A DNA stretch of 63,993 nt, the filler included, from Hausera hauseri (taxonomy: Eukaryota): NCBI GenBank assembly GCA_046269625.1. It is 11 parts of 11 records of this genome, joined end to end, with 100 filler letters (N's around TTAATTAATTAA, not from the genome) between each part and the next. Parts side by side here need not be neighbours in the genome. Positions count along the whole stretch, not along the records: positions 1 to 5,692 come from JBJURY010205745.1; 10 more parts are not named here. The stretch is one strand, 5' to 3'. Positions 1 to 63,993 of the stretch are shown one piece after another. Positions within the stretch are counted from its first letter, which is position 1. Every line of letters starts with the position of its first letter. The position numbers were made by a program, and so were the translations under genes. The notes under the pieces were generated by a model that had not been told where the DNA came from, searched no databases, and worked only from the letters and a program-made list of their open reading frames with translations.

Positions 1-1311
1 TCGTGGCTACTGCTGCGATCTGCGTTTGATTAGTCCATAAAGGTGTTTCATCTATCCGGGTTGCCATTCGTCGGGTATATTTTATCAGCTCGTTAAAATT
101 GCTGGCTGTATGGAATTTAACTCATTCTCTTAAAGGCGGTAAAAATCCAAGTACAAATTGTTTTATGATCATGGCACCAAATGCGTGTCAACTCAAGCCA
201 AAATATCTATTCATTGACGTTTTAAATTTATTAATGTATGCCAATACCTCTTCATTTGGTTTCTGTTTACAGTTTTGGAATTTCAAATATAAGTTTTCTT
301 GTATGTTAACCTGCTGATTTTGTAGAATCCTTTCTCCGTGTTGTGTCCAAGTTTCATCCATTTGTCTAGGTAAGCGAGTTATTTCCATTTTTAGGTCGTT
401 ATTCACATGCACTGGTAGAAGCAACATTATCTTTTCCTCGTCCCATTGCATGGCTGTTGCTAATGAATCGTATTCGTCTAGTCTAGTCATCCTTTCCTCT
501 GTCCTTACTTGTTCGAGTCGTTCATTTAATTGATTTATACCTTGAGCTAGAGTATCTATTTTACTTATAGTGTGATTGCTTTCTACTTATATTTGCTCTT
601 GCTCGCATATTATAATTGCTACTTTATTTTGTATCCAATTAAACTTTTGATTCGCTTGTTTCTCGTTATTATCAATCTCTACTCTATTTCTATGTAGTGC
701 TGCTATATTGTCAATAGTCTGTTGCAGTGAATTATACATTTGTCTGGAATGGGCATTTACATTTTGTACTAGTTGGTCATTTCTGTCTTCCCATTCATTT
801 AAACTTATGTTACTATCGTTCACTATCTGTTCTGTTTGTGTAGTTCTTTCTTCGACTCTATCTAATCCTATGCCATTATTCATAACATTTGTCTCTATTG
901 TGTGACCTCCTCTTTGTTTAGATATATCTTGTATCTCTCCGTCTGATTCTGTCTTATTCTTAGGTCATCTACATTCACTTGATGTACTACTTAACGTGTT
1001 CGAAATTCTAATTCCTGATTAACTATTCTCTGTTCCAATTGTCGTGAATAAGGTGCATTACGAAATTGCCCTCGAGGTGACCTTCGTCGCCGATTAACTC
1101 CTTGTACCCACTGGTATTGTACTGGAGCTGGTGACATTTGCAGTGGATCAATGTCAAGTAATAATTCTGGAGTTGATGTTGTACTTAAAGCGTCTGAACA
1201 GTTAGCAGAACTAATATTTTCCTCGTTTGAATCAACTTTATTAATTGCTGTTAATTGATTTTGTGCCAGTTGTCCTCGGGATAGGGTATTGTACTGATGT
1301 CCCTGCGCCAT
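1..1311 (-). pseudogene. gag: Decayed Ty3/Gypsy-type gag (N-terminal YNTxSR-like motif, coiled coil, capsid-like domain); runs off contig end
   Basis: ORF pieces 991-1311 (MAQGHQYNTLSRG), 587-883 (coiled coil), 188-490 (RLDEYDSLATAMQWDEEK...FQNCKQKPNEEVLAYINKFK), then FVLGFLPPLREEL after a frameshift; capsid Q-x-x-x-E-x-V-x-x-Y pattern; stops and frameshifts between pieces. Confidence 0.7.
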
Positions 1312-1346
1312 TGTTGCTAAAAGAAATTAAATTGCTACCCATTGTA

Positions 1347-1863
1347 TTACATGTATATAGTACAGGTTTCTTCTATGGGTAATTCACACACAATACATTT
1401 CAATAACGTAGAATATTTACGAACACAGTTTTTACAATGAATAATGTGTCCATATGGTAAAGAAATCGTATTTGATTGATTTTTTCTACAGATTAAACCG
1501 GTCCAAATTGTACAGCTAATATCTGTACATCTTTTTTCCACTTCTTTCTCCTTTTTTTAATGTTAGGGTCAGGTGCTAAACTCTCTGATAGTATTCATCA
1601 TCCATCAATTGCATTTGATATATTTTGTTAATCATTGATTGTAATACCTCATATTGGGCCTTTTCATAAAGTTTTATATCAACCATTGTCAGGTATTTGA
1701 AATACACTAGTTCCATTACCCTGGTAAGTAGAAGGTTGTTGTACAATCTGTACCATCCGTAGGCTATTCTAGGAGGTTGTTTCTTAACGGCTGTTAACTG
1801 AATTGTCCATTTAACAAGATGGATCGGAGTCATGCTACTGGCATCTAAGGATCCTACATACAA
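1347..1863 (-). pseudogene. Decayed protein with C-terminal IAP/MDM2-type RING finger
   Basis: 1347-1541 reads LICRKNQSNTISLPYGHIIHCKNC...KCIVCELPIEETCTIYM*; upstream 1576-1863 ORF is probably the same gene, broken by a stop and frameshift. Confidence 0.6.
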
Positions 1864-2009
1864 TATTATTCAATTTATTACTTTATATTGTTATCTAAAA
1901 GAATCATATATATACGCAGACAGACATTTATTTATTTAATTCAAAATGCATGATTTTATAAATTAGCATTCGAATAAATAGAGATGTTCCCATTGTTCAT
2001 TTCTGGTAA

Positions 2010-2660
2010 TTAGAAACGTGTTATTCTTCTTTCTATATGGCTTCTACAGACTGGGCAGTTCACGGTTTGATTTGAGAATTTATCACACGTTTTCAAATGT
2101 TCACATGGTAAAAAATGACTTGTGCTAAATTCACATAGAAAACCACATATTTCAAATCGCGCAAATATAGATAATTAAGAATATTTTGTTCAGGTTGCTC
2201 TGTTTTTCTAAGGAAATAAAATTTAAATTCAGAAGTAATTCGAACGCATTTGGTGACCAATCTGGTTGAGTTTCTTTTCGATATTTTATATATCATAGTA
2301 TATTTTCACGCTTTGTAGGATGTCGGGATATTAATGACATGGCTATTTGGCTGTCTTGATAACTTTCATAAAGATTTCCAACATTGAATTATATTCGGCT
2401 TTGTCTTCTAATACAACTTTTTGGAACTTCATATATTGAATATTCACATTCAGTAGTGTGTAATATTTTCGGACATTGTTGGTCAATCTTTTCTAACAGA
2501 TCCGTCTCAATTAAGCATATGGTACATTTTACACATAGGGCTTCTCCTTTTATTATTAGTATTAATCCTTGCTCTGACAAGTGTTCAATATTTTTATTTC
2601 CTTTGAAAATTAACTTTCTCTTTTGTACAGTATTTAAAATTAAGTATAATTTTTTTCCAC
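2010..2660 (-). pseudogene. IAP-like gene: BIR-like domain, linker, C-terminal RING
   Basis: Manual translation NTVQKRKLIFKGNKNIEHLSEQGLILIIKGEALCVKCTIC...CPKILHTTECEY fits BIR (R..TF..., LA.AG, VxCxxC...H...C); distal LKYVVFYVNLAQVIF/PCEHLKTCDKFSNQTVNCPVCRSHIERRITRF* is an IAP-type RING with a 1-nt frameshift. Confidence 0.6.
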
Positions 2661-3260
2661 TGTATTGTCTTTTGAGTAAACTATCCGTATTGTTATTGTC
2701 GCATCACAATCAGCATCCTTGTCTATATCAGGTTAGTTTAGTAAAGGTATCTGTTAGTAATACGTTGTTGACGTTAATATTTAATAAATAAAAACATGTA
2801 GGATATAATTTTTTATGCATCCTTTTTGGTTGGTCCCTCGTGGACTCATTGAAATTCTCCTTGGCAATAAAGGCATTTTATATGTTCTGTTGTAGTTCGG
2901 AATAATCCCGATATCGCGTATAACCGTGCTAATTCTCCTGGGACGGATGAATTTGGATTAGTTGAAAAGGATATTTTCCTTGTTTGTGCATCTGAATAAT
3001 TCGTTTATTACTTTCAACTTAGTATAATTTATTATTATTTTTTTAATTGATGTTGGCCCTTTTTGTCTATTTCGATAATACAACAAATATCCTATTGTAT
3101 TAGGTTGGGTTAATCCTTGATATTCATATTTTTTGGCGTCCGAATTTTTGTATTTTTGACCGTCAACATTTCAAGCGTAACTAAAATATGTATAGGTGAA
3201 TTCATTTTTAAACATGTCATTATCGTATTATATCAACATGACAACTAAACTAAATTTTAT

Positions 3261-3545
3261 TTACAATCTTTCTATAGTATAATAGTCAAGTCCTTTCTTA
3301 AAGATTCGGTTGATTCCCCGACATAGTGGACATACGGTGGATATTATAAACCACTCTTTTACACAATTCAGACAAAATTCATGACGAAAATTCGTTAATG
3401 TCACAGAGTCAACCGAATAGGAACTCAGACAGATAGCACATGCAGGTCCTATGGGTGCAAAAGTTCCCTGTGGGTTATAGGTGAAATAAATATTCACTAC
3501 TGTGTGGTGACAATGAATTTGAAATCCATAGTTTAGTGCGTACAT
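3261..3545 (-). CDS. Small RING-finger protein (one ligand Cys changed to Phe)
   Basis: CAICLSSYSVDSVTLTNFRHEFCLNCVKEWFIISTVCPLCR. Confidence 0.8.
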   Translation of the reverse strand: MYALNYGFQIHCHHTVVNIYFTYNPQGTFAPIGPACAICLSSYSVDSVTLTNFRHEFCLNCVKEWFIISTVCPLCRGINRIFKKGLDYYTIERL

Positions 3546-3698
3546 TCTGCATATCAGACAGAGAAGACCTTAATGAACGAATGTCAATAATTCATAAGTA
3601 AAACCACTTCATCAATTTTATTAGTAATTAATTCTCATAATAGTTTAAATTTACAGTTTAGCAATCATATATGGCCGGGAATTTCTCCACTCGTCGGG

Positions 3699-4088
3699 TC
3701 AATTATCTTCATCTTCATGAATTATGAGGCTTATTGACGCTCGTCCATCAATGTTCATATATATTATTAATCCTCCCAAAGAGTAGAAGTCTGCATATTC
3801 ATAACAGGAAGGGCATAATGGATATGCCTTTAGATGTTCAGTTATACAGGTCGGATAGAAGGCGTGTTGACAAGAAAGTACTGCTAGTGTATCAGCCACT
3901 AAATTAAGGTATATTGAACAAAATGCACATGTCCGTCTGCAACATTGACAAGTGGTCTACTCAGCTAATCAGGTATATATACAAATCCGACAATACTGAT
4001 GATCGCAAGGTAACACAGTCTTTTCCAATGTCAAATCTTCCAAGCAAATTGGGCAGGTTTCTACAAAATAACAACATTCAGTTTCCAT
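3699..4088 (-). pseudogene. Tandem double-RING protein with two in-frame stops
   Basis: From ATG 4088: METECCYFVETCPICLEDLTLEKTVLPCDHQYCRICIYT*LAE*TTCQCCRRTCAFCSIYLNLVADTLAVLSCQHAFYPTCITEHLKAYPLCPSC; one frame through to stop at 3699. Confidence 0.8.
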
Positions 4089-4136
4089 ATTAATGCATTA
4101 AATTTCTATTATTTATTAAATATCACACGCTATTAC

Positions 4137-4310
4137 TCATAGTTCATTTAGTTTGTACAACAATACATTTAGTTCTTCGATATCTGGAGGGGTTAATGCA
4201 CAGATTGGATATAATAGCTGATAACTTTCATCCAATGTAGCGATGTCCAATTCAATAGTTTCTTCACAGCAACTGCATTTAAATTGATGATCCTCCTCTC
4301 CTAGCTCCAT
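4137..4310 (-). CDS. Small putative zinc-ribbon ORF
   Basis: MELGEEDHQFKCSCCEETIELDIATLDESYQLLYPICALTPPDIEELNVLLYKLNEL; CxxC plus degenerate xPxC; same strand as the RING cassette. Confidence 0.35.
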   Translation of the reverse strand: MELGEEDHQFKCSCCEETIELDIATLDESYQLLYPICALTPPDIEELNVLLYKLNEL

Positions 4311-4470
4311 GATGAATTTTCACAGAATGCAAGAATTTTGTTCCCCTATTGTGGTGATTAAATATTTTCGACATATAACGCAAGCTGAAAATCAGTATTA
4401 TCTGACATATTTATATACAATCCGTCATCCAATTTAAGTGTCTTTAATTTCATTATTTCTTAATTTTAAT

Positions 4471-4533
4471 AAATATCTACTATCTTTTCAACTTAAATAT
4501 CTATCATCCTTTCGACTTAAATATCTATTATCT
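4471..4533. repeat. Short imperfect 24-bp tandem repeat (about 2.5 copies)
   Basis: AAATATCTACTATCTTTTCAACTT / AAATATCTATCATCCTTTCGACTT / AAATATCTATTATC. Confidence 0.7.
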
Positions 4534-4778
4534 ATCATCTTTTGGACTTCCTCTAATTCACGTCACACTTAGTTTCTTCCTCTTAATACCAAAAGTTTTA
4601 TCTTATAAATTCTAGTCAGTGGAAAATTATTCGTTTTAAACACTTGATAATAGCACATTAACAACATAATGCATTCTTGACACCGTCTAATTGGTCATTT
4701 TCTCCTTTCCATAACTTCATGCAAATGCGGCTGATTCTCAGATTATATATCAACAAAACGGTGCAGGTATATATTTAA

Positions 4779-5129
4779 TCAGTTATAATACATTCGTGGT
4801 AATTCAATGAGTCTTCCATTTACACCTAATATCAAGATTCTGTTAGATCCTTCTTCTTCACCGGGAAGTACCACGATGGTAGCACCCCAACACTGATAAC
4901 CCGTCGTTTTCCGGCGGCAAGATGGGCAAGTTTTGTTCCTACGCAGCCAATTATCCGCACATTGAATACACATAATATGTGTGCAGCGAAATAGAGCATA
5001 TTTCATACCCAAATGATTATAGCAAATTTTACATCTAGTACCTATAAGAATATAAATTACGGATTTGTCATTATCATTATATGCATCCTTAAAGATTATC
5101 GTGAAGAAATTCTTCCTTACCCGGGGCAC
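4779..5129 (-). CDS. C3HC4 RING-finger protein (intact motif; start codon uncertain)
   Basis: CKICYNHLGMKYALFRCTHIMCIQCADNWLRRNKTCPSCR. Confidence 0.85.
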   Translation of the reverse strand: MPRVRKNFFTIIFKDAYNDNDKSVIYILIGTRCKICYNHLGMKYALFRCTHIMCIQCADNWLRRNKTCPSCRRKTTGYQCWGATIVVLPGEEEGSNRILILGVNGRLIELPRMYYN

Positions 5130-5792
5130 CAGTTTTTATGTTAGGCTACAGTGTATGGAGGATTTTTAGAGATTTTATTCCTAATTTCGACATAACCAAC
5201 ATAAAAACGGAAATACGTATGAAGGGTGATGAATGTTCAATGGTGGTTTGACAACTACGTTGTCTGCAACTGTCATTTGTAAATTTCACCTGGGTAAGTT
5301 GTAAAATGGAATAGATTATTAAAATTGATTTCACCTATTAGTGGATCTGTTTTATCTATATTGGATTTCAAATTCAAATCTTTTATACTATATTGTTATT
5401 TATTCCAAGATATTTAAGTATAAGGTTGCCATTTTTATAGCTTTGTGGGGCCTTAATCAATAATCATGATTTTAATATTAAAGGTATATTAAGAATATCT
5501 TAACTGGTATATTAGGAATATCTTATCGTATCTACCTAAATAATGTAACAAAAAAATAAAGGTATCTGATTTCGCATTGATATTTTGTGTCAAGTATGGA
5601 ATTATTAGTCTTATTAATTTGAACTGTTGTAACAGGTTTTTGCTAAATTGTATTGGCTAAAATTTAGTATACAGATGAGCCGTGATTCACTTNNNNNNNN
5701 NNNNNNNNNNNNNNNNNNNNNNNNNNNNNNNNNNNNTTAATTAATTAANNNNNNNNNNNNNNNNNNNNNNNNNNNNNNNNNNNNNNNNNNNN

Positions 5793-6645
5793 GGTATTTG
5801 GTCGCGAGACTTAGTTAAACAATTGATTTTGGCTAGACCTGAAAATTTTGAAGGAACGTTACGATTAGCTCAAGATTTAGAAATGGCGCTAGATAGATAC
5901 ACCAGACAACGATAGAAATGACAGGAATAATGATCGAAATGACCGGAATGACAGAAACCGCAATGGTAATCGTGGAAGAGACGACAGACGATTTTCGGGT
6001 AACAGAAATTATTGGAATAGGAATAATAATCGCGGTTACAGAAATGGCAGAGGTAGTAATTATACTAATTCGAACAGGTCAGACTCTAATTCGGATAGGA
6101 ATAGAGAAAATTATAAAGGCTCAAACTACTCGAATCAAAACGGCGATAACCGAAATAACGATAATAGACGAACTGCCGACAATGTGCAAAGTTTGTCAAA
6201 TCAGTATAGTAAGGATATAAATAGATTGAAGTCGCCAGTGAACGAAGACGGTCGACAGAGAGTCGGCAGAAATGGGAATTTGGTTTGTTGTACTTGTGGC
6301 AAAGAAGGACACATCTCAAGGTCATGTCCAAATCCGAGTAGCGTTTCATTTACCGAACGAAATAAGACTAGTATGATTAGAACTAATGAGAACTTAGAAG
6401 CAAAGTATGGCGTTCGTGGAGATACAAACACTATTATCGATATACAGGATTTGAGAAAATTTTTGGATGTTCAGCCAGATACTACGAACTTACAAATTTT
6501 GATGGCCAGAAGAGAATGCGGAGATGAGCTAAGATTACTGGAAGTATATCACTGCTTAGTAGAACCAGAAACTGAATACGAACACGTGATAGAACCCAAA
6601 CGTAGTGAAATGACACGAAAAAAATTGTGTTCCAACAAGCAATAA
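5793..6645 (+). pseudogene. gag: Retrotransposon gag C-terminus: capsid end, R/N-rich tract, CCHC zinc knuckle
   Basis: IWSRDLVKQLILARPENFEGTLRLAQDLE, frameshift near 5910, RNDRNNDRND... tract, then CCTCGKEGHISRSC (CX2CX4HX4C). Confidence 0.8.
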
Positions 6646-9194
6646 ACCATCCGATAAACCAGACTCATCGACGGCAGTCGACTTGGACGCAGAGACTGAG
6701 TTTACAGCTAAAAAAGTAGATAGGTTTACTGAAGATGATGTAGCAGAAAAAGAATTTATGGAACCGTTAATACTTAAAATTTCGAAAAATAGAGGCCGTA
6801 GCCCTTCTCTAAAAACGAAATGAAGAAGTCGTTCACGCTCCAAAATAACTAGAGAGAAAATTAAAAAAACAGAAAACCCGAATGTCGTTGTAGGAGGCAA
6901 CACGGACCATAGTTTGAATGTGCCGGAGGTTGGTTTATTCACACCTGTCGGAGCAGCGGAGTCTATAGAGTCGATTAATGAAATTAACGAGATTTGCCCA
7001 ATTCCCATTAGTGAGGAAGATACAACGAGTACCGACGATTTTGATGCAAAGAAATGGAAAGTCCGACATTTATGGAAAAATGCCAATGAATTGAGGAAAA
7101 TGAGAAATAAAGGATATGGTCAGAAATATTACAGGGTGTCCTAGAAAAGCTTAAACAATTTAGCGAACAAGTAGACATATCCGGAAAAGAGCAACAGTTC
7201 GCTGAAAGGTTATATAGAAGTTTGAAACTGCGTAGCGAAAGGAAGTCTATAGAAGCAATCGACTTAGAACAACCCGAAGAGGTATCAGCCAAAACGTTGT
7301 CAAAATGGAAGCAGGAATTGGAATTGTGGATTAAAAATGGGTTTGAATTTTCGGAAGGATAGAGTAAAAATGAAGAGAGTGTCGATGTAAAAATTACTAA
7401 GGCTCAAACGCTATTATCGATTTTGGAAGAAAACCCAAAATTGAAGAGAGTAGTCCGTAATTTAGAACGTATGATGGACGAAATTCGGTATGCAATAATT
7501 AAACGACTTAAGGGAAAACCGGTTAACCACCGCAGTAACATCGACTTAGAAATATTGGGTATAGACCTAGTAAATATTCCTCCCTTAATGGAGATGATTA
7601 AACTTACGTTCGCCGTATCTAGACGATATACGAATTTAGAAAGTCGTATTAAAATAGAAAATGAAATACGAGCACAAATTTTAAGTTTGAGAAATCGAAT
7701 TATGTTCCCAAACAACGAGGATACTCGATATACAATAAAGGCTTGTATCGTAGAATTGGACGAGTATAGGGACGAGTTTAGTTATATCGGTCGAGTTATG
7801 AATTTCCTAAAAAAACAGACGATGAGTTAGAAGATGCATATAGGATGCTAGATAAAGCCATAATGGCGAAACAAGTAATCGCAAATCAATTGTCGGAATG
7901 GTCCTAGTTAGTAACGCGACTAACCAAATCGGTAGAAGATCGTAAAACAAAATTTCCGCAAAGCGAGCCAACGGCGAAGAAGCAACTAGAGGAAAGTGCA
8001 CACGATTTAGCCACGATGCGAATAGAAATAGACATCCGTATTCAATTTGAAGCGCTACGACGACTAAAATTTATGGGAAAGGAACGAGACGCATCGAATA
8101 TGGAGGAAATCTACAAATTGATCGAAGAGACGAATTTTACAGAGAAACGGAATATGATTTGCGATGTAAATTCAAAGCTAAGGATTGCCCGGTTAGAAGG
8201 GATTCTATATTTAACCGGGAAACCAATCGACGAAATTTCTGTACCAGACATTGAAATCTTGGACATTTGTCCAGAATATCAAGATACGTTAACGGACGAA
8301 ATAAGATTCTTACACAAACCTCAAGAATGGATGGCCGGATCAGACCAGAATTTCCATACCAAGTTGATAGAAATCGGAAACGATCCACATTTTAGCTTTC
8401 AAGAACGCAAGTTTGTAAAGAAATTGTCGGATGCAATGGACTATGATTCAAAGGTTATAAATGAGCTGTATGAGTTAGCCTATTTATTAGTGGAAATGGC
8501 AGAAATCAGCGATGAGCAGATGAGGCAATTGATGCCAAAGATACAAAAATTAGAAAAAACATGTATCAAAACAAAACAAAGAGCGACAAGGTTAGAGAAA
8601 ATAACAAAAGAGCTTGAAGTCTATCAAAACAAATATGCTTTTACCGAATTATAGATTAAGAATAAACAAGCATTTGTACAAAGATGGCAAAAAGATGTAA
8701 TCATCGAACTAACGGATTATCACCAAAAGCTACTCATCGACTCTAACGAATTCGGTGAATTACTAAAAATGATCCAATATGCCTGTGGAAATGGAGTAGG
8801 TTTTTGGACTACGCAGATGAAAGAAATACAACCTAGGTTAAAAGAAATTCGGGAAAATGTGCAAAGAACAAGTGTAGCCTTAGTAGGCGCTGAACTCCCA
8901 GATGTCAGTAATGAGCCAGAATGGGATGCATACTTATACGCAATGCTGACCGAAAAGCCCATGACTCCAGTACAATGGAATGAGATAGACACGTGCCCGC
9001 AGAACAGAAGATTTGATGTAAAAATGCTACTGGATTCAGCGCTGACTGAAAAAGATTTGATTGAATTAATTAAAGTAAATATTACTGAAAATAAATTAAG
9101 ACAACTTATTCCAACTTTAACTAAATTGTCCAGTGAGAACACGATTTATAGCACGGTGCCGAAACTTTTGATAAGAAATTTGCTAAAATTTTAA
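6640..9194 (+). pseudogene. Chain of co-oriented helical/charged hypothetical ORFs (6914-7144, 7423-7830, 8016-8654, 8769-9194), probably one or a few broken long ORFs
   Basis: Purine-rich coding-like + strand; frames resume across isolated stops; no protease, RT or integrase motifs recognised. Confidence 0.5.
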
Positions 9195-9214
9195 GGAATA
9201 AACCTGAGGTAGCG

Positions 9215-9784
9215 ATGAGAGTGATGGTATCATCCGAGTGGATGGACGAAAAAGAATGTGAGTTAACTACATATTCTTATGTAAGGGACGTGCGAGAATG
9301 GTTATTAAATAATGGTGGAACAAATGAGTTAAACTACAGATTTTACTTTATAGATAAAATACTCGACGACCTAAAACAACTAATAGATGTCGGGATTATT
9401 CCCAACAAAACAAACCAAATAGTAGCAATAATAGCTAACGATCAGACAAAAGAAGAAGCCACACGTAAGGCTAAAGTGAAACAATGGATAGGACAAATTA
9501 TGGGAGTTTGCGACGCTGAACTGTATTTTGAGTATTTACAAACGGACGAGAATAAGGAACAATACGACATAAATTTAGTACCACTAAGTGTAACAACCAC
9601 TAAGGGTCCAAGACCGAAACGCCCAGTAGGCAGGCCTAGAAAAGCGCGAGAAGAACTGGATTACAGTGGAGAGTTAATTAGAGAATTAAGACAGATGTCG
9701 ATTCCAACTCTTAGCACAGATAATGAGGAATTAAGGAAGTTAATAAAAAATTTAATACGAATTGTAAATTATTCCAGTCTTTGA
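9215..9784 (+). CDS. Ubiquitin-like domain protein with AT-hook
   Basis: N-terminus MRVMVSS...YVRDVREWL...YRFYFIDKILDDLKQLIDVGI fits the Ubl pattern (TVxDLK...RLxFxGKxLxD...LxDYGI); RPVGRPRK AT-hook. Confidence 0.65.
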   Translation: MRVMVSSEWMDEKECELTTYSYVRDVREWLLNNGGTNELNYRFYFIDKILDDLKQLIDVGIIPNKTNQIVAIIANDQTKEEATRKAKVKQWIGQIMGVCDAELYFEYLQTDENKEQYDINLVPLSVTTTKGPRPKRPVGRPRKAREELDYSGELIRELRQMSIPTLSTDNEELRKLIKNLIRIVNYSSL

Positions 9785-9793
9785 GGTGATGTA

Positions 9794-10458
9794 TTGGATG
9801 ATAAGGAGAAGATAATATTTGATGCAGCTAAGATGATGCTGAGTTCGCGTTTTAAACTATCAAAAAGTAACTTAACCGATAAATCGGTAATCGATAAGAT
9901 TATGGTAGAAAACATCAACGAGGGGTTGAGAAAAGTGTTATTATATTTACCTATCAAAATAAATCCTAATGGAGAGAACGAAATTAATAGGGCTATAAGC
10001 TTAGCACGGAAAGCAGCAAGAAGAATGCATTGCGAAGTAAATTGGGCAAGACTCTTTGATAAGGAACAGGACAAACGAAACAACAATAAACTTGACGATA
10101 TGTTACGTAACCTGACAACGTCGGACGTCGGAGGTCGGAAGAATGAATCAAATTGGATAATTAGCTTGCTCACCTTGATGATGCTAATAAAGCATATAGG
10201 CGCTGTAACCGTCTATGATTGCGAGAAGTTTAAATTAGGACAGAGATATTCCTTAATGGATCTGGAAGTATGCGAGGATGCCAAAACGCGCAAACTGGAA
10301 GCAAGAGAGAAAAGTTACTTCCTGTATCTACAACAAGAATTGGTATCCTTAGATCGAATGGAGTGCATGCTGAAACCATTGCGTAAAATTTTTCACTGTG
10401 GACTAGTACACGGACACTCCTCCATAATCAAGACAACTACTCCACTAATTCCGATAAA
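9794..10458 (+). CDS. env: Chuvirus-like (Jingchuvirales-type) envelope glycoprotein, N-terminal part, truncated by contig end
   Basis: Hydrophobic signal WIISLLTLMMLIKHIGA followed by VYDC...YSLMDLEVC...LYLQ...C...IFHCGLVHGHSSII, matching the YDC...SLxDxxxC...C...CGxHxHxS pattern of chuviral G proteins. Confidence 0.7.
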
Positions 10459-10933
10459 NNNNNNNNNNNNNNNNNNNNNNNNNNNNNNNNNNNNNNNNNN
10501 NNTTAATTAATTAANNNNNNNNNNNNNNNNNNNNNNNNNNNNNNNNNNNNNNNNNNNNCTAAAACAAGTAAAGAAGCCCATTTGGAAAATGGTTTTAGTT
10601 ATATAACAAAATTAAAACAAATTATTACAGCGGGTTATTTCAATTTATTTCTGTGAAATCCACGTTGGATGCATTGGAAAAATTGAACAATAGCGTCATA
10701 AAAACCAAACATGTGAATAAATTTTATTAGTTTTTGAGGTGTGTTTGTCCATAGCATCAAACATGGAATTCCCGACTGTGATGCTCGTTTGTAAGTTTCC
10801 TGATATGTTGACGAGAATAACCAGATGATCACGTCTGACAAATCGTATCGGATAATACATTTTAAAACATTACAATGTGTCAATAAGAAATAAAAATATC
10901 AAATGACTATAAATTATTATTAACTCTACACAG

Positions 10934-12226
10934 GTAGGTGCAGTGGCCAGTTTGCCATACGTTAAAAATGCTATTCGAGTAGCTCATTATGTGCTAAAGT
11001 ACACACGACATACTCTACTAGTTGGACAAGCAGCAGCCCAATTCGCAAAGGAAATGGGCTTTCAATGGGAAAATTTGTCAACTAATCGATCAGATAATCT
11101 TTGGCAACAGTGGCGCGCGGCTAAATGTCAACCAAATTTCCGGCGGAACGTCATTCCGGATCCTAATCAACACTGCGGACCTTATTCACCAATTCAATTG
11201 GATGCAGTTCAAATGGGTACGATTGTTGATATTATTTGGAGAGATTTATGGTGAAGGTATCATACTTTATTTTTTAATTCCTTTGAATGCAAATATATTT
11301 TAAGTTAATGAGTTTAGAGCAATTGTAAAATCTCATCCATTTTTGTTTCTACTGTTTTATAATTTGAATTCAATTTTATTGATTTAAAGTATATCCAATA
11401 ATTCATTTGAATTTTTGTTCAACTGTAATTCTGTTTGAACTATGAAAAATTTTTTTTTTGAAAACACCAGCTGCTATGCTCAATTGTATGGATATTTGGA
11501 AATACATTCCAACACCCGATATCTTCATAAAAACTGCATATTGTATAAGCCCAACCATCTTAGTACGCCTGAGTTTTCCAAAACAATAGTTTCTAGCTTA
11601 TGTTTTCTTCTCTCAACAAACTTGAAGTAAGCAAATTACGAACACCAACTGTAAATTTCAGTCAAAGATGACAACTTCCGAGTACCAGGAACAGTTGATG
11701 AGAAGCATCACGATACGATTGGAATGATTGCAATGAACTCTAGAGGTAACATTGCTGTTGGTACGTCCACAAACGGTGCCATTCATCGTGTGCCAGGTCG
11801 AGTGGGAGATACGGCCATTCCAGGTGCCGGTGGCTATGCCGATTCATCAGTAATGCATAATATATGTAACTGACTGACAATGTACAGGTGGGTGGTGCAG
11901 CAGGCACAGGTGATGGTGATGTACTAATGAGGTTTCTGCTATCGTACAGTGCTGTTGATCTCATGCGGAAAGGTCTCAGTCCTACACGGGCATGTGAAGA
12001 GAGTCTTCGTAAAGTAAAGCAGGTAACCCTATGAAGACAAATGATTTAATTGGCCATAATTACTCATTTTAAGATCGGGCATTGGTCGGGTGGGCTAGTT
12101 GCTGTTAATCGAGAGGGTCACTTTGGCGGTGCTTGTGTCGGGTTTAATGACTACAAGATTAGTGTACGCAGTGCTGATACTGGGTTGTCTACAGTTACGT
12201 ACCCGATAAAATGTTTTGAAAAATGA
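10934..12226 (+). CDS. AGA: Aspartylglucosaminidase, 3' exons 10934-11216, 11662-11849, 11888-12022, 12074-12226
   Basis: VGAVASL...HTLLVG...CQPNF...CGPY; HDTIGM autocleavage site; GTSTNG..H.VPGRVGD; GTGDGD; GT-AG introns of 445, 38 and 51 nt keep frame. Confidence 0.93.
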
Positions 12227-12779
12227 CCCCTTGATATTATCTTTCAAATACAATTCTAGAACAATGTCCTTTGGAATTTCTTTTCTTGTATAGCTTTCAT
12301 TATGTCTTTTGTATTTTTGAGAGCCAATTAAGTAAAAATTGGTTATTTATATTCAGTGGCGGCGGTAACAAATATGAAACAATTGTAAATTACGAGTTAG
12401 TAGGGAGAAAATGGGAAGTCTCTCACCCCCACCCCCGGAGGTAATCGATAAATCAATTTTGCACATGGCCAATGAATAGTGCACATGGTGCACTATCCAT
12501 GGGTAGTGTGCTAGGCAACCGTTTGCACATTTCACAAATCGATCGTTGCGCAGTGCACATTAGTGTACATCGATTGATGCACAGTGCATGTGCTCTGCAC
12601 ATATGCAAATGTACAAGATCAATAATATCGGATTTCAGATATTTCCAATATTGATGATTGGCACCCGGCACTGGGTGCAATCGAGTGCAAAATAGATTCT
12701 CTATATGAATGTGTAATTAGAATTTAAATCGATCGAGTGGATTTCGAATAATATCGATCCATAATATCGATTAGCTAGA

Positions 12780-12990
12780 TATTACCCATATTACTTGTAT
12801 TTTACACACAGAGACAAAAACACACATGCACACACGACATATTTTACCTACACATTTCCTATGTTCTGCATTTTACCCACACAGACAAACACACGTACAC
12901 ACGCGCGACTTATTTTAGCTATGCATTTCCCAGTTACTCCCAATTTACATGCACACACACAGGCAGACCAACACACACAGATACACACAC
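12780..12990. repeat. AC-rich low-complexity tandem repeats abutting the broken end of pPolB
   Basis: Repeated ATTTTAC(A/C)CACAC(A)GACAAA..CACAC units and (CA)n tracts. Confidence 0.65.
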
Positions 12991-15336
12991 GACATAAATG
13001 TCCTCAGTATGGATCTGATAGATGAAACTATCAGTATCCATATACATCAGCTGTATGGACTTGAATGTTGGGACCATGATGTCAAAGTGGAATTTGTACA
13101 TCAAGGTCTTTGACAGGTCCAGTATTGCCATACCCACATATATGGGCTTGTTGAACTCAAGCGATGTTTTCAGCATATTGATGCTGACCAAGTTCTCAGC
13201 ATATATGGTGCTGCTGTGGAAGTTGGGCTTGGCAATGAGCTTCTTTGCCGGCTTCCACTCAGAGACCAGTTCGATGTTGATTCTGTTGCGGATATTCTCC
13301 ATGGTCTTGCCAAAATCGTTCTTGGCATTTATCTGCAGCTTCGTATTGAGATCTATGTAGGGCTGCAGCCACAGGGAATTAGTAATGCGGAGTCCATGTC
13401 TAACAGCTTTCAGGAGATTTATATAATGGAATACATACTTCTCCCTTCTATCCAGATGGCAAAGCAGCTTTCTATGCTTTCCATGGGACGGAGGCTTGCT
13501 CTCAGGGAGGAAAGGCAGCTGTTGATGCCTTGTGCGGATAGAAGCCGGATATTCCATATCCACCTCCAGTGTGTATCCCGTATCTCTAGTGGGGTCCAGG
13601 TCCAATATAGGGATGTTTTCAGGATTCTCGACCCATTTGAAATTATCATATGGCAATGGGGCGCTCATTGCCCATCCATACAAGTTGTTGACATCCAGGT
13701 ATGATATATATGAAGATACCTTTGCTGAATTGTATTCAGCCACATACTTGTTGTTGGCCTCGCTATCCCGGTAAATTGTCTGGTATATTCCGCCTCTAAT
13801 GCCTCTCTCAATTATAAGGATCATGTCGTAATTCTTAATGATCTGCAGTCTAATACCAGTATAGCGCAGCATCGCTGCCCAACTCATTCCTGGAGTTGTA
13901 AAGAAATGAGCCGGATCCAAAGCATGGCTCTTCATTGTAACATCCCTGAAACTCCCAAAGACGTCTATCAGCGGCAGCACATCGGTTTGGAGATGTATGT
14001 CATTATATTCCCCTATTGTCCTGCATTGGAATGCCTGCCAGACTTTCTGGGCATGCTGGTAGTCCTTATTACTATTATCACAGTCCGACAGCTGGCTATA
14101 AAAGCCCTCTTTGTCCAGCAATCAGGTATCATCCAGTGTTTTTCATGAGGTTGTTTAGTCATAAGGAAACACGGCTTTCCATTTAACCAGGTCAAAGTTT
14201 GTGGGAAAGAATTGCTTCGTCTCCTTGTGTTCTTCTGAAGGGAGGTTCTTCACTAAACTATCCAGTAAAGGCGACATGAAACGAAGGCTGTCTATGAAGC
14301 AAAGTCGGATTTTACCATTATGCTTAGTGAAAGTGATATATTTCTCCTCACTGTTCGAGATTACATATATTACCACCAATGTTGTCTAATTCTCGGACTA
14401 TGAAATGCAAATCATGGCCGTTATGATTACGGAACACTATAGGTACATATGTGCATGTTTTGCAACGTAGATTGCAGTTGTTACGTGCTCCCCACGATAT
14501 ACATCTGTAAAATGGTAGTGATCCTTGGCTTTCCAATTTTCCTTGGTGAAAGACTTGTCACACAAATAACATGCTGTTGTCTTGCGCCATTCTTCTTCTT
14601 GTTCCCATGACACGCTCATATTATTCTTATGGTGTTGAAAATGTTTTCAAGCCTATGAGCCATGTCTTCAAGTCGTTTTATGAAATGTGCTGCTGCGCCT
14701 GGACCCCTGAATAGAAATATTTTACTGTCTAATCCTTTGGCATACATGGAATACGATGAGTGTTCCTGATATTGATATGCCATTGTGCTGCTATGTTGAG
14801 GACTAGGAGTGCAGTTGTGAATTGGTCGGCGAATAGCTTCAAAGTCGCAATAAATAACTATTGGGACCTTGATCTTCTTCTCGAACTCCTTGAATTCAAT
14901 ATAGTCCTCCTTGGGAAATTCTGGCCTTACACAGTAATTGTTATTGCAGTACATTTTGTGCTCTGCAAGCTTGTCCACTGCTGCATCACCACTGAAATGG
15001 GAAAATCATTGTTTACATATTTCTATTTGTCCATGATGATTCGTAATTTGGGATCTGACTAGACTCTCACAATTCTTGATCCAAACGTAATGATTCTTTT
15101 CTCCATCGTCTAGTAAGAGCAGATCCCTATGATCTTCCAATTTAGTATCATGTATCTGCAAGGGATACAATATATCTTCCTCATCCAATCCAAAGATGTT
15201 GATGGATATATTGTTGATTCTGCTGAACTTCTTAATTTCATCTATGGATGGAAGGAATATGATACATTGGAAGTCATAGTTGTGCTTCAGATCATTATAT
15301 AGCCAAACTCGATCTGCTGCATGTTTTTGATCCGGT
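12990..15336 (-). mobile_element. pPolB: Polinton/Maverick protein-primed DNA polymerase B pseudogene
   Basis: HYVWIKN, VIYCDFEA (ExoI), CYLC...DHYHFT (endonuclease VII-like insert), FIDSLRF, YLDVNNLYGWAMS (motif A), YMDTDS (motif C); several frameshifts. Confidence 0.92.
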
Positions 15337-15436
15337 NNNNNNNNNNNNNNNNNNNNNNNNNNNNNNNNNNNNNNNNNNNNTTAATTAATTAANNNNNNNN
15401 NNNNNNNNNNNNNNNNNNNNNNNNNNNNNNNNNNNN

Positions 15437-18400
15437 AACCTATTTCTTATATTCTCCATAGTTTTTCCAAAAACTGAGTTGTTGTACAATTTGAATTGAT
15501 CTTTTTCAAAATTATTCGTTGCATTTGTCCGAAGATTTGTATTGAATTGTATATATGGCAGAAGCCATTTGGACTGATCTTGTTCAAAATTGATTTATGG
15601 AATATCTCGGAATAAATATAATCAATTGCACATTATCTGTTTGCAGAAAGTAAAGTTATGAAATATATACAATAACATCACCAAATAGTAACGAGATATG
15701 CATAAAGGGGGTTTGTTTTTTTCTGAAATCGTTGGCTCTGTTGATTACAGCAAGTATCACATGGTCTGTAATAAATGTAACGAATGTTAGCGTCTTTGCT
15801 AAGACCCTGCTCATTAACAGCAAGAGGTGTCTCATTTAGGTGGACGGAAGAAAACCAGGTCAGTGCAATTTAATAAGCTTTGCTCCGCATGCAGATTAAT
15901 TAAAGTTTGTGGCAGAGTTTTCTGTGTTCAGTTTGAAACAGCAAGCAGGTTTAAATGGGCTTTAGTTTGGGTTTGTTAGGATGATACTGTGGTCAGGTAA
16001 GCGGCTTCAGGTCAATATCACAGTGTCCTTTTCTGACACAAACTGCTGTTGCTGAGATAGAGTTTGGACAATCACACAAAATACAAACATGCATGAATGG
16101 AGCTTAGAAATCTTCTCAGAATGAGTTAGATGTCCTTCAGTCTTCAGAATAAACACTTCTAAGCTAAATGCATACATGGTTTGTCAGTTTTTATATCCAA
16201 AACATTTAGGACTCAAATAAAAGGCAACTAGACTTTTAATTGTTTATTTTATTCCTCTCATCTTAAAGACTTTTTCATCTTTAGTTATGAGTTGTGAGGT
16301 CATAAAATTGTAATGGGGACCATGTTGGAGTCTCATGACCCACTCACCCTCCATCTTGTGAGTCATTTGGTTCATCATTTGTGTGTTACTTACCAGCTGG
16401 ACCAAAATGTTAAATTGTTTGGATCACATGTTTGAAGGCGTGAATGGTTGTGAAACTGCCTGAGGATGAAACTGTAAAACCGATCCTACAGACGTTGGGT
16501 ACTAAACAGTGACTTGGAGCTGTTTACCATCCACAGAGCCAAGACATTTGTGGAAAACTAAGGGCATGTTGAAGAACCACCTGACAAAAAATGGCAAAAC
16601 ACACATGTCTGAACTGGGTCACTGGACTGCCTTTAGCTTCAATGGCATGTGGATCAGATGGTCTACGTGATTTACAAATGACATCTCATGAATTGATTGA
16701 AGAGGTGATTATAATGGGGATTAAATTTGGTCTGGTTTGGTACCCTCTGAATCTGTTCTGTGTTCAAAAACATGCTTAAGTTAAGTTGGGTTAAGTTGAG
16801 GTAAGTTAAGTTAAGTTGAGTTAAGTTGGGTTAAGTTAAGTTGGGTTAAGTTAAGTTGAGATGAGATGAGATGAGATACAAGTCTTGTTTGATTCAGTTC
16901 TGTCATGTTTTTCTTAACCTTGTGAGGTAAGATTGATGAGTTGTTGTTTTAAGTTTTATTTTGGCAGACAGGTCAGTCAGTTGTTTCATAATGATAGGTT
17001 CTGGTTTAAAGCACAGTACTAAGCTATTGCATTTCATCTAAGCATTGAAGTTTATTTTTCAGTGGAACGATAATCCAAACACAGAGAAACATTAAGTCGA
17101 CTAACACTATAAGTTTCTTTTTCTTTACAGGTGAGGATTTTCAACAGGAAAGGAGGATGCAGCTGAAAATGATGTTTTTTGTGTAAACTGGTTATGTAAC
17201 CGTCATAACTCTGTGTGTGTGGGTGTGTGGCCACTGTCTGTTTTTGTCTGTATGTTTGTCTCTATGTCTGTGTGTCCTGACTCAACTTTAAAGTACAATA
17301 AGTGAATCATTTAAGACCGGTCAGATATCAAGGGGTCAAGACCACTTGATGGGAGGTTAATTAAGTACAATTTAATTTGGATTTTTTATTTGGAGCTCCA
17401 TTTAACTCAATTCAATAATAAGGCCTATAATTTACAGTTCAAAAACAGTTATGTGTTTGTCTGAAAATGACATGTTTATTTGTTTTATTGTTTTTCTTTT
17501 ATGCATTTTTTCAGCCTATGTTTTTATTTATGAAGAGGAAAATTGTGTGGTGAGGGTAGCTAACAATTAACTTCTGATAATTTTGTTTAAGGTTATGTCA
17601 CTTTAATTCAGTTACGCCTGTATGACATTGCAGGTTCGGGATTGATGGATTGTGATTTCATTTTCGTTTTGCAAATGTTTTTTCTATGATGGTCTCCTGG
17701 AGAATTTGTTTGTTTGATTATTCCTCGGGTTTGTTTCTTTCTTTTTGTGTTGCTCTGTAGAGTACAGGACTGTTTTTACAGTCCTGTGGGGGGGAAGAGA
17801 TACAGACACCAAAGGTCTGTTGAGCCAAATTTGTTTGTTTCTCTGTTTCACTTTAGTTTGTTTTTGTTTTTAATGCATTAAATTTGATAGGGTCTCAGAC
17901 TATTCAAAACACAACAGAAAGGGGTTTTGGGTCAGTCGCTATATGAAGTCATAACAAGAATCTAACGGCTTCAATTTGAAGATGTCAACTGCTTTAATTT
18001 GTTTTCTTTACATTGTTGTCAATTTTTCTTTTTGTTTAGTCACACTTCCTGTTCAGTATTCCATTGTTAACTTTGAATGACAGTTTAAACAACAGTTTTG
18101 AGAGTTACTCAAGAAGAAACGATCTCCACAAGGTCTGATTTAAAATTATGTCAACAAATATTGAACGTATATTTTCAATCTCAGAATCAAGTTGTCTAAC
18201 ACATTTTCTTTTTGTTTTTGTGTGTTCGAGTTTGTGTTTTCACAGTTCTTAGATGTGATGGTCGAGCCTGGAGCCCCCTGAGAGCCCGAGACCTCAATCT
18301 TTTAGACACACTCAACAACAGCTGACCATGACGGCAGGTTTCACACCTGAGAGACTGGAAAAGCGACTTCAACTCTGTTCATGCCAAAAACAGAGGTTGG

Positions 18401-19497
18401 TAAACCTGCAGAGACTTTGAAATGAAATCAAAGTACTTCATGGGAGAAGATGAACTGTCGCTGAAATGATCCTTGTTGAGATGCAAAGACAGAGAAACTG
18501 CCATAAAGAACCGTTCAATGTGAGATCTGACCTTATCAAGCTGGTCAGGCCATGGTCAGAGGTCCTCATATGGACATCCAGTCTTTACGAGCAGGCAAGG
18601 CCAAGACTGGGAGGTTGTGTAGTGTGGAGGTCATTGGACATGTGACAAAACAGGAGGCGTGTTCCTCACTGGCTGGGAGGGGAGCTCCAGGTGCGATCAT
18701 CTCCACAAGGGCTTTGAAACCGCGGCTGTTCTAAAGTAAGTTTTTCACCCTGACATGTTATTACACAGGAATCTCACTAATGAGTCACAACTTTTGTTAA
18801 ACTACTTAGAATTGTTAATATCTGAGTTGTCATGTTGCTGTCATATTTTGAAATAGACATTTTATTTTCCAAGGTGGTTGAATGAGGAGGATAAACAAAG
18901 TTTTATATTAAATACACACTGGGGTTTAAGTAATTGGCTGTTATTATTTTTGTCTCCATCATGAGATTTTATTTGACTTATTTTTCTTTATTTTTCGATC
19001 TAGCTATGGCCTGTAGCGCCTGTGCTGTGAATGATGGTGAAATCATTATGGGCTACCTGTGTCCAGAAGCTGAAGATTATTGTCTGATGAGTTCATTTAC
19101 TCCAGGATTTCAGCTTTCTATGCAACAGTTTTATGTACTTCAATGTTTGTTTTGAACTAGAGGTTATTGATACGACGGAAGGATGTAAAATGTTTGAGTT
19201 TCTGTTGCCGCTGTCTTTTATTTTAGTCACAGAAAACCTTTACCTTCCACAAAACATCTCCAGAGAAGATCCAGAAGAGGGACGCGAAGACTTTAACACA
19301 GGGGATGACATTGAATTGTCCCCCAGGTATCCAGACATGGACCTTGAATTTGACAAAGACTATGATGTTGACTAACCACTTCCCTCTAGGTGAAACTACC
19401 CATGATCATTCCAATGAAAGTCTGAAAAGAAGAGTTGGTAATGTGAAAATTTTACCCTTAACATCTAGTAATAAAATAGTGATAAACAGGGGGGACA
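15437..19497 (+). mobile_element. Non-coding internal region of an ERV/LTR element with integrase remnant
   Basis: YHPQSQ at 16525-16542 followed by LNWVTGLPLA (integrase-core remnant); ends in PPT AAACAGGGGGGA at 19484-19495. Confidence 0.6.
16776..16878. repeat. Pentanucleotide microsatellite (GTTAA/GTTGG/GTTGA)n followed by (GAGAT)n
   Basis: Direct reading of the sequence. Confidence 0.9.
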
Positions 19498-20063
19498 TGT
19501 TGGAGAAATGTTGTATTTAGTGCCAACTATATTTACTTATTATGCACTTATTCACTAATCATTTTATACATTGAAGGTTTTATCAGTATTTTATTAACAT
19601 TTATATGTTCATTTAAAAGGGTTCAATAGAACATGTATTTTCATTTCTTTGTCTCATGTTCTGTGTTGCAGAGACCAGTTGTTGGTGTATGAGTGAAACC
19701 AGCAACCCAATTAAAAACTTATCTGAGCGAAACTGAATGTTCCAGCTGTGTCTCCCACATGGGCAGTTCCCGAGCAGCTCCCTTAAAAACACTATCTGAT
19801 TTATTGTTTCTATGATATTTTCCAATGCAGGTTGCAGTCTGTATCTGTGTGAATTACCCTCCCTTTAGAGACTGTGGCCATATGTAATTAGGGAATTCCT
19901 AACTCAATAAATATGCAGGGAGACCCCAGATTCTTCAGAGTGTGTCAGAGACTGTGACTGAGGTGCATCTCTCTGGGGCACTCTCCCTGCAGGAAAACGA
20001 ATAATCTTGTCTGTGTCTTTCCTTACAGTTGTTCTTTAGAAATGTTATGGTTTATACCTGACA
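19498..20063 (+). mobile_element. LTR (TG...CA, 566 bp)
   Basis: Starts TGTTGG just after the PPT, ends CTGACA, contains a TATA-like ATAAATA, followed by a PBS. Confidence 0.75.
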
Positions 20064-20069
20064 TTTAAT

Positions 20070-20088
20070 TGGTCCTTCGAAGCCTGGA
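20070..20088 (+). promoter_or_regulatory. Primer-binding site, tRNA-Tyr-like
   Basis: TGGTCCTTCGAAGCCTGGA versus the complement of the vertebrate tRNA-Tyr 3' end, TGGTCCTTCGAGCCGGA; first 11 nt identical. Confidence 0.7.
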
Positions 20089-21981
20089 CGTCAACATACC
20101 TGAAGGTTTCCAGTGGGTGAGTGAGAATCTGNNNNNNNNNNNNNNNNNNNNNNNNNNNNNNNNNNNNNNNNNNNNTTAATTAATTAANNNNNNNNNNNNN
20201 NNNNNNNNNNNNNNNNNNNNNNNNNNNNNNNTTTTCCAACATGATTTATTGTTTATTTTTGCCTGTGAAGACTCTGCTACTTATTCATACGGATTTGTAT
20301 GTTTCATGTGAGGATACCTTTCGGTGAACTTGTCTGCAACATTCGATGTTGTCATCTTTCTGTGAGACATTTACTTCCTGACAACCATAATTTTTGGATT
20401 GAATCAATGCACATACACATACATATACATATGCACATCTATACATGCTAATATACACACTTATGCACCTATTTTATTAAAAGCACATGAACTCATTTAT
20501 ATACATACCTTGTTCTCCTTATTTACATATGTGAATTTATATACACTCTATTTTAATAATTGCGCGTTTTGTTCTTTTTTTTGCTGTTGTGTGACTTGAT
20601 TTTTTTGGCTGGTTTGTGTGCCTTTTTTATCCGGGAGCAGCACAAAGACGGCTAGAGCGATATAAACTGACACTCTTGTTTGCTATGACCTTGTTGGTTA
20701 TTTTGCTTCACTGAATTCTCCCTCTTTTCTCCCAATTTAAATGAAGTTCCATCGCACTGTGGGAACAGACTATTATTGATGTACCTTTGTGGATGTAATA
20801 CTTACAATGCGTAGATAGCACAATCAATATTTAGCCCCGGAGTGTGTGGGGTGTGGTTTCTGGCTACTGCTAGTTCCTGGATGGAAGCTGCTGTTTGTGT
20901 CCATGATGTCTATCAGCGAAACTCGTGTTCCTGTGCTGCGTGGTTGTCTGGTCTTTACATAGCGCTGTTGTTGATCTGAAGCGTGTCAGTGTCTACTAAG
21001 CGTCACACTGTGATGCTCTTTTTGCTCTGATTCATGTTCGGTAGGGATGTATGATGCCACCTTGTGCTGTTGTTGTCTCTGTACGTGACTATTCTTCTGT
21101 GTGGCGCATTTACTGGCGAACCTCTGAGGTATGTCTCACGTTCCTCTGAATTTCCGGTGCCGCTATTGTTGACACTCCCCGAGAGCGTGGCTTGAAGCAC
21201 CAAGATGGACTCGTGCGGTGAAAATAAACCTGCACTAACTTTTACTACCTCTGTGATGTGTTCCGTGATATTGGAGGGATGGGCAGCTGGGTTTGTTGGG
21301 AGGCTGTGGAATTGCCAATGGCGACTACTGTGTTTCACACATGAGGCGTCCCACGTGATCTTCTCTGAACGAGATTAAGCTTGAAAGTTCTATACGTTTG
21401 CCTTGGTGGTGGGTAATGGTTTGCAAGGGTTGCCCTCGCAGGACGACATGGGCATAGATAATGCACGAGGACCACAGTCTATCACTGCTGCTGGGCTCTA
21501 TTGTCATTTGTTTTCATCTTGATGTGGAGGGAAGGCCTGTGCGCCCTTACTCTTGTTTGATGTTGTGTTTTCTTGTTGGATGCTGAACTGCGAGCCTCAC
21601 AGAATATATCGTCTGTTGGTTGCATTTCGATACTGCAGGTTGTGTTCGATACAAACGCTATGTTCGTTCACAACCTATTACTCAATAGCTCGAAGTCTGT
21701 TCCCTCATTGTGTTGTGGTGTGATATTGTACTGTTTTTGTTTTGTTTTTTTTTTTTTGTTCTTGTTTCCGTTCTACATAACCTGTTCTCTGTGCCGACTG
21801 TTCGTTTTTGTGATAACTGGACGGAGTGTGGTGTGTCTACTGTACTGACAGTAACCACTGTGTTGTTGTGGGCACTATGCTTTTGTTGTGGTGAAGCTTA
21901 TTGATTTTATTGCCTTTTTACTGTCATCATTTTTATCCGTTCATTATATACTGCATTTAACGTTGTCGTTGAGGGGGATGG

Positions 21982-23670
21982 ATGATCAACCGCCAAGCGA
22001 CGATGACAACAGAGGGGCTGGTTGGTGATGACTGCTACTTTTTTCGTTCGCACAACGGTGGGCATATTGTAGCACGTGGCAGTCGGAGGGTACGTGAATG
22101 GTGTGATGAGGCTGAGGAGATTGTAACGAGTCCTGTTGTGTCTTCGTTTTATGGTGAGAACAATCGCGCCATTGCGAATCGTGACGTGAAGCACAATCGC
22201 CGGGGACATGGTGGCAGCTTTACTACTGAGTGTTGGAATGGAAATAGCACAGAGGATGCGGGGCCAGCTGATGTTCTCACATGCCCTGTATGTATGCGTG
22301 TTTTCACTGGGAATATTCATAAAGGCCTAAGAAGTAATTATAACAGGCATATGATGACTCACACTAACATCTACAAATATGCTTGCATTGCGTGCAGTTA
22401 TCGGTTTGTTTCTAGCTCCAACCTTAAGAGGCACGTTAGTCGTCGTCATCCGGGGTTGCTGCCTGCGCTTCTGACAGCTTTGAGATCCCAGGGTCTGAAG
22501 GAATGGAGCTGTGGTGATAACTGGATGACAGAGCCGCTCGCTGATAGTGTCAAAGCTGAGTGTAGTGCAGACTGCAGTCCCCATGATTGTATCCGTGTCG
22601 ATTCTGTCGGTAACGAAACGATTGGACGCTGTCGTCGACATAGCGGCGATGATGACAACAAGGACTCCATGAGACCTCATGATTCTCAGAGCAGCATTGT
22701 TCCAACTGTCCGCTGTGGGATTGACCCTGGAAACTGCTCTGGTCCTGTAGCGATTCATCCTTGCCGTGTTGAAGGCACTGCTGTTTCGACTATGGAGGTT
22801 GCGAATGGACTTCACTGTTGTCCACACTGCGAGAAACAGCATGTGTGGAAGAACAGTTTAACAAACCATGTAAAAATGAAACATAGTGATGTGCGCTCTG
22901 AATACGTGTGTGATGCCTGACATGCGAGGCTTAGCAGCAGGAGCAAGTGACGGCATCATGCTATCCATCATTGTCCCTTTAGGGAAGAGGAATATTGTAT
23001 AAAACACCATGACAGACTGTTACGAAACGATATATCTGCACGTGCTGGAGGAAGTGCCTGTATGTCTGTTCATTGCGATGGCGACTACGACAGTATTGGA
23101 ACCTACAGCATTGTACGAAAACATCTCGGTGCTGATGCTGTTGTTGCCCGCAGTTATGCCGGCTGTAAGGGAGGCAATGAGTATGTTGGTGTTGAGTGTG
23201 CCACTAGAACGTTGAGAGGGCGTGAATTCGTCGCTGAGAGTGATGCAACATCTCTCATTGTCAACGGGGAAGGTACTCCTATTACGTCGCTATCGCACCA
23301 GGCACTTGGTGGGGACAGTGTCACTCATGAGCGTGTCGATGATAATGATCTGAGGTGTGACGCTACTGCTTCTTCTAAGACCGCCCTTGCGCCACTCCCT
23401 TTCAATGTGTACATTTCCGTTGGTAACATACGTGGCGCTGGACGGTGCTGCCCGAGTATTAGGGCCATGAAGCGTGTGCCGTGCTTGAACGGCGCTGGTG
23501 GTGGACTCGATGCCATCGATGGGAGCTGCACACCGTGCGTGCTCGGGATTGTTGAGAAGTCGGATATTAAATATTACATTTGCCCATATGATTGTATGCA
23601 TGTATACACTCGCCAAAGATATCTGAAGGCCCATCTTCTTCTTGTACATGGTGCTGTGACTCGGATGTAG
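21982..23670 (+). pseudogene. Multi-C2H2 zinc-finger protein with two in-frame TGA codons (22918, 22948)
   Basis: CPVC...HMMTH, CIAC...HVSRRH, CPHC...HVKMKH, CDA*HARLSSRSK*RHHAIHH, CPYDC...HLLLVH; ORFs 21982-22920 and 23062-23670 are in the same frame. Confidence 0.75.
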
Positions 23671-24273
23671 TGTGTGTCTGAGTGACATCGCTGGGAGCGT
23701 TGCTTTGTGGCATTTGTCTGTCAGGTTGTTCGCACCGATTCTTATCTCTCATTGTGTGTATACTCTATGCGGTGAGAGTGTCATGGAGCGTGTGCCCGCG
23801 AGCCTCTGTCCTGTGTACTCGGGCAGCTGTGTCTGGGGGGGTTGAGATACCAATGGCATGCAAGCGTCAAGACTGAGACTAAGTTGCACTTGCACTATGT
23901 CTCTGATTCTTGCCAGGTGCAATCATAGCTATCGTGAATGCTATACGGTATTCAGTAATGTATGTAGCTACGACGCGATTGAGTGGCGTAGGATGATGCT
24001 TTCCAACAACACTCTGTATCCCGATGCTTGAACTGTCTCTTTGCTTGCTGAACACATGACCATGGCCCTCGTATACGGTTTATGAGCATTCTGCATAACG
24101 TAATAGGGTTCTGTCTTGCTGTTTACACACACACACACTGTCTGCCGTATCCTGCAGTTGGTTGTAGTGGTCAAGCAGAACTCATTTAGGTAATTACACC
24201 AGATTGATGGTTCCCCTCGTTTCCGTCTGTCACATCACTGACTGCAAAGGACTCTATTAATTGTTCGTGTGCA

Positions 24274-25620
24274 ATGTATTGTTTTGTGTTATGGGTATCA
24301 CACGCTTATTGTTCTTTTTGTGTCAAGCCGTACTCTGTGAGATACGGTTCGTTGGAAGCACAAGAGGTCGACATTTACGTGAATATGATTTCTAGCAGCG
24401 CTACACCCGAGAATTGTGAGGGAGTTTTGGTGTTGAAATATGTCGGTCAGTTACACCATCTAATGGATGGGGTTGCGACAGGTCTACATTGAGAGACTCC
24501 ATTCATGATGTGCATGTCGTTGTGCGCGCACCAAATCTTGCAAACAGTCTTCTTGGATGTACCTATCTGATATGCTGTCTGCAATTTCTGACGATTGGAG
24601 CATGTTGTTACAACTGCACGATGTATTGTTGCTTTGACTTTTTGTACGGGTGTGTTGTTGGTTTTGTGGCATGGAATGGTTTGATTTTAATGACGTTTAC
24701 GTATTGTCAAGCTTCCTGTTTGTCTCTGCTACAGGACAATCAATGCATTGTCAGCAGTGGAGCTATATCGTACAAGAGCTGTACTGTATGTTGTGTGGAT
24801 CAGAGGCATCCCACTGCCCATATGTGTGTTTTGCGCACTCTTCGATGTATTTTGCCAGCTCTGTATCCAGTTCTGCATGACCATGTTTTCCTGACTAATC
24901 TCACTGTTCCCATAATCTCCCCTTCAACCACTCAATGCCTTGCTTTACGCTTCTTTCACTGCAGCTGCTGACATCCTGAGGGTTGTATTCTCTTTCGGAG
25001 GGCACCTGCCCGTTGATCATGTCAAGTTGGAATGCCTGAGAGCTCCACTGATACTAGATACGCTGAGATTGTTTCCAATATTCCTATTCGTGGTTTCATT
25101 TCAGGTAAACGTTTCTGAAATTTACACATGGAGCCGATCACTGCAACTCGGCATCTAGCGACGACAGTATCGATAATCACTTGTGCCTTGTCAACGGCCG
25201 CAGACACTGGTGTTCGTCTAGTTGGCCTTAGGATGTTTGGTCGAGATGTTCAAGGAAGTAGTTCACTGTGTTTGGATCCTGCTCGTATGCCTTGGCACGT
25301 TGCTGTATCATTCTTTGTCATTTGTATGACCGCTCTCTTGTTATTTCCCATGATTATTTTTTCCTAGTCGAAGCGTGATCATGCAGCTGATGGGATCAGA
25401 TACTGTCACGACTGTGCTGATCCTTTTAAGCATACCAATTGTTGCGTGTCTGGCCACTAGCACACCATTCGTTGGACTGTTTGTGCCACATGTGTTTATA
25501 CTACCTCGGTTGGTTGGAGGCACCTGCGCTGGGTTATTGTGTTATTCCTGTCCAGCAGTATTTGCAATTGCCACTGGGAAATGAACTGTTAGGGATGTTG
25601 GTTGGGTTTATTTTTGCCTA
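24274..25620 (+). pseudogene. Possible decayed multi-pass membrane protein gene
   Basis: Chain of overlapping short hydrophobic + strand ORFs in different frames; no family recognised. Confidence 0.25.
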
Positions 25621-26200
25621 GTATGACTTCATATTTTTGCTGGGGAGGTCTTGAGTTTTCTATGAACAGGAATATCAATGTATGAGCAGGTCAAGTAAGT
25701 GGGGTGATAGTAGAAGTTAGCGCACGCATTCCATTGCATCTGGGTAGATCGCCTGTTATGCGCATGTGTGCACTTGAATGTGTTTATATCTGTATTGTTC
25801 AGTTGTTCTGCGTTTTAGTTTTGTTTGTTTCCTTTTTGCTTTATGAACTAATGAGATGAAACAGCATATGCATATCTTGATACTCGCAGTTAGTATTGCT
25901 CAATTTTCATCGAGGCAATCGGTGATTGAGCCACATTTTTTTTTGTTTGACTCAATTGAACGGAACCATTTGTGAAGCAATTCCTAACGTATGCTTTTTG
26001 AGAGCTGTTGTGATTTGCTCTACATTGTAGATGATGACCGTTGTTTCTCCCTAACCGCGACACCATTCCATTCATTCTGCACATTTCTAAAGAAATCCAT
26101 TTTGCAGCAATTTAAGTGTGCCTCAGTAAACTTTCCTTTTGTACTAACTAAGAGAATTTATATTGTATCTACACAAAACGAAAACATCATTCCAAGGTCA

Positions 26201-26869
26201 ATGCCAGCCAACGTTCCGACGCCTACAGACGTCGCTCTTGTGCCCATTTCCCAAAGTTCTCCTCATGAGACCGTTACTTCACAAGCTCTTGACAATGCAC
26301 TAACAATATCACGGAACTTCGTTGGAGTCAAGGATGCATTCAACAAAAAAGTACAACCATTAGATAGACAGACCGAAATGCAGCGTAAAGCAGAGCAGCA
26401 GGCATACGTTGACACACTCCACCCATTGAATCCATTGCGCGGCTATTACAAAATTGCACCCAGAGGCCTTATGCCGCATGGAAGTGTGTTGGGCAGCATA
26501 TCCAATTTGACGAATTATGAACTAGGAGTTGCGACACTTGCCATGCCTCATGCATTTGCTGCCGCTGGGAGTATCTTTTCTCTTGTTGCCTTGGCTTTTG
26601 TCGCATTTTCTGATGTTTATCTGACTGTGTTATTGTTGCTTCTCCAGGAAGTGACTGGTTATCAGTCGTATGAGCAGATGGCTGAAGGCCTCATTGGTCG
26701 ATGGTTTAAGTATGTTGTCGGTGCCCTTACTACGTTGCTTTGTTGGGGAATATGTGTTGTTTATATTGTGGCCATCAGTGATATTCTACAACCTATACAC
26801 TCGTTGGGTGTTCTCCCAGACGTATTTCGACAGGTCTGGGGCCAACGACTCATGACAACTATCTTCTGG
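26201..26869 (+). CDS. Amino-acid/auxin permease (AAAP, Aa_trans) family transporter, trypanosomatid-like, truncated by contig end
   Basis: PHGSVLGSISNL...LGVATLAMPHAF...SYEQMA..LIG...CWGICVVYI...WGQRLMTTIFW; no introns. Confidence 0.85.
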
Positions 26870-27540
26870 NNNNNNNNNNNNNNNNNNNNNNNNNNNNNNN
26901 NNNNNNNNNNNNNTTAATTAATTAANNNNNNNNNNNNNNNNNNNNNNNNNNNNNNNNNNNNNNNNNNNNGCACTTATGGATAGACATCCGTGTGCGAAGA
27001 TGTCGACCCTTCGACTGAACTAAACTAAACCAAACATCAAATCACTTGTAACCTACTTTTTCTACTTAGCGGGACGGGGATATAGAAACACACATATTGC
27101 TGAATTTATTGCCGACTTGAGGTTGTTCGAGTATGCGAGCCCTCTAGGTGTCTCAACTCTAACAACAATAAAAATCAGCCTAAGTAATGGTGAAGTGACT
27201 CCTAAATGCTTAAATAATAATCAAATGAGAACTCGAACTGAGACAAAGTCTAGACTGTGTTAAACACTTACTGTATGCCATTAGATCTGTTGCCACACTG
27301 AAGCTATCAGAAGTAAGTCTAGTTAGTAACAGAGGAGAACTGAATGAACAGTGACATTTTTGTTGTCTAATACCCGCCATACGAAGCTACTGAATTTAGA
27401 AAGTATGAATATACTTAACTTCTATCATGTGTCTAAGGGACAGCATTCTGATTTTACAAATGTTTTCATCCACAAAGAAAAAGGACAACCCCCATCCCCC
27501 CACCAAAAAAAAAAAAAAAAAAAAAAAGAATAGGCCAATC

Positions 27541-27606
27541 TGGGGCCCCTGTCAGTCAAGGGCCCCTGGAATCGTCCCCACTTTTCCCCCCCATACGGCG
27601 CCCCTG
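27541..27606. mobile_element. End of a non-autonomous hAT-like MITE
   Basis: GGGGCCCC subterminal repeats ending GGCGCCCCTG. Confidence 0.35.
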
Positions 27607-28806
27607 ACTTCAAGATCCAATCAGACAATAGCTAACTAAGTGGACATCGACACAATTTAGACGGTTTTGGATGAATTTTCAGTAAGGTGGACAATCTGTT
27701 GTGTGATCGCCCTCTGGTGGTGTAAAAAAGTACTACTGTCGCATCTCCGATTTCAAAATACATGACTGCTATTTTACATAAATGAGGAAAAAACGAAGCA
27801 CTTTGGTTGACATATGGCTGATGTTATCTAATGTAATTGAGTAATTATATAATCTAATCATATTTCAATGCTATTAGTGACAGTGGAATTGATTCAGATA
27901 GAGCAGAACTGCATTGTAATTTTATTGTAGATCTTCTCTTGTTTCAGACAAAAGAATTGTGTATTTTGTTTGCTTTGTTGGACTTTAAAAACATAAAATT
28001 AAATAACTGGATGAGTACAGAAGCCAAAATTTAAATCTGAGAGCAAGAGAATATAAAATTGGCACAGAAAAAAACAAATGTCTTTGCAGCCCAGTTGATC
28101 CGTGATGTATTAGTGTGGTCTGCATTTCTTGTTATCTTATTGGATGAAAGAAGTTTAATGTAAGTTCTTTACGGCGTTTTACATGCGGGAAAAGCGGCGT
28201 AAAAAAACGGGGTTCTAAGATGCGTTTAATGACCTGAGAAAACGTCGTTTTTTTACGGCGTTTAGAAGGCGATCTCAAAACGCCGGGAAAAACGGCGTTC
28301 TGGCGGGGCTTACGGCGTATTTTACAGCGTTATGACTCATAAAACGGTGTTTTTTTACGGGTTTTATTAGCTGGACGCGTGAGAAAAGTGGCGTTTTGTG
28401 GCGCTTTCGCCCAACCATAGTTGCTTCATTTATGAACGCGTACATGTGTGCGGGACGTGGCCGCCTTCACCTGTGCTTTTATGAATGAACCCGTGAGGGA
28501 ATAAAGCCGGGCCGTCTGTGCGGCGATTTGGCTGATATGTCTTGTAAAACAGGCTGTTGTTTTATGATGGGGTCCCCTGCGATCTGCCAAGACTGAAAAA
28601 AACAACAACAACAATATCACATGACCCCTCTGAGGAGTGCTACATGTGAGAAGCTGAATCATGTTATGGTAGCAAAAAATTACTTGTGTGTCTGAAGAAG
28701 AAGAGACAGCAACATTTTAAGTTAATACACAGTTTTCAAAGTACTTCCCCACAGCATCAACCACTCCAAATAACATTCTTAATGTTAGTTTGATTTGTGC
28801 GATTTG

Positions 28807-31800
28807 TTAGCCACGTGTGAATTTCTGTCCCAGGATTTCAGGTAGGATGCAATGTGTAAAATACTGCTTAACTTTGGGAACTTCTGTTTCCCAGAGCTGA
28901 TCATCTGGCAGAATTCTTTCCACATAAATATCATTTTCACTCCATACTACAAAATCACAATATTGCACATCCACAATGTGAATCTGAGCCTGGACCTGAT
29001 AGTAATAAGGATGGTTTCTATCCAGTTGTACAGAATCTCCATCCTTAACGAGACAAAAGCCAGGCTGTCCGGCACACATCTTCAGACTGACTTCATGCTG
29101 TTTGCTCTGTGGACACTGAAAGATAAGACAATGAAAGACATGGATAATAAATAGCCTCCAAAAGATTGGATTTTTACGTTATATTTTTTTAAAGATTTTG
29201 TTTCCCTCATTTCACTATTCAACAATAAAACTAGAAAGTGATAGTTTGTTTATGTCTCTGTCAAACAGGTGTGTTCTACAGGTAAGTGTGCTTTCATCTT
29301 AAATATGTTTTAACCCTCTGGAGTCCAGAGTGAAATTGGACGTTTTTATAATATTTTTGCTTTTACCTTTATATTTCACTTTAAAATTTGTTTTTCCTGC
29401 CATGTTTGGTGTCTTTTTGTTCAGTACAACCTCCTATGTGTGAATTTGAAGATTTTTTTTAAATTGTGACCTGCTTTATCAACACAGCAAACTTTAAATG
29501 ATACAAAAAACACACAAAAATGCAAAATCCGAGTGAAAAATTTATAGTTTTTTTTACTGTGAAAACCACAAAAATTTATAACGAACCGTTTTTACAACAC
29601 AGAATGCAAATATGAACAGTAAACTTCATAAAAATATATTCAAATTGAACAAAAATCAAAACTATGTACACTATTTACATTAAAATGAAGCCTATTTTTT
29701 AGGCGTTTTTTAGGCACAACAATGAAGTGTCAGAATAAATCAGTTGTGCCACTCTTCAAAGCAGTTTCTGTCCAGAACAACACAGAAGGGCACATCACAG
29801 GCCTTGCACTTCCATGGTGTGTCTCTTCTCTTATTGTCCACCTGGTGACAGCGCCTACATTTCAGCCTCCCTTTTGTGGCTTTTTCGCCAGCACCAGTGG
29901 TTTTGCAGATGGGCACAGGAACATGCTCCATTTTCCTTTTCAGGGGGACACCTGTCTTGTCCACATCACAAAGTCCACACAACAGGTCCACCATGAAGTC
30001 TTTGTGAGTCAGGGGCTGCTCCTTCTTTGCCTTGCAGAGCTCCTTGTGCAGAATGTATGCATTTGTTGAAGAAATATCTAAAAAATGCACCAACATTGTC
30101 TTGTACATACGAGCTGTTTTTCTGTGGGTGGAGTAGTACTGAATCAGCTGGTCAGACAGGTGAACTCCACCCATGTGTTTGTTGTAGGGCATGACTGGTG
30201 TGGGGCAGGGCACATTTTTAGAGGTCCACTGACCATCTTGGTCCTTCACCTTTCTCCTCACTGTCTCACCTGAAAAGGCAGGATGGATGGTGGAGCACAC
30301 AGATACCTCCCGTGTGTCCTTCCACTTCACAAACAGGACCGGTTCCTCCCTGATCCATCTTATGGACCCTCTTTCACTTTTTTTAGTGAAGCCATTTCTT
30401 CTCCCTCTAGGGCAGCCTTTTCTGTTCTCCCTGTAGGTCCCACACGCTCCAAACTTCTTTACGGACAGGTCCGTAAACAACTGGGGGCTGGTGTAGAAAT
30501 TGTCCATGTAAAGATGGTATCCAGTCCCAAGGCAGGCTGGCTCGAGCAGGTCCAGGACAACTTTATGGGAGAATCCATGTTCAGACTGAGCATAATTCTT
30601 CCCAGTGTAAATGCCAAACCTGATTGTGTAGCCACTGCAGGATTCTGCAAACACAAAAATTTTTATCCCCCATTTTGTTGGCTTGTCCTTCATGTATTGT
30701 GTCATTCCTGTCTTTGCTCTGGTTGCCACCATTCGTTCATCCACTGCCAGCTCTCTCCTTGGATGGTAAAATGCCAGGCAGGCACTGAGAATGTCATCAT
30801 ACAGAGGACGGATTCTAAAAAGCTTGACATGGCCTGGGGTTCCTTTTTTTTATAATTTTCAATGTCCTGCTCAGGATCACTCAGGTGAATGTTCCAAAAG
30901 ATGGATCGGAATCTGTCACGTGTCAATACTTTGGTTGGGGTAGGGACAGACAAAACATGGTTCTGTTTCCAGTAATCTTGGATACTTGGGAGAGACACCA
31001 ATGACATGTAAATTAGAAGGCCAAAAAATTATACAAATCTTCAGTTTCTATGTCAGTCCATTTATATTTTTTTCCAGATCTCTTATTTTTTGCTGCATTT
31101 TTATTTGTGTTATTGCAGATGGTTTTCACAGTGTCAGTGGCAAAAAATAAAAAAAAGCTCTTTAGGAGTATGAGTAGACAGAGTGTCAAAATGGACTCCT
31201 GGTGTTCTTCGTGGCACGAATCTGCTTACCTCTGGGGCAGCATCAACATCCACCTCTGTCTTCCAGGGCTCAGAGCTGATGCCTGGCTCTGTTGATCCAG
31301 GGGATCTGGACCTGGTGCACGCACCGCGATGTGACGCGCCACCCCGCCCCACCCTCTGTGCGGACCTCCGAGGAGCGCTTGACGCGCTCGCTGGACCCGC
31401 AGCTCCTGCTCAGCTCACTAAGGGACTCCAGAGGGTTAAAAGGGGATGGAAAGAAGACCCTAAAAGACTTTAGATCTTGTAAAAGATCTTATCTTTCATA
31501 CTGTTACTCAAAGTCTGCAGTGCAGTGTTCAAAACCTCTTGATAAATCATTTTTACCTTGATTTCACACACCCCGGCTCCATGACAGTCACATGAAACAA
31601 CTCCATCTGGTGAGGCTCCCATGTAAGGCCACCTTGAGTTTAACCACAGCCCACTGTCCATGCAGGAAAACCCCTCATGGTCCACACGCTGGAGCTGCTC
31701 ATACTGTTTTCGGGCTGTTGCTTCAAATTTACAGTCATATCTGGAATAAGAATAAACTGTATTTAAAACTTGAATTTAATTTATTTCTGGTGCATAACAT

Positions 31801-33560
31801 GTACTTATTTGAGTTTAAATATACACCTGCCTAAAATAAAACTCTGTCATATACTTGCTCCTCCCTTACCTTTCCCTAACACATATCTTGTTGCTGCTGA
31901 AGATAGCTTTTGTGTTTCTGGGTAGCATATAGACTTGATCAAAGCCTTGGATGGTCTTTCTTGACTGCTCTGTAAAACTTGTTTATGTTTAGAGGCTGTT
32001 ATTCTTCCTGCTCTTTGGCTGTACCAGATAGTAGATGAGCTCTGGGCCCTGGTCTCCTCTTCTACATCTTGTACCTGCGATACACTGAGTTCCTCAAAAC
32101 TGAATTCCCTGCATACGTTGTGCTGGAGATAGTTGCAAAGTCTCTGGTGTTTGGTACACAAAGAGAGATTTTGGTAAGGACGAGACAGACTTGGGGACAA
32201 ACTCTCTGTGATACGGTGCTCTGGACATCAAGGCAGCACTTTTTGGAATTTTTTTCTGTAGGGCCTCAAAAAACTGCACATGTTTCAGAATCTTTCTCTA
32301 ATTTTGGACAGATGTGGAGTTGTGTTTTGCGACTCTCAGAAAGTTTGCCTGCATAAGTGGCCAAAAAAGAATGTATCACTGTAAAAATGTGTCTACATAT
32401 TATAGCAAATAAAATTAACACAAATAATGCATCAATTTCACACACAATTTTACTAGGAGTATAACCAGTTAGCAAACATGCTTACCTGTCCTCCCTGCAA
32501 TAGCCTCATCTAATTTATTCTTCTTTGATCTTGCTGATGCAAAGTCAATATTGGCAACAGGTGCAACTGGTATCTGAAGTTATAAAGAAGATAAAACCAC
32601 TTTGGGACTATTAACAAAACAAATAAAATCAGAATATCATCAGTATATAGACCTACCTTCTTAATGTGTGAGGGCATTAGCCATTTACACTTTTCTGTGG
32701 TAAGTGAGGCACTTTTCTTCATTTTCACCCCAGCCTCTGTTGCAAAAAGAACAGCTCCAACATGGGAGCAAGATTCTGACAGTCTGAAAGAATAGATAAG
32801 TAAAATTAATAACAGTACTAGTATTTATCCAAAAAGTTCCCAGTGAGATGAATCTACCCTGAGATGGATAGAAAATATGTTTACTCAGAGGGTCTTCATT
32901 GCTAAAAAACATGAATAAAATAAATATAACTTACCCAGCCATACAGTCACAGTGAGCTGTGACTATTTCACCACTCTCTCTGGCCACAAACCACGTTTTT
33001 AACAGAGTTTCTGCAGATCTCTGAGAATGCTTTACCTACATTATAGAAATGAAGTATGAGTCAACATTCATAAATACAGTTCATACAACTCCAGCACGAA
33101 TTTGGGTTTACAGAAGCTAAATAAATTATTTACAAGTAAATCCAAGCACATATAAACAACAGGGGTTAACTAAGTGTGTTTGTGTTAGCGTTAGCGATAG
33201 CATTGTTAGCATCGGCTAATTACTAAAACAACAGAAGTCACTACTCACACGGGCAGAAACAAGTCGACAGCCATTTAAAGCTTCTTTGGATCCTAAATGG
33301 TTGACCCAGACTGAAACAAAATAATTGTAGGTTTCGAGGCTTTTGAAAGCTTTCATCTGACTCGTCTTATAATACGAGGTCTGCAGCACCAGATAGTTTG
33401 TTACGTCGATCGCCTCGACGCCGGGTAAATCCTCCAGATTATAAGACAAGTCTTTTTTAACAAGACAATAAGGATCATATCCTAAATGTACATGTATTTT
33501 TTCGCGATATCTCGTCTGCGCTTGCCCATTTAGGGCATTGGCATACTCACTGTACACCAT
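28807..33560 (-). mobile_element. Spliced SWIM-zinc-finger + YqaJ (lambda exonuclease-like) gene of an ISL2EU/KolobokP-type DNA transposon; probably degenerate
   Basis: [18 protein letters not shown] (SWIM), QSSSTIWYSQRAGRITAS, GASPDGVVSCDC...EIK/CP, YYYQVQAQI; GT-AG introns, including 29116-31556, which holds the piggyBac. Confidence 0.8.
29314..31435 (-). mobile_element. piggyBac transposon with perfect 13-bp TIRs and TTAA TSD; frameshifted PGBD4-like transposase
   Basis: TTAA-CCCTCTGGAGTCC (29310-29326) and GGACTCCAGAGGG-TTAA (31423-31439); DERM, YMKDKPTKWGIK, DNFYTS, YNKHMGGVHLSDQ, C-terminal Cys-rich domain. Confidence 0.95.
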
Positions 33561-33655
33561 TTCGCTGTGTTTTGAACCGGGGACAATCACTTCCGGTTCC
33601 CCATTTGAAGTTCGCGCTTCTTCTGGGTCACGTGACTGCAACCCAGCAAAACCGA

Positions 33656-35886
33656 TGTCGCAAAAAAGAACATATCCTTCAGTGGCAGAGAAAAGAAAGA
33701 GGAAAAGGGAGGAAGAAGCGGAAAAAAGCTAAGATAAAGGTATGTTTGCATGTCTCTTTGTAATGTGTTGTTTAAGAGATTTGTGTAGCTGTTATGCTCA
33801 TCGAAAATTAGCTTGCTAGCGATCTTTTACGGTCTGGTTAAATATTCAAATATTTATCTAAGTGTTTTCGTTGTATTTCTGTAAAATGGAGCTTTAACTT
33901 AACTTTAATTTTAATGTCGGCTTTTTTGTTTGTTTTTGTTTCATAATATACTTTTGCTAATGTGGATAGCAAACTAAACATCACTACTATGATTGATATT
34001 TGCTTGGCAAAAACATTTTAGCAGTCAGCTACCTACGAGCTTACTTAAGTTGGAGAAATGTTGTTAGCAAAGCAATTTATATGATCTAAATTACCACAAT
34101 TTTGATTTGAACTTGTACATTATGTGAAACTTGTTCAGGGGCACTGTTAAAATACTTGGAGGAAAAGAATCAGCCCAATGTCAGTCAACATCAGGCTCAA
34201 CTGAAGGTAATGTATCAGCTGAGAGATCGACAAACCGTAGATTTCATTTTAGCTATAAAAGTTACACCTAAGGGAAATTAATTTTATTAAAATATCCCAT
34301 TCATAGGTCCATGTCCATCTGCTGTGCCCTCTGTCCCTGTGTCTGCAACCACTGCAAATCTACCTGGCAAGTAAGCAGCAAAACATCTCAGGAAGATTTA
34401 ATATACGGTCATATGATGGAAAAACACATATTAAAAACATTTTAATGCTTATTTCAGGAGCTCTGCTGGCTAATTTTATCTTTTAAAAGCAAAACATACT
34501 AAAAATGGAATTTTAAACATATTTTACAAAGTGAGCAATATAATTATAAGTACTGTATATAATGACATCTAACAGGCCTATATTTTGTTTTCATTTAGGT
34601 CCGTCTCCGTCCTCTGCAGAGCTCTGTTTGGTATCTCCATCCCCTGTGCCCATTGTTGCAGGGTCTACAACTACCGCTGTACCTAGTAAGTTAACAGCCA
34701 AAGATCTTCTATATAACTGCTAATCTGTCTCATTTAGATTTACCTTAAGATACATTCATACGACAGAACTTTAAAAAATAATCATGTTTAAAACATTTTT
34801 AAGCAATTTTTTCAGTTGTTGTACTGGCTATTTTTTTCTTGTTACAATCAAAAAAAACTTATTTATAAAAAGTGAGCAAATTAATTTTAAGCACTGTATA
34901 ATATGACATCTAACAGGCCTATCTCTTTGTTGTGGTTTTCCTTTTCAGGTCCGTCTCCATCCTCTGCAGAACTATGTCTGGTACCTCCATCCTCTGTCCC
35001 CACTGTCTCTGTGTCTGCAGCTACTGCTGATGTACCTGGTGAGTTAACAGCAGAAGACAGTTCACAAGTCCTCATTGTACTGCAGGACATTGTGGGATTA
35101 TTCATTAAGTACAAAACTGAAATTTAATGTCCTTTTAGGTCTTTTTTATAAGTCATTGTCTCTCTTTTTTCACTTTCTCAGAAGCTTCCACGTCAAAGTC
35201 CCCTGCACACCATGGCTTTTCATCAGCTCCTCATGTTGACCCAGCTGACTGGCCATCATTTCTCTCTGAGTTAGACAGGACTCAGCAGGTGATCAGGGGG
35301 CCACTGCCTTTTAAGGATAATTTTATTTCTTGGACTATTTAATTTATTGTTTTTGTATATCTAAGTTATTTTATTTGTTCTTGCACTACAGATTACCTTT
35401 TCACATTGCTGTTGCAGTTCTTTGAACTAAAAATAATAAACCAGAAGACACTTTTGCTTTAAACACATGGTGTACATTTTTTGTGTTACTTTTAGTAACA
35501 CAAGATGATACATACATATAAGATACTGTAAACATCACTGCCAGATGTGAAATCATTTGTGTGAATGATCTGATTATCTGACTGTTGATTGCAGCAACTT
35601 ATTAGCAGAAAAATAGAAGGCACCAAAGTAAAATTTCGCTTAGGGCCCCATGCAGGCTTGGGCCGGACCTGCCAGCCAGAGCCAGCAAAACGCAAAAACT
35701 NNNNNNNNNNATTATACATGTATATAATGTAAACAGCACTGCCAGAGATGTAGTAAGTTTATAGCAGGTGTGTGAATGATCTAATGATCGGACTGTGGAT
35801 TCCAGCTGGTCCACATTGTTAGCAGAATTAGAGGGCCCCAAAACCAAACTTCGCTTAGGGCCCCATGCAGGCTTGGGCCGGCCCTG
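33656..35886 (+). mobile_element. Internally deleted hAT (ZMYM1-like) transposon: N-terminal exons and right end
   Basis: MSQKRTYPSVAEKRKRK..., DPADWP...IRGP motifs, then no catalytic region; ends GGGCCCC...GGCCGGCCCTG at 35886. Confidence 0.65.
34510..35060. repeat. Tandem duplication of a small S/P/T-rich exon with flanking intron
   Basis: About 34510-34710 resembles 34860-35060 (TGACATCTAACAGGCCTAT...AGGTCCGTCTCC...); weaker third copy near 34300-34380. Confidence 0.7.
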
Positions 35887-36611
35887 CACGGAACCGCTAG
35901 GAGCTTCGCTTAAAAACCCAGCATTTCTCAAATTTAAACAATAGGTATATTTTGTGAGTTTACATACTGTCAGAAAATGTAAACATTAAAAAGTAGCTCG
36001 AATTTTAAAATACTTTCGAACTGAAAATCTGGTCCTCCTTGTTAGCGCCACCAAACTTCATTTAGAAATGTGCGGGTTTGAGTTTCTTTTGATGTCCTTA
36101 ATGCGCGCGAACATGGAGAAATCAAAGAGAGGGACTTTTGTGAAACATCGACTTTTCTTCGTTAATTCTGCATATTTTTTATGTATCAATGTGCACCCAT
36201 CTCTCCACAAATACAAAAACAAAACAAACAGTAAACAGGCAATTCAAAGAGAGTAATCATAAATTGTTCTTATTCAAAAGTAGGTTAAGTTTAGTTTATT
36301 TGCACAGCATACATGCTTTTTCAGCAAAAATATAATTGTTCTACATTCTATTGAAATGCCATTAATGATGCACATTTTATTTGTATAATGATTAGAAGTA
36401 ATTTAGTCTTGATTAATAAAAAATAGTAGCAACAATATTATAAAAACTTTGCAAAGCTGTTTATGTTATTAATTACAAACTTAAATAGATNNNNNNNNNN
36501 NNNNNNNNNNNNNNNNNNNNNNNNNNNNNNNNNNTTAATTAATTAANNNNNNNNNNNNNNNNNNNNNNNNNNNNNNNNNNNNNNNNNNNNATAGTTAAGA
36601 TCTGGGCCAAT

Positions 36612-37272
36612 ATTGCACTCACTCGAGGTCTGCTAGCCGATGGTCGAGTAAGGGTTTTCGGACATGCTCTTCCATCTGGTGGTGCTGGATTTCGTGTGCA
36701 GTGTTGTAGCAACACTATATTAGACACTAAATTAAGATTTAAGATAGGGTACTGTTGTTTCGTCAGTACCCTTTCTGAAACACTAAAAGAATACAATAAG
36801 AATACTACACTCACGCGAGGTCTGCTAGCCGATGGTCGAGTAAGGGTTTTCGGACATGCTCTTCCATCTGGTGGTGCTGGATTTCGCGTGCAGTGTAGTA
36901 GAAACATTATATCACTAATTGAAGTAATATCTAAGATAGGGTACTGTTGTTTCGTCAGTACCCTTTCTGAAACATTTCAAAAAAGACGAATAGAGGCTTT
37001 CGGAGTAAGTCTTAAGATAAACACAAAGATAAATTTTTTTGTTAAGGTAGGCCACAAAACAATTTGCACTAAAATCTCGACCCTTGAGCCACTTGTCCTG
37101 GTTATACGCCCTAATTATGCTAGTTACCTTGACCAGGACACTTGGCTCTCGTATATAGGAATAACTAGGACCTTGACTAATACTGCACTCACGCGAAATC
37201 TGCGAGACGATGGTCGAGTAAGGGTTTTCGGACCTGCTCTTTCATTTGGTGATGCTGGATTTCGCGTGCAGT
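36612..37272 (+). repeat. Three copies of a ~95-nt hairpin-forming unit (36612-36704, 36803-36900, 37182-37272) and two copies of a 27-nt hairpin (36746-36772, 36938-36964)
   Basis: Core GATGGTCGAGTAAGGGTTTTCGGAC identical in all three; small hairpin AGGGTACTG/CAGTACCCT; period 192 bp. Confidence 0.9.
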
Positions 37273-39863
37273 GGCTCCGAAAGCCTGTAGCTGCCTTTCA
37301 ATCTATTAGTTGCCACATAGGAAACTGTAGGTACACATTTGATTCGGCAGAATGCATATATTCTCTACTTAGGAAATATGTACATAAAGAAAAATTAATC
37401 AATATAAGATCCCTTATCTTGACTCTGTACGCTCAGTATCTGCGCACCAAATTCAGGCCCGTTAAAGTCACCAGATGTGTCTCTTCTGTGTCCGGTGGAG
37501 GCTACTTTCCTGAACTACCACTACCATACTCCTGGTCACACTATCACCCTCTTCCTGCACTCCAAAGACCTATTGTTCTTCAACCTCCACTTCAACCCCA
37601 ACATACCAACCGCAGATATGGGCCAAAACCAATCAGGAAACTACCTAAATTCACCCAAACACCCAAGCCACGTATGATAAGCACGGCAACACAAACTGAT
37701 ACCCCAAACATTGAGAATGTTACGAACAAGGCTACACCAAAAAATGCAAATAAAAATCAAAATGAAAATAAACAACTTCTCTCAGCCCTTGACTGGATTT
37801 CTGATCTGTTGGGTTTCCTTAACAATAGCATGTGCTCTTGGATATCCTTTCCATTTACTAAACTTAAAGAGTCACAAAAGGCATCCCTTAGAAACAATGT
37901 AATCAAAATAAGATCTAAACTTCGGATAAACAGTGAGTTGAGACTATTCAAAATAGGAGTAATAAACAATAAATACATCCTGGTTAAATATATAGAAACA
38001 ATAGCCCTCGCCTTGGATTACGTTCCCTTGACTGACTTGACCACCTTTACTTCTAACTTCTCCGCTAATCCTTCGCTCACCACTATCAGCACATTCATCA
38101 CTGAATGTGTTAAACCTTACAAAACATATTATGAATCTAATAAACCTCAAACAAACCCGATCCCGCCTGTCCAAGACACAGATAGCAAGAATTACATCAT
38201 AGATGAAGATCAGGAAGATTTCATGTATGATAAACATGTTTCTCTCCCACCAGCTGCATCGATCCTCCTAGCAGATCTAGAACGATTACTTATGAAAAAA
38301 CCTACTCACTACGTTAACATAGATAGGAGTAAACTATCCCCGGCCCTCATGAATAAACTCTCTTCTCGGATTTTTGCAATAAAAGGTAAGATTCCGACCT
38401 TTTGTCAGGACACCCCCAAACTTAACTTCAGCTTTGAAACGGAACTTCAAATCTTCAACCTTCTAAAATCAGTACAGCAACTCGTAGTAGAACGCATCCC
38501 TGAACCGTTTAATAAGCTTTGGGAATCCCTGAAAATAAAATCACCGCATTCGCAAGTATCGAAACCAAAAAAAGAACAACCCAAACTAGACACTGTCAAT
38601 ATCCACCCCAACAATGAGCCTAAAATAAAGGAAACTCAACCCAATAATGTGCGTAAAATAAAAGAAGCTCGACCAATCAAGGCAGCTCAAAGTGACTCTA
38701 GAACCCTCTTCACCTGGCCTCTCGAGAACGCCCTAGTAAATTCTGACACTAGATTACACCAATATGTCCCTTCAGTTCGAGCCCTCCGATACTTCTTTAA
38801 GAAGGGATCTAGTGCCATGGTCAATACCTCTATAACAATAAAGGGCAACAGCCTTAGAAACCAAGCAATTAAATTTGCCAACGACTTTATAAATAGGTAT
38901 AAGGAAACTACAAACTCCTATACCTCTGCATCCTTCAAATCCAAAAATCAAATCCTCTCCTTTCTCACACTCCTATCCAACGCAACAACATCAAACCCAC
39001 TAAAGTCACTTGATATCTTATTAGACAGGGTCAAAATACCCAAAACCAACACCTATAGAAACAGCCTAAATCCGACCAACCCATCCTCCGAAAAATCGCA
39101 ACCAAGTAAAGCAGCCTTACCCCAACTAAATCCTACTCCAATTGAGAACAAGACTGCACCTACGCCACAGCAGATACCTATACCGATCACCACACCTAAC
39201 TCGCGCTTTACTTGGCCACCGGATAATGCACTCGTCTCAACCCACTGTGCACTCTCTACTTATATACACACTGCTAAAGCCCTTCGACACTTCTTCAGCA
39301 AGGGCAATAGCACCTACGTAAATAAACCGGTATACTTTAAAAATAACAGGCTGAAGCTGAGGGCTTCTGACTTTCTGAATAGGCTCTTAGGGAAGTATAA
39401 CAGTGCCACAGATAAGTACAAAATCATCTATTTTTCAGATAGTAGGAGCGTCCTCAACTTCCTAAAATTACTTTCTGATGCAACCGCATCGTCCGAAGCA
39501 TCTCTGCCTGAACTTCTGAAGTCCTTCAAAGTTAAAAAATTTCCCGATAATGCTTCAAACAACTTTCTACGTTCTAAACCTAATAAAGAAGGCCTTCAGG
39601 TCGGCGCTCAAGCCATACGACCTATACCCAACCTAAAATCAAAACTTACAAAACATGACCTTACATACATAGATAAAATTACGGTAACCACACCTAAAGT
39701 AAAAAGCCACAAAATAGAATTTAATTTTGCAACAATTAATGCCCCACCCAGGACACTGGTCTCATATATTTCTAAGGTAGACAACCCTGTCACCACTTAT
39801 TCGAAACCGATAAATAGGATATACGACAGTAGAGATGATGACATCCTGACCATCTCGTCCTAA
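36696..39863 (+). CDS. 1055-codon open frame, A/C-rich, probable N-terminal region of a non-LTR retrotransposon ORF; true start unknown
   Basis: Long stop-free frame with an internal duplicated ~95-aa domain; continues in frame into Ulp1 remnants. Confidence 0.65.
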   Translation: MQCCSNTILDTKLRFKIGYCCFVSTLSETLKEYNKNTTLTRGLLADGRVRVFGHALPSGGAGFRVQCSRNIISLIEVISKIGYCCFVSTLSETFQKRRIEAFGVSLKINTKINFFVKVGHKTICTKISTLEPLVLVIRPNYASYLDQDTWLSYIGITRTLTNTALTRNLRDDGRVRVFGPALSFGDAGFRVQWLRKPVAAFQSISCHIGNCRYTFDSAECIYSLLRKYVHKEKLINIRSLILTLYAQYLRTKFRPVKVTRCVSSVSGGGYFPELPLPYSWSHYHPLPALQRPIVLQPPLQPQHTNRRYGPKPIRKLPKFTQTPKPRMISTATQTDTPNIENVTNKATPKNANKNQNENKQLLSALDWISDLLGFLNNSMCSWISFPFTKLKESQKASLRNNVIKIRSKLRINSELRLFKIGVINNKYILVKYIETIALALDYVPLTDLTTFTSNFSANPSLTTISTFITECVKPYKTYYESNKPQTNPIPPVQDTDSKNYIIDEDQEDFMYDKHVSLPPAASILLADLERLLMKKPTHYVNIDRSKLSPALMNKLSSRIFAIKGKIPTFCQDTPKLNFSFETELQIFNLLKSVQQLVVERIPEPFNKLWESLKIKSPHSQVSKPKKEQPKLDTVNIHPNNEPKIKETQPNNVRKIKEARPIKAAQSDSRTLFTWPLENALVNSDTRLHQYVPSVRALRYFFKKGSSAMVNTSITIKGNSLRNQAIKFANDFINRYKETTNSYTSASFKSKNQILSFLTLLSNATTSNPLKSLDILLDRVKIPKTNTYRNSLNPTNPSSEKSQPSKAALPQLNPTPIENKTAPTPQQIPIPITTPNSRFTWPPDNALVSTHCALSTYIHTAKALRHFFSKGNSTYVNKPVYFKNNRLKLRASDFLNRLLGKYNSATDKYKIIYFSDSRSVLNFLKLLSDATASSEASLPELLKSFKVKKFPDNASNNFLRSKPNKEGLQVGAQAIRPIPNLKSKLTKHDLTYIDKITVTTPKVKSHKIEFNFATINAPPRTLVSYISKVDNPVTTYSKPINRIYDSRDDDILTISS

Positions 39864-41085
39864 AGTAGCCAGGGATCTTATGAGAGCAGCTCAACTTCAC
39901 AGTTATCCTTAACGGACACTCCACAAGAATTTTCCAAATCTTCCTTCCCAAATCGTAAATTCTTTGCGGAAATTCTGAAATTATCTTGCGATACACCACT
40001 GCAAAACATGACGAAGGACCTAAACAACTCCACAAAAAAAGCTCTTAGAAAACCAAATGTGACTACTTGGTTCTCCACCGACGAAATGGATTACTGGGGC
40101 TATCAGGCCACTCTTAGATGCAACGCCTATGATGCCACAGCCCACGTGAAAATGTCAGATGAGGATGCTGCGTTAACCAACACTGCTGACTAAATCTTCA
40201 TGTCCCTATAGCATGAAAACCATTGGCTCTTAGGTTACATAAACAGGAAAACAGAATCCATATACCTTCTTGATCTCTATCGTCAATCAGTATCTCACGA
40301 GCAGGATCTGAACTCCTAGTCTCCCGTGTCGACGTCTTCAAAGCTGTTTTCAACATACCCAATCTCTCCTGTAAGGGACTTTACCTAAACAAAGATCACC
40401 AACCCCTTAGTAACTACAATGACTGTAGACCCCACCTTTGCGGCTATATGGTCCAATTCGCCGCTGGAAAAACTACCTTAAAGTAGATCCTAATGAAATA
40501 AGAGCCGCCACTGCCCTTACTCCGGATTCTCCAATCTTACACAGTACTCCATCTAAATCTCCTAGACTCGGAGGAGCGCGAGAAGAATCTCCTAGCAACT
40601 CAGAATCCCCCGGAATTAGCTGCCCCTTCCTCCTTCGTAGAAATGACAATACCTCTCTTACCTTGCAGTGCAACCTCCCTAACTGCACCTACGAAACAAC
40701 CTGCATGGCAGCATCGAATAGGTTCGATAAAGGTACAATCCAACATCTGAAAATTAAAAATCACTCGAAGGAAGTAACTGAAAAACCTTCCATTGCATTC
40801 CTTGCAACATGTAATTTTCTCTTAATGCAGCTTCATCGTACTGCTCTAAGGCTCACACAGATACAACTTGCACGGATGTCATCTCAAAACAAAATCACTC
40901 TAACTTTCAGAACATAGATCTACCAATCAATCCTTCAGATCGAAATACTGCATGACCAGATGATTGAAAAATCGGACTTTACATTCAAACCAAATGCGCT
41001 AAAAGTCCTCACGTTCTGTTTGTAAATCCCCTGTCTGCGAAAGCGGTACAAAATTCTTATGAGAAATCCCTCTTCAAACTGTATC
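39864..41085 (+). pseudogene. Ulp1/C48 cysteine protease and C2H2-type zinc-finger remnants (NeSL/Utopia-like non-LTR retrotransposon)
   Basis: WFSTDEMDYW, IFMSL*HENHWLLGYIN...IYLLD (His 40221), Q...NDCRPHLC (Cys 40424), then CNLPNC...QHLKIKNH; stops and frameshifts. Confidence 0.65.
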
Positions 41086-41304
41086 NNNNNNNNNNNNNNN
41101 NNNNNNNNNNNNNNNNNNNNNNNNNNNNNTTAATTAATTAANNNNNNNNNNNNNNNNNNNNNNNNNNNNNNNNNNNNNNNNNNNNCATTTCCTGCGAACC
41201 CCCATTCTAATGCAATTATCAACACCGGTCAAAATGAAACAGGTAAAATATGGCCTGTTGTCAAAGAAAATAGGTGAAAATCACTTAGTGCATCGGAGGA
41301 CACG

Positions 41305-41562
41305 ATGAAAAAAATGGATAAGGATTTGATGTTGTCCAATGATATTCGAGACACATCCTTGCTTTTCCTTAAAGGCAACATAGCAAAAATAGTGCGTGCA
41401 AGTGGACAAACAGACGTTTTGCCAATGGAAGAGGTAAAAGGATACCTGACAATGAAGCTGAAAGGATATAAGGAACTGTGTGGTGTTAAATCGCCAATGT
41501 GGAAGTTGGGGAAGTTTGCCCTTGATTTTAGTTTTTTGGTGTTTTTAGTTTATGATTTTTAA
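41305..41562 (+). CDS. Small hypothetical protein convergent with pPolB (possible Polinton accessory gene)
   Basis: 85-aa ORF followed by AATAAA; no recognisable motif. Confidence 0.3.
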   Translation: MKKMDKDLMLSNDIRDTSLLFLKGNIAKIVRASGQTDVLPMEEVKGYLTMKLKGYKELCGVKSPMWKLGKFALDFSFLVFLVYDF

Positions 41563-41789
41563 TAAAATTTATTTGAGTTTTTGTATTGTGTTGCGTTGTG
41601 TTGTGAAAAGTATTTAAAATTTTGAGTAATATGAGACTTTTTTTCGCTAACCCCACTTAAGCCCCATTTCCTTGTTATAAAACAGAAGACAAAAACTAGT
41701 GTACAACTACGTTATTAATCACATGTACAGCAGATAAATGTAAAACAAACAAAGATCATAAATGTCAGTGATCTGTCTGGTCTGAATTG

Positions 41790-44700
41790 CATCTTTGTAC
41801 TGACTGAACTGTTTTGTTACTGACTGAGTAATAAACGTGTGTTATCTCAAGCGCCAATGTCAGTATACCCAACTCTTATTTTGCCCCACCCACTTTCGCT
41901 TGTCATCGTTGCATGACAAAGCAAACTTTTTATTTGTGATGGTATACAGCTGGTGCTCAATCGATCGTATGGTCGTTTGAGACAAAAAAGCCTTTCCTCC
42001 TTCTTCTCCATCTTGTCCGTCATAGACACGGCAATAATCACCGTAACTTGGTTCCGTCTGTTTCAGCTGGATGCCCGCATTTTCGACCCATAGTCCGTCA
42101 GCAGACTGTAACACTGGGTGAAAAAAATATCCATTCTCTGTACTGGACCCGGCCTTCACTTTTGTCCTTGAAGCAGGGGATTTTGTTTGTTATCGCGCTG
42201 CTGTACAGCGGATGATCTGGCGGGTAGTTGGGCGTGTCCAGTAATCCATCTGCCATCATTTGTCGGAACAGCTGGTCCCGATCGATGTTTTTCAGCTCCA
42301 AGAAAAAGCTGTCTGTGTCACCGGAAACGATACTGATCTCACAGTTGCCGCCGCCAAACATTTGCCGGTAACGTGCCAAGTCGCGATATTGGAGCTCGTA
42401 CATTCGCAACTTGCTCAGGTCCAGTACTACTTGTCCAATGTAGCTTTGCTGGTCCAATACTACTCCTTCCCTGTTGAGAAGCACGGCGACTAATCCGTCG
42501 GCAATGTGCATCGACCGCCTGAACTGAGCCTTGCTGGTGTACGTAACCAGCTGCTTTTTGTTGTTGGATAGGCGCATATTGAGCAGCTTTTTGAGGTTCT
42601 CTACCGTTTTGCCGTAAACAGAATTATTTTTTAACTTGTAATAGTCCTTTTCAAACTTTGTACAAGCTGCGGCTCGTTTCCTGGAATTTCATCGATGTAC
42701 GCCTTGAATATCGGCGCCTGATTGAAGCAGATTGCACGATGAAGCTGTGTGACGCGTACACCCAACTGCATGTAAAACTGCAGCAAACGCCAATGAACTA
42801 CGTAATTCAGCTTCGGTTCATGCGTCCTGAGCAGTTTCTTTACTTTTATTGAACTGCTGGGTGGACATTGGCTGATTTGTGCCACGGGCAATTCGTCCAA
42901 AGCGTCATGCAGCTCATCTGATATTACGAGATCGACCTCCATCAGGTAGACGACTGAGCTGCTTTCTGACGTGTTTTCTGCTGTCAAACTGTCCATTAAT
43001 TCATCCAATTCCTGTTTTTCGACAACCCATTCAAATAAACCGTACGGCAAGGAGTGCAAAAGCGCCCAGCCATACAGGTTATTAATGTCGATGTACAATA
43101 CTGATGTGTTATCATCACTGGTTATGTGATGCTTGTTGACCAACGTCATGCCGCCGCAAATGCCGACGTCAAACAAGCGGTACATTTTCGGCTCTTGCAG
43201 CAGATCAATGTCCCGATCAAGTGAAATTAGAGCTGATGCCCAACTCATTCCCGGTATTGAGTAAAAGTTGAGCGGTTCCAACCAATCTTTCGCCAACGCT
43301 TTAGCCCGAAACGATTGGAATACGTCGGCTAACAAGTACACGTCCAGTTTCAAGTATTGGAGCATGTACTCCAACATGTTTCTGCAGCCGAGCTCTGTCC
43401 AAGCTTCCTGTGCTCTGTGATACTCGTCCTCTGTGATTCCAGCCCACTGTGGCGGCAATTCCTCTTTTGTCTGAAGCCGCTCGTACGACATAACAAAGTT
43501 ATATGGGAATAAACTTTTGCTGCGTGCAATATGCGCAGGGAAATGCGTCAGCGTTATCAGCACATCCGGCAAGGCACTTACGAGCTTTCCTAGAGACTCA
43601 TTGAGGAACTGCAGTGAGTCAAGAAACCGTACCTGAAACCGGTTTATGCGTGCCGATAGGGACAGGTACTTCTCCATTGTTGTTGAAATTATGGATAGCT
43701 CCCAGTGCGGAAATCCGCTGATGGCCAATTTCAAAATATGGTGACAATCATAATCCCGGAAGTTATAAAAAATCACCGGCAGGAATGGCCGCACACGCCT
43801 TGCCAAATTGCATGAATTGCATGCTGCTCCAAGAAATCGACCGGTAAAATGATCGTGGTCCGGTACGAGCCGTTCCTATGCATCGAACGGCAATATTTTG
43901 TGGTGGCACAAATAACATTCATCCGTGATTGCAAACGTCAGGCGTTCACCTTCATCTGACAACATCAAGGGTTTATTGCGATTTCTACTGCGGCTGACCT
44001 GCGGCTTTTATTGGGACAACCAACATACCGACGGCGATTGGAATGTGTTTTTGGTCATACACGTTGCTCCGTGGTAGAATTGCCTCAATATCGGCATATA
44101 CAGTGTATGCGGGACTATCCGTTTTCGACCAGTCATCGAATCGGAGCTCCTTTTTGAGTGGCATTACGTACATGGTTGCGCCCGTTGAATTTTGTCTGCA
44201 CAGAGTCACATGTTTCTCCCATGTTGTCCCTGATCTGAATCCGTGCAAATACACGGGACACCATTTACACCGTATTCGCTTTTCGATGAACTGGTCATGT
44301 GCCATATTCAACAATCTCTCCAGATTTGTCACTGCAACGTAATGGAATTTTTCCTTTTGCTCCAATAACAACAAATTTATTGGGCCTCAATTTGGGTTCC
44401 GACTACGGTAGATTATATCCACATGGGGGTTTTTGTAAATTTCTACATCCGCCGGTATTTCTACGATTGTGTTGTACCAAAACACGTTGATTGACAGTGT
44501 CGGATTACGCCATTCAAATGTCGGAATGGATTTCAAGTTCATCGGCATCCAGCTTTCATCGAAATCCAATATGGAAAAATATTTCTGATACTGTTTAGGA
44601 CGAGATGCACTATGTCTGTCCACTTCGTCGTATTTCAATATCGCCAGAATACTGTAAAGAAAACAGTATTCGTCGTTAGTATTTTTTATATTCACTACCA

Positions 44701-45395
44701 CCAGAGACTGCTTCAGATGTGCAGGTGTCGGTATGAATGATCGCCCCGACAAATATATTATGTCACTCGACTTCGTTACAATAAAGCCGAGAGTAATATA
44801 ATTTGTATAATTATAGTTTGTATAATTCGCCATCCACTATCCTTTTCCGTGTAGTTGGCGATTTTCTCCTCGAGCTTTTTGCCTACGTCGGCAATAAAAT
44901 AGTTGGAATACGGTTCGGCTCGATGTGACAGGTACCACTGTTTCCTGTCACCTTCAACGTTTTCAAATTCTGCAAGAGCATAATGTTGCACTTTGCTGTG
45001 GTATTGTTGGAATTTGGCCACCTCTATTTCCAACCGGTTACGCACATAAGCGGGTACATCCTTCAATTGCGTTGTTGCTGTTGTTTTCGCCGTCATGTCC
45101 ACCTTCATGTCCACGTACGATCTGTTCAGGTCGTACTTGATTGTAATGTTGGGAATATTGGCCTCCTGTTCTTCTTGTTGATGCTGTTTCTGCTGCTTCT
45201 GCTGCTGGGTACTGTTTCGTCAAGACTTGTTGAAGCCTGGCGTTTTCTACTGGTTGTTGTTGTTGACATGATGCTGTTGTCCCTATTTGTTTCTTCGACC
45301 GCTTAAACTGGTTTAAGTGGTCCTTGTGAGTGTTGTAAAATTGTTTATAGTTGATTTCATCAACTATAGAACAACAACCGGGACAAACATAGGTT
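41790..45395 (-). mobile_element. pPolB: Second Polinton/Maverick pPolB pseudogene, nearly full length
   Basis: VVNIKN...CFLYSILA, HYVAV, VYADIEA, DHDHFTGRFLGAACNSCNL, FLDSLQFL, YLKLDVYLLADVF, YIDINNLYGWAL, KLKNNSVYGK, SGDTDS, LSCNDDKR; many frameshifts. Confidence 0.93.
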
Positions 45396-45982
45396 NNNNN
45401 NNNNNNNNNNNNNNNNNNNNNNNNNNNNNNNNNNNNNNNTTAATTAATTAANNNNNNNNNNNNNNNNNNNNNNNNNNNNNNNNNNNNNNNNNNNNTAACG
45501 AAATCAAACGCATAAATAAAAACAAAAAACGGAACCAAACCGATCATGATTTTGAATTAAATGATTTAACGTATGTTACATCGCAAAATTCTTAGGGTAT
45601 CATTGATACAGATTTAAATTTATTCTATCCAAAATGTAGTAGTAATTACAAAATAACAATGAATATTAATTCCTCCAGTATTTTGTATGTTTATGAATCA
45701 TATAGTAATCTGCTTCAAATATTCAATGAAAACAGGGAAAATATTTTTTACGAGTGTGTAAATTAGAACGATGTAGATAATGATTACGAGGTACCACCCA
45801 ATACAGCAACGAGAAGTACCATCTCTATTGATCGCTTCGATAATGTCGTAAAACAGAATAATTTTCCCATAGAATCTGATCACCACCAAACTGGAAAACG
45901 CAGTGACACAAATTGTTATTTATTTGTAACCGTACCATCCGATATTTCTGTTGCTTCAAAAGACTTTAAAATAAATTTTACA

Positions 45983-46770
45983 TTGTACAATAATGTAACA
46001 ATTTCTGATAGTGAATTATTAGACAAATCGGAATTTTATGAAACGCATTCGGACCAATTTTTCATATTAAATCCAATATTATGTATGCCGATAAGAAATA
46101 ACAATAAACAAACGACTAATACTCCATATAAAATTGAAGAAGAGCTGATCGATAAAACTATGCATAAAAACATTGTCAAAACTCTTCAGGGCAATTATTG
46201 GTTGATACGGACACCACTTTGAATCGCAATTTGGCAGTCATTTATGATTTGGATATTCCATCCGATGCCAATTTTTGTACTCGTACGACTATACCCGATG
46301 ATCCCTACGACGATTTTATATCAGACCATCCGATGACAACGAGCCATACCATTGCCTCACTCTTCGTATTCGGACTTTCCAACAAGAAACAAACACTTTT
46401 TGAAGATGAAACCAGCTTGGTTGCCGATGAATACTGTAACACGTTACCAAATTCCATATTTCGAAAAACATCATCGTCACCAACACCGACGCATTCACGA
46501 CCGAATACTTATTTTTCATTACTTATACTGCCACAATCCGGAATGAAACGATCACCGGTTTTGGATGGAGTTTGTGATTTGTTGAAAAAGACGGATTTGG
46601 AATTGGAGAAAATTCAACAAGACACCTTTATGATTATTGATAATGATGATCTTTATTCGGAAACGGAAAGCCATTTACGAATTGGCTATAGTTGTGACGA
46701 TATTCCTTTTTTTGATTATGATGCATGTTATATCGATTCTTTCTATGGTTATTCGAATTATAAGTTGTGA
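45983..46770 (+). CDS. Orphan acidic hypothetical protein, frameshifted near 46200
   Basis: Two overlapping intronless ORFs (79 and 190 aa) of similar composition; no family recognised. Confidence 0.35.
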
Positions 46771-49651
46771 TTACTTAAACATCCACAACTCTCTAAACTT
46801 ATTGACATATACGGAGCACCCGACCAGTCTGCGATGAACACTGGTCATCAGAGATTGGTTTTGGCGATTGCTCCCTCGACTATGCGGGCCGAACATCATC
46901 TGGTCGGAAACCTGAACGCGTCCGTGATCCGTGTGTCACAACACACCTCTGGCATCTCTTTTCAACCCCTTTCTTTTTTGTTTTTAAAAATAACACACAT
47001 ATTTCTACCGTACACATTAGTAACATGGACATTGCTTACACCCTCTATATGTCTCTATCCTCTTTCCTACACACTTCCGACTTTTATTTGTCGCACCATA
47101 GTTCCGTGCTACACCCGTCTGACTCACTTTCTTCCTTCGCTTCTCCGATCATTCATCTCACCCTTCACTTTCACATGCGAGGTGGTTCGGACCCTGATCC
47201 TTCTGCTGAAAATTCCTCCAAAACAATATCTGGTTGTCGCCCTGCTGTCTCTGTACAATCTGCTTCTCCTAACCTTCCTTGCACAGAGTTCTTCCTCGAT
47301 AAAACTAATTCAAGTCGCACTTGTCTACAATTTCATTTAGAGTGGCTTAAAGCCAATTATTTTACCGATTCTTTCTTGCGCGCCAACAGCTTGTTACTTC
47401 TTCTCCCAGCAAATATCAAGCATCAAATTAATAATCTTGCTGATATCTTTACTTTTTCAACACCATATGAGATGCTTTATGAGTTCTTCATATTACCGCT
47501 CCATCGATTGATAATATAATGCAGAAGTGCTTTACCGAACATCCTATAGGCAATCAAAAGCCTTCTGACTTCCTGCAGACCTCAATTTCACACCTAAGTG
47601 CTCTTGGCGTTACTCCCACCAACAATGCAGATTCGCTTCGTCGTTATTTCCTCTCCTCCTTGTCCACTTCCATCAGAGCTCTTCTTACTGTCGTTGACAA
47701 CTCGATGTCGATTGAAAAACTTGCCCTATTGGCTCATAAAAGTTTCGAAATTTTACAAAACTAACAACTCATAACCCGTAGCTGCAGCAACCAAGCATAC
47801 CTCATCGCACATAGACACGACTGTTTTCGTACAGCAACCACAATTAATTCAGAAATAATGCAATACTCTACAGCACACAATTTCAGCAATCACGGCCCAA
47901 CTAAGTAATCTATCTATGTCTCGGAGAGGTGAGACCCGTGCATCGCGTGAGCGTAGCCCCACCATAAACTCATTTCGTTCCAAATCCCTGGGTGGGCGAA
48001 TGATATGTTTTTATCACAATAAATTTCGCAGAAATGCGAAGAAATGTCTCAGGCTGTAAATTTTATGACGAGTGTTTTGCGGTGGACATTCCTATTTGCA
48101 TTTATCACACAAATTTTCACTGTCTAGTCAGATCGTGTGTTCCGGGATATAAACATTACAAAAACAACTTCAGTTTTTCTTCGTCTTCTTCTCCTCCGCC
48201 TTCTTCTTATCATTCACCTTCTTTTCCTCCACAATCTTCAAGAAACTATAAACGCCGCCAGATGTTACGGCACATTCTGGCATAGGCAATACCGCTCAGT
48301 CTTCTAGCCGTATTTACACTGCCTCCGCAGTTTTTCTGTTAAAAGCTACACTGTTTTCTAGCAATGCTCAACATATCGGTTTTCTTATCGATTCAGGAGC
48401 TGCCTTTTCACTCCCCCCTTCGTCCTTCGTCCCTATATCCATTGCAGTTTCTTCTCCTCCGCTTTTCACAGCCAGTGGCCAAACTTTGCAAATCCCAGGT
48501 ATTACAGAACTGGTTCTTACATTTTCAAACTTGCCAGGCAAGTTTGTCTGGAAATTGCGCGTGGCCAATATTAAATTGCCAATAATCGGCTCAGATTTTT
48601 TGGCCGCACACGATCTGCTAGTTGACTGCAAGTATGGCTGTTTGCTATGTAGAGACTCCGGCGTAAACTTCAACGATTGTCTACCAGCCAGCTCAACAAG
48701 CACTTCGTATGCTAACTCATATGTGAATTTGACAAATTGTTCGTCGGTTGATAACGATACATTTAGTAATTTATCTATTTTTCAATTACATCTCACATAT
48801 CCAAGTTGATTTTAAAACAATCGGTTAAACCGAATGTTGATAGTGGCGATGTCTGTCGTTCTTGGGCAATCACAGTCACCGCCTCCTCTGATGATATGCT
48901 TCACTCATTTTTATCACTAGATTCCAATCTCAAATTCTATATCATTTCTTCTTATTCTCGCATACTCAAAAATGACTCTAGTTTTAAGTCCCATCAACAA
49001 TTTATTACTACATAGTCACCCAACACCAAAGACCTATCAGATAAAAGGTGAGACCATTATCTCGTAGTAGACGAAAAGCCATGAAATTAGAGTTTAACGA
49101 ACTCAAAATATCTGGTACCATTCGAAGGTCAAAATCACCATGGGCTTCATCATTACATGTAGTAGCAAAAAGATGGTACTTTTCAACCATGTGGCGACTA
49201 TCGTCAAATAAACAATCTAACCATCATGGATGCTTACCCATTACCGCTCATAAAAAACATTCTGCACAGTCTTAACAACACCAATACGTATTCTACAATA
49301 GATCTGCACAAAGCTTACCATCAAATTCCCGTTGCACCCTATGACATTCCAAAGACGCTGTCATCACTCCATTGGGTCTTTACGAATACATCTTTATGCC
49401 ATTCGGTTTACGTAACGCAGCCCAAAGCTTTCAATGCCACATTGACACTGTTCTCTCAGGCCTTAATTTTGCTCATCCGTACACTGATGACATATTAGTT
49501 GCCTCCAACTCCGTCAAACAACACCATGAACATCTGAGAATTATTTTCCACAGACTACAGCAGAACAACTTACAAGTTAACTTCACCAAGTGCAACTTCT
49601 TTCAGAAACGTGTCAATTTCGTAGGCCACATAATTACTCCTCACGGCCACG
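46767..49651 (+). mobile_element. Decayed Ty3/Gypsy retrotransposon: possible 5' LTR (~46767-47015), gag, protease, RT
   Basis: GNQKPSDFL and ICFYHNKF..NAKKC (gag), FLIDSGA and PIIGSDFL (protease), SPWASSLHVV, YPLPLI, DLHKAYHQIP, MPFGLRNAAQSFQ, YTDDILVAS (RT). LTR limits are tentative. Confidence 0.88.
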
Positions 49652-49751
49652 NNNNNNNNNNNNNNNNNNNNNNNNNNNNNNNNNNNNNNNNNNNNTTAAT
49701 TAATTAANNNNNNNNNNNNNNNNNNNNNNNNNNNNNNNNNNNNNNNNNNNN

Positions 49752-49824
49752 ACCATCCATGTGCTGATTCTCGCATATCATCAATCATCATGACCGGCCG
49801 ATCTCCGAATAAATCAGCGTGTCC
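49752..49824 (-). mobile_element. IS end (IS5-family-like) inserted at CTAG inside the TPR gene
   Basis: 49753-49824 is the exact reverse complement of 59878-59949; terminus GGACACGCTGATTTATTC; flanked by CTAG. Confidence 0.7.
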
Positions 49825-51291
49825 CTAGGCACTGCGCTACTCCGTTTGGGCGAGCGAGAAAACGGCACGCAGCAGTTGCAGGCGGCGGTGGCGGCCTACC
49901 GCCAGGCCTTGCTGGAGTACACCCGCGAGCAAGTGCCGCTGCAATGGGCGATGACGCTAAACAACCTGGGCGGTGCGCTATTCCGTTTGGGCGAGCGCGA
50001 AAACGGCACGCAGCAGTTGCAGGCGGCGGTGGAGGCCTACCGCCAGGCCTTGCTGGAGTACACCCGCGAGCAAGTGCCGCTGGATTGGGCAATGACGCAA
50101 AACAACCTGGGCACTGCGCTACTCCGTTTGGGCGAACGCGAAAGCGGCACGCAGCAGTTGCAGGCGGCGGTGGTGGCCTATCGCCAGGCCTTGCTGGAAT
50201 ACACCCGCGAGCAAGTGCCGCTGCAGTGGGCGATGACGCAAAACAGCTTGGGCAATGTGCTACTCCGTTTGGGCGAGCGCGAAAGCGGCACACAGCACCT
50301 GCAGGCGGCGGCGGAGGCCTACCACCAGGCCTTGCAAGAGCGCACCCGCGAGCAAGTGCCGCTGGATTGGGCAATGACGCAAAACAACCTGGGCAATGCG
50401 CTAAGCAGTTTGGGCGAACGCGAAAGCGGCACGCAGCAGTTGCAGGCGGCGGTGGCGGCCTACCGCCAGGCCTTGCTGGAATACACCCGCGAGCAAGTGC
50501 CGCTGCAATGGGCAATGACGCAAAACAACCTGGGCACTGCGCTACTCAGCTTGGGCGAACGCGAAAGCGGCACGCAGCAGTTGCAGGCGGCGGTGGATGC
50601 CTTCCGCCTGGCCTTGCTGGAATACACCCGCGAGCAAGTGCCGCTGGATTGGGCGACGACGCAAAACAACCTGGGCAATGCGCTACTCCGTTTGGGCGAA
50701 CGCGAAAGCGGCACACAGCAGTTGCAGGCGGCGGTGGTGGCCTACCGCCAGGCCTTGCAAGAGCGCACCCGCGAGCAAGTGCCGCTGGAATGGGCGATGA
50801 CGCAAAACAACCTGGGCACTGCGCTATTCCGCTTGGGCGAGCGCGAAAGCGGCACGCAGCACTTGCAGGCGGCGGTGGCGGCCTGTCGCCAAGCCTTGCT
50901 GGAATACACCCGCGAGCAAGTGCCGCTGCAGTGGGCGATGACGCAAAACAGCCTGGGCAATGCGCTATTCCGTTTGGGCGAGTGCGAAAGCGGCACGCAG
51001 CAGTTGCGGGCGGCGGTGGAGGCTTATCGCCAGGCCTTGCTGGAATACACCCGCGAGCAAGTGCCGCTGCAGTGGGCGATGACGCAAAACAACCTGGGCA
51101 ATGCGCTACGCAGTCTGGGCGAACGCGAAAGCGGCACGCAGCACTTGCAGGCGGCGGTGGCGGCCTACCGCCTGGCTTTGCAGGTTTTCTCTTCCAAGAA
51201 TGCACCAGCGTACCAAGCTATGGCGCAACGAAACCTGGACGAAGCATTACGCCTGTTAGCCGCCCGCGAAAACGGGGCGCAAAATTGCTAA
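49825..51291 (+). CDS. TPR-like tandem repeat protein, about 10 x 47 aa (141 bp); N-terminus cut off by the IS
   Basis: Repeat EQVPLxWAMTQNNLGxALxxLGERESGTQQLQAAVxAYRQALLEYTR; the track's GTG start at 49819 lies within the IS end. Confidence 0.92.
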   Translation, partial: LGTALLRLGERENGTQQLQAAVAAYRQALLEYTREQVPLQWAMTLNNLGGALFRLGERENGTQQLQAAVEAYRQALLEYTREQVPLDWAMTQNNLGTALLRLGERESGTQQLQAAVVAYRQALLEYTREQVPLQWAMTQNSLGNVLLRLGERESGTQHLQAAAEAYHQALQERTREQVPLDWAMTQNNLGNALSSLGERESGTQQLQAAVAAYRQALLEYTREQVPLQWAMTQNNLGTALLSLGERESGTQQLQAAVDAFRLALLEYTREQVPLDWATTQNNLGNALLRLGERESGTQQLQAAVVAYRQALQERTREQVPLEWAMTQNNLGTALFRLGERESGTQHLQAAVAACRQALLEYTREQVPLQWAMTQNSLGNALFRLGECESGTQQLRAAVEAYRQALLEYTREQVPLQWAMTQNNLGNALRSLGERESGTQHLQAAVAAYRLALQVFSSKNAPAYQAMAQRNLDEALRLLAARENGAQNC

Positions 51292-51424
51292 GCCCACCGC
51301 TCCGCCCCCGGTAAAACGCACACGGCCGCCCCAGGCGTTTTTCAAGCTGCCGGCGCTGCCACTTCGCGCCAAAGAATGGGATGAGGCCAAAACCACCCGC
51401 CTTTACCACTTCGCGGCCTGGCCG

Positions 51425-51748
51425 TTATGCCACCCCGATGAAAATAGCCAGGGCGCGGTTCACGGCCACCATCGTTTCATCGTCCAGCCGCCCTATCACC
51501 TGCCCCACTTTATCGCGCGCGACCGATTGCGGCTTGTCCACCATCACTTGTGAAGCTTTGTTGAGCGCATTGGCAGCGTTGGGATGCACAGAAATTCTGA
51601 AAAGCGGCGCATCGCGCAGCTCGTTGGTCACGGGCAAAACCATGATGGAAGGATGCGCCTCGAAAAGATTGGACTGAATGATGAGTGCGGGGCGCGACTT
51701 GCCCAGATCGCCCTGTAAGGCAATCGTCACCAGGTCACCGCGTCTCAC
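51425..51748 (-). CDS. mazF: PemK/MazF-family toxin
   Basis: MRRGDLVTIALQGDLGKSRPALIIQS...VLPVT...SQVMVDKPQSV. Confidence 0.92.
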   Translation of the reverse strand: MRRGDLVTIALQGDLGKSRPALIIQSNLFEAHPSIMVLPVTNELRDAPLFRISVHPNAANALNKASQVMVDKPQSVARDKVGQVIGRLDDETMVAVNRALAIFIGVA

Positions 51749-51957
51749 ACCCAGCCCTCTGTATCCGCTACGGCAGACAGTTCATCCAGTACCACGCGCT
51801 CATGCGCGTCGTTGCGTAACAGCAGGGATTGGCGTTGACACTCCTGTGCAAACCCCGCGCGCCGCGTATCCGGCACCCAGATTTGCACCGGGCGCAGACC
51901 GGAGGCACGCAAGGCCGCCCGATGACACTTCACGCGTTCAGATGTGTTTGCTCTCAT
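51745..51957 (-). CDS. MazE-like antitoxin (DUF3018 type)
   Basis: RV..HRAALRASGLRPVQIWVPDTR...F..EC.RQS; 4-nt overlap with the toxin start. Confidence 0.88.
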   Translation of the reverse strand: MRANTSERVKCHRAALRASGLRPVQIWVPDTRRAGFAQECQRQSLLLRNDAHERVVLDELSAVADTEGWV

Positions 51958-52015
51958 TTGAAGCCTCCAGTAATTCCGTTACAAGCAACACCCCGAAATC
52001 CCCACGTCATTCCCA

Positions 52016-52293
52016 TCATGCCGTCCACAACTCGATGCCCCGGCTTTTCGCGTGCTGGGCAAGACTGGTTTTCAGCTCGTCATCTCCCTGAAAGGTATCT
52101 TCCAGCACGATGATTCTGGCAGGTGCGGCTTCTACCAGCGCCCGCAGTTGTTTCCGTGTGGGCTGGGTGTGCGCGTTGAGATGGCCAGCACCGCGTTGTC
52201 GTCGCCAGATTCGCCCACCTTGCGCACCTCCAGCCCGGCAATCGTTTCGGTATGGATAGGCTCGATCAGCGAATAGCCCAGCTTGAGCAAGAT
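52016..52293 (-). pseudogene. mod: C-terminal fragment of a type III restriction-modification methyltransferase (Mod)
   Basis: With one frameshift: ILLKLGYSLIEPIHTETIAGLEV...LNAHTQPTRKQLRALV...IIVLEDTFQGDDELKTSLAQHAKSRGIELWTA*; no N-terminus and no res gene. Confidence 0.65.
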
Positions 52294-52331
52294 TAATGCC
52301 CATCCTGTCCAAATCAGGCATATCGCTGCCT

Positions 52332-52361
52332 AAAAAAAGGGGTGCCACTTTGGGGCACCCC
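52332..52361 (-). terminator. Rho-independent terminator of the TonB-dependent receptor gene
   Basis: Minus strand GGGGTGCC-CCAAAGT-GGCACCCC-TTTTTTT, 30 nt downstream of the stop. Confidence 0.85.
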
Positions 52362-52390
52362 TGGACGGAGATACGTCAAACCAGAAACGT

Positions 52391-54709
52391 TTACAAGTTT
52401 CCGCTGGTGGTCTTTACCCCACCAAAGTCATACCGCAAACCCACCCAGGCCGAACGCGGTGCGCCTGGCGCAACCAGGCGAGCAGAATCCCCCTCACCCA
52501 CAAAAGCACCTGTCGTCAGGTTAAAAGCGCTTTCACGCAACACCGCTGCACTGTAATAACGACGATCAAACACATTATTCACCTTGCCAAACAGGCTCCA
52601 TCCTGTATTGCCAAAGTCGACGCGCGTATCCAGATTCAACACACTATAACCCCCGACCTTGCCTTTGGGATCGGCATTGTTTTCATTGCCATACGCAAAC
52701 TGGTCACTAAACAACACAAGGTTCACGCCCACATTCCAGATCGGCAACACCTGATAAGCACCTCTCAACTTGAACTGATGCCTGGGGATGCCCGGAATCC
52801 GGTTACCCGCACGTGCACAGATGGTGCCCTTGGAGGCGACCCCCGCGCAGTTGGTTCCCTTGAACGGATTACCATCGGCCTGCAAGTCAAAAGAAGTCTG
52901 GTAGGTTGCCCGAACCAAGCTGTAACTGGCAGACCAGCTAAAATCATTCAGCTTACCATCCAGCCCAAAATCAAACCCTTCACGCAGGGTTTTACCGACA
53001 TTTTGAAAATACCCACTCCTGGCTGTTGCCGAAACAAACTGAATATCGTCGCTATTTTCAGTGGTGTATGCCGCAGCACTCCAACGAATCCCGTTATCCA
53101 GCCTGCCACGCACGCCTGCTTCCCAGGTTCTGCTGACCACCTGCTTTAACGGAGGGTCCCCCGCCATGGCGTTGGGCAAATTGCAGGGATACTGTTTGGA
53201 GGCACACCCCAGCTCGATTACCGAAGGGGCACGACTCCCTTCGGTATAACCACCAAAGAAATTCAGTGCCGGACTCAACGTATATGTTGCGCCCAGCGCC
53301 GGGTTAAAACGGCTAAACCGATGATTGCCGGTCAATGACAGGCGGGTATCCCCGCCAATGAGGCCTGTGCTGCCTGCAACAGGAATCAGTCCATCCCGGT
53401 TACTGATGGACGTTGTGTTATATCGACCCGAAAGCGTGACTGCAAATGCAGGGGTGATCTTGAACGTATCGGTGGCAAACACCCCCCAGGTGTCGGTATC
53501 GCCATTCAACTTCACTCTTTGCACGATGTTCTGCAAACCTGCGGCCACATCAACCCCACGCGACGCATTGAACTTGTTAAAGCTCTGGACGGATTGGCCA
53601 TAAGTCAAATCACCCCAGTCATAAGTCAAGCCCCCGGTCAGCACATTGCGCGCAGTTTCCCAACTCAGTTGACCAGAAACACCATAGGCGTTTTGCCGAA
53701 TGGAGCCACGGTTAATCACGCCTTGCGGACCGTCCTCGTTCCCGGTGGCATCCGCGTTATAACTGTCGGTATCCGTGTTGCGATAATAAGCCACCAGATT
53801 CAGAGACAGGTTATCCGCCAGCCAATAATTAAACTGCCCGGTCAGGCCGTTGTGCTTGTTCCGGGTTATGTCTGGCTGCGTATATACAGTGCGATACCCG
53901 AAACGTTTGAGAAAGCTATCCGGCACATACCCATTCCCATACAATTCATTATCGGCCAGCGTCAGGCTGATGGTCACATCGGCCTGTTCCCCTTTCCATC
54001 CCACTTTTGAAAACAGTTGTCGCACATTGCTCTTGGAGTATTGCCGCCACCCATCTTCCTTGAAAATATTACCGGCAACGAAATAATGCCCTCCATTATC
54101 CAGCTTGCCCCCGTACTCACCTTCCAGCGCGCGCCGCCCAAATGACCCGACATAAGCCTGCATGCCTCCACCCGGCGCAGTCAGCCCGCTTTTGGTCGTC
54201 ACAGACAAGGCACCTCCCAAGGTATTCAGGCCAAAGAGTGCATTCGAACCCGGCATCAGATTCATGTTGGCGATAGCATTTTTGGGAATCAGATCCCAGT
54301 GGACCGTATCACCAAACAGGCTGTTGACCCGCACCCCATCCTGATACACCGAAACACCCTGTGGCGCACCGGCCAAAGGAGAAGCCATGAAGCCGTGATA
54401 ATTCAAATTGGGCTGATAGGGGTTGTTCTGCGCCTCATTGATATTTACCCCGGGCGCCGCATTATTCAGATAATCGGTAATATCCAGGCTCTGCCGCGCG
54501 CGCACGTCATCTGCCTTGAGCGTGCGAACATTCGAGGGCACCTGATTCACCGGCACCGCAAACCCCGGCAAGGGCGTGGTGCTGATGACTTCAATTGGCG
54601 GCAATACCTGCACATTGCCGGTTTTATCTTCTGCTGCTTGTACCTGTCCTCCCCAGGCACAGACAACCGCCACAACAAGGGGGCGTAAACGCATGCTCAC
54701 CTGCCTCAT
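52391..54709 (-). CDS. TonB-dependent outer-membrane receptor
   Basis: Signal peptide, TonB-box-like IEVIST, plug NPYQPNLNYHGFMASPLAGAPQGVSVYQDGVRVN, C-terminal PGAPRSAWVGLRYDF; GAGGAG RBS before ATG 54709. Confidence 0.93.
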   Translation of the reverse strand: MRQVSMRLRPLVVAVVCAWGGQVQAAEDKTGNVQVLPPIEVISTTPLPGFAVPVNQVPSNVRTLKADDVRARQSLDITDYLNNAAPGVNINEAQNNPYQPNLNYHGFMASPLAGAPQGVSVYQDGVRVNSLFGDTVHWDLIPKNAIANMNLMPGSNALFGLNTLGGALSVTTKSGLTAPGGGMQAYVGSFGRRALEGEYGGKLDNGGHYFVAGNIFKEDGWRQYSKSNVRQLFSKVGWKGEQADVTISLTLADNELYGNGYVPDSFLKRFGYRTVYTQPDITRNKHNGLTGQFNYWLADNLSLNLVAYYRNTDTDSYNADATGNEDGPQGVINRGSIRQNAYGVSGQLSWETARNVLTGGLTYDWGDLTYGQSVQSFNKFNASRGVDVAAGLQNIVQRVKLNGDTDTWGVFATDTFKITPAFAVTLSGRYNTTSISNRDGLIPVAGSTGLIGGDTRLSLTGNHRFSRFNPALGATYTLSPALNFFGGYTEGSRAPSVIELGCASKQYPCNLPNAMAGDPPLKQVVSRTWEAGVRGRLDNGIRWSAAAYTTENSDDIQFVSATARSGYFQNVGKTLREGFDFGLDGKLNDFSWSASYSLVRATYQTSFDLQADGNPFKGTNCAGVASKGTICARAGNRIPGIPRHQFKLRGAYQVLPIWNVGVNLVLFSDQFAYGNENNADPKGKVGGYSVLNLDTRVDFGNTGWSLFGKVNNVFDRRYYSAAVLRESAFNLTTGAFVGEGDSARLVAPGAPRSAWVGLRYDFGGVKTTSGNL

Positions 54710-54786
54710 AAAGTTCTCCTCAACATTATCAATCAACAGACAGAACGCTTGAACACACGAATCAAGACTGTTGTGCAGCTTAGCCG

Positions 54787-54822
54787 AACTCCCGACAACA
54801 CAACAATAGGAAAAACTCCCGA
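54787..54822. promoter_or_regulatory. Direct repeat AACTCCCGA x2 in the divergent promoter region; putative regulator site
   Basis: Copies at 54787-54795 and 54814-54822. Confidence 0.4.
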
Positions 54823-54893
54823 TTCATTCGCACGAGTTGCATTCTCTCCGTCTCGTACTATAGTAGCTCCCATTCACCAAGAAGCCTGCCGCC

Positions 54894-56228
54894 GTGAGCC
54901 TGAAACTCCGTCTGAACCTGATTATTACCGCGTTGCTGCTGCTGATTATTCTGGCGGGCACCTTGCTGACGCTGAAAAACGCCCAGCAAAATGCCCGGGC
55001 CGAAATTGTTTCTACCGAAAAACTGATACGCCACCTGCTCGACGTACCGCTGGGCAGCCGTTATGACCTGAACACGCTTTACGGCAGACCTTTTCATCTG
55101 GAACAACTCAGCCACCTGCGCCATATTAAAATCGAGCTACACGACCAGACCGGCCGGGTGATCGACAGCAACCGGGGTCAGAACCTGCCTTACAATGAAA
55201 CCCCGGTCTGGTTCCAGAAGCTGCTGAATCGCTTTTCTCCACATTGGCCCACCACGGTCAGACTACTGGAGCAACAAGGACAAATCACCGGCAGACTGGT
55301 TATTATTCCCGACCCTTCCTACGAATATGCCGAGATGTGGCACCAGACGAAAGGAACCCTGCTGCTTTCCGGCGCATTTCTGGTGCTCGTCAATCTGATG
55401 GTGTCATGGGCGGTAGGGCAGGCGCTTTCTCCCAGCACCCGAATTCTCGCCGCACTGAACGATCTGGAACATGGCAATCTTTCTGCCCGTCTGCCCGGAT
55501 TTCACCTGCGAGAGCTCGCGCAGATAGCCGAAAAATTCAATCTGATGGCCGATACGCTACAGCAAAACATCGTACGCAACCGCCAACTATCGCAACAGCT
55601 CATCACGCTGCAAGAAGCTGAACGCAAAAGCCTGGCTCAGGATTTACACGACGAATTCGGTCAATGCCTGACCGCCATACATACCGATGCCACGATTATT
55701 CTGAACAATGCCGAACAAAAATATCCTGAACTGGTCACCAGCGCCAGTGCCATTTCGCAACTCTCTCATCACCTGATGATACTGGTCAGCGGCCTGTTGC
55801 AACGCTTGCGACCGAGCATACTGGATGAACTGGGATTGGCTGCTGCGGTTGAAGACCTGGTGGGAACCTACCGGAGCCGACACCCACAAATTCACTTTGA
55901 CTGTACCATGACGGATATTCCTGATCACCTGGAAGAAACCATCAACGTGGCGGCTTACCGGATGGTACAGGAGAGTCTGACCAATATCGTGCGCCACGCC
56001 CAGGCAACGCAGGTGAGCGTAAATTTGCAGATGGTGAATCAGCAAAGCCAGCAGGGTCTGCAAATTACTGTGCGAGATAATGGTCGGGGATTTGCCAACG
56101 AAAAAACCGAAGGCTTTGGACTGATCGGCATGCGGGAACGTATCGCCGGTATTGGTGGCAACATCACCCTGCACACGACACCGGGCACCACCATATTGGC
56201 CTGGATACCGACCGGAACCATTACCTGA
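54894..56228 (+). CDS. HisKA_3 sensor histidine kinase with HAMP domain (MxcQ/MoxY-like)
   Basis: Two TM helices, ERKSLAQDLHDEFGQ, LRPSILDELGL, QESLTNIVRHA, DNGRGF, GLIGMRERI. Confidence 0.92.
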   Translation: MSLKLRLNLIITALLLLIILAGTLLTLKNAQQNARAEIVSTEKLIRHLLDVPLGSRYDLNTLYGRPFHLEQLSHLRHIKIELHDQTGRVIDSNRGQNLPYNETPVWFQKLLNRFSPHWPTTVRLLEQQGQITGRLVIIPDPSYEYAEMWHQTKGTLLLSGAFLVLVNLMVSWAVGQALSPSTRILAALNDLEHGNLSARLPGFHLRELAQIAEKFNLMADTLQQNIVRNRQLSQQLITLQEAERKSLAQDLHDEFGQCLTAIHTDATIILNNAEQKYPELVTSASAISQLSHHLMILVSGLLQRLRPSILDELGLAAAVEDLVGTYRSRHPQIHFDCTMTDIPDHLEETINVAAYRMVQESLTNIVRHAQATQVSVNLQMVNQQSQQGLQITVRDNGRGFANEKTEGFGLIGMRERIAGIGGNITLHTTPGTTILAWIPTGTIT

Positions 56229-56884
56229 TGTCGTCTTCGATCAATATCATGCTGGTGGATGATCACGCGGTTGTGCGCGCCGGCATACGGCGTCTGCTGG
56301 AGCAACAGCAGGAATTCACCGTCGTGGCAGAGGCCGAATCGGGAGAAGATGCCTATCAGATATTTGGCCAGTATCTGCCAGACATTACCATCATTGATCT
56401 GGCCATGCCAGGCATGGGCGGCCTGGAAGCAATCAAGCGTATACTGGCACGCTACCCCTCGGCCAAACTGCTGGTGCTCTCCATGCACGACCAGGCCGCC
56501 TTTGCGACGCAGGCGCTCAAGGTGGGCGCACGGGGTTATTTGACCAAGAACAGTCTGGCTGAAGAACTGATTGGCGCGCTACAGGCGTTGGCGAGGGGAG
56601 AGACTTATATCAATGACGAACTGATGCAGAAAATGGGCAAGCCGCACGTACGCCCGATGGAGCTGCTTTCTGTGCGGGAATTCGAGATTTTCCGTCTGCT
56701 GGTAGAGGGTGTGGACAATGAAACGATAGCCGAGAGACTCAAAATCAGCGGCAAAACCGTGGCCAACCACCAGACCAGCATCAAACAGAAACTGGCCGCC
56801 AACAACCCCATCGATCTGGTACGTATCGCCATCCGTTACGGCATCATCAGCAGTGAGCATCCGGGCAATGAATACCCTTCTTGA
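56228..56884 (+). CDS. NarL/LuxR-family response regulator
   Basis: LVDDHAVVR, IDLAMPG, GYLTK, LSVREFEIF...ISGKTVANH; start overlaps the kinase stop. Confidence 0.93.
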   Translation: MSSSINIMLVDDHAVVRAGIRRLLEQQQEFTVVAEAESGEDAYQIFGQYLPDITIIDLAMPGMGGLEAIKRILARYPSAKLLVLSMHDQAAFATQALKVGARGYLTKNSLAEELIGALQALARGETYINDELMQKMGKPHVRPMELLSVREFEIFRLLVEGVDNETIAERLKISGKTVANHQTSIKQKLAANNPIDLVRIAIRYGIISSEHPGNEYPS

Positions 56885-56888
56885 GCAT

Positions 56889-57317
56889 CTACCTCAAGAC
56901 AGCAGATGCAACACCCTGCAACTTCTCCACAAATCTGGCCTTGTCAATCACAACCCGTTCATGCCGCCCCCGTGAAATCACCTTCACGCCATCATGTGCC
57001 TCAACCTCAAAAACCAGCCGACGGCCATCTGTCTCGATCAGACGTACACTGGCCGTTACTTCACGCCCCGGCGGTGTGGCCGCTTCATGGCTGACATCAA
57101 TATGCGTTCCTACACTCTGTTCCCTCGGCCAGTCCAGATGCGGCTTTAACGCCAGGATACACGCCCACTCCAGAAATCCCACCAGAAAACCGGTGGCAAG
57201 AACTTCAGGCATATCCAGAAACTCCGGCGACTCCGGGTACAAAGCCGGAACGGTTTTGGACAACGGCACCTTAAAAGTATGTTGGTGCCGGATACCGGGT
57301 TGCAACGTTGCTTTCAT
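56889..57317 (-). CDS. Fluoroacetyl-CoA thioesterase (FlK)-like hotdog protein
   Basis: PEVLATGFLVGFLEWAC...SVGTHIDVSHEAATPPG...GRHERVVI; start ATG 57317 coupled to the upstream stop. Confidence 0.88.
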   Translation of the reverse strand: MKATLQPGIRHQHTFKVPLSKTVPALYPESPEFLDMPEVLATGFLVGFLEWACILALKPHLDWPREQSVGTHIDVSHEAATPPGREVTASVRLIETDGRRLVFEVEAHDGVKVISRGRHERVVIDKARFVEKLQGVASAVLR

Positions 57318-58870
57318 GATGATTCCTCCACAGGACGAGAGGAAGCAGCAGCACCGGCGGTATGCAAGGCTCGCAAGGTTTTCGCCCGGGCAGTTTCCGG
57401 CAGGGCGTTCAGCTCCCTGAAGTAAGCCACAACTGCGGCACAAGACGACACCGGCGAAGCTGCACGCATATCAGCATACTGCAACATGCGTACTTGTGCA
57501 GGGGTCAGGCGCTTCACCAGCTCCTGCACCAATTCCTGGGTTTCCTGCGCGCTGAAACTCTGCCGGTAACGTTCGTCATTGTCACGCAGCAGGCTGGTTA
57601 TAAACGCCATCTCACGAGCAACCAGAGTCTGCGGCAACGGTGCTTGCACCGGTTGGGAAGCCGGAAACGCCAACGCAGTACATGCCGCCGCATAACGGCT
57701 GCCAAAAGCTTCGGCCTTGGCTTGCAGCAAAGCAGCCATTTCCACCAATGTGGCATCCGAAGCTATCGGCATCAACTGTGTCACCAGGGCGCGCAACTCG
57801 ATCGCCCCAGCCGCCTTGACCTCAGCTTCAGACTTGCCGGCCTGCAAGTTTGCCCAGGACATATCCAGCATACGTTCAAAAGATTGGGGATACTTGGCTG
57901 CCATCGTTTCAAACAGTGCTGCTCTGCGAAGTTCCTGCGCCAAAGCGCCGCGAGTACCAATGTTCTGCCAAGCTGTCGTCGTCTCTGTCAGTACCCCGGC
58001 GACCTGCAATTCAGCATGGGTGGGATACCACACCTGACTGCTTGGAGTCGCCACCACGTGTGCAATGAAATCATCATTCACTCCGGCATTCCGGTACACG
58101 ACTCTGGCCATATCGGCGTACAACTGGCTGCGTTTATGCTCCAGATAGGCAAATTCTGCATGGTGTCCGGATCGCACACCACTAAAACTGTGAAAACCAA
58201 TTCTGGCTCCTGGTGCCGCCAACCTGTGCATGCCTGCCAGAAAGGCTATCGTGCAAGCCGAACTGCATTCCTTGTCCACATAGGTATCCAGATGCCATTG
58301 AGTGATAACATGCGCCATCAGGTAGCCTTGGCGCACCCAGCCACCGGGGGAGTGCAATACAACCTGCGTGACCCCCGGTGCAGTATTCAAGGCTTTTTGC
58401 AAGGCCGCCTCACTCCCCTCACCCAGCACACCATTTACCCACACGGTCTTTCCACTCACCCGGACAACAGCTGCAACATCGAGTTTCTGGCCGCTGGCTA
58501 TCTCCCAGTGTTCATCCCAGATGGCACGGGAACTCACTGCAAAATTCATCGTCCAGATCAGGGATACGGATAACATGATCCGCACCAGACTCGCCCACAG
58601 GGGCTTTCCCCCGCGAGCGACATGTCGCCTGGCTGAACGCCAACTGCCCACGACAGACCACAGCCAGATCACCACGATCAGCCCGGTGCTTAACAGTACG
58701 GCTGCCGAGCTGGTCTGTGCCGAAAAGTGTGCCCCTATCCATGGCAACAGAGCGGCAATCAAGGCCATGATGCTGAATGGCACCAGTAACGTATTCACCC
58801 AATAGGACCACCCCAATGGGTATTCCCCTTGCCAATGCTTGAGCAAAAAACCTGCCTGAGGTTCCGACAT
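57314..58870 (-). CDS. Membrane protein with N-terminal TM helices and a ClpP/crotonase-like periplasmic domain (COG3904-like)
   Basis: HWQGEYPLGWSYWVN, LHSPGG, CSSACTIAFLAG, IGFHS. Confidence 0.75.
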   Translation of the reverse strand: MSEPQAGFLLKHWQGEYPLGWSYWVNTLLVPFSIMALIAALLPWIGAHFSAQTSSAAVLLSTGLIVVIWLWSVVGSWRSARRHVARGGKPLWASLVRIMLSVSLIWTMNFAVSSRAIWDEHWEIASGQKLDVAAVVRVSGKTVWVNGVLGEGSEAALQKALNTAPGVTQVVLHSPGGWVRQGYLMAHVITQWHLDTYVDKECSSACTIAFLAGMHRLAAPGARIGFHSFSGVRSGHHAEFAYLEHKRSQLYADMARVVYRNAGVNDDFIAHVVATPSSQVWYPTHAELQVAGVLTETTTAWQNIGTRGALAQELRRAALFETMAAKYPQSFERMLDMSWANLQAGKSEAEVKAAGAIELRALVTQLMPIASDATLVEMAALLQAKAEAFGSRYAAACTALAFPASQPVQAPLPQTLVAREMAFITSLLRDNDERYRQSFSAQETQELVQELVKRLTPAQVRMLQYADMRAASPVSSCAAVVAYFRELNALPETARAKTLRALHTAGAAASSRPVEESS

Positions 58871-58971
58871 CTTTCGTGCATCCTTTCCACAGATACCTGT
58901 CTTGTCAGCGCACCGTCTTACCAGCGGGTGATTCTACACGTGTGTGTAACAATTACGCTACCATGCGTCCC

Positions 58972-59877
58972 ATGAGCACACGGAACTATCGGGGTCGCTT
59001 TGCCCCCTCCCCCACTGGCCCCCTGCACTGGGGTTCACTGCTCAGCGCCGTGAGCAGTTATTTTGAAGCCCGATCACAGCAAGGGGAATGGCTGTTACGC
59101 ATAGAAGATATCGATCCACCAAGAGAAGTTCCGGGATCTGCCAATGACATTTTGCACACACTGGAACTCTACGGCCTGATCTGGGATAAAGAAGTCATCT
59201 ACCAGAGTCATCGTCATGAGCGCTATGCAGAGGCTCTGCACCACTTGCGCCCGCATCTTTACCGGTGCATTTGCAGCCGCCGGGAAATCGAAAATGCCAC
59301 CCCGAGCCGGGCAGAAGGTGCTATCTACCCTGGCACCTGCCGCGACAGGCATCTTGACCGGGGTGCCTGGCGTATTCGCGTAACCCCGACAGAAATTGTT
59401 TTTGAAGATGCCATACAAGGCATCATCCATCAGCCTCTGCAACAAACCGGGGACTTTGTGCTGCAACGCGCCGACCACTATTACGCCTATCAGCTGGCCG
59501 TGGTGGTGGATGATGCGGAAGCCGGCATTACGCATGTGGTACGCGGTGCCGACCTGTTAGGTGCGACCGCCAGACAGATTTTTCTGCAACAGCAACTGGG
59601 CTACCCCACACCGGGCTATGCTCATATTCCCGTGGCCGTAAATGCCGCCGGACAAAAACTCAGCAAGCAAACACAGGCACAAGCCTTGTCTGAAAAACAC
59701 CCGCAACTCACGTTATGGCAAGCCTTGTACACGCTGGGACAACATCCCCCCACCGAACTCCGGGGCGCAAGCATTGCCGAATTACACGCCTGGGCAAACG
59801 TGCACTGGCAACTGAAACACATACCCAGATACCTGACGCTGGAAAGCCCAAGCGCCTCCGTTACAACAGGGTCTTAA
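58972..59877 (+). CDS. gluQRS: tRNA glutamyl-Q(34) synthetase
   Basis: GRFAPSPTGPLHWGSL, LRIEDIDPPRE, CICSR...YPGTC, YQLAVVVDD, VVRGADL, KLSKQ; no anticodon-binding domain. Confidence 0.93.
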   Translation: MSTRNYRGRFAPSPTGPLHWGSLLSAVSSYFEARSQQGEWLLRIEDIDPPREVPGSANDILHTLELYGLIWDKEVIYQSHRHERYAEALHHLRPHLYRCICSRREIENATPSRAEGAIYPGTCRDRHLDRGAWRIRVTPTEIVFEDAIQGIIHQPLQQTGDFVLQRADHYYAYQLAVVVDDAEAGITHVVRGADLLGATARQIFLQQQLGYPTPGYAHIPVAVNAAGQKLSKQTQAQALSEKHPQLTLWQALYTLGQHPPTELRGASIAELHAWANVHWQLKHIPRYLTLESPSASVTTGS

Positions 59878-59949
59878 GGACACGCTGATTTATTCGGAGA
59901 TCGGCCGGTCATGATGATTGATGATATGCGAGAATCAGCACATGGATGG
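59878..59949 (+). mobile_element. IS end (same element as at 49752-49824) inserted at TTAA overlapping the gluQRS stop codon
   Basis: TTAA (59874-59877) followed by GGACACGCTGATTTATTC... Confidence 0.7.
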
Positions 59950-60049
59950 NNNNNNNNNNNNNNNNNNNNNNNNNNNNNNNNNNNNNNNNNNNNTTAATTA
60001 ATTAANNNNNNNNNNNNNNNNNNNNNNNNNNNNNNNNNNNNNNNNNNNN

Positions 60050-60443
60050 ATATCAAATGCTCGTATTCCAGTTCTATCCGTGAAACTGGACAAACTAAGT
60101 TGGCTATTATTGGACGCAAGATACTGGAAAAATCTCTCATTTCCATAGTTCATAAGATGGTGAATCGTAATAAGACCTTTAAAAACAATAATCCAGTTTG
60201 ATTGTTGCGTTCTTTCTATTAATAAATTGGCTAATTCTGGAATGGACACCTTTTGTTCAAACGAACATTGAACGAGATATTCTAAATACTTCTTTTGGGA
60301 GCAGAAATTTCCTCCGTAGTAGTTTTACAAACAACTTTTGCTAAACCCGAACCAGTAAAACTGTGTTTTGCAGCATTAACTCTGTCCATAAAACTTTGAC
60401 CGGTTCTGTTTCCATAGAGCTGTTTAACAGTTTTTTCTGCCAT
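60050..60443 (-). CDS. PICALM: PICALM/AP180 ANTH-domain protein, 5' part; 1-nt frameshift in an A-run near 60295
   Basis: GQSFMDRVNAAKHSFTGSGLAKVVCKTTTEE..APK(K)KYLEYL...SIPELANLLIERTQ..NWIIVFKGLITIHHLMNYGNERFFQYLAS. Confidence 0.88.
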
Positions 60444-61029
60444 TCTCTAAACAAAAAATGTCATATAAATAAAAGTGGAAATAATCTTCACGGCTCATAT
60501 TTTTTCATTTACAACACCATATCTGTCATGAGTGTAAAGATACTGGAATAACGAAAGATACATTGTGCGACCTTTTTTCAAATCTGACGAATGAAGTTGC
60601 AAAATAATGAATTCTTTATTGCTACGCTTTTTCAGTTTTGTCAAATAATATTGAACAACGGGTAACTTGATGCGGCCAGATATTGTGATTTCGAGGCGGA
60701 AGATTAGGGCCTGCCTAGGCGCCCGACGCATCGGCAGCGGAAACCCGATCGTGCCCAATCAAATAGACCATAGGGCGCCGGCCGCTGTGGGCACCACATT
60801 GACCTTAAATGACCTCATTTGACGGAGTTAAGGAATAACTACAAGTTCCTATTCACCCAGTCAGGGATAAGGAATAAGTACCAATTCTGATTCACCCAAT
60901 CGCCAAATTTACTTTTGTTCACTACTGCGGATACTACCGAAATTACATTAAAGATTACGTCACAATTGTTGCACTATTGGAAGAGCCATGTAAAGGCTAG
61001 AAAAATTCATCCGTTGCAATGGTTAGATT

Positions 61030-63030
61030 ATATGCTCAACGTTCTGCTTCAATTAAAACAGTATTTAACAATAGCTGCAATTTTGTCAGTTCCAAATAAC
61101 CATGACCATTTTATTTTGGACACAGATTCGTACCATTGGATGCGACTTTTTCTCAAATTCAAAGTGGAGATGAAAGAGTAATAGCCTAAACTTCACATAA
61201 CTTGTCTACAGCAAAACAACATTATTGTATGACAAGAAAATTGTTGTTAGGTGTCTATAAATACACAAAAATGTTCAGACACTATTTGTTTGGAAGAAGA
61301 TTTGTCATAAGAACAGATCACAAAGCTCTATGCTGGATGATGAATAGGAAGACATCAGGTACAAGCCAATTTAGTTCATGGCTCAATGAGTTAAGTGTTT
61401 TAGATATGGATATCCAATATAGAAAAGGAGAAGAACATAAGAATGCAGATGCTCTATCCCGAGCCCCCAAACAATGTCAACAATGTGTAATGAACTGCGA
61501 AAATCCTAAGGCAAAACGAAATGTGAAATACTACAATGAAAATTAAAATGATAAAAAACCGTTGTCTATTGCCGTCATATAGTAATGGAAGAATAGAATG
61601 TTTGTCAGATGGATGATGATAATCTTGCGCTGATAATCAAACTAATGAAGAACAAAAACATTGAAAACCAGTATCTGGGAGAACTCCAGAATGCAGAAAG
61701 AAACTCAGACGCTGTAGCGAAATCGGAAGGACTTGCAATTTAGAGGAGATTTGCTGTATATAATTCGCCATGGTAGCTATAAACTTCTATTGCTAAAAAT
61801 AGGAGGTATAAAACCATCTGCCATGCTCATATGATACTTGGATATATCGGAGCCATCAAAACGACAGCTGTTTTAAAGCAGAAATGGTACTGGCCAGATA
61901 CGCCTTTTGATGTTTGAATAAGAATAGGAAAATTTAAAGTGTCGAGTGCATAAAAATCATCAGCAAGATAAAAATAGGGCACATGGATGCTTAAATGCTG
62001 GGTATCCCTTTGAAACAATATCCATCAATGTAACGGGGCCTCTTCCAGAAAGCAAAAATGGATGTAGATATATTTTGGGTATCATCGATAACTTTTCAAA
62101 ATACCCTATGCTGATACTTCTGAGTAACATGACTGCCAAAATGATATGTAAATCTATATCCAGGAAATAGATATCGCAATTTGGAATTCATGATAGGATA
62201 CATTCAGATAGGGGTACTTCCTTCGAGAACGAAATCTTACATGAACTATATACACTTTTCGGAATAAGAAAGTCCCTAAGCTCACCATACTATTCCCGGG
62301 ATGACGGGGTGATTGAGAGATTACTCGAGACAGTAAAAGATATGCTTTACACAACATCAAAGTCTTTTAGTTGTGAATGGGAAGAATCAATTATCATTGT
62401 TGAATTCGGACTGAGAAATACCGTTCGCCGAAGTACTGGATTCTCACCATTCGAGGTGATATTTGGTCGAAAGATGTAGTCTATTTGGAAAAAAGTTATT
62501 CCAGTAAAAAGGGGAAACCATAGCCACTATGTCACAGATTTTCAGTGTTACATGTATTAAGCCAACATATCAAGATTACATACGAATTGAGAAAGCCAGT
62601 TGCAACATGTATCGACGTCAAGCTGGCCATTGACGATATGGTACTGGTCAGAATATTACCTCGAATCACAGGAATCGACGTCCCGAGATATGAAGGGCCA
62701 TACACGGTAATCGGGAAACTGGGAAAACATGCATAAAGTTGAAAAAGCATTATTGATGGAAGAATAATCGAAAGAAATGTGGTGGATATCAAAAGATCGG
62801 GAATGCCACGGAAGGACACGATGAAGTCGGAACAGGCTACAACGATCGTGTCGAAAAGTATCAAAAACGATCATCGATATTCACAGGACGATACAGAGGT
62901 ACACGAAGAGGGCCAGATGCCAGAGGAGCAGCGGCTATCAACCGACGAAATAAGAGTGAGACGCAACCCAATCCGAGACAGACAAAGGCCCAAAAGATGT
63001 AAAATTTAAGTTGTCAAACAGGGCGAGTGT
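61030..63030 (+). mobile_element. Decayed Ty3/Gypsy RNase H and integrase, ending at a PPT-like tract
   Basis: FILDTDS, HYLFGRRFVIRTDHKAL, YRKGEEHKNADALSR, PFETISINVTGPLP, IHSDRG, DGVIER, YEGPY; AAACAGGGCGAG then TG at 63028. Confidence 0.88.
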
Positions 63031-63171
63031 GGAATATTTAATTTGTTTAAATATTCATAATTGTGACTAACAACATATTTTTTGGAAACTTTTACTATTT
63101 GAAATTGAACAGGTAACATTTCACGCATTCTACTTAACAAAATTATTTACTGAATTTTTTGTTTGCTTTAG

Positions 63172-63928
63172 GTATGCTTATATTCGGATTTTTACTGAGG
63201 AACGTTCCATACATTAATATCGCCATATATATAGACAAACTGTGGTCGGGTTACTTGCGTAACGTATCATTGATGATCATTCTAATACGTGCTGGATTAG
63301 GACTGGATCCAAACACTTTAAAGAAATTAAGTTTCGTTGTTGTTCGATTAGCTTTTGGGCCGTGCATTATAGAAGCAATTGTCGAAGCAATTTTAAGTCA
63401 TTTCGTTCTCGGACTACCGTGGGGCTTTGCATTTATTCTTGGATTTGTTTTGGCCGCCGTATCACCAGCAGTCGTCGTTCCAAGCGTTTTAGAACTAGAA
63501 CGGAAAGGGCTGGGTGTGGAACAGGGTGTAAATACGTTAATAATTGCTGCTGCATCGATTGATGATGTTCTTGCAATTTCTGGATTCGGTGTATCTATGG
63601 GATTGGCCTTTTCAATGACAGACAACTTGGCTATGAGAATTCTCAGTGGCCCACTAGAAGCACTGGCCGGAATTGTTTTTGGTTGTGTTTTCGGGGCAGT
63701 TTTGTGGATTCTTCCTTCGCCAATTGAAGTTTGCCATCTTGGTAGTGGACGCATTATGTTTAGTTTAGAGCAAGTTCATATTTTTCCGTAGCCTTTTACT
63801 TTATCTCCTGTCTTCTGTGGCAATGTTCGGTAGTGGTGCTTGGAAGGTACCTGGAGCTGGTGCACTCGGTGTCCTCGTTCTGGCATTTATGGCCAGTTTC
63901 GGATGGAGAAAGAATCCATCTTGGTGTG
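63172..63928 (+). CDS. SLC9B/NHA-type Na+/H+ exchanger, internal exons (about 63172-63728 and 63769-63928)
   Basis: GMLIFGFLLRN, ILIRAGLGLDP, LAAVSPAVVVP, AAASIDDVLAI, then MFGS...PGAGALGVL after a ~40-nt GT-AG intron. Confidence 0.9.
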
Positions 63929-63993
63929 GTAAAAAGTAATTATGTAGCATTCTAATGATAATCTGACATCTAAGTATATCCGTCAACAAATTT

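Follow-up and report, generated by a model that had tools for sequence, protein, structure and literature searches.

The DNA analyzed here (the window; 63,993 nt of the Hausera hauseri assembly GCA_046269625.1) consists of separate contigs chained by N spacers, and the contig studied occupies positions 1 to 5692. All of the features described below lie on its minus strand, where the order is the end of a putative long terminal repeat (LTR), a primer-binding site (PBS), RING unit A, open reading frame (ORF) B, double RING unit C, RING D, two BIR domains, RING E, RING F, and gag. An initial annotation had placed a virus-like, intronless cassette of six RING fingers and an IAP ahead of gag and had read it as cargo of a giant LTR element. 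That description was confirmed in part, and its interpretation was supported in part: the interval map was right for the six RINGs and for gag, but it misjudged the limits of the IAP-like region and the start placed at 5129, and it omitted the ORF at 4137 to 4310.

The six minus-strand RING motifs were borne out by Pfam matches and by a RING pattern compared with shuffled sequence. The strict pattern had two matches in the real region and none in 300 shuffles; the relaxed pattern had four, and 3 of 300 shuffles gave one match. Pfam matched zf-C3HC4_3 at 4779 to 5135 (35.5 bits), zf-C3HC4 in two stretches at 3699 to 4088 (45.2 bits), zf-RING_2 at 3261 to 3545 (33.4 bits), and zf-C3HC4_3 again at 2010 to 2174 (22.2 bits; E = 1.3e-4; under the 27-bit cut-off) and at 1347 to 1556 (34.2 bits). 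The RINGs are mutually 22 to 33% alike. Their PDB matches were generic, with the EHV-1 RING mixed among many cellular RINGs, and an alignment of RINGs E and F, itself poor, found no relatives when used as a protein query.

Unit A (4779 to 5042) has a RING-HC from 5033, a predicted splice acceptor at 5042, and a tail of ~45 residues. No in-frame ATG lies ahead of this RING, and the start formerly assigned at 5129 proved to be a GTG within the PBS. When unit A was compared with other copies, 14 of the 22 listed differences fell at third codon positions (P = 0.0035); judged by sequence, RING A is under purifying selection. Unit B (4137 to 4310) is an intact, Cys-rich ORF of 57 codons with no family assignment and no strong acceptor, and its match to DUF7560 (E = 0.006) was below the cut-off. 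Unit C (3699 to 4088) holds RINGs in tandem, one from 4055 and one from 3929, with a predicted acceptor at 4061 and two in-frame stops, and unit D (3261 to 3545) is an open frame with a RING from 3440, a predicted acceptor at 3449, and a tail of 17 residues. Unit E (2010 to 2208) is a frameshifted, IAP-type C-terminal RING with a strong predicted acceptor at 2208, 58 nt upstream. Unit F (1347 to 1721) joins a predicted helical N-terminal part to an IAP/MDM2-type RING from 1499 and carries one stop and one frameshift; its predicted acceptor is at 1721 and an ATG is at 1716, and the start annotated at 1863 is uncertain. The predicted fold of the F N terminus has three helices at low confidence (pLDDT 56).

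The region annotated as an IAP, a possible BIR-BIR-RING protein, begins upstream of the limit of 2660 that it had been given. BIR domain 1 (2785 to 2992), which had been missed, is broken by a frameshift and has a weak acceptor at 2992. With an X placed at the break, it scored 26 bits in Pfam BIR (cut-off, 22.9) and has the CX2CX16HX6C arrangement of a BIR, and every listed PDB match was an IAP-family chain. BIR domain 2 (2392 to 2703), inside the interval already annotated, is degenerate: its Pfam BIR match (E = 0.004) was below the cut-off and was not recovered in two other framings, and it is 32% identical to BIR domain 1 over 28 residues. A PDB sequence search with BIR domain 2 and the N-terminal half of BIR domain 1 gave nothing useful. 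Between 2390 and 2208 there are stops in all three frames, plus the strong predicted acceptor at 2208.

The 5' part of gag (1 to 1311; N-terminal region, coiled coil, and capsid) is cut by the window start. Its ATG at 1311, 35 nt past the stop ending at 1347 as annotated, agrees with the start of P0001, an intact relative of 1339 residues, and the spacer (1312 to 1346) contains a strong predicted acceptor at 1317, 5 nt ahead of the ATG. The earlier assignment to a Ty3/Gypsy-like gag was upheld by P0001 and by a fold match. In tblastn, gag and P0001 were 41%, 35%, and 63% identical over three segments, and the P0001 capsid scored 0.94 in Atlas (matches of the P0001 C terminus were all under 0.9 and were set aside). 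We take gag to contain a retrotransposon capsid domain, with Retrotrans_gag below the Pfam cut-off both in the window copy (E = 0.0055) and in P0001. Ty3_capsid, Retrotrans_gag, or PNMA domains occur in the three other matches (22 to 24% identity). A protein search with gag found none at near length and P0001 alone among longer proteins, and a PDB sequence search with gag and P0001 gave nothing useful.

At the other end of the contig lies the 3' end of a putative 5' LTR (5139 to 5692), which ends in CA at 5139 and has AATAAA at 5179. TGTTA at 5634 and at 5550 are candidates for its start, which may also lie past the contig end. Directly inside it, in the arrangement of Ty3/gypsy elements, is a tRNA-Met-complementary PBS (5115 to 5131) that matches 15 of the first 17 letters of a published Met PBS (PMC1084362, Table 2). 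This match is the sole one in the window; shuffles gave 0 of 100 at two mismatches and 10 of 100 at three. Contig pieces from two public sequencing runs (X1 and X2), aligned to positions 1 to 5692, produced a spike here, with summed depths of 1987 (X1) and 70 (X2) in the bin at 5089 to 5131 versus 16 and 0, respectively, in the bin below. The X2 pieces at the PBS, among those listed, are 31 to 32 nt long and lie at 5113 to 5144, and the shared 31-nt contigs at 5113 to 5144 include the LTR 3' end.

The aligned pieces, 5702 from X1 and 329 from X2, are mostly 80 to 95% alike, as befits a dispersed multicopy family (summed depth is not copy number). One piece (4986 to 5139; 21 differences) bridges the PBS and RING A, and two others (1201 to 1484, 53 differences; 1272 to 1563, 61 differences) bridge RING F, the spacer, and gag. 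Another spans 4011 to 4279 with 37 differences, and diverged contigs from each of the runs cover ORF B. Since the PBS lies upstream of the cassette and diverged contigs bridge both the PBS-RING and the RING-gag junctions, the cassette lies within the element, as the initial annotation had proposed, and the 35-nt spacer before the gag ATG leaves no room for an LTR between the two. Diverged copies thus link RING F to gag, rather than presenting gag without the cassette. The bin containing RING F equals the 5' part of gag in depth, but depth over units A to D (~30 to 160) is far under that of gag and RING F (1400 to 9400), which suggests that most copies lack the distal modules or carry changed ones; no single aligned piece covers the entire stretch. 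The cargo would then differ between copies, in an arms-race-like manner. Decay is roughly similar in gag (four in-frame stops and one frameshift in 1.3 kb) and in the cassette (six stops in the frames counted and several frameshifts, with no stop in units A, B, and D), much as had been noted. The contig, which ends inside gag, has neither pol nor a 3' LTR nor a target-site duplication. No tRNA gene was found in the window, and three Rfam matches were each far below the gathering score. Searches of metagenome_contigs found no relatives, nor did searches of viral_contigs with gag, P0001, unit D, unit A, the F N terminus, or a PBS 18-mer; L001 was a 10-residue chance match.

The description of the modules as intronless is doubtful and probably not supported, because predicted splice acceptors precede RINGs. 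A predicted donor, GTRAG, lies within the PBS (5116 to 5120); it is one of two such words on the contig strand and the sole one upstream of gag. From this donor to the gag acceptor there are 0 further GTRAG words versus 5.4 expected, as in 1 of 500 shuffles. Seven strong acceptors were predicted on the minus strand, and one lies no more than 10 nt from each of four of the seven modules, namely three RINGs and the gag ATG, against a background of 1.4% (binomial P = 1e-6, with test windows picked after the acceptor list had been inspected; P = 1e-6 to 7e-3 across nine threshold and window settings). In the ten other contigs of the window, used as a control, strong acceptors accompanied 4 of 252 CxxC pairs; for ATGs, the figure was 36 of 2205. 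The acceptors of A, the first RING of C, D, and gag, plus the weak acceptor of BIR domain 1, are all in phase 1; those at 2208 and 1721 are in phase 2 in the window copy. RINGs E and F have no strong acceptor within 30 nt. In the window copy, the leader offers no ATG in frame with phase 1 for any of five candidate donors, and C and D carry their own in-frame ATGs upstream of their acceptors. Enrichment of transcription signals was considered and rejected: in five spacers, the TATA-like tracts to which the initial annotation had drawn attention numbered 6, versus 3.9 in shuffles (P = 0.22), and poly(A) hexamers numbered 10, versus 6.3 (P = 0.09).

In our view, the contig is probably the 5' end of a Ty3/gypsy-type LTR retrotransposon, one decayed copy of a repeated element. 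Six RINGs and two BIRs stand between its tRNA-Met PBS and gag; alternative splicing that starts from a single donor within the PBS likely expresses them, and they likely act on the ubiquitin and apoptosis pathways of the host. A short LTR leader exon would be joined to one acceptor per transcript, so that every module would have its own mRNA, as would Gag, whose ATG otherwise lies behind 3.8 kb holding 103 ATGs. Because spliced RNA would lose the PBS, only unspliced, cassette-bearing RNA could be reverse transcribed, and the cargo would therefore be kept on the element. Going by their families, the BIRs would bind caspases or IAP antagonists so that the host cell survives, as reported for Burro1 B-IAP, and the RINGs would recruit E2 enzymes and ubiquitinate host defense factors, with specificity supplied by short tails or partners. 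A bolder proposal, to which we give slightly less than an even chance, is that this is a gypsy-type lineage apart from Burro that independently evolved a complex-retrovirus organization: exchangeable RING/BIR counter-defense modules would stand ahead of gag, each a phase-matched exon served by one PBS-embedded donor, Gag would be made from spliced RNA, and cargo could not be shed through reverse-transcribed spliced forms.

BIR and RING cargo is already known from planarian Burro elements, and the initial annotation's statement on giant planarian Gypsy elements with an anti-apoptotic gene was right in substance. Burro (GYPSM1) comprises giant planarian gypsy elements with BIR, RING, and other apoptosis or ubiquitin domains, and a Burro-like element of D. 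tigrina has an upstream accessory ORF (PMC6431247); Burro1 B-IAP is reported (PMC13465017) to protect stem cells against caspase-mediated death. The window element resembles Burro as a gypsy-type LTR element with BIR and RING cargo but splits its six RINGs and two BIRs among several small units, which stand ahead of gag and have predicted acceptors. Burro elements exceed 25 to 30 kb, with long LTRs, triclad hosts, and a reverse-transcriptase clade; the contig studied here is 5.7 kb long and comes from a mixed assembly. Burro ORF1 has 4873 to 5140 residues, two or three CCHC knuckles, and MATH, SUMO, BCL2, or env domains before the protease, whereas P0001 (the relative tested, since the window stops before the knuckle region) lacks a knuckle and has no Pfam match to MATH, SUMO, BCL2, or env at E up to 1, although P0001 may be truncated on its 6828-base contig. 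In bdelloid rotifers, gypsy-like LTR retrotransposons capture accessory genes, and ORF3 is typically expressed from spliced messages (PMC5408684, a paper in which RING has a whole-word count of 0). These elements differ in having one ORF3 (env, GDSL, or DEDDy) downstream of pol. The gypsy-type element Cer1 of C. elegans makes its accessory protein CERV from spliced mRNA (PMC10309623). It differs in having one export factor, Gag from unspliced RNA, and no ubiquitin ligase. Lentiviruses and foamy viruses join one 5' donor to many acceptors, and their accessory proteins turn the ubiquitin system on host defenses, a likeness to the element as proposed; the accessory genes of complex retroviruses, however, lie mostly downstream of pol and hijack host ligases without RINGs of their own, and Gag is made from unspliced RNA.

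The same element and splicing could instead yield decoys, nearly bare RINGs (~60 to 120 residues) that soak up charged E2s or pair with and block host RING ligases without target degradation. From acceptor to stop, units A, C, and D hold little beyond the RING, and Pfam found no substrate-binding domain in them, but the low similarity among the RINGs suits distinct targets or partners, and E and F have domains upstream of an IAP-type C-terminal RING; we regard decoys as rather unlikely. That the element is a diverged member of the Burro family seems to us unlikely. The shared domains and the upstream ORF of one Burro-like element favor membership, as does a knuckle and fusion-protein match in Burro's order on the window contig at 5793 to 10458, but that contig is separate from the cassette contig, and P0001 is far from a ~5000-residue Burro ORF1 in length and content.

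Another reading is that the modules are cargo but that each is a mini-gene of its own, transcribed from an internal promoter or released from a polycistronic RNA by spliced-leader trans-splicing; the donor in the PBS would then be coincidental. Trans-splicing occurs in flatworms and needs acceptors too, B, C, and D have ATGs of their own, and each of the five spacers has a poly(A) hexamer. However, TATA and poly(A) counts do not exceed those of shuffles, and in A, C, and D the acceptor comes immediately before the first cysteine, in phase 1 and with no ATG between, whereas the flatworm spliced leader ends in AUG and would need phase 0; mini-genes are, in our estimation, improbable. Large DNA viruses (baculo-, pox-, and herpesviruses) typically have IAP and RING arsenals, and the BIR-BIR-RING logic and small RING proteins here recall them, but the context is an LTR element without a viral core gene: none was found among the ORFs of 1 to 5692, and three cassette queries of viral_contigs, a weak test for DNA-virus relatives, returned one 10-residue chance match. 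Nor was the DNA-virus-style reading of separate intronless genes with TATA promoters supported, with TATA at chance level and the sequence pointing to splicing. A gypsy insertion next to a fragment of an endogenous DNA virus, or next to a host cluster of IAP/RING genes, with accidental adjacency, would fit those arsenals and the low depth over A to D, but the PBS upstream of the entire cassette, the 35 nt before gag, and the junctions common to diverged copies have already largely refuted it, and we consider it highly improbable.

Relative to the initial annotation, the second BIR and the predicted splicing design are new. Cargo of this kind suggests that retrotransposons, like large viruses, may keep their own multigene toolkit against host ubiquitin-based defense and apoptosis, and the proteins that it targets would be pointers to invertebrate anti-transposon factors that are as yet unknown. 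A PBS-embedded donor, if true, would be a simple route to the expression of many accessory genes while guarding against their loss. Under the splicing model, four junctions are predicted exactly, each running from the PBS donor to one acceptor (that of A, C, D, or gag).

The window consists of eleven contigs strung together with N spacers. The cassette of RING and BIR modules lies on the contig at 1-5692 (33% GC), so the neighboring contigs of the window supply no genomic context for it. On the minus strand, the order is primer-binding site (PBS), RING A, ORF B, double RING C, RING D, BIRs, RING E, RING F, and gag. As claimed in the initial annotation, six RINGs were found by Pfam, in five units; the pieces holding five of them passed the curated cutoff, and RING E fell below it (22.2 versus 27 bits). 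A strict RING pattern gave 2 matches in the real region versus 0 in 300 shuffles. Where alignable, the RINGs share only 22 to 33% pairwise identity and thus are not tandem copies of recent origin. In the PDB, matches were generic for RINGs A and D and IAP/MDM-like but weak for RING F (best E value, 0.012). The BIR within the initially annotated interval was weak (E value, 0.004) and absent in two other framings, but a further BIR upstream, with a frameshift read as X, scored 26 bits against a Pfam cutoff of 22.9, and the PDB matches listed for it were all IAP-family chains. An intact 57-codon ORF at 4137-4310 had been overlooked. The TATA-like tracts noted in the spacers did not hold up, as TATA words were no commoner than in shuffles (P = 0.22); poly(A) words in the cassette spacers were not above shuffles either (P = 0.09). 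Between units A and B, the spacer is of low depth and contains a 24-nt tandem repeat (2.7 copies, 4470-4533). The observation of a RING/BIR cassette is real.

The cassette is very probably internal cargo of a gypsy-type element. A PBS is present at 5131-5115 (minus strand), 7 nt downstream of a CA end; it agrees with a published tRNA-Met PBS (PMC1084362, Table 2) at 15 of the latter's first 17 letters, and the match is unique in 64 kb. Among 100 shuffles, none matched at two mismatches and 10 did at three. In two public sequencing runs, X1 (which may be the source sample) and X2, 5702 and 329 pieces, respectively, aligned to the whole contig, mostly at <95% identity. Contigs of 31 to 32 nt from the public runs sit over the PBS, at 5113-5144, and depth spikes there (bin 5089-5131: 1987 versus 16 in the bin below for X1, 70 versus 0 for X2). 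Diverged contigs bridge the PBS and RING A (4986-5139, 21 differences), C and B (4011-4279, 37 differences), and RING F and gag (1201-1484, 53 differences; 1272-1563, 61 differences); no piece among the 16 listed per search of X1 and X2 spans the whole stretch. The upstream PBS and the diverged contigs at both ends support the initial proposal that the cassette is internal to the element.

Summed depth over contig pieces, which is not copy number, was 1400 to 9400 over gag, 4052 over RING F, 250 to 680 over the BIR/RING E region, and about 30 to 160 over A to D; this drop means that the distal modules are missing or >20% diverged in most copies. Loose contig ends at 5034 and 5151 reveal further variation among copies at these points. 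Of the 22 differences listed among the best-supported rows for RING A, 14 are at third codon positions (P = 0.0035), an excess that indicates purifying selection.

The 3.8 kb upstream of gag contain 103 ATGs. Under a rule fixed before inspection (YAG preceded by 10 letters of which 8 or more are pyrimidines), seven acceptors were predicted on the minus strand, at 5042, 4061, 3449, 2938, 2208, 1721, and 1317. The first cysteines of RINGs A, C1, and D each have one of these 5 to 8 nt ahead, and the gag ATG has one at 5 nt, so that 4 of 7 modules have a near acceptor versus a background of 1.4% (P = 1e-6; 1e-6 to 7e-3 across nine settings, with windows picked post hoc). In the ten other contigs, acceptors accompanied 4 of 252 CxxC pairs and 36 of 2205 ATGs. 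Phase 1 is common to the predicted acceptors of A, C1, D, and gag and to a weak site ahead of BIR1; those at 2208 and 1721 are in phase 2, and that at 2938, inside BIR1, is probably due to chance. GTRAG occurs twice on the minus strand of the contig, at 5120 (inside the PBS) and 508 (in gag), and not at all between 5120 and 1317, where 5.4 are expected (1 of 500 shuffles).

These predicted signals make it likely that the cassette is designed for splicing: one leader exon would be joined, from the donor at 5120, to alternative acceptors. After splicing, an RNA would retain no more of the PBS than its first 11 letters, and priming would be impossible, so the cargo would stay on genomic RNA. Two features of the window copy speak against this model: its leader lacks an in-frame ATG, and C and D possess their own ATGs. 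Precedents for spliced accessory genes are the ORF3s of bdelloid rotifer LTR elements (PMC5408684) and CERV of Caenorhabditis elegans Cer1 (PMC10309623); passages of PMC8532177 and PMC2774666 contributed nothing about layout. No paper returned by full-text searches, which did not take in the primary Burro papers or Repbase, describes a multi-RING cassette located between a PBS and gag or a splice donor inside a PBS; this negative is accordingly weak.

As to function, BIRs as a family bind caspases or caspase regulators, and RINGs recruit E2s. On the basis of family knowledge, an anti-defense ligase/IAP role for the cassette is somewhat more likely than not. The RING/BIR region of Burro1 is reported, second-hand, to shield planarian stem cells from caspase-mediated death (PMC13465017). 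The RING products of units A, C, and D could instead act as decoys, an alternative that stays live because these units are nearly bare RINGs.

Searches of 5.8 billion and of 1.84 billion proteins gave a single close relative of the window's gag, the intact protein P0001. Its 1339 residues begin with six identical to the product of the window ATG at 1311, and identity is 41%, 35%, and 63% across three segments. Its capsid matches Retrotrans_gag (E value, 7.6e-4; structure-match search Atlas, 0.94), and it has no CCHC knuckle. P0001 may come from the same organism as the window and so establishes the gene model without informing on the range. A domain is duplicated in its C-terminal part (residues 930-1339), the two copies sharing 33% identity over 43 residues (pairwise E value, 7e-7); a likeness of this part to a degenerate DEDD exonuclease, seen by eye, was unconfirmed by Pfam and Atlas. 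Burro elements, giant gypsy elements of planarians, carry BIR, ankyrin, BCL2-like, MATH, and SUMO-like domains as cargo. Their ORF1 is 4873 to 5140 residues long and bears two or three knuckles, and an accessory ORF lies upstream of it in one species (PMC6431247, section 7). The cargo of the window element would work like that of Burro, but two Burro features are absent from P0001, its closest relative, and we therefore keep the element out of Burro. A separate contig (5793-10458, plus strand) carries a decayed giant gypsy-like polyprotein with a gag end, a CCHC knuckle (E value, 4.6e-4), and a long coiled-coil-like region followed by a Monjiviricetes fusion match (E value of 1.4e-5, below the cutoff), an arrangement that matches the published gag-knuckle-env order of Burro.

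The assembly is mixed, a sign of which is an intronless amino acid transporter (Aa_trans) at 25988-26869 (plus strand) that looks, by eye, like those of kinetoplastids. A host-type, aspartylglucosaminidase-like gene (by eye) at 10913-12230 (plus strand) has introns of only 38 and 51 nt; these and the Burro-like contig would fit a flatworm, and neither the gene nor that contig is linked to the contig at 1-5692. Minus-strand regions at 12934-14121 (no Pfam match) and 42098-45219 resemble by eye the protein-primed DNA polymerase B of Maverick/Polinton, and 29740-30849 (minus strand) encodes a piggyBac-type transposase (DDE_Tnp_1_7; E value, 1.8e-56). The plus-strand open frame at 36591-39863 (about 1090 codons) has internal repeats, gave no Pfam match, and may be a retroelement ORF1. 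At 45496-49651, several short co-oriented ORFs without Pfam matches lie upstream of what by eye is a retroviral-protease-like motif (about 48250-48800). The GC-rich contig at 49752-59949 is bacterial, with a TPR-like repeat protein, a TonB-dependent receptor, a two-component pair, and thioesterase and Glu-Q-tRNA synthetase-like ORFs (all by eye).

What the first reader, a model, noticed from the sequence alone, without database searches (positions are those of the whole stretch)
2010..2660. Hidden BIR + RING (IAP-like) gene missed by the ORF track
Seen: joining frames gives a BIR-like N-terminus (RKLIFKG...HLSEQG...VKCTIC...HTTECEY), a linker, and an IAP-type RING ending CPVCRSHIERRITRF*. Known: BIR plus C-terminal RING defines inhibitor-of-apoptosis proteins. 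Inference: element-encoded apoptosis suppression that keeps host cells, possibly stem or germline cells, alive during mobilisation.
Basis: partly seen in the sequence, partly recalled or inferred. Interest (0 to 1): 0.7.

Follow-up and report, generated by a model that had tools for sequence, protein, structure and literature searches.

The report
Broken IAP gene on a retroelement
This is a decayed copy of a cell-death-inhibitor-type (IAP) gene that sits among several ubiquitin-ligase genes just upstream of the coat-protein gene of what looks like a many-copy jumping element in an animal genome, much like the cargo already known from the Burro element of flatworms.

Summary
The IAP-like gene is real but longer and more broken than reported. 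It aligns at 42% identity over 394 residues to an intact 403-aa relative, but has about six frameshifts, two internal stops and a RING lacking three of eight zinc ligands, so this copy is a pseudogene. It lies among five more RING domains, directly 5' of a decayed gag-like gene. Related contigs pile up over it at roughly 40-100 times, and over gag at over 1,000 times, the depth of the copy itself. Best reading: accessory IAP/E3-ligase cargo of a Ty3/gypsy-like retroelement, as in planarian Burro1. LTRs and pol lie outside the contig, the host is unknown, and the first BIR lacks the groove residues that bind caspases. A role through ubiquitin signalling is therefore likelier than direct caspase blocking; the stem-cell or germline claim is untested.

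The parts
2010..3156 (-). Decayed intronless IAP-type gene (N-terminal extension, BIR1, BIR2-like, linker, RING); breaks near 2990, 2848, 2733, 2645, 2200, 2109 (frameshifts) and 2389, 2293 (stops)
   Evidence: 167 of 394 aligned residues identical to intact P0005, 116 of 249 to P0006
2780..2985 (-).
   Evidence: Pfam BIR 24.3 bits over cut-off 22.9, E 4.5e-5 with X at the break; 55 of 56 PDB matches are IAPs; groove positions
2440..2625 (-).
   Evidence: Pfam BIR E 0.014, below cut-off; same spacing in all 4 database relatives; same region of P0005 finds BIR clusters at 0.88-0.90 in the ESM Atlas
2010..2150 (-). IAP-type C3HC4 RING, frameshifted near 2109, three of eight zinc ligands replaced in this copy
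   Evidence: zf-C3HC4_3 E 1.1e-5, 25.6 bits, cut-off 27; alignment to P0005 and P0006
4779..5276 (-). RING gene A (stops in its 5' third)
   Evidence: zf-C3HC4_3 E 8.9e-9, zf-RING_2 E 1.6e-8, both over cut-off
4137..4410 (-). Decayed cysteine-rich ORF B, family unclear
   Evidence: sequence; only DUF7560 E 0.006
3699..4088 (-). Decayed double-RING gene C
   Evidence: RING stretches at residues 136-173 and 178-226 of the X read-through P0004; zf-C3HC4_2 E 5e-5
3261..3600 (-). RING gene D
   Evidence: zf-RING_2 E 5.7e-8, over cut-off
1576..1869 (-). ORF E, 97 codons, no family; may be the 5' part of the RING F gene
   Evidence: no Pfam match at E<=1; other contigs skip 66-72 nt between it and RING F (table 5)
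1347..1556 (-). RING F, IAP-type RING ending about 35 nt before the gag start
   Evidence: zf-C3HC4_3 E 2.2e-8, over cut-off; 40% to the RING of P0006
1..1326 (-). Decayed gag-like gene (basic N-terminus, coiled coil, capsid-like part), cut off by the contig end
   Evidence: Retrotrans_gag E 0.0025 and PNMA E 0.039, both below cut-off; highest depth of related contigs

Best explanation
The region is the 5' accessory part of a many-copy Ty3/gypsy-like retroelement in an AT-rich, repeat-rich animal genome. Intact family members carry a captured, intronless IAP (BIR-BIR-like-RING, about 400 aa) among further RING genes upstream of gag. Most likely mechanism: the IAP is made from its own short transcript; the BIRs act as protein-binding adaptors and the RING recruits a ubiquitin-loaded E2, so that it ubiquitinates host death or immune signalling proteins and keeps cells with an active element alive. 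Shown: domain content, gene order, decay of this copy, existence of an intact relative, repetitiveness. Inferred: element class, separate transcription, ligase activity, targets and the survival effect. This particular copy is dead.
For: Domain calls (10, 18, 19, 42, 55); intact relative with the same layout, BIR 27 bits and RING 52 bits, both over cut-off; full-length ESM look-alikes are BIR+RING clusters at 0.92; 5,702 contigs of run X1 lie on the 5.7-kb contig, mostly 80-95% alike; diverged contigs bridge RING F and the gag start (records 1 and 2, 53 and 61 differences) and others cross 1510-1583 and 1897-1949; at 4 of 8 IAP breaks and 2 of 4 gag stops checked, other contigs are listed as differing, so the damage is at least partly private to this copy (the tables were cut, so the rest is unknown); AATAAA follows 4 of 6 upstream genes within 80 nt, background 0.19, P 0.015; precedent of Burro1 (passages of PMC13465017, section 7 of PMC6431247).
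Against: The gag call is weak (below Pfam cut-off; no PDB match; no protein relatives; fold failed). No LTR, primer site, RT or integrase is on the contig (one search found one PBS-like string, inside gag). No single contig was listed that joins the IAP to gag, and depth over the IAP is more than ten times lower than over gag, so many family members lack it or have diverged. BIR1 lacks the IBM groove residues, which argues against the direct caspase route reported for Burro1. The surroundings of the intact relatives could not be fetched.
Confidence: 0.62

Rival explanations
1. It is simply a Burro-family element of a planarian, and the gene is a relative of Burro1's IAP region; the biology is then already published.
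For: BIR+RING cargo on a gypsy-like element is the Burro1 hallmark (PMC13465017 passages); Burro-like elements can have upstream accessory ORFs and decayed copies exist (PMC6431247 section 7); contig GC 33% fits AT-rich planarian genomes (PMC11410931 passage); a separate contig of this window has a Burro-like Gag-to-Env layout.
Against: PMC6431247 describes the BIR among the domains of the giant ORF1 polyprotein, whereas here it is a stand-alone gene before gag; a RING array is not mentioned there; the second contig shares no DNA with contig 1 and the window mixes bacterial and animal contigs. No Burro sequence was available to compare.
Confidence: 0.25
2. The carrier is a gag-bearing element of another class, without LTRs (for example the giant retrovirus-like elements with transposase ends noted elsewhere in this scan, or a DIRS-like element).
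Against: The contig ends inside gag, so missing LTR and integrase say nothing; no sequence look-alike of P0002, P0003 or P0005 was found among earlier findings.
Confidence: 0.15
3. The IAP/RING array comes from an endogenous DNA virus or Polinton-like element and only neighbours the gag element.
For: Compact intronless RING and IAP genes are virus-like; IAPs occur in adintoviruses (PMC8502044 passage) and in nimavirus-like shrimp repeats (PMC3124438 passages); depth differs more than tenfold between IAP and gag.
Against: RING F ends about 35 nt before gag with no terminal repeat between, and diverged copies bridge that junction; no DNA-virus core gene on the contig; no relative among viral contigs.
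Confidence: 0.12
4. Intact copies block caspases directly.
For: [quoted passage not shown]
Against: At positions equivalent to XIAP BIR3 310, 319 and 323 both this copy and P0005 lack the type II residues and have Leu at 323 as type I BIRs do (PMC6360406 passages); BIR2 is shortened.
Confidence: 0.2

Closest known systems
Burro1 (GYPSM1) giant gypsy-like retroelement of planarians and its IAP region (Lee, Poulet, Allikka Parambil, van Wolfswinkel, Dev Cell 2026, not held; seen only as cited in PMC13465017; Arkhipova and Yushenova review PMC6431247, section 7 read)
   Same: BIR and RING cargo on a many-copy gag-bearing element; AT-rich animal context; decayed copies with stops and frameshifts.
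   Different: Here a stand-alone two-BIR+RING gene lies upstream of gag among five more RINGs; in the review the BIR is listed among domains of the ORF1 polyprotein. Env, pol, LTR and host could not be tested; sequence relationship unknown.
Cellular and baculoviral-type BIR-BIR-RING IAPs (DIAP1, cIAP1/2, XIAP, NAIP)
   Same: BIR with the C-x2-C-x16-H-x6-C spacing in the intact relative, C-terminal C3HC4 RING; these are the PDB matches.
   Different: Very diverged; BIR1 lacks the IBM groove residues, BIR2 has C-x2-C-x18-H-x3-C; intronless; only 3 relatives at E<=0.001 among 1.84 billion representatives.
IAP cargo of adintoviruses/Polintons and nimavirus-like shrimp repeats (PMC8502044, PMC3124438; passages)
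   Same: IAP genes amplified as passengers of mobile or viral elements in animal genomes.
   Different: Those carriers are DNA elements; here the neighbour is a gag-like gene.

Membership tests
IAP (BIR-containing) family | At least one BIR domain | tested here: met
   BIR1 over the Pfam cut-off in the window read with X (24.3 bits) and in P0005 (27 bits)
IAP (BIR-containing) family | C-terminal C3HC4 RING | tested here: met
   52 and 50.6 bits in P0005 and P0006; in this copy 25.6 bits, under cut-off, three ligands replaced
IAP (BIR-containing) family | Second repeat is a canonical BIR | tested here: inconclusive
   E 0.014 below cut-off, none alone, no match from this part in the family profile against PDB; ESM neighbours are BIR clusters at 0.88-0.90; conserved but non-standard ligand spacing
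Functional IAP gene | Open reading frame in this copy | tested here: not met
   about 6 frameshifts and 2 internal stops
Caspase-binding (type II BIR) IAPs | IBM groove residues W310, E/D314, E/Q319, W323 (PMC6360406) | tested here: not met
   310, 319 and 323 differ in both P0001 and P0005; 314 is acidic only in P0001 (positions counted from the zinc His, one register shift possible at the break in P0001)
IAP (BIR-containing) family | Anti-apoptotic or E3 activity | not testable with these tools
   no assay; no RNA run listed
Ty3/gypsy LTR retrotransposons | Capsid-type gag | tested here: inconclusive
   Retrotrans_gag E 0.0025-0.0085, under cut-off
Ty3/gypsy LTR retrotransposons | Dispersed many-copy family | tested here: met
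   5,702 related contigs in run X1, mostly under 95% alike; summed depth is not a true copy number
Ty3/gypsy LTR retrotransposons | LTRs, primer site, PR-RT-RH-IN order | not testable with these tools
   contig ends inside gag; no genome held; no loci found
Burro elements | BIR and RING cargo | tested here: met
Burro elements | Giant Gag-Env-Pol ORF1, planarian host, homology to Burro1 | not testable with these tools
   no Burro sequence available; host coded

The most novel reading that the evidence does not exclude
A retroelement lineage independent of Burro has assembled a virus-like array of ubiquitin ligases (six RING domains in 4 kb, one on a two-BIR IAP without a caspase groove) upstream of gag, and uses it to rewire host death or innate-immune signalling rather than to block caspases. 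IAP capture by gag-bearing retroelements would then be a repeated strategy in animals, not a planarian oddity.
Probability: 0.35. Interest if true: 0.65.

Novelty: new variant of a known kind. Interest (0 to 1): 0.42.

Why it matters
Retroelements rarely carry host-manipulating genes, and the one tested case of an IAP (Burro1) is described as planarian-specific and as helping host stem cells. A second layout, with a separate IAP and a set of RING ligases ahead of gag, would allow a test of whether this is convergent and whether it serves the element or the host. The value is limited because this copy is dead, the contig stops inside gag and the host is unknown.

Tried and rejected
Single-sequence AlphaFold of P0005 (mean pLDDT 30.5) and of the gag part (39.9) failed, so no fold search was run. 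Word-based homologue searches found nothing for BIR1 among longer proteins or for gag, and only P0005 and P0006 for the BIR region. No related loci in viral contigs or JGI metagenomes. No RNA holder listed; this says nothing on expression. Run X2 holds only 0.06 of the words and was not used for any claim on habitat. The three stops at 2730-2704 in the single-frame read-through P0002 are not real in-frame stops: two compensating frameshifts put that stretch in another frame. The depth peak at 4941-5320 was considered as an LTR and rejected as unproven: it covers RING gene A. A link between contig 1 and the Burro-like contig 2 was looked for and not found. PMC5408684 (rotifer LTR elements with extra ORFs) had no whole-word hit for RING, BIR or apoptosis. 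Literature searches for an IAP upstream of gag outside Burro listed no such paper; the library lacks most subscription papers and Repbase, and the supplements of PMC6431247 could not be read, so this is weak evidence of novelty.

Full report
Setting. The window is a string of 11 unrelated contigs separated by N spacers; the finding lies on the first, 1-5692, 33% G+C. No genome is held for it. All genes discussed are on the minus strand.

Observation. The quoted motifs are present in frames 2703-2389 and 2174-2010. Taken alone, 2389-2703 has no BIR match in Pfam at E<=1 or in PDB at E<=10; the RING piece matches zf-C3HC4_3 at E 1.1e-5, slightly under the cut-off. Read with X at one frameshift, 3004-2731 passes the Pfam BIR cut-off (24.3 bits against 22.9), and 55 of its 56 PDB matches at E<=10 are IAPs (NAIP, cIAP1/2, ML-IAP, XIAP, DIAP1).

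Relatives. A phmmer search of 1.84 billion representatives with the middle of the gene returned 3 proteins: P0005 (403 aa, E 6e-38), P0006 (252 aa, E 1e-36) and P0007 (201 aa, E 3e-4); P0008 is a near copy of P0005. P0005 is an open BIR, BIR-like, RING protein (BIR 27 bits, RING 52 bits), and its nearest ESM clusters are BIR+RING families at 0.92. A frameshift-aware alignment places the window gene at 3156-2010, with 167 of 394 residues identical to P0005, about six frameshifts (near 2990, 2848, 2733, 2645, 2200, 2109) and two internal stops (2389, 2293). Three of the eight zinc ligands of the RING are replaced. The best tblastn score of P0005 on 100 shuffled contigs was 24.6 bits, against 151 on the real one. 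The gene is real and this copy is a pseudogene.

The two BIRs. BIR1 has the standard spacing in P0005 (16 residues between the second Cys and the His, six to the last Cys). Counting from the zinc His, both P0005 and the window copy lack the Trp at 310, the Glu/Gln at 319 and the Trp at 323 of type II BIRs, and have Leu at 323. PMC6360406 (passages) names these as groove residues and Leu at that place as a type I feature; type I BIRs bind adaptors such as TRAF2 and TAB1, not caspases. The best single-domain PDB matches are BIR1 domains of cIAP2 and cIAP1 by their length and entry (the domain numbering of those entries rests on PMC6360406 for 3M0A and on recall for the rest). The second repeat has C-x2-C-x18-H-x3-C in the window and in all 4 relatives. 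The same region of P0005 finds BIR clusters at 0.88-0.90 (a lead only), but the family profile matched PDB BIRs only through BIR1 in the four alignments shown. I read it as a diverged BIR; this is not proven, and both folds failed.

Surroundings. From 5' to 3': RING gene A (5276-4779), a decayed cysteine-rich ORF (4410-4137), a double-RING gene (4088-3699), RING gene D (3600-3261), the IAP, an ORF of no known family (1869-1576), an IAP-type RING (1556-1347) and, about 35 nt later, a broken gag-like gene running off the contig. That is six RING domains in 4 kb. The gag call rests on Retrotrans_gag E 0.0025 and PNMA E 0.039, both under cut-off; PDB and homologue searches added nothing. AATAAA follows 4 of 6 upstream genes within 80 nt (background 0.19, P 0.015), a modest hint of separate transcripts. 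No primer site or LTR was found.

Repeat family. Two public runs hold the stretch. In X1, which may be the source sample, 5,702 contigs lie on it at 80% identity or more: 252 at 99+, 712 at 95-99, 2,093 at 90-95, 2,645 under 90. Against a baseline of 6.8 from three pieces with no differences, summed depth is about 1,230-1,390 times over gag, 600 over RING F, 43-101 over the IAP and 13-24 over 3231-4370; the tool warns that this is no copy number, so only the order of magnitude counts. Diverged contigs bridge RING F and the gag start (1201-1484 with 53 differences, 1272-1563 with 61), and others cross 1510-1583 and 1897-1949, but no listed contig joins IAP and gag (only 16 of more than 6,000 pieces were shown). 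At 4 of 8 IAP breaks and 2 of 4 gag stops other contigs are listed as differing, for example 35 contigs (depth 365 of 385) at the stop at 2389-2391; the tables were cut, so the other breaks are undecided. The lesions are thus at least partly private to this insertion.

How it most likely works. Shown: domains, order, decay, an intact relative, repetitiveness. Inferred (0.62): the region is the 5' accessory part of a Ty3/gypsy-like element; in intact copies the IAP is an E3 ligase whose BIRs bring in host signalling proteins and whose RING ubiquitinates them, lowering death or immune signalling in cells where the element is active; the other RING genes would add targets. Direct caspase blocking is less likely (0.2) because the groove is missing.

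Comparison with what is known. Burro elements carry BIR and other apoptosis and ubiquitin domains, and a Dugesia element has an upstream accessory ORF (PMC6431247, section 7 read). Burro1's RING+BIR region is reported to protect stem cells from caspase-mediated apoptosis and is called planarian-specific (PMC13465017, passages; the primary paper is not held). IAPs also ride on adintoviruses (PMC8502044, one passage) and nimavirus-like shrimp repeats (PMC3124438, passages), and retroposed IAPs are common in bivalves (PMC8917759, passages). PMC8532177 and PMC11410931 were seen as passages. Eight searches listed no paper on a stand-alone IAP within a RING array upstream of gag; the library is incomplete, and supplements of PMC6431247 that could show Burro gene maps were not readable.

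Verdict. Observation partly confirmed and extended; interpretation partly supported. It works like the Burro1 cargo in kind, it is an IAP-family pseudogene by test, and membership of Burro or even of LTR elements is not established. New variant of a known kind; interest 0.42.

Noticed in passing
window 5793-10458, + strand (separate contig): Broken long frame with capsid end, Asn/Arg-rich linker, CCHC knuckle (E 5e-4), about 1,000 helical residues and a Monjiviricetes-type fusion glycoprotein match at its 3' end (E 5e-5, under cut-off). This is the Gag-to-Env layout described for Burro in PMC6431247. No DNA similarity to contig 1.
   Followed up: partly
window 1576-1869, - strand: Open frame of 97 codons with no Pfam match between the IAP and RING F; other copies are 66-72 nt shorter at its junction with RING F.
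   Followed up: partly
window 12934-15380 and 42098-45219, - strand: Two decayed protein-primed DNA polymerase B-like (Polinton-type) genes on separate contigs, judged by eye; the first had no Pfam match.
   Followed up: no
window 36543-39863, + strand: Open frame of about 1,090 codons with 64-residue N-terminal repeats and no Pfam match.
   Followed up: no
window 49752-59949: Bacterial contig with a 141-bp tandem repeat protein (9.6 copies) and a 75-bp inverted repeat at its two ends.
   Followed up: no
window 29740-30849, - strand: piggyBac-like transposase frame, judged by eye.
   Followed up: no

Follow-up and report, generated by a model that had tools for sequence, protein, structure and literature searches.

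Burro and GYPSM1 are giant gypsy-like elements of planarians (PMC6431247, which cites Grohme 2018 and Jurka 2007 for them). Burro encodes gag, a ubiquitin-like domain, a Bcl-2-like domain, a mononegavirus-like env and pol in one ORF (PMC6431247, section 7); it is characterized by a length of 25-30 kb, a dugesiid host and two or three CCHC knuckles, and Dugesia japonica is reported to have decayed copies that carry stops and frameshifts (PMC6431247). Ty3/gypsy elements of GAG-ENV-POL order with an HSV/gB-type env, the 'ancient errantiviruses', are described from Nematoda, Bryozoa and Platyhelminthes in sections 5 and 14 of PMC13524379, which cites Sacco et al. 2022. As the words 'ubiquitin', 'Bcl-2', 'accessory' and 'Burro' occur 0 times in the main text of that paper, a spacer module is absent from the discussion there. 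Finally, Anakin comprises mosquito BEL/Pao elements with a chuvirus glycoprotein (PMC7642597, as cited in PMC10084718 and PMC12440569).

Layout of the contig and the Gag region

The window (the whole stretch of 63,993 nucleotides that was analyzed) consists of 11 unrelated contigs joined by N-linkers, and the element occupies exactly one of them, 5793-10458. We read this contig as part of a decayed animal Ty3/gypsy LTR retrotransposon of Burro-like type, of which it represents the front (5' internal) half, with a probability of roughly 0.84. Its domains and their order, all on the plus strand, are as follows.

5793..5912 (+): C-terminal end of a Gag capsid domain, truncated at the contig start (weak profile match)
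5893..6282 (+): Gag linker rich in N/R/D/G/S, preceded by a frame change in 5893-5915 (translation; L003 alignment)
6283..6333 (+): single CCHC zinc knuckle, nucleocapsid (Pfam PF00098 zf-CCHC)
6334..9032 (+): spacer of ~900 codons, its first part acidic and Ser/Arg-rich and the rest helical-looking (frames)
9033..9179 (+): helical domain, found upstream of the ubiquitin-like domain in relatives (E 0.0014 among 782 window segments, relatives-only profile positions 15-62)
9152-9194 (+): frame change after the helical domain (frames)
9224..9445 (+): ubiquitin-like domain (relatives-only profile positions 81-154, E 3e-6)
9614..9643 (+): basic GRP motif, which we take to be AT-hook-like (by eye in translation)
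9782-9784 (+): in-frame stop just before the next domain (frames)
9785..10150 (+): putative domain at the position of the relatives' Bcl-2-like domain (alignment extension from env)
10154..10204 (+): hydrophobic stretch inside the frame, env signal or anchor (hydropathy; aligns to the same stretch in relatives)
10205..10458 (+): N-terminal part of the env ectodomain, PF24664 (gB-type, chuvirus-like), truncated at the contig end (Pfam, phmmer)

The single CCHC knuckle is thus followed by 3.9 kb that lack protease, RT, RNase H and integrase, with a PF24664 glycoprotein, of which the N-terminal ~90 residues are present, at the 3' side, where the contig terminates within env. The contig, an internal piece, carries neither pol nor LTRs, and no contig of either run (X1 or X2) spans it whole. 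These points count against the reading, as do the single knuckle, the long and largely unmatched spacer, the region at the Bcl-2 position that the relatives' profile does not score, the stops and frame change not seen to vary among the rows listed, and the long env branch, all described below.

A Gag with capsid and CCHC knuckle is present, its capsid end being weak: 5793..5912 scored 7.3 bits against positions 138-168 of the 173-position capsid profile of the relatives, a value equaled by 0 of 500 shuffles, and was missed by the six-frame profile search at iE 0.5. The Gag linker can be aligned to the same region of relative L003 (iE 7.9e-9). The single-knuckle gag proposed in the first-pass annotation is borne out by a Pfam zf-CCHC match at 6283-6333 (E 4.6e-4; 20.6 bits against a cut-off of 20.8).

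Probable position of pol

Profiles built from the protease (PR), RT-RNase H (RT-RH) and integrase (IN) domains of the relatives matched nothing on the contig in any of the six frames, confirming the earlier statement that no such domain lies between gag and env. The same RT-RH and IN profiles strongly detect pol on two of the remaining contigs of the window, and the PR profile does so weakly (iE 0.26-0.47). Gag is followed by a PF24664 env, and pol does not intervene. The order with env downstream of pol, given in the first-pass annotation for insect BEL/Pao elements (the kind to which Anakin belongs), is not seen here, there being no pol 5' of env on the contig.

In the relatives, env is followed in frame by PR-RT-RH-IN in 4 of the 24 protein matches and 3 of the 4 loci, and none has pol before env; a further 4 of the 24 protein matches show env and then protease-like domains (one of them weak, E 0.0018). 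Env and then PR-RT-RH-IN in one ORF is found in P0004, P0007, P0011, P0018, P0025, L001, L002 and L004. Env precedes pol in the same ORF in every relative long enough to judge, and pol comes first in none. L002 is a single frame of 3,703 codons with a capsid-like start, two knuckles, two helical and ubiquitin-like modules, env and pol. The pol of the relatives is Ty3-like (Ty3 Gag-Pol is the best match in the PDB, E 3.5e-33), and no LTR pair emerged when L001-L004 were aligned to themselves by BLAST. The order in the element is thus probably gag-accessory-env-pol, one of the two options raised earlier and of an already known kind, and pol would lie beyond position 10458.

The other option was a non-autonomous element (gag-spacer-env-LTR) that has no pol of its own and is packaged together with that of a helper. 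The missing pol, the large family of copies and the unusually long spacer are all compatible with it. However, the contig ends ~15% into env, upstream of the site where the relatives carry pol, so that the option is left unsupported and the phrase 'in place of pol' does not apply; of the 24 matches, 8 have an element domain after env, and in all 8 it is protease or full pol, and nothing positive speaks for loss of pol. We consider such a derivative quite unlikely.

The probably interrupted frame and the spacer

Five stops and five frame changes interrupt the presumed polyprotein frame over the whole contig. Those of the spacer are the frame changes in 6614-6645, 7111-7144 and 7782-7830 and the stops at 6821, 7360, 7905 and 8652. 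Many divergent copies of the element exist: contigs from each of the two runs (12,788 and 798, most of them <95% alike) cover all 30 bins of the contig, and divergent contigs from both cover the spacer. No RNA data set is listed among those that contain the sequence, which carries no information on expression. Seven of the 12 indel rows listed fall inside three frame-change zones and four form frame-neutral pairs, and at the stop at 8652 another letter is found in 6837/6927 of the depth in X1 and 276/276 in X2. Four of the five stops and the first frame change do not appear among the variant rows listed (40 of 1,348); the indel at the second frame change is carried by 2 contigs only (depth 20/140), and that beside the last by 1 contig, which alone is insufficient to explain that frame change. 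The putative single Gag-spacer-env frame is broken in this copy, with continuity supported at four breaks by other copies and at one by the module profile described below. The copy at 5793-10458 is presumably dead.

These data bear on the 'accessory ORFs' of the first-pass annotation, which are more likely fragments of one broken polyprotein frame: the frame change in 9152-9194 lies within a module that the relatives encode without a break, and divergent copies vary at several breaks. Separate functional ORFs in the middle region, or programmed frameshifts or read-through, would make the breaks functional. Several pieces of 119-212 codons do begin with ATG, relative L003 likewise has one stop directly upstream of the env signal, and four stops show no difference in other copies among the 40 of 1,348 variant rows listed. 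Against this, one frame change splits a module that is uninterrupted in the relatives, three frame changes and the stop at 8652 vary among other copies, and relatives L001 and L002 are open throughout, making functional breaks very unlikely.

The distance from knuckle to env (~1,295 codons) is longer than in all 8 relatives measured (219-810). The spacer at 6334..9032 gave no Pfam match at E 0.001 and no match to the relatives; VEFS-Box, DUF5798, Transposase_31 and the other Pfam matches there (E 0.01-0.9) were set aside as noise. No usable match to 7908-8651 was present in the ESM Atlas, and a word-based search of 7908-9191 against shorter proteins found nothing. An internal repeat, 7111-7827 versus 7782-9191, had been suspected by eye and was ruled out (28/200 shuffles scored as high). 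The only tandem repeat on the contig is a single 12-mer pair. The earlier description of the ORFs as unknown accordingly stands for ~900 codons, which have no detectable homologue, but not for 9033-9445, which is homologous to the helical and ubiquitin-like module of the relatives.

The helical and ubiquitin-like module and the Bcl-2 position

A profile of seven modules from the relatives, from which the window sequence was excluded, was searched against 782 window segments. Only two of these fell below E 1, in order and on either side of the frame change in 9152-9194. As judged from this profile, the spacer module is homologous to that of gag-env-pol elements. The alignment of the ubiquitin-like region (A5) had ubiquitin or ubiquitin-like chains as the best 60 of its 427 PDB matches, single-domain chains starting from E 6.6e-5; the window piece 9224..9445 alone gave no Pfam ubiquitin match. 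A ubiquitin-like domain is present upstream of the Bcl-2 position and env, as in Burro. GRP-like motifs also lie 5' of env in relatives P0002, P0007, P0008, P0019 and L003.

With both BLAST and phmmer, the alignments of env with P0001 and P0002 continue into 9785..10150. Relatives P0001, P0002, P0010, P0021 and L003 have weak Pfam Bcl-2 matches here (E 0.001-0.2, all under the cut-off), and all 60 PDB matches listed for the relatives' domain are Bcl-xL or Bcl-2 (best E 0.01). The relatives' Bcl-2-like profile gave E 3.4 and 4.9 against 9785..10150 itself, with an hhalign probability of 0.6%; ESM Atlas leads for the same region, at the 0.75 level only, were discarded.

Identity and ancestry of env

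The claim of a chuvirus-like glycoprotein holds: Pfam PF24664 (Monjiviricetes_fusion) matches at 10157-10432 with E 1.5e-6 and 27.0 bits, equal to the cut-off, over profile positions 5-96 of 653, and all 24 phmmer matches to the env piece carry PF24664. The likeness is to the profile of the family. The env alignment (A1) has 12 invariant columns, four of them cysteines. The reported signal peptide is retained in part; 10154-10204 is hydrophobic and signal-like (top 15-residue hydropathy, 1.87, of five pieces scored), but it is internal to a long frame, with no separate env gene start. Searches of A1 against PDB sequences gave 0 matches and those of alignment A4 gave pol and protease matches only, with no fusion protein; a word-based search of 9785-10456 against longer proteins found nothing.

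The first-pass annotation had suggested an independent capture by a Gypsy-type element; in this case an unrelated gypsy lineage would have acquired a chuvirus glycoprotein recently. The env piece is indeed divergent, with a best identity of 37-39%, and the window sits on a long branch of the env tree (2.37) in an unstarred group. However, the rows at the shortest path from it belong to gag-env-pol elements that have the same spacer module (support 81/86, unstarred), and the shared module ties the contig to that lineage separately from env. Ty3/gypsy elements with the same type of env and the same order are already published (PMC6431247; sections 5 and 14 of PMC13524379), and PMC13524379 argues that the gB-type env is old in such elements. 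Independent capture is unsupported and highly implausible.

Least plausible of all are separate, nested insertions of gag and env, to which the lack of homologues for most of the spacer in the relatives could be attributed, but which are opposed by an AT skew that is uniform across 6001-10000 (0.22-0.25), by the absence of any listed repeat of at least 30 bases with both copies in the contig, and by divergent contigs that bridge six intervals (5878-6186, 6305-6599, 7669-7901, 9036-9320, 9570-9894 and 9746-10099). The findings named beforehand as refuting the annotation were not made: the PF24664 match is real, and neither pol remnants nor signs of nesting were found.

Discussion

The family ORF would run from gag (capsid and knuckle) through a long spacer, the helical and ubiquitin-like module, the domain at the Bcl-2 position and env to PR-RT-RH-IN. 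In intact members, the polyprotein may be synthesized in the cytosol, the internal hydrophobic stretch threading env into the ER, where signal peptidase would cleave; the env membrane anchor would bring the chain back to the cytosol, and the protease of the element would release the remaining parts. The signal stretch might be retained as a tail anchor on the preceding domain, as in cellular Bcl-2 proteins. The ubiquitin-like and Bcl-2-like domains would target host protein turnover and cell death, a role proposed for such domains in Burro (PMC6431247).

As best explained, the contig adds a further, decayed member to a group that is described but little studied; it is of modest comparative value and comes from a lineage with an unusually long spacer. 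The retention of the helical and ubiquitin-like module across elements that are 20-45% identical suggests a core function. A host other than a planarian would extend the range of Burro-like elements. The one surprising outcome would be an enveloped family without pol; a divergent, high-copy lineage of Burro-like type, possibly beyond planarians, in which the 900-codon spacer carries new host-modulating cargo in the place of MATH and a recognizable Bcl-2, and which has shed pol and spreads as an enveloped, helper-dependent particle, is a long shot.

Among known systems, the likeness to Burro, by its published description, extends to the CCHC Gag, the long spacer, the ubiquitin/SUMO-like domain, the Bcl-2 position and the mononegavirus-fusion-like env, as well as to very many copies, some decayed. 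Burro has env ahead of pol in one frame; here, pol is expected beyond the contig end. In contrast to Burro, the contig has no MATH match, and its Bcl-2 homology is undetectable. MATH_TRAF_C, Smc-like, BIR and ankyrin gave no Pfam match on the contig at E 1 (BIR and ankyrin may lie outside the part it covers), and D. tigrina ORF1 also lacks MATH (PMC6431247). Because it has one knuckle instead of two or three, the contig is filed as Burro-like, outside Burro in the strict sense.

With the elements of PMC13524379, as sections 5 and 14 of that paper present them, it shares an env resembling chuvirus G and the order gag, env, pol. Anakin, as it is cited, has the same glycoprotein family tied to an LTR retrotransposon; the relatives of the contig differ in having a Ty3-like pol, placed after env. 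Locus scans for relatives found none in viral contigs, prokaryote genomes or the metagenomes queried with a single protein, and a word-based protein search with P0002 370-800 returned only itself. The metagenomic relatives L002, L003, L001, P0002 and P0008 share the helical and ubiquitin-like module 5' of env, and most also have the GRP motif and a Bcl-2-like domain; they differ in their shorter spacers (599-810 codons in the four measured, against ~1,295) and are 24-39% identical to the window.

Domain content of the contig

The sequence at issue is one entire contig, 5793-10458, of a window in which 11 unrelated contigs are separated by N-linkers. Its features are as follows.

5793-5912, plus strand: probable capsid end (7.3 bits; 0/500 shuffles equally high)
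Between capsid end and knuckle, plus strand: low-complexity linker
6283-6333, plus strand: single CCHC knuckle (E 4.6e-4)
9033-9176, plus strand: helical half of a two-domain module (profile positions 15-62, E 0.0014)
9224-9445, plus strand: ubiquitin-like half of the module (profile positions 81-154, E 3e-6)
10154-10204, plus strand: hydrophobic stretch just upstream of the PF24664 match
3' end of contig, plus strand: match to PF24664, Monjiviricetes_fusion (E 1.5e-6, profile positions 5-96 of 653)

The first-pass annotation had described a gag with a single CCHC knuckle, no pol between gag and glycoprotein, and a signal peptide leading into a chuvirus-type glycoprotein; all three descriptions hold, the last as a hydrophobic stretch and a profile match. 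Profiles of protease (PR), reverse transcriptase-RNase H (RT-RH) and integrase (IN) built from relatives gave no match on contig 5793-10458, while the same RT and IN profiles detected pol on two other window contigs, as the PR profile did weakly. As only positions 5-96 of PF24664 are matched, about one seventh of env is present, and the contig end falls inside it. PMC13524379 likens this env type to Chuviridae envelope genes.

The module, common to the segments of seven relatives, was searched for with a profile built from those seven, excluding the window sequence. Two of 782 window segments scored below E 1, in order and flanking the last frame change. A second-half profile (window row included) searched against the PDB gave ubiquitin or ubiquitin-like chains for all of the best 60 matches listed. 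The helical domain (9033-9179 and relatives) may resemble the TFIIS N-terminal fold; Pfam returned no TFIIS N-terminal match for it. This domain, which precedes the ubiquitin-like one, is conserved, and in metagenome locus L002 the two are duplicated together.

Elsewhere in the window, broken ordinary gypsy PR-RT and RH-IN regions lie at 48252-49650 and 60911-62554 (two other contigs). A gag capsid at 68-481 (minus strand; relatives' capsid profile, iE 4e-16) has several ORFs upstream, up to 3545, with 3261-3545 RING-finger-like by eye; 68-3545 may represent the 5' part of a related element that carries accessory ORFs ahead of gag. By eye, 29740-30849 encodes a piggyBac-like transposase, and a bacterial ORF at 49813-51291 (plus strand) consists of nine 141-base repeats that appear TPR-like. 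Also by eye, ~10930-12230 (within 10559-15336) is presumably an aspartylglucosaminidase-like gene with short introns, and 12934-14954 and 42098-45219 (minus strand; within 10559-15336 and 41186-45395) presumably each hold a broken, Polinton-type region resembling protein-primed polB.

Order of env and pol in relatives

An exhaustive phmmer search with the env piece gave 24 matches (26-38% identity), all containing PF24664. In-frame PR-RT-RH-IN follows env in four (P0004, P0007, P0011, P0018) and protease-like domains follow it in P0001, P0008, P0019 and, weakly, P0006; the other 16, mostly short fragments, have no pol domain, and pol precedes env in none of the 24. Scanning metagenomes with the env alignment yielded at least four loci: env then pol run in single frames of 3,426 (L001), 3,703 (L002) and 2,693 (L004) codons, and the L003 sequence ends inside env, with one stop directly before env. 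The solved structure closest to the pol of these relatives is Ty3 Gag-Pol (E 3.5e-33).

A gag-spacer-env-pol order is therefore probable for the contig (roughly 0.84). This was one of two options in the first-pass annotation; the other, a pol-less enveloped family, has nothing in its favour and is very improbable.

Several relatives have further peculiarities. A DEDD-family exonuclease ORF follows pol in L001 (10617-12104, Pfam RNase_T E 1.4e-5) and L002 (12085-13470, E 0.0011), and a segment before env in P0004 resembles it by eye. P0011 is a gag-env-pol polyprotein that NCBI lists as a hypothetical protein from a Flavobacteriaceae MAG; its DNA is likely of animal origin and was binned with bacterial sequence. 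P0017, in which the env N-terminus is fused to an FAD-oxidase C-terminal domain, is probably a chimeric gene call.

The spacer and the Bcl-2 position

The knuckle-to-env distance is ~1,295 codons on the contig versus 219-810 in the eight relatives measured. About 900 codons (6334-9032) had no match in Pfam, Atlas, protein searches or relatives, where each search took in part of the region or a restricted range of lengths. A weak Bcl-2 match lies directly before env in five relatives, and a profile of domains of this kind gave Bcl-xL or Bcl-2 for all 60 PDB matches listed (best E 0.01). The contig segment at this position was unscored by that profile and has no GGW motif, which is present in 6/7 relatives. 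An env tree (87-column piece) weakly groups the contig, at the tip of a long branch, with elements carrying the module and Bcl-2-like domains; the group is unstarred (81/86).

By analogy with other viral polyproteins, intact members would make a single polyprotein, whose internal hydrophobic stretch would thread env into the ER, where signal peptidase would cleave it. With the chain brought back to the cytosol by the env anchor, the element's protease would free the capsid, the domains of the spacer and the enzymes of pol; after cleavage the signal would stay on the Bcl-2-position domain as a tail anchor.

Probable lesions in the middle region

The plus-strand pieces are separated by five frame changes (zones 5893-5915, 6614-6645, 7111-7144, 7782-7830 and 9152-9194) and five stops (6821, 7360, 7905, 8652 and 9782). 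Two lines of sequence evidence indicate that these are probably lesions of one frame: the relatives' module continues either side of the 9152-9194 change, and divergent pieces in two public runs from two studies (X1, possibly the source, and X2, found via a small share of words) differ at several of the breaks. These pieces cover 30/30 bins in both runs (12,788 contigs in X1, 798 in X2). Among the 12 indel sites listed of 20, seven fall inside three frame-change zones, four are frame-neutral pairs and one lies just outside the last zone; two sites are supported by one or two contigs each. At 8652, nearly all depth carries a different letter in X1 and X2 alike; the other four stops are absent from the 40 variants listed of 1,348. 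No divergent piece spans the whole contig. Short divergent contigs bridge six stretches, among them the border between knuckle and spacer, three of the frame changes and stop 9782, which argues against gag and env being nested insertions. With ten breaks, this copy is most likely dead.

Comparison with published elements

According to PMC6431247, planarian Burro/GYPSM1 has an ORF of roughly 5,000 residues encoding, in order, Gag (with two to three knuckles), motifs of Smc and MATH type, a Ubi2/SUMO-like domain, BCL-2, env matching mononegavirus fusion glycoproteins, and pol; the paper presents it as the first case of an env lying in frame between the other two genes, and decayed copies are noted in Dugesia japonica. 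P0025 (4,844 aa) is Burro-sized and shares ankyrin repeats with Burro; behind its env come as many as seven protease-like stretches, the repeats, a C2H2 finger and pol. PMC13524379 describes nematode, bryozoan and flatworm Ty3/gypsy elements of GAG-ENV-POL order whose env is gB-type, and a chuvirus-like glycoprotein in 114 arthropod gypsy elements. In PMC10084718 no capture by arthropod gypsy elements had been clear, and this may be why the first-pass annotation treated such a capture as surprising. The contig is not classed as a strict Burro because it has one knuckle, whereas Burro has two or three, because its segment at the Bcl-2 position went unscored, and because neither pol nor LTRs lie on it. 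The element probably works like Burro and is a divergent, decayed and newly found element of a kind already described.
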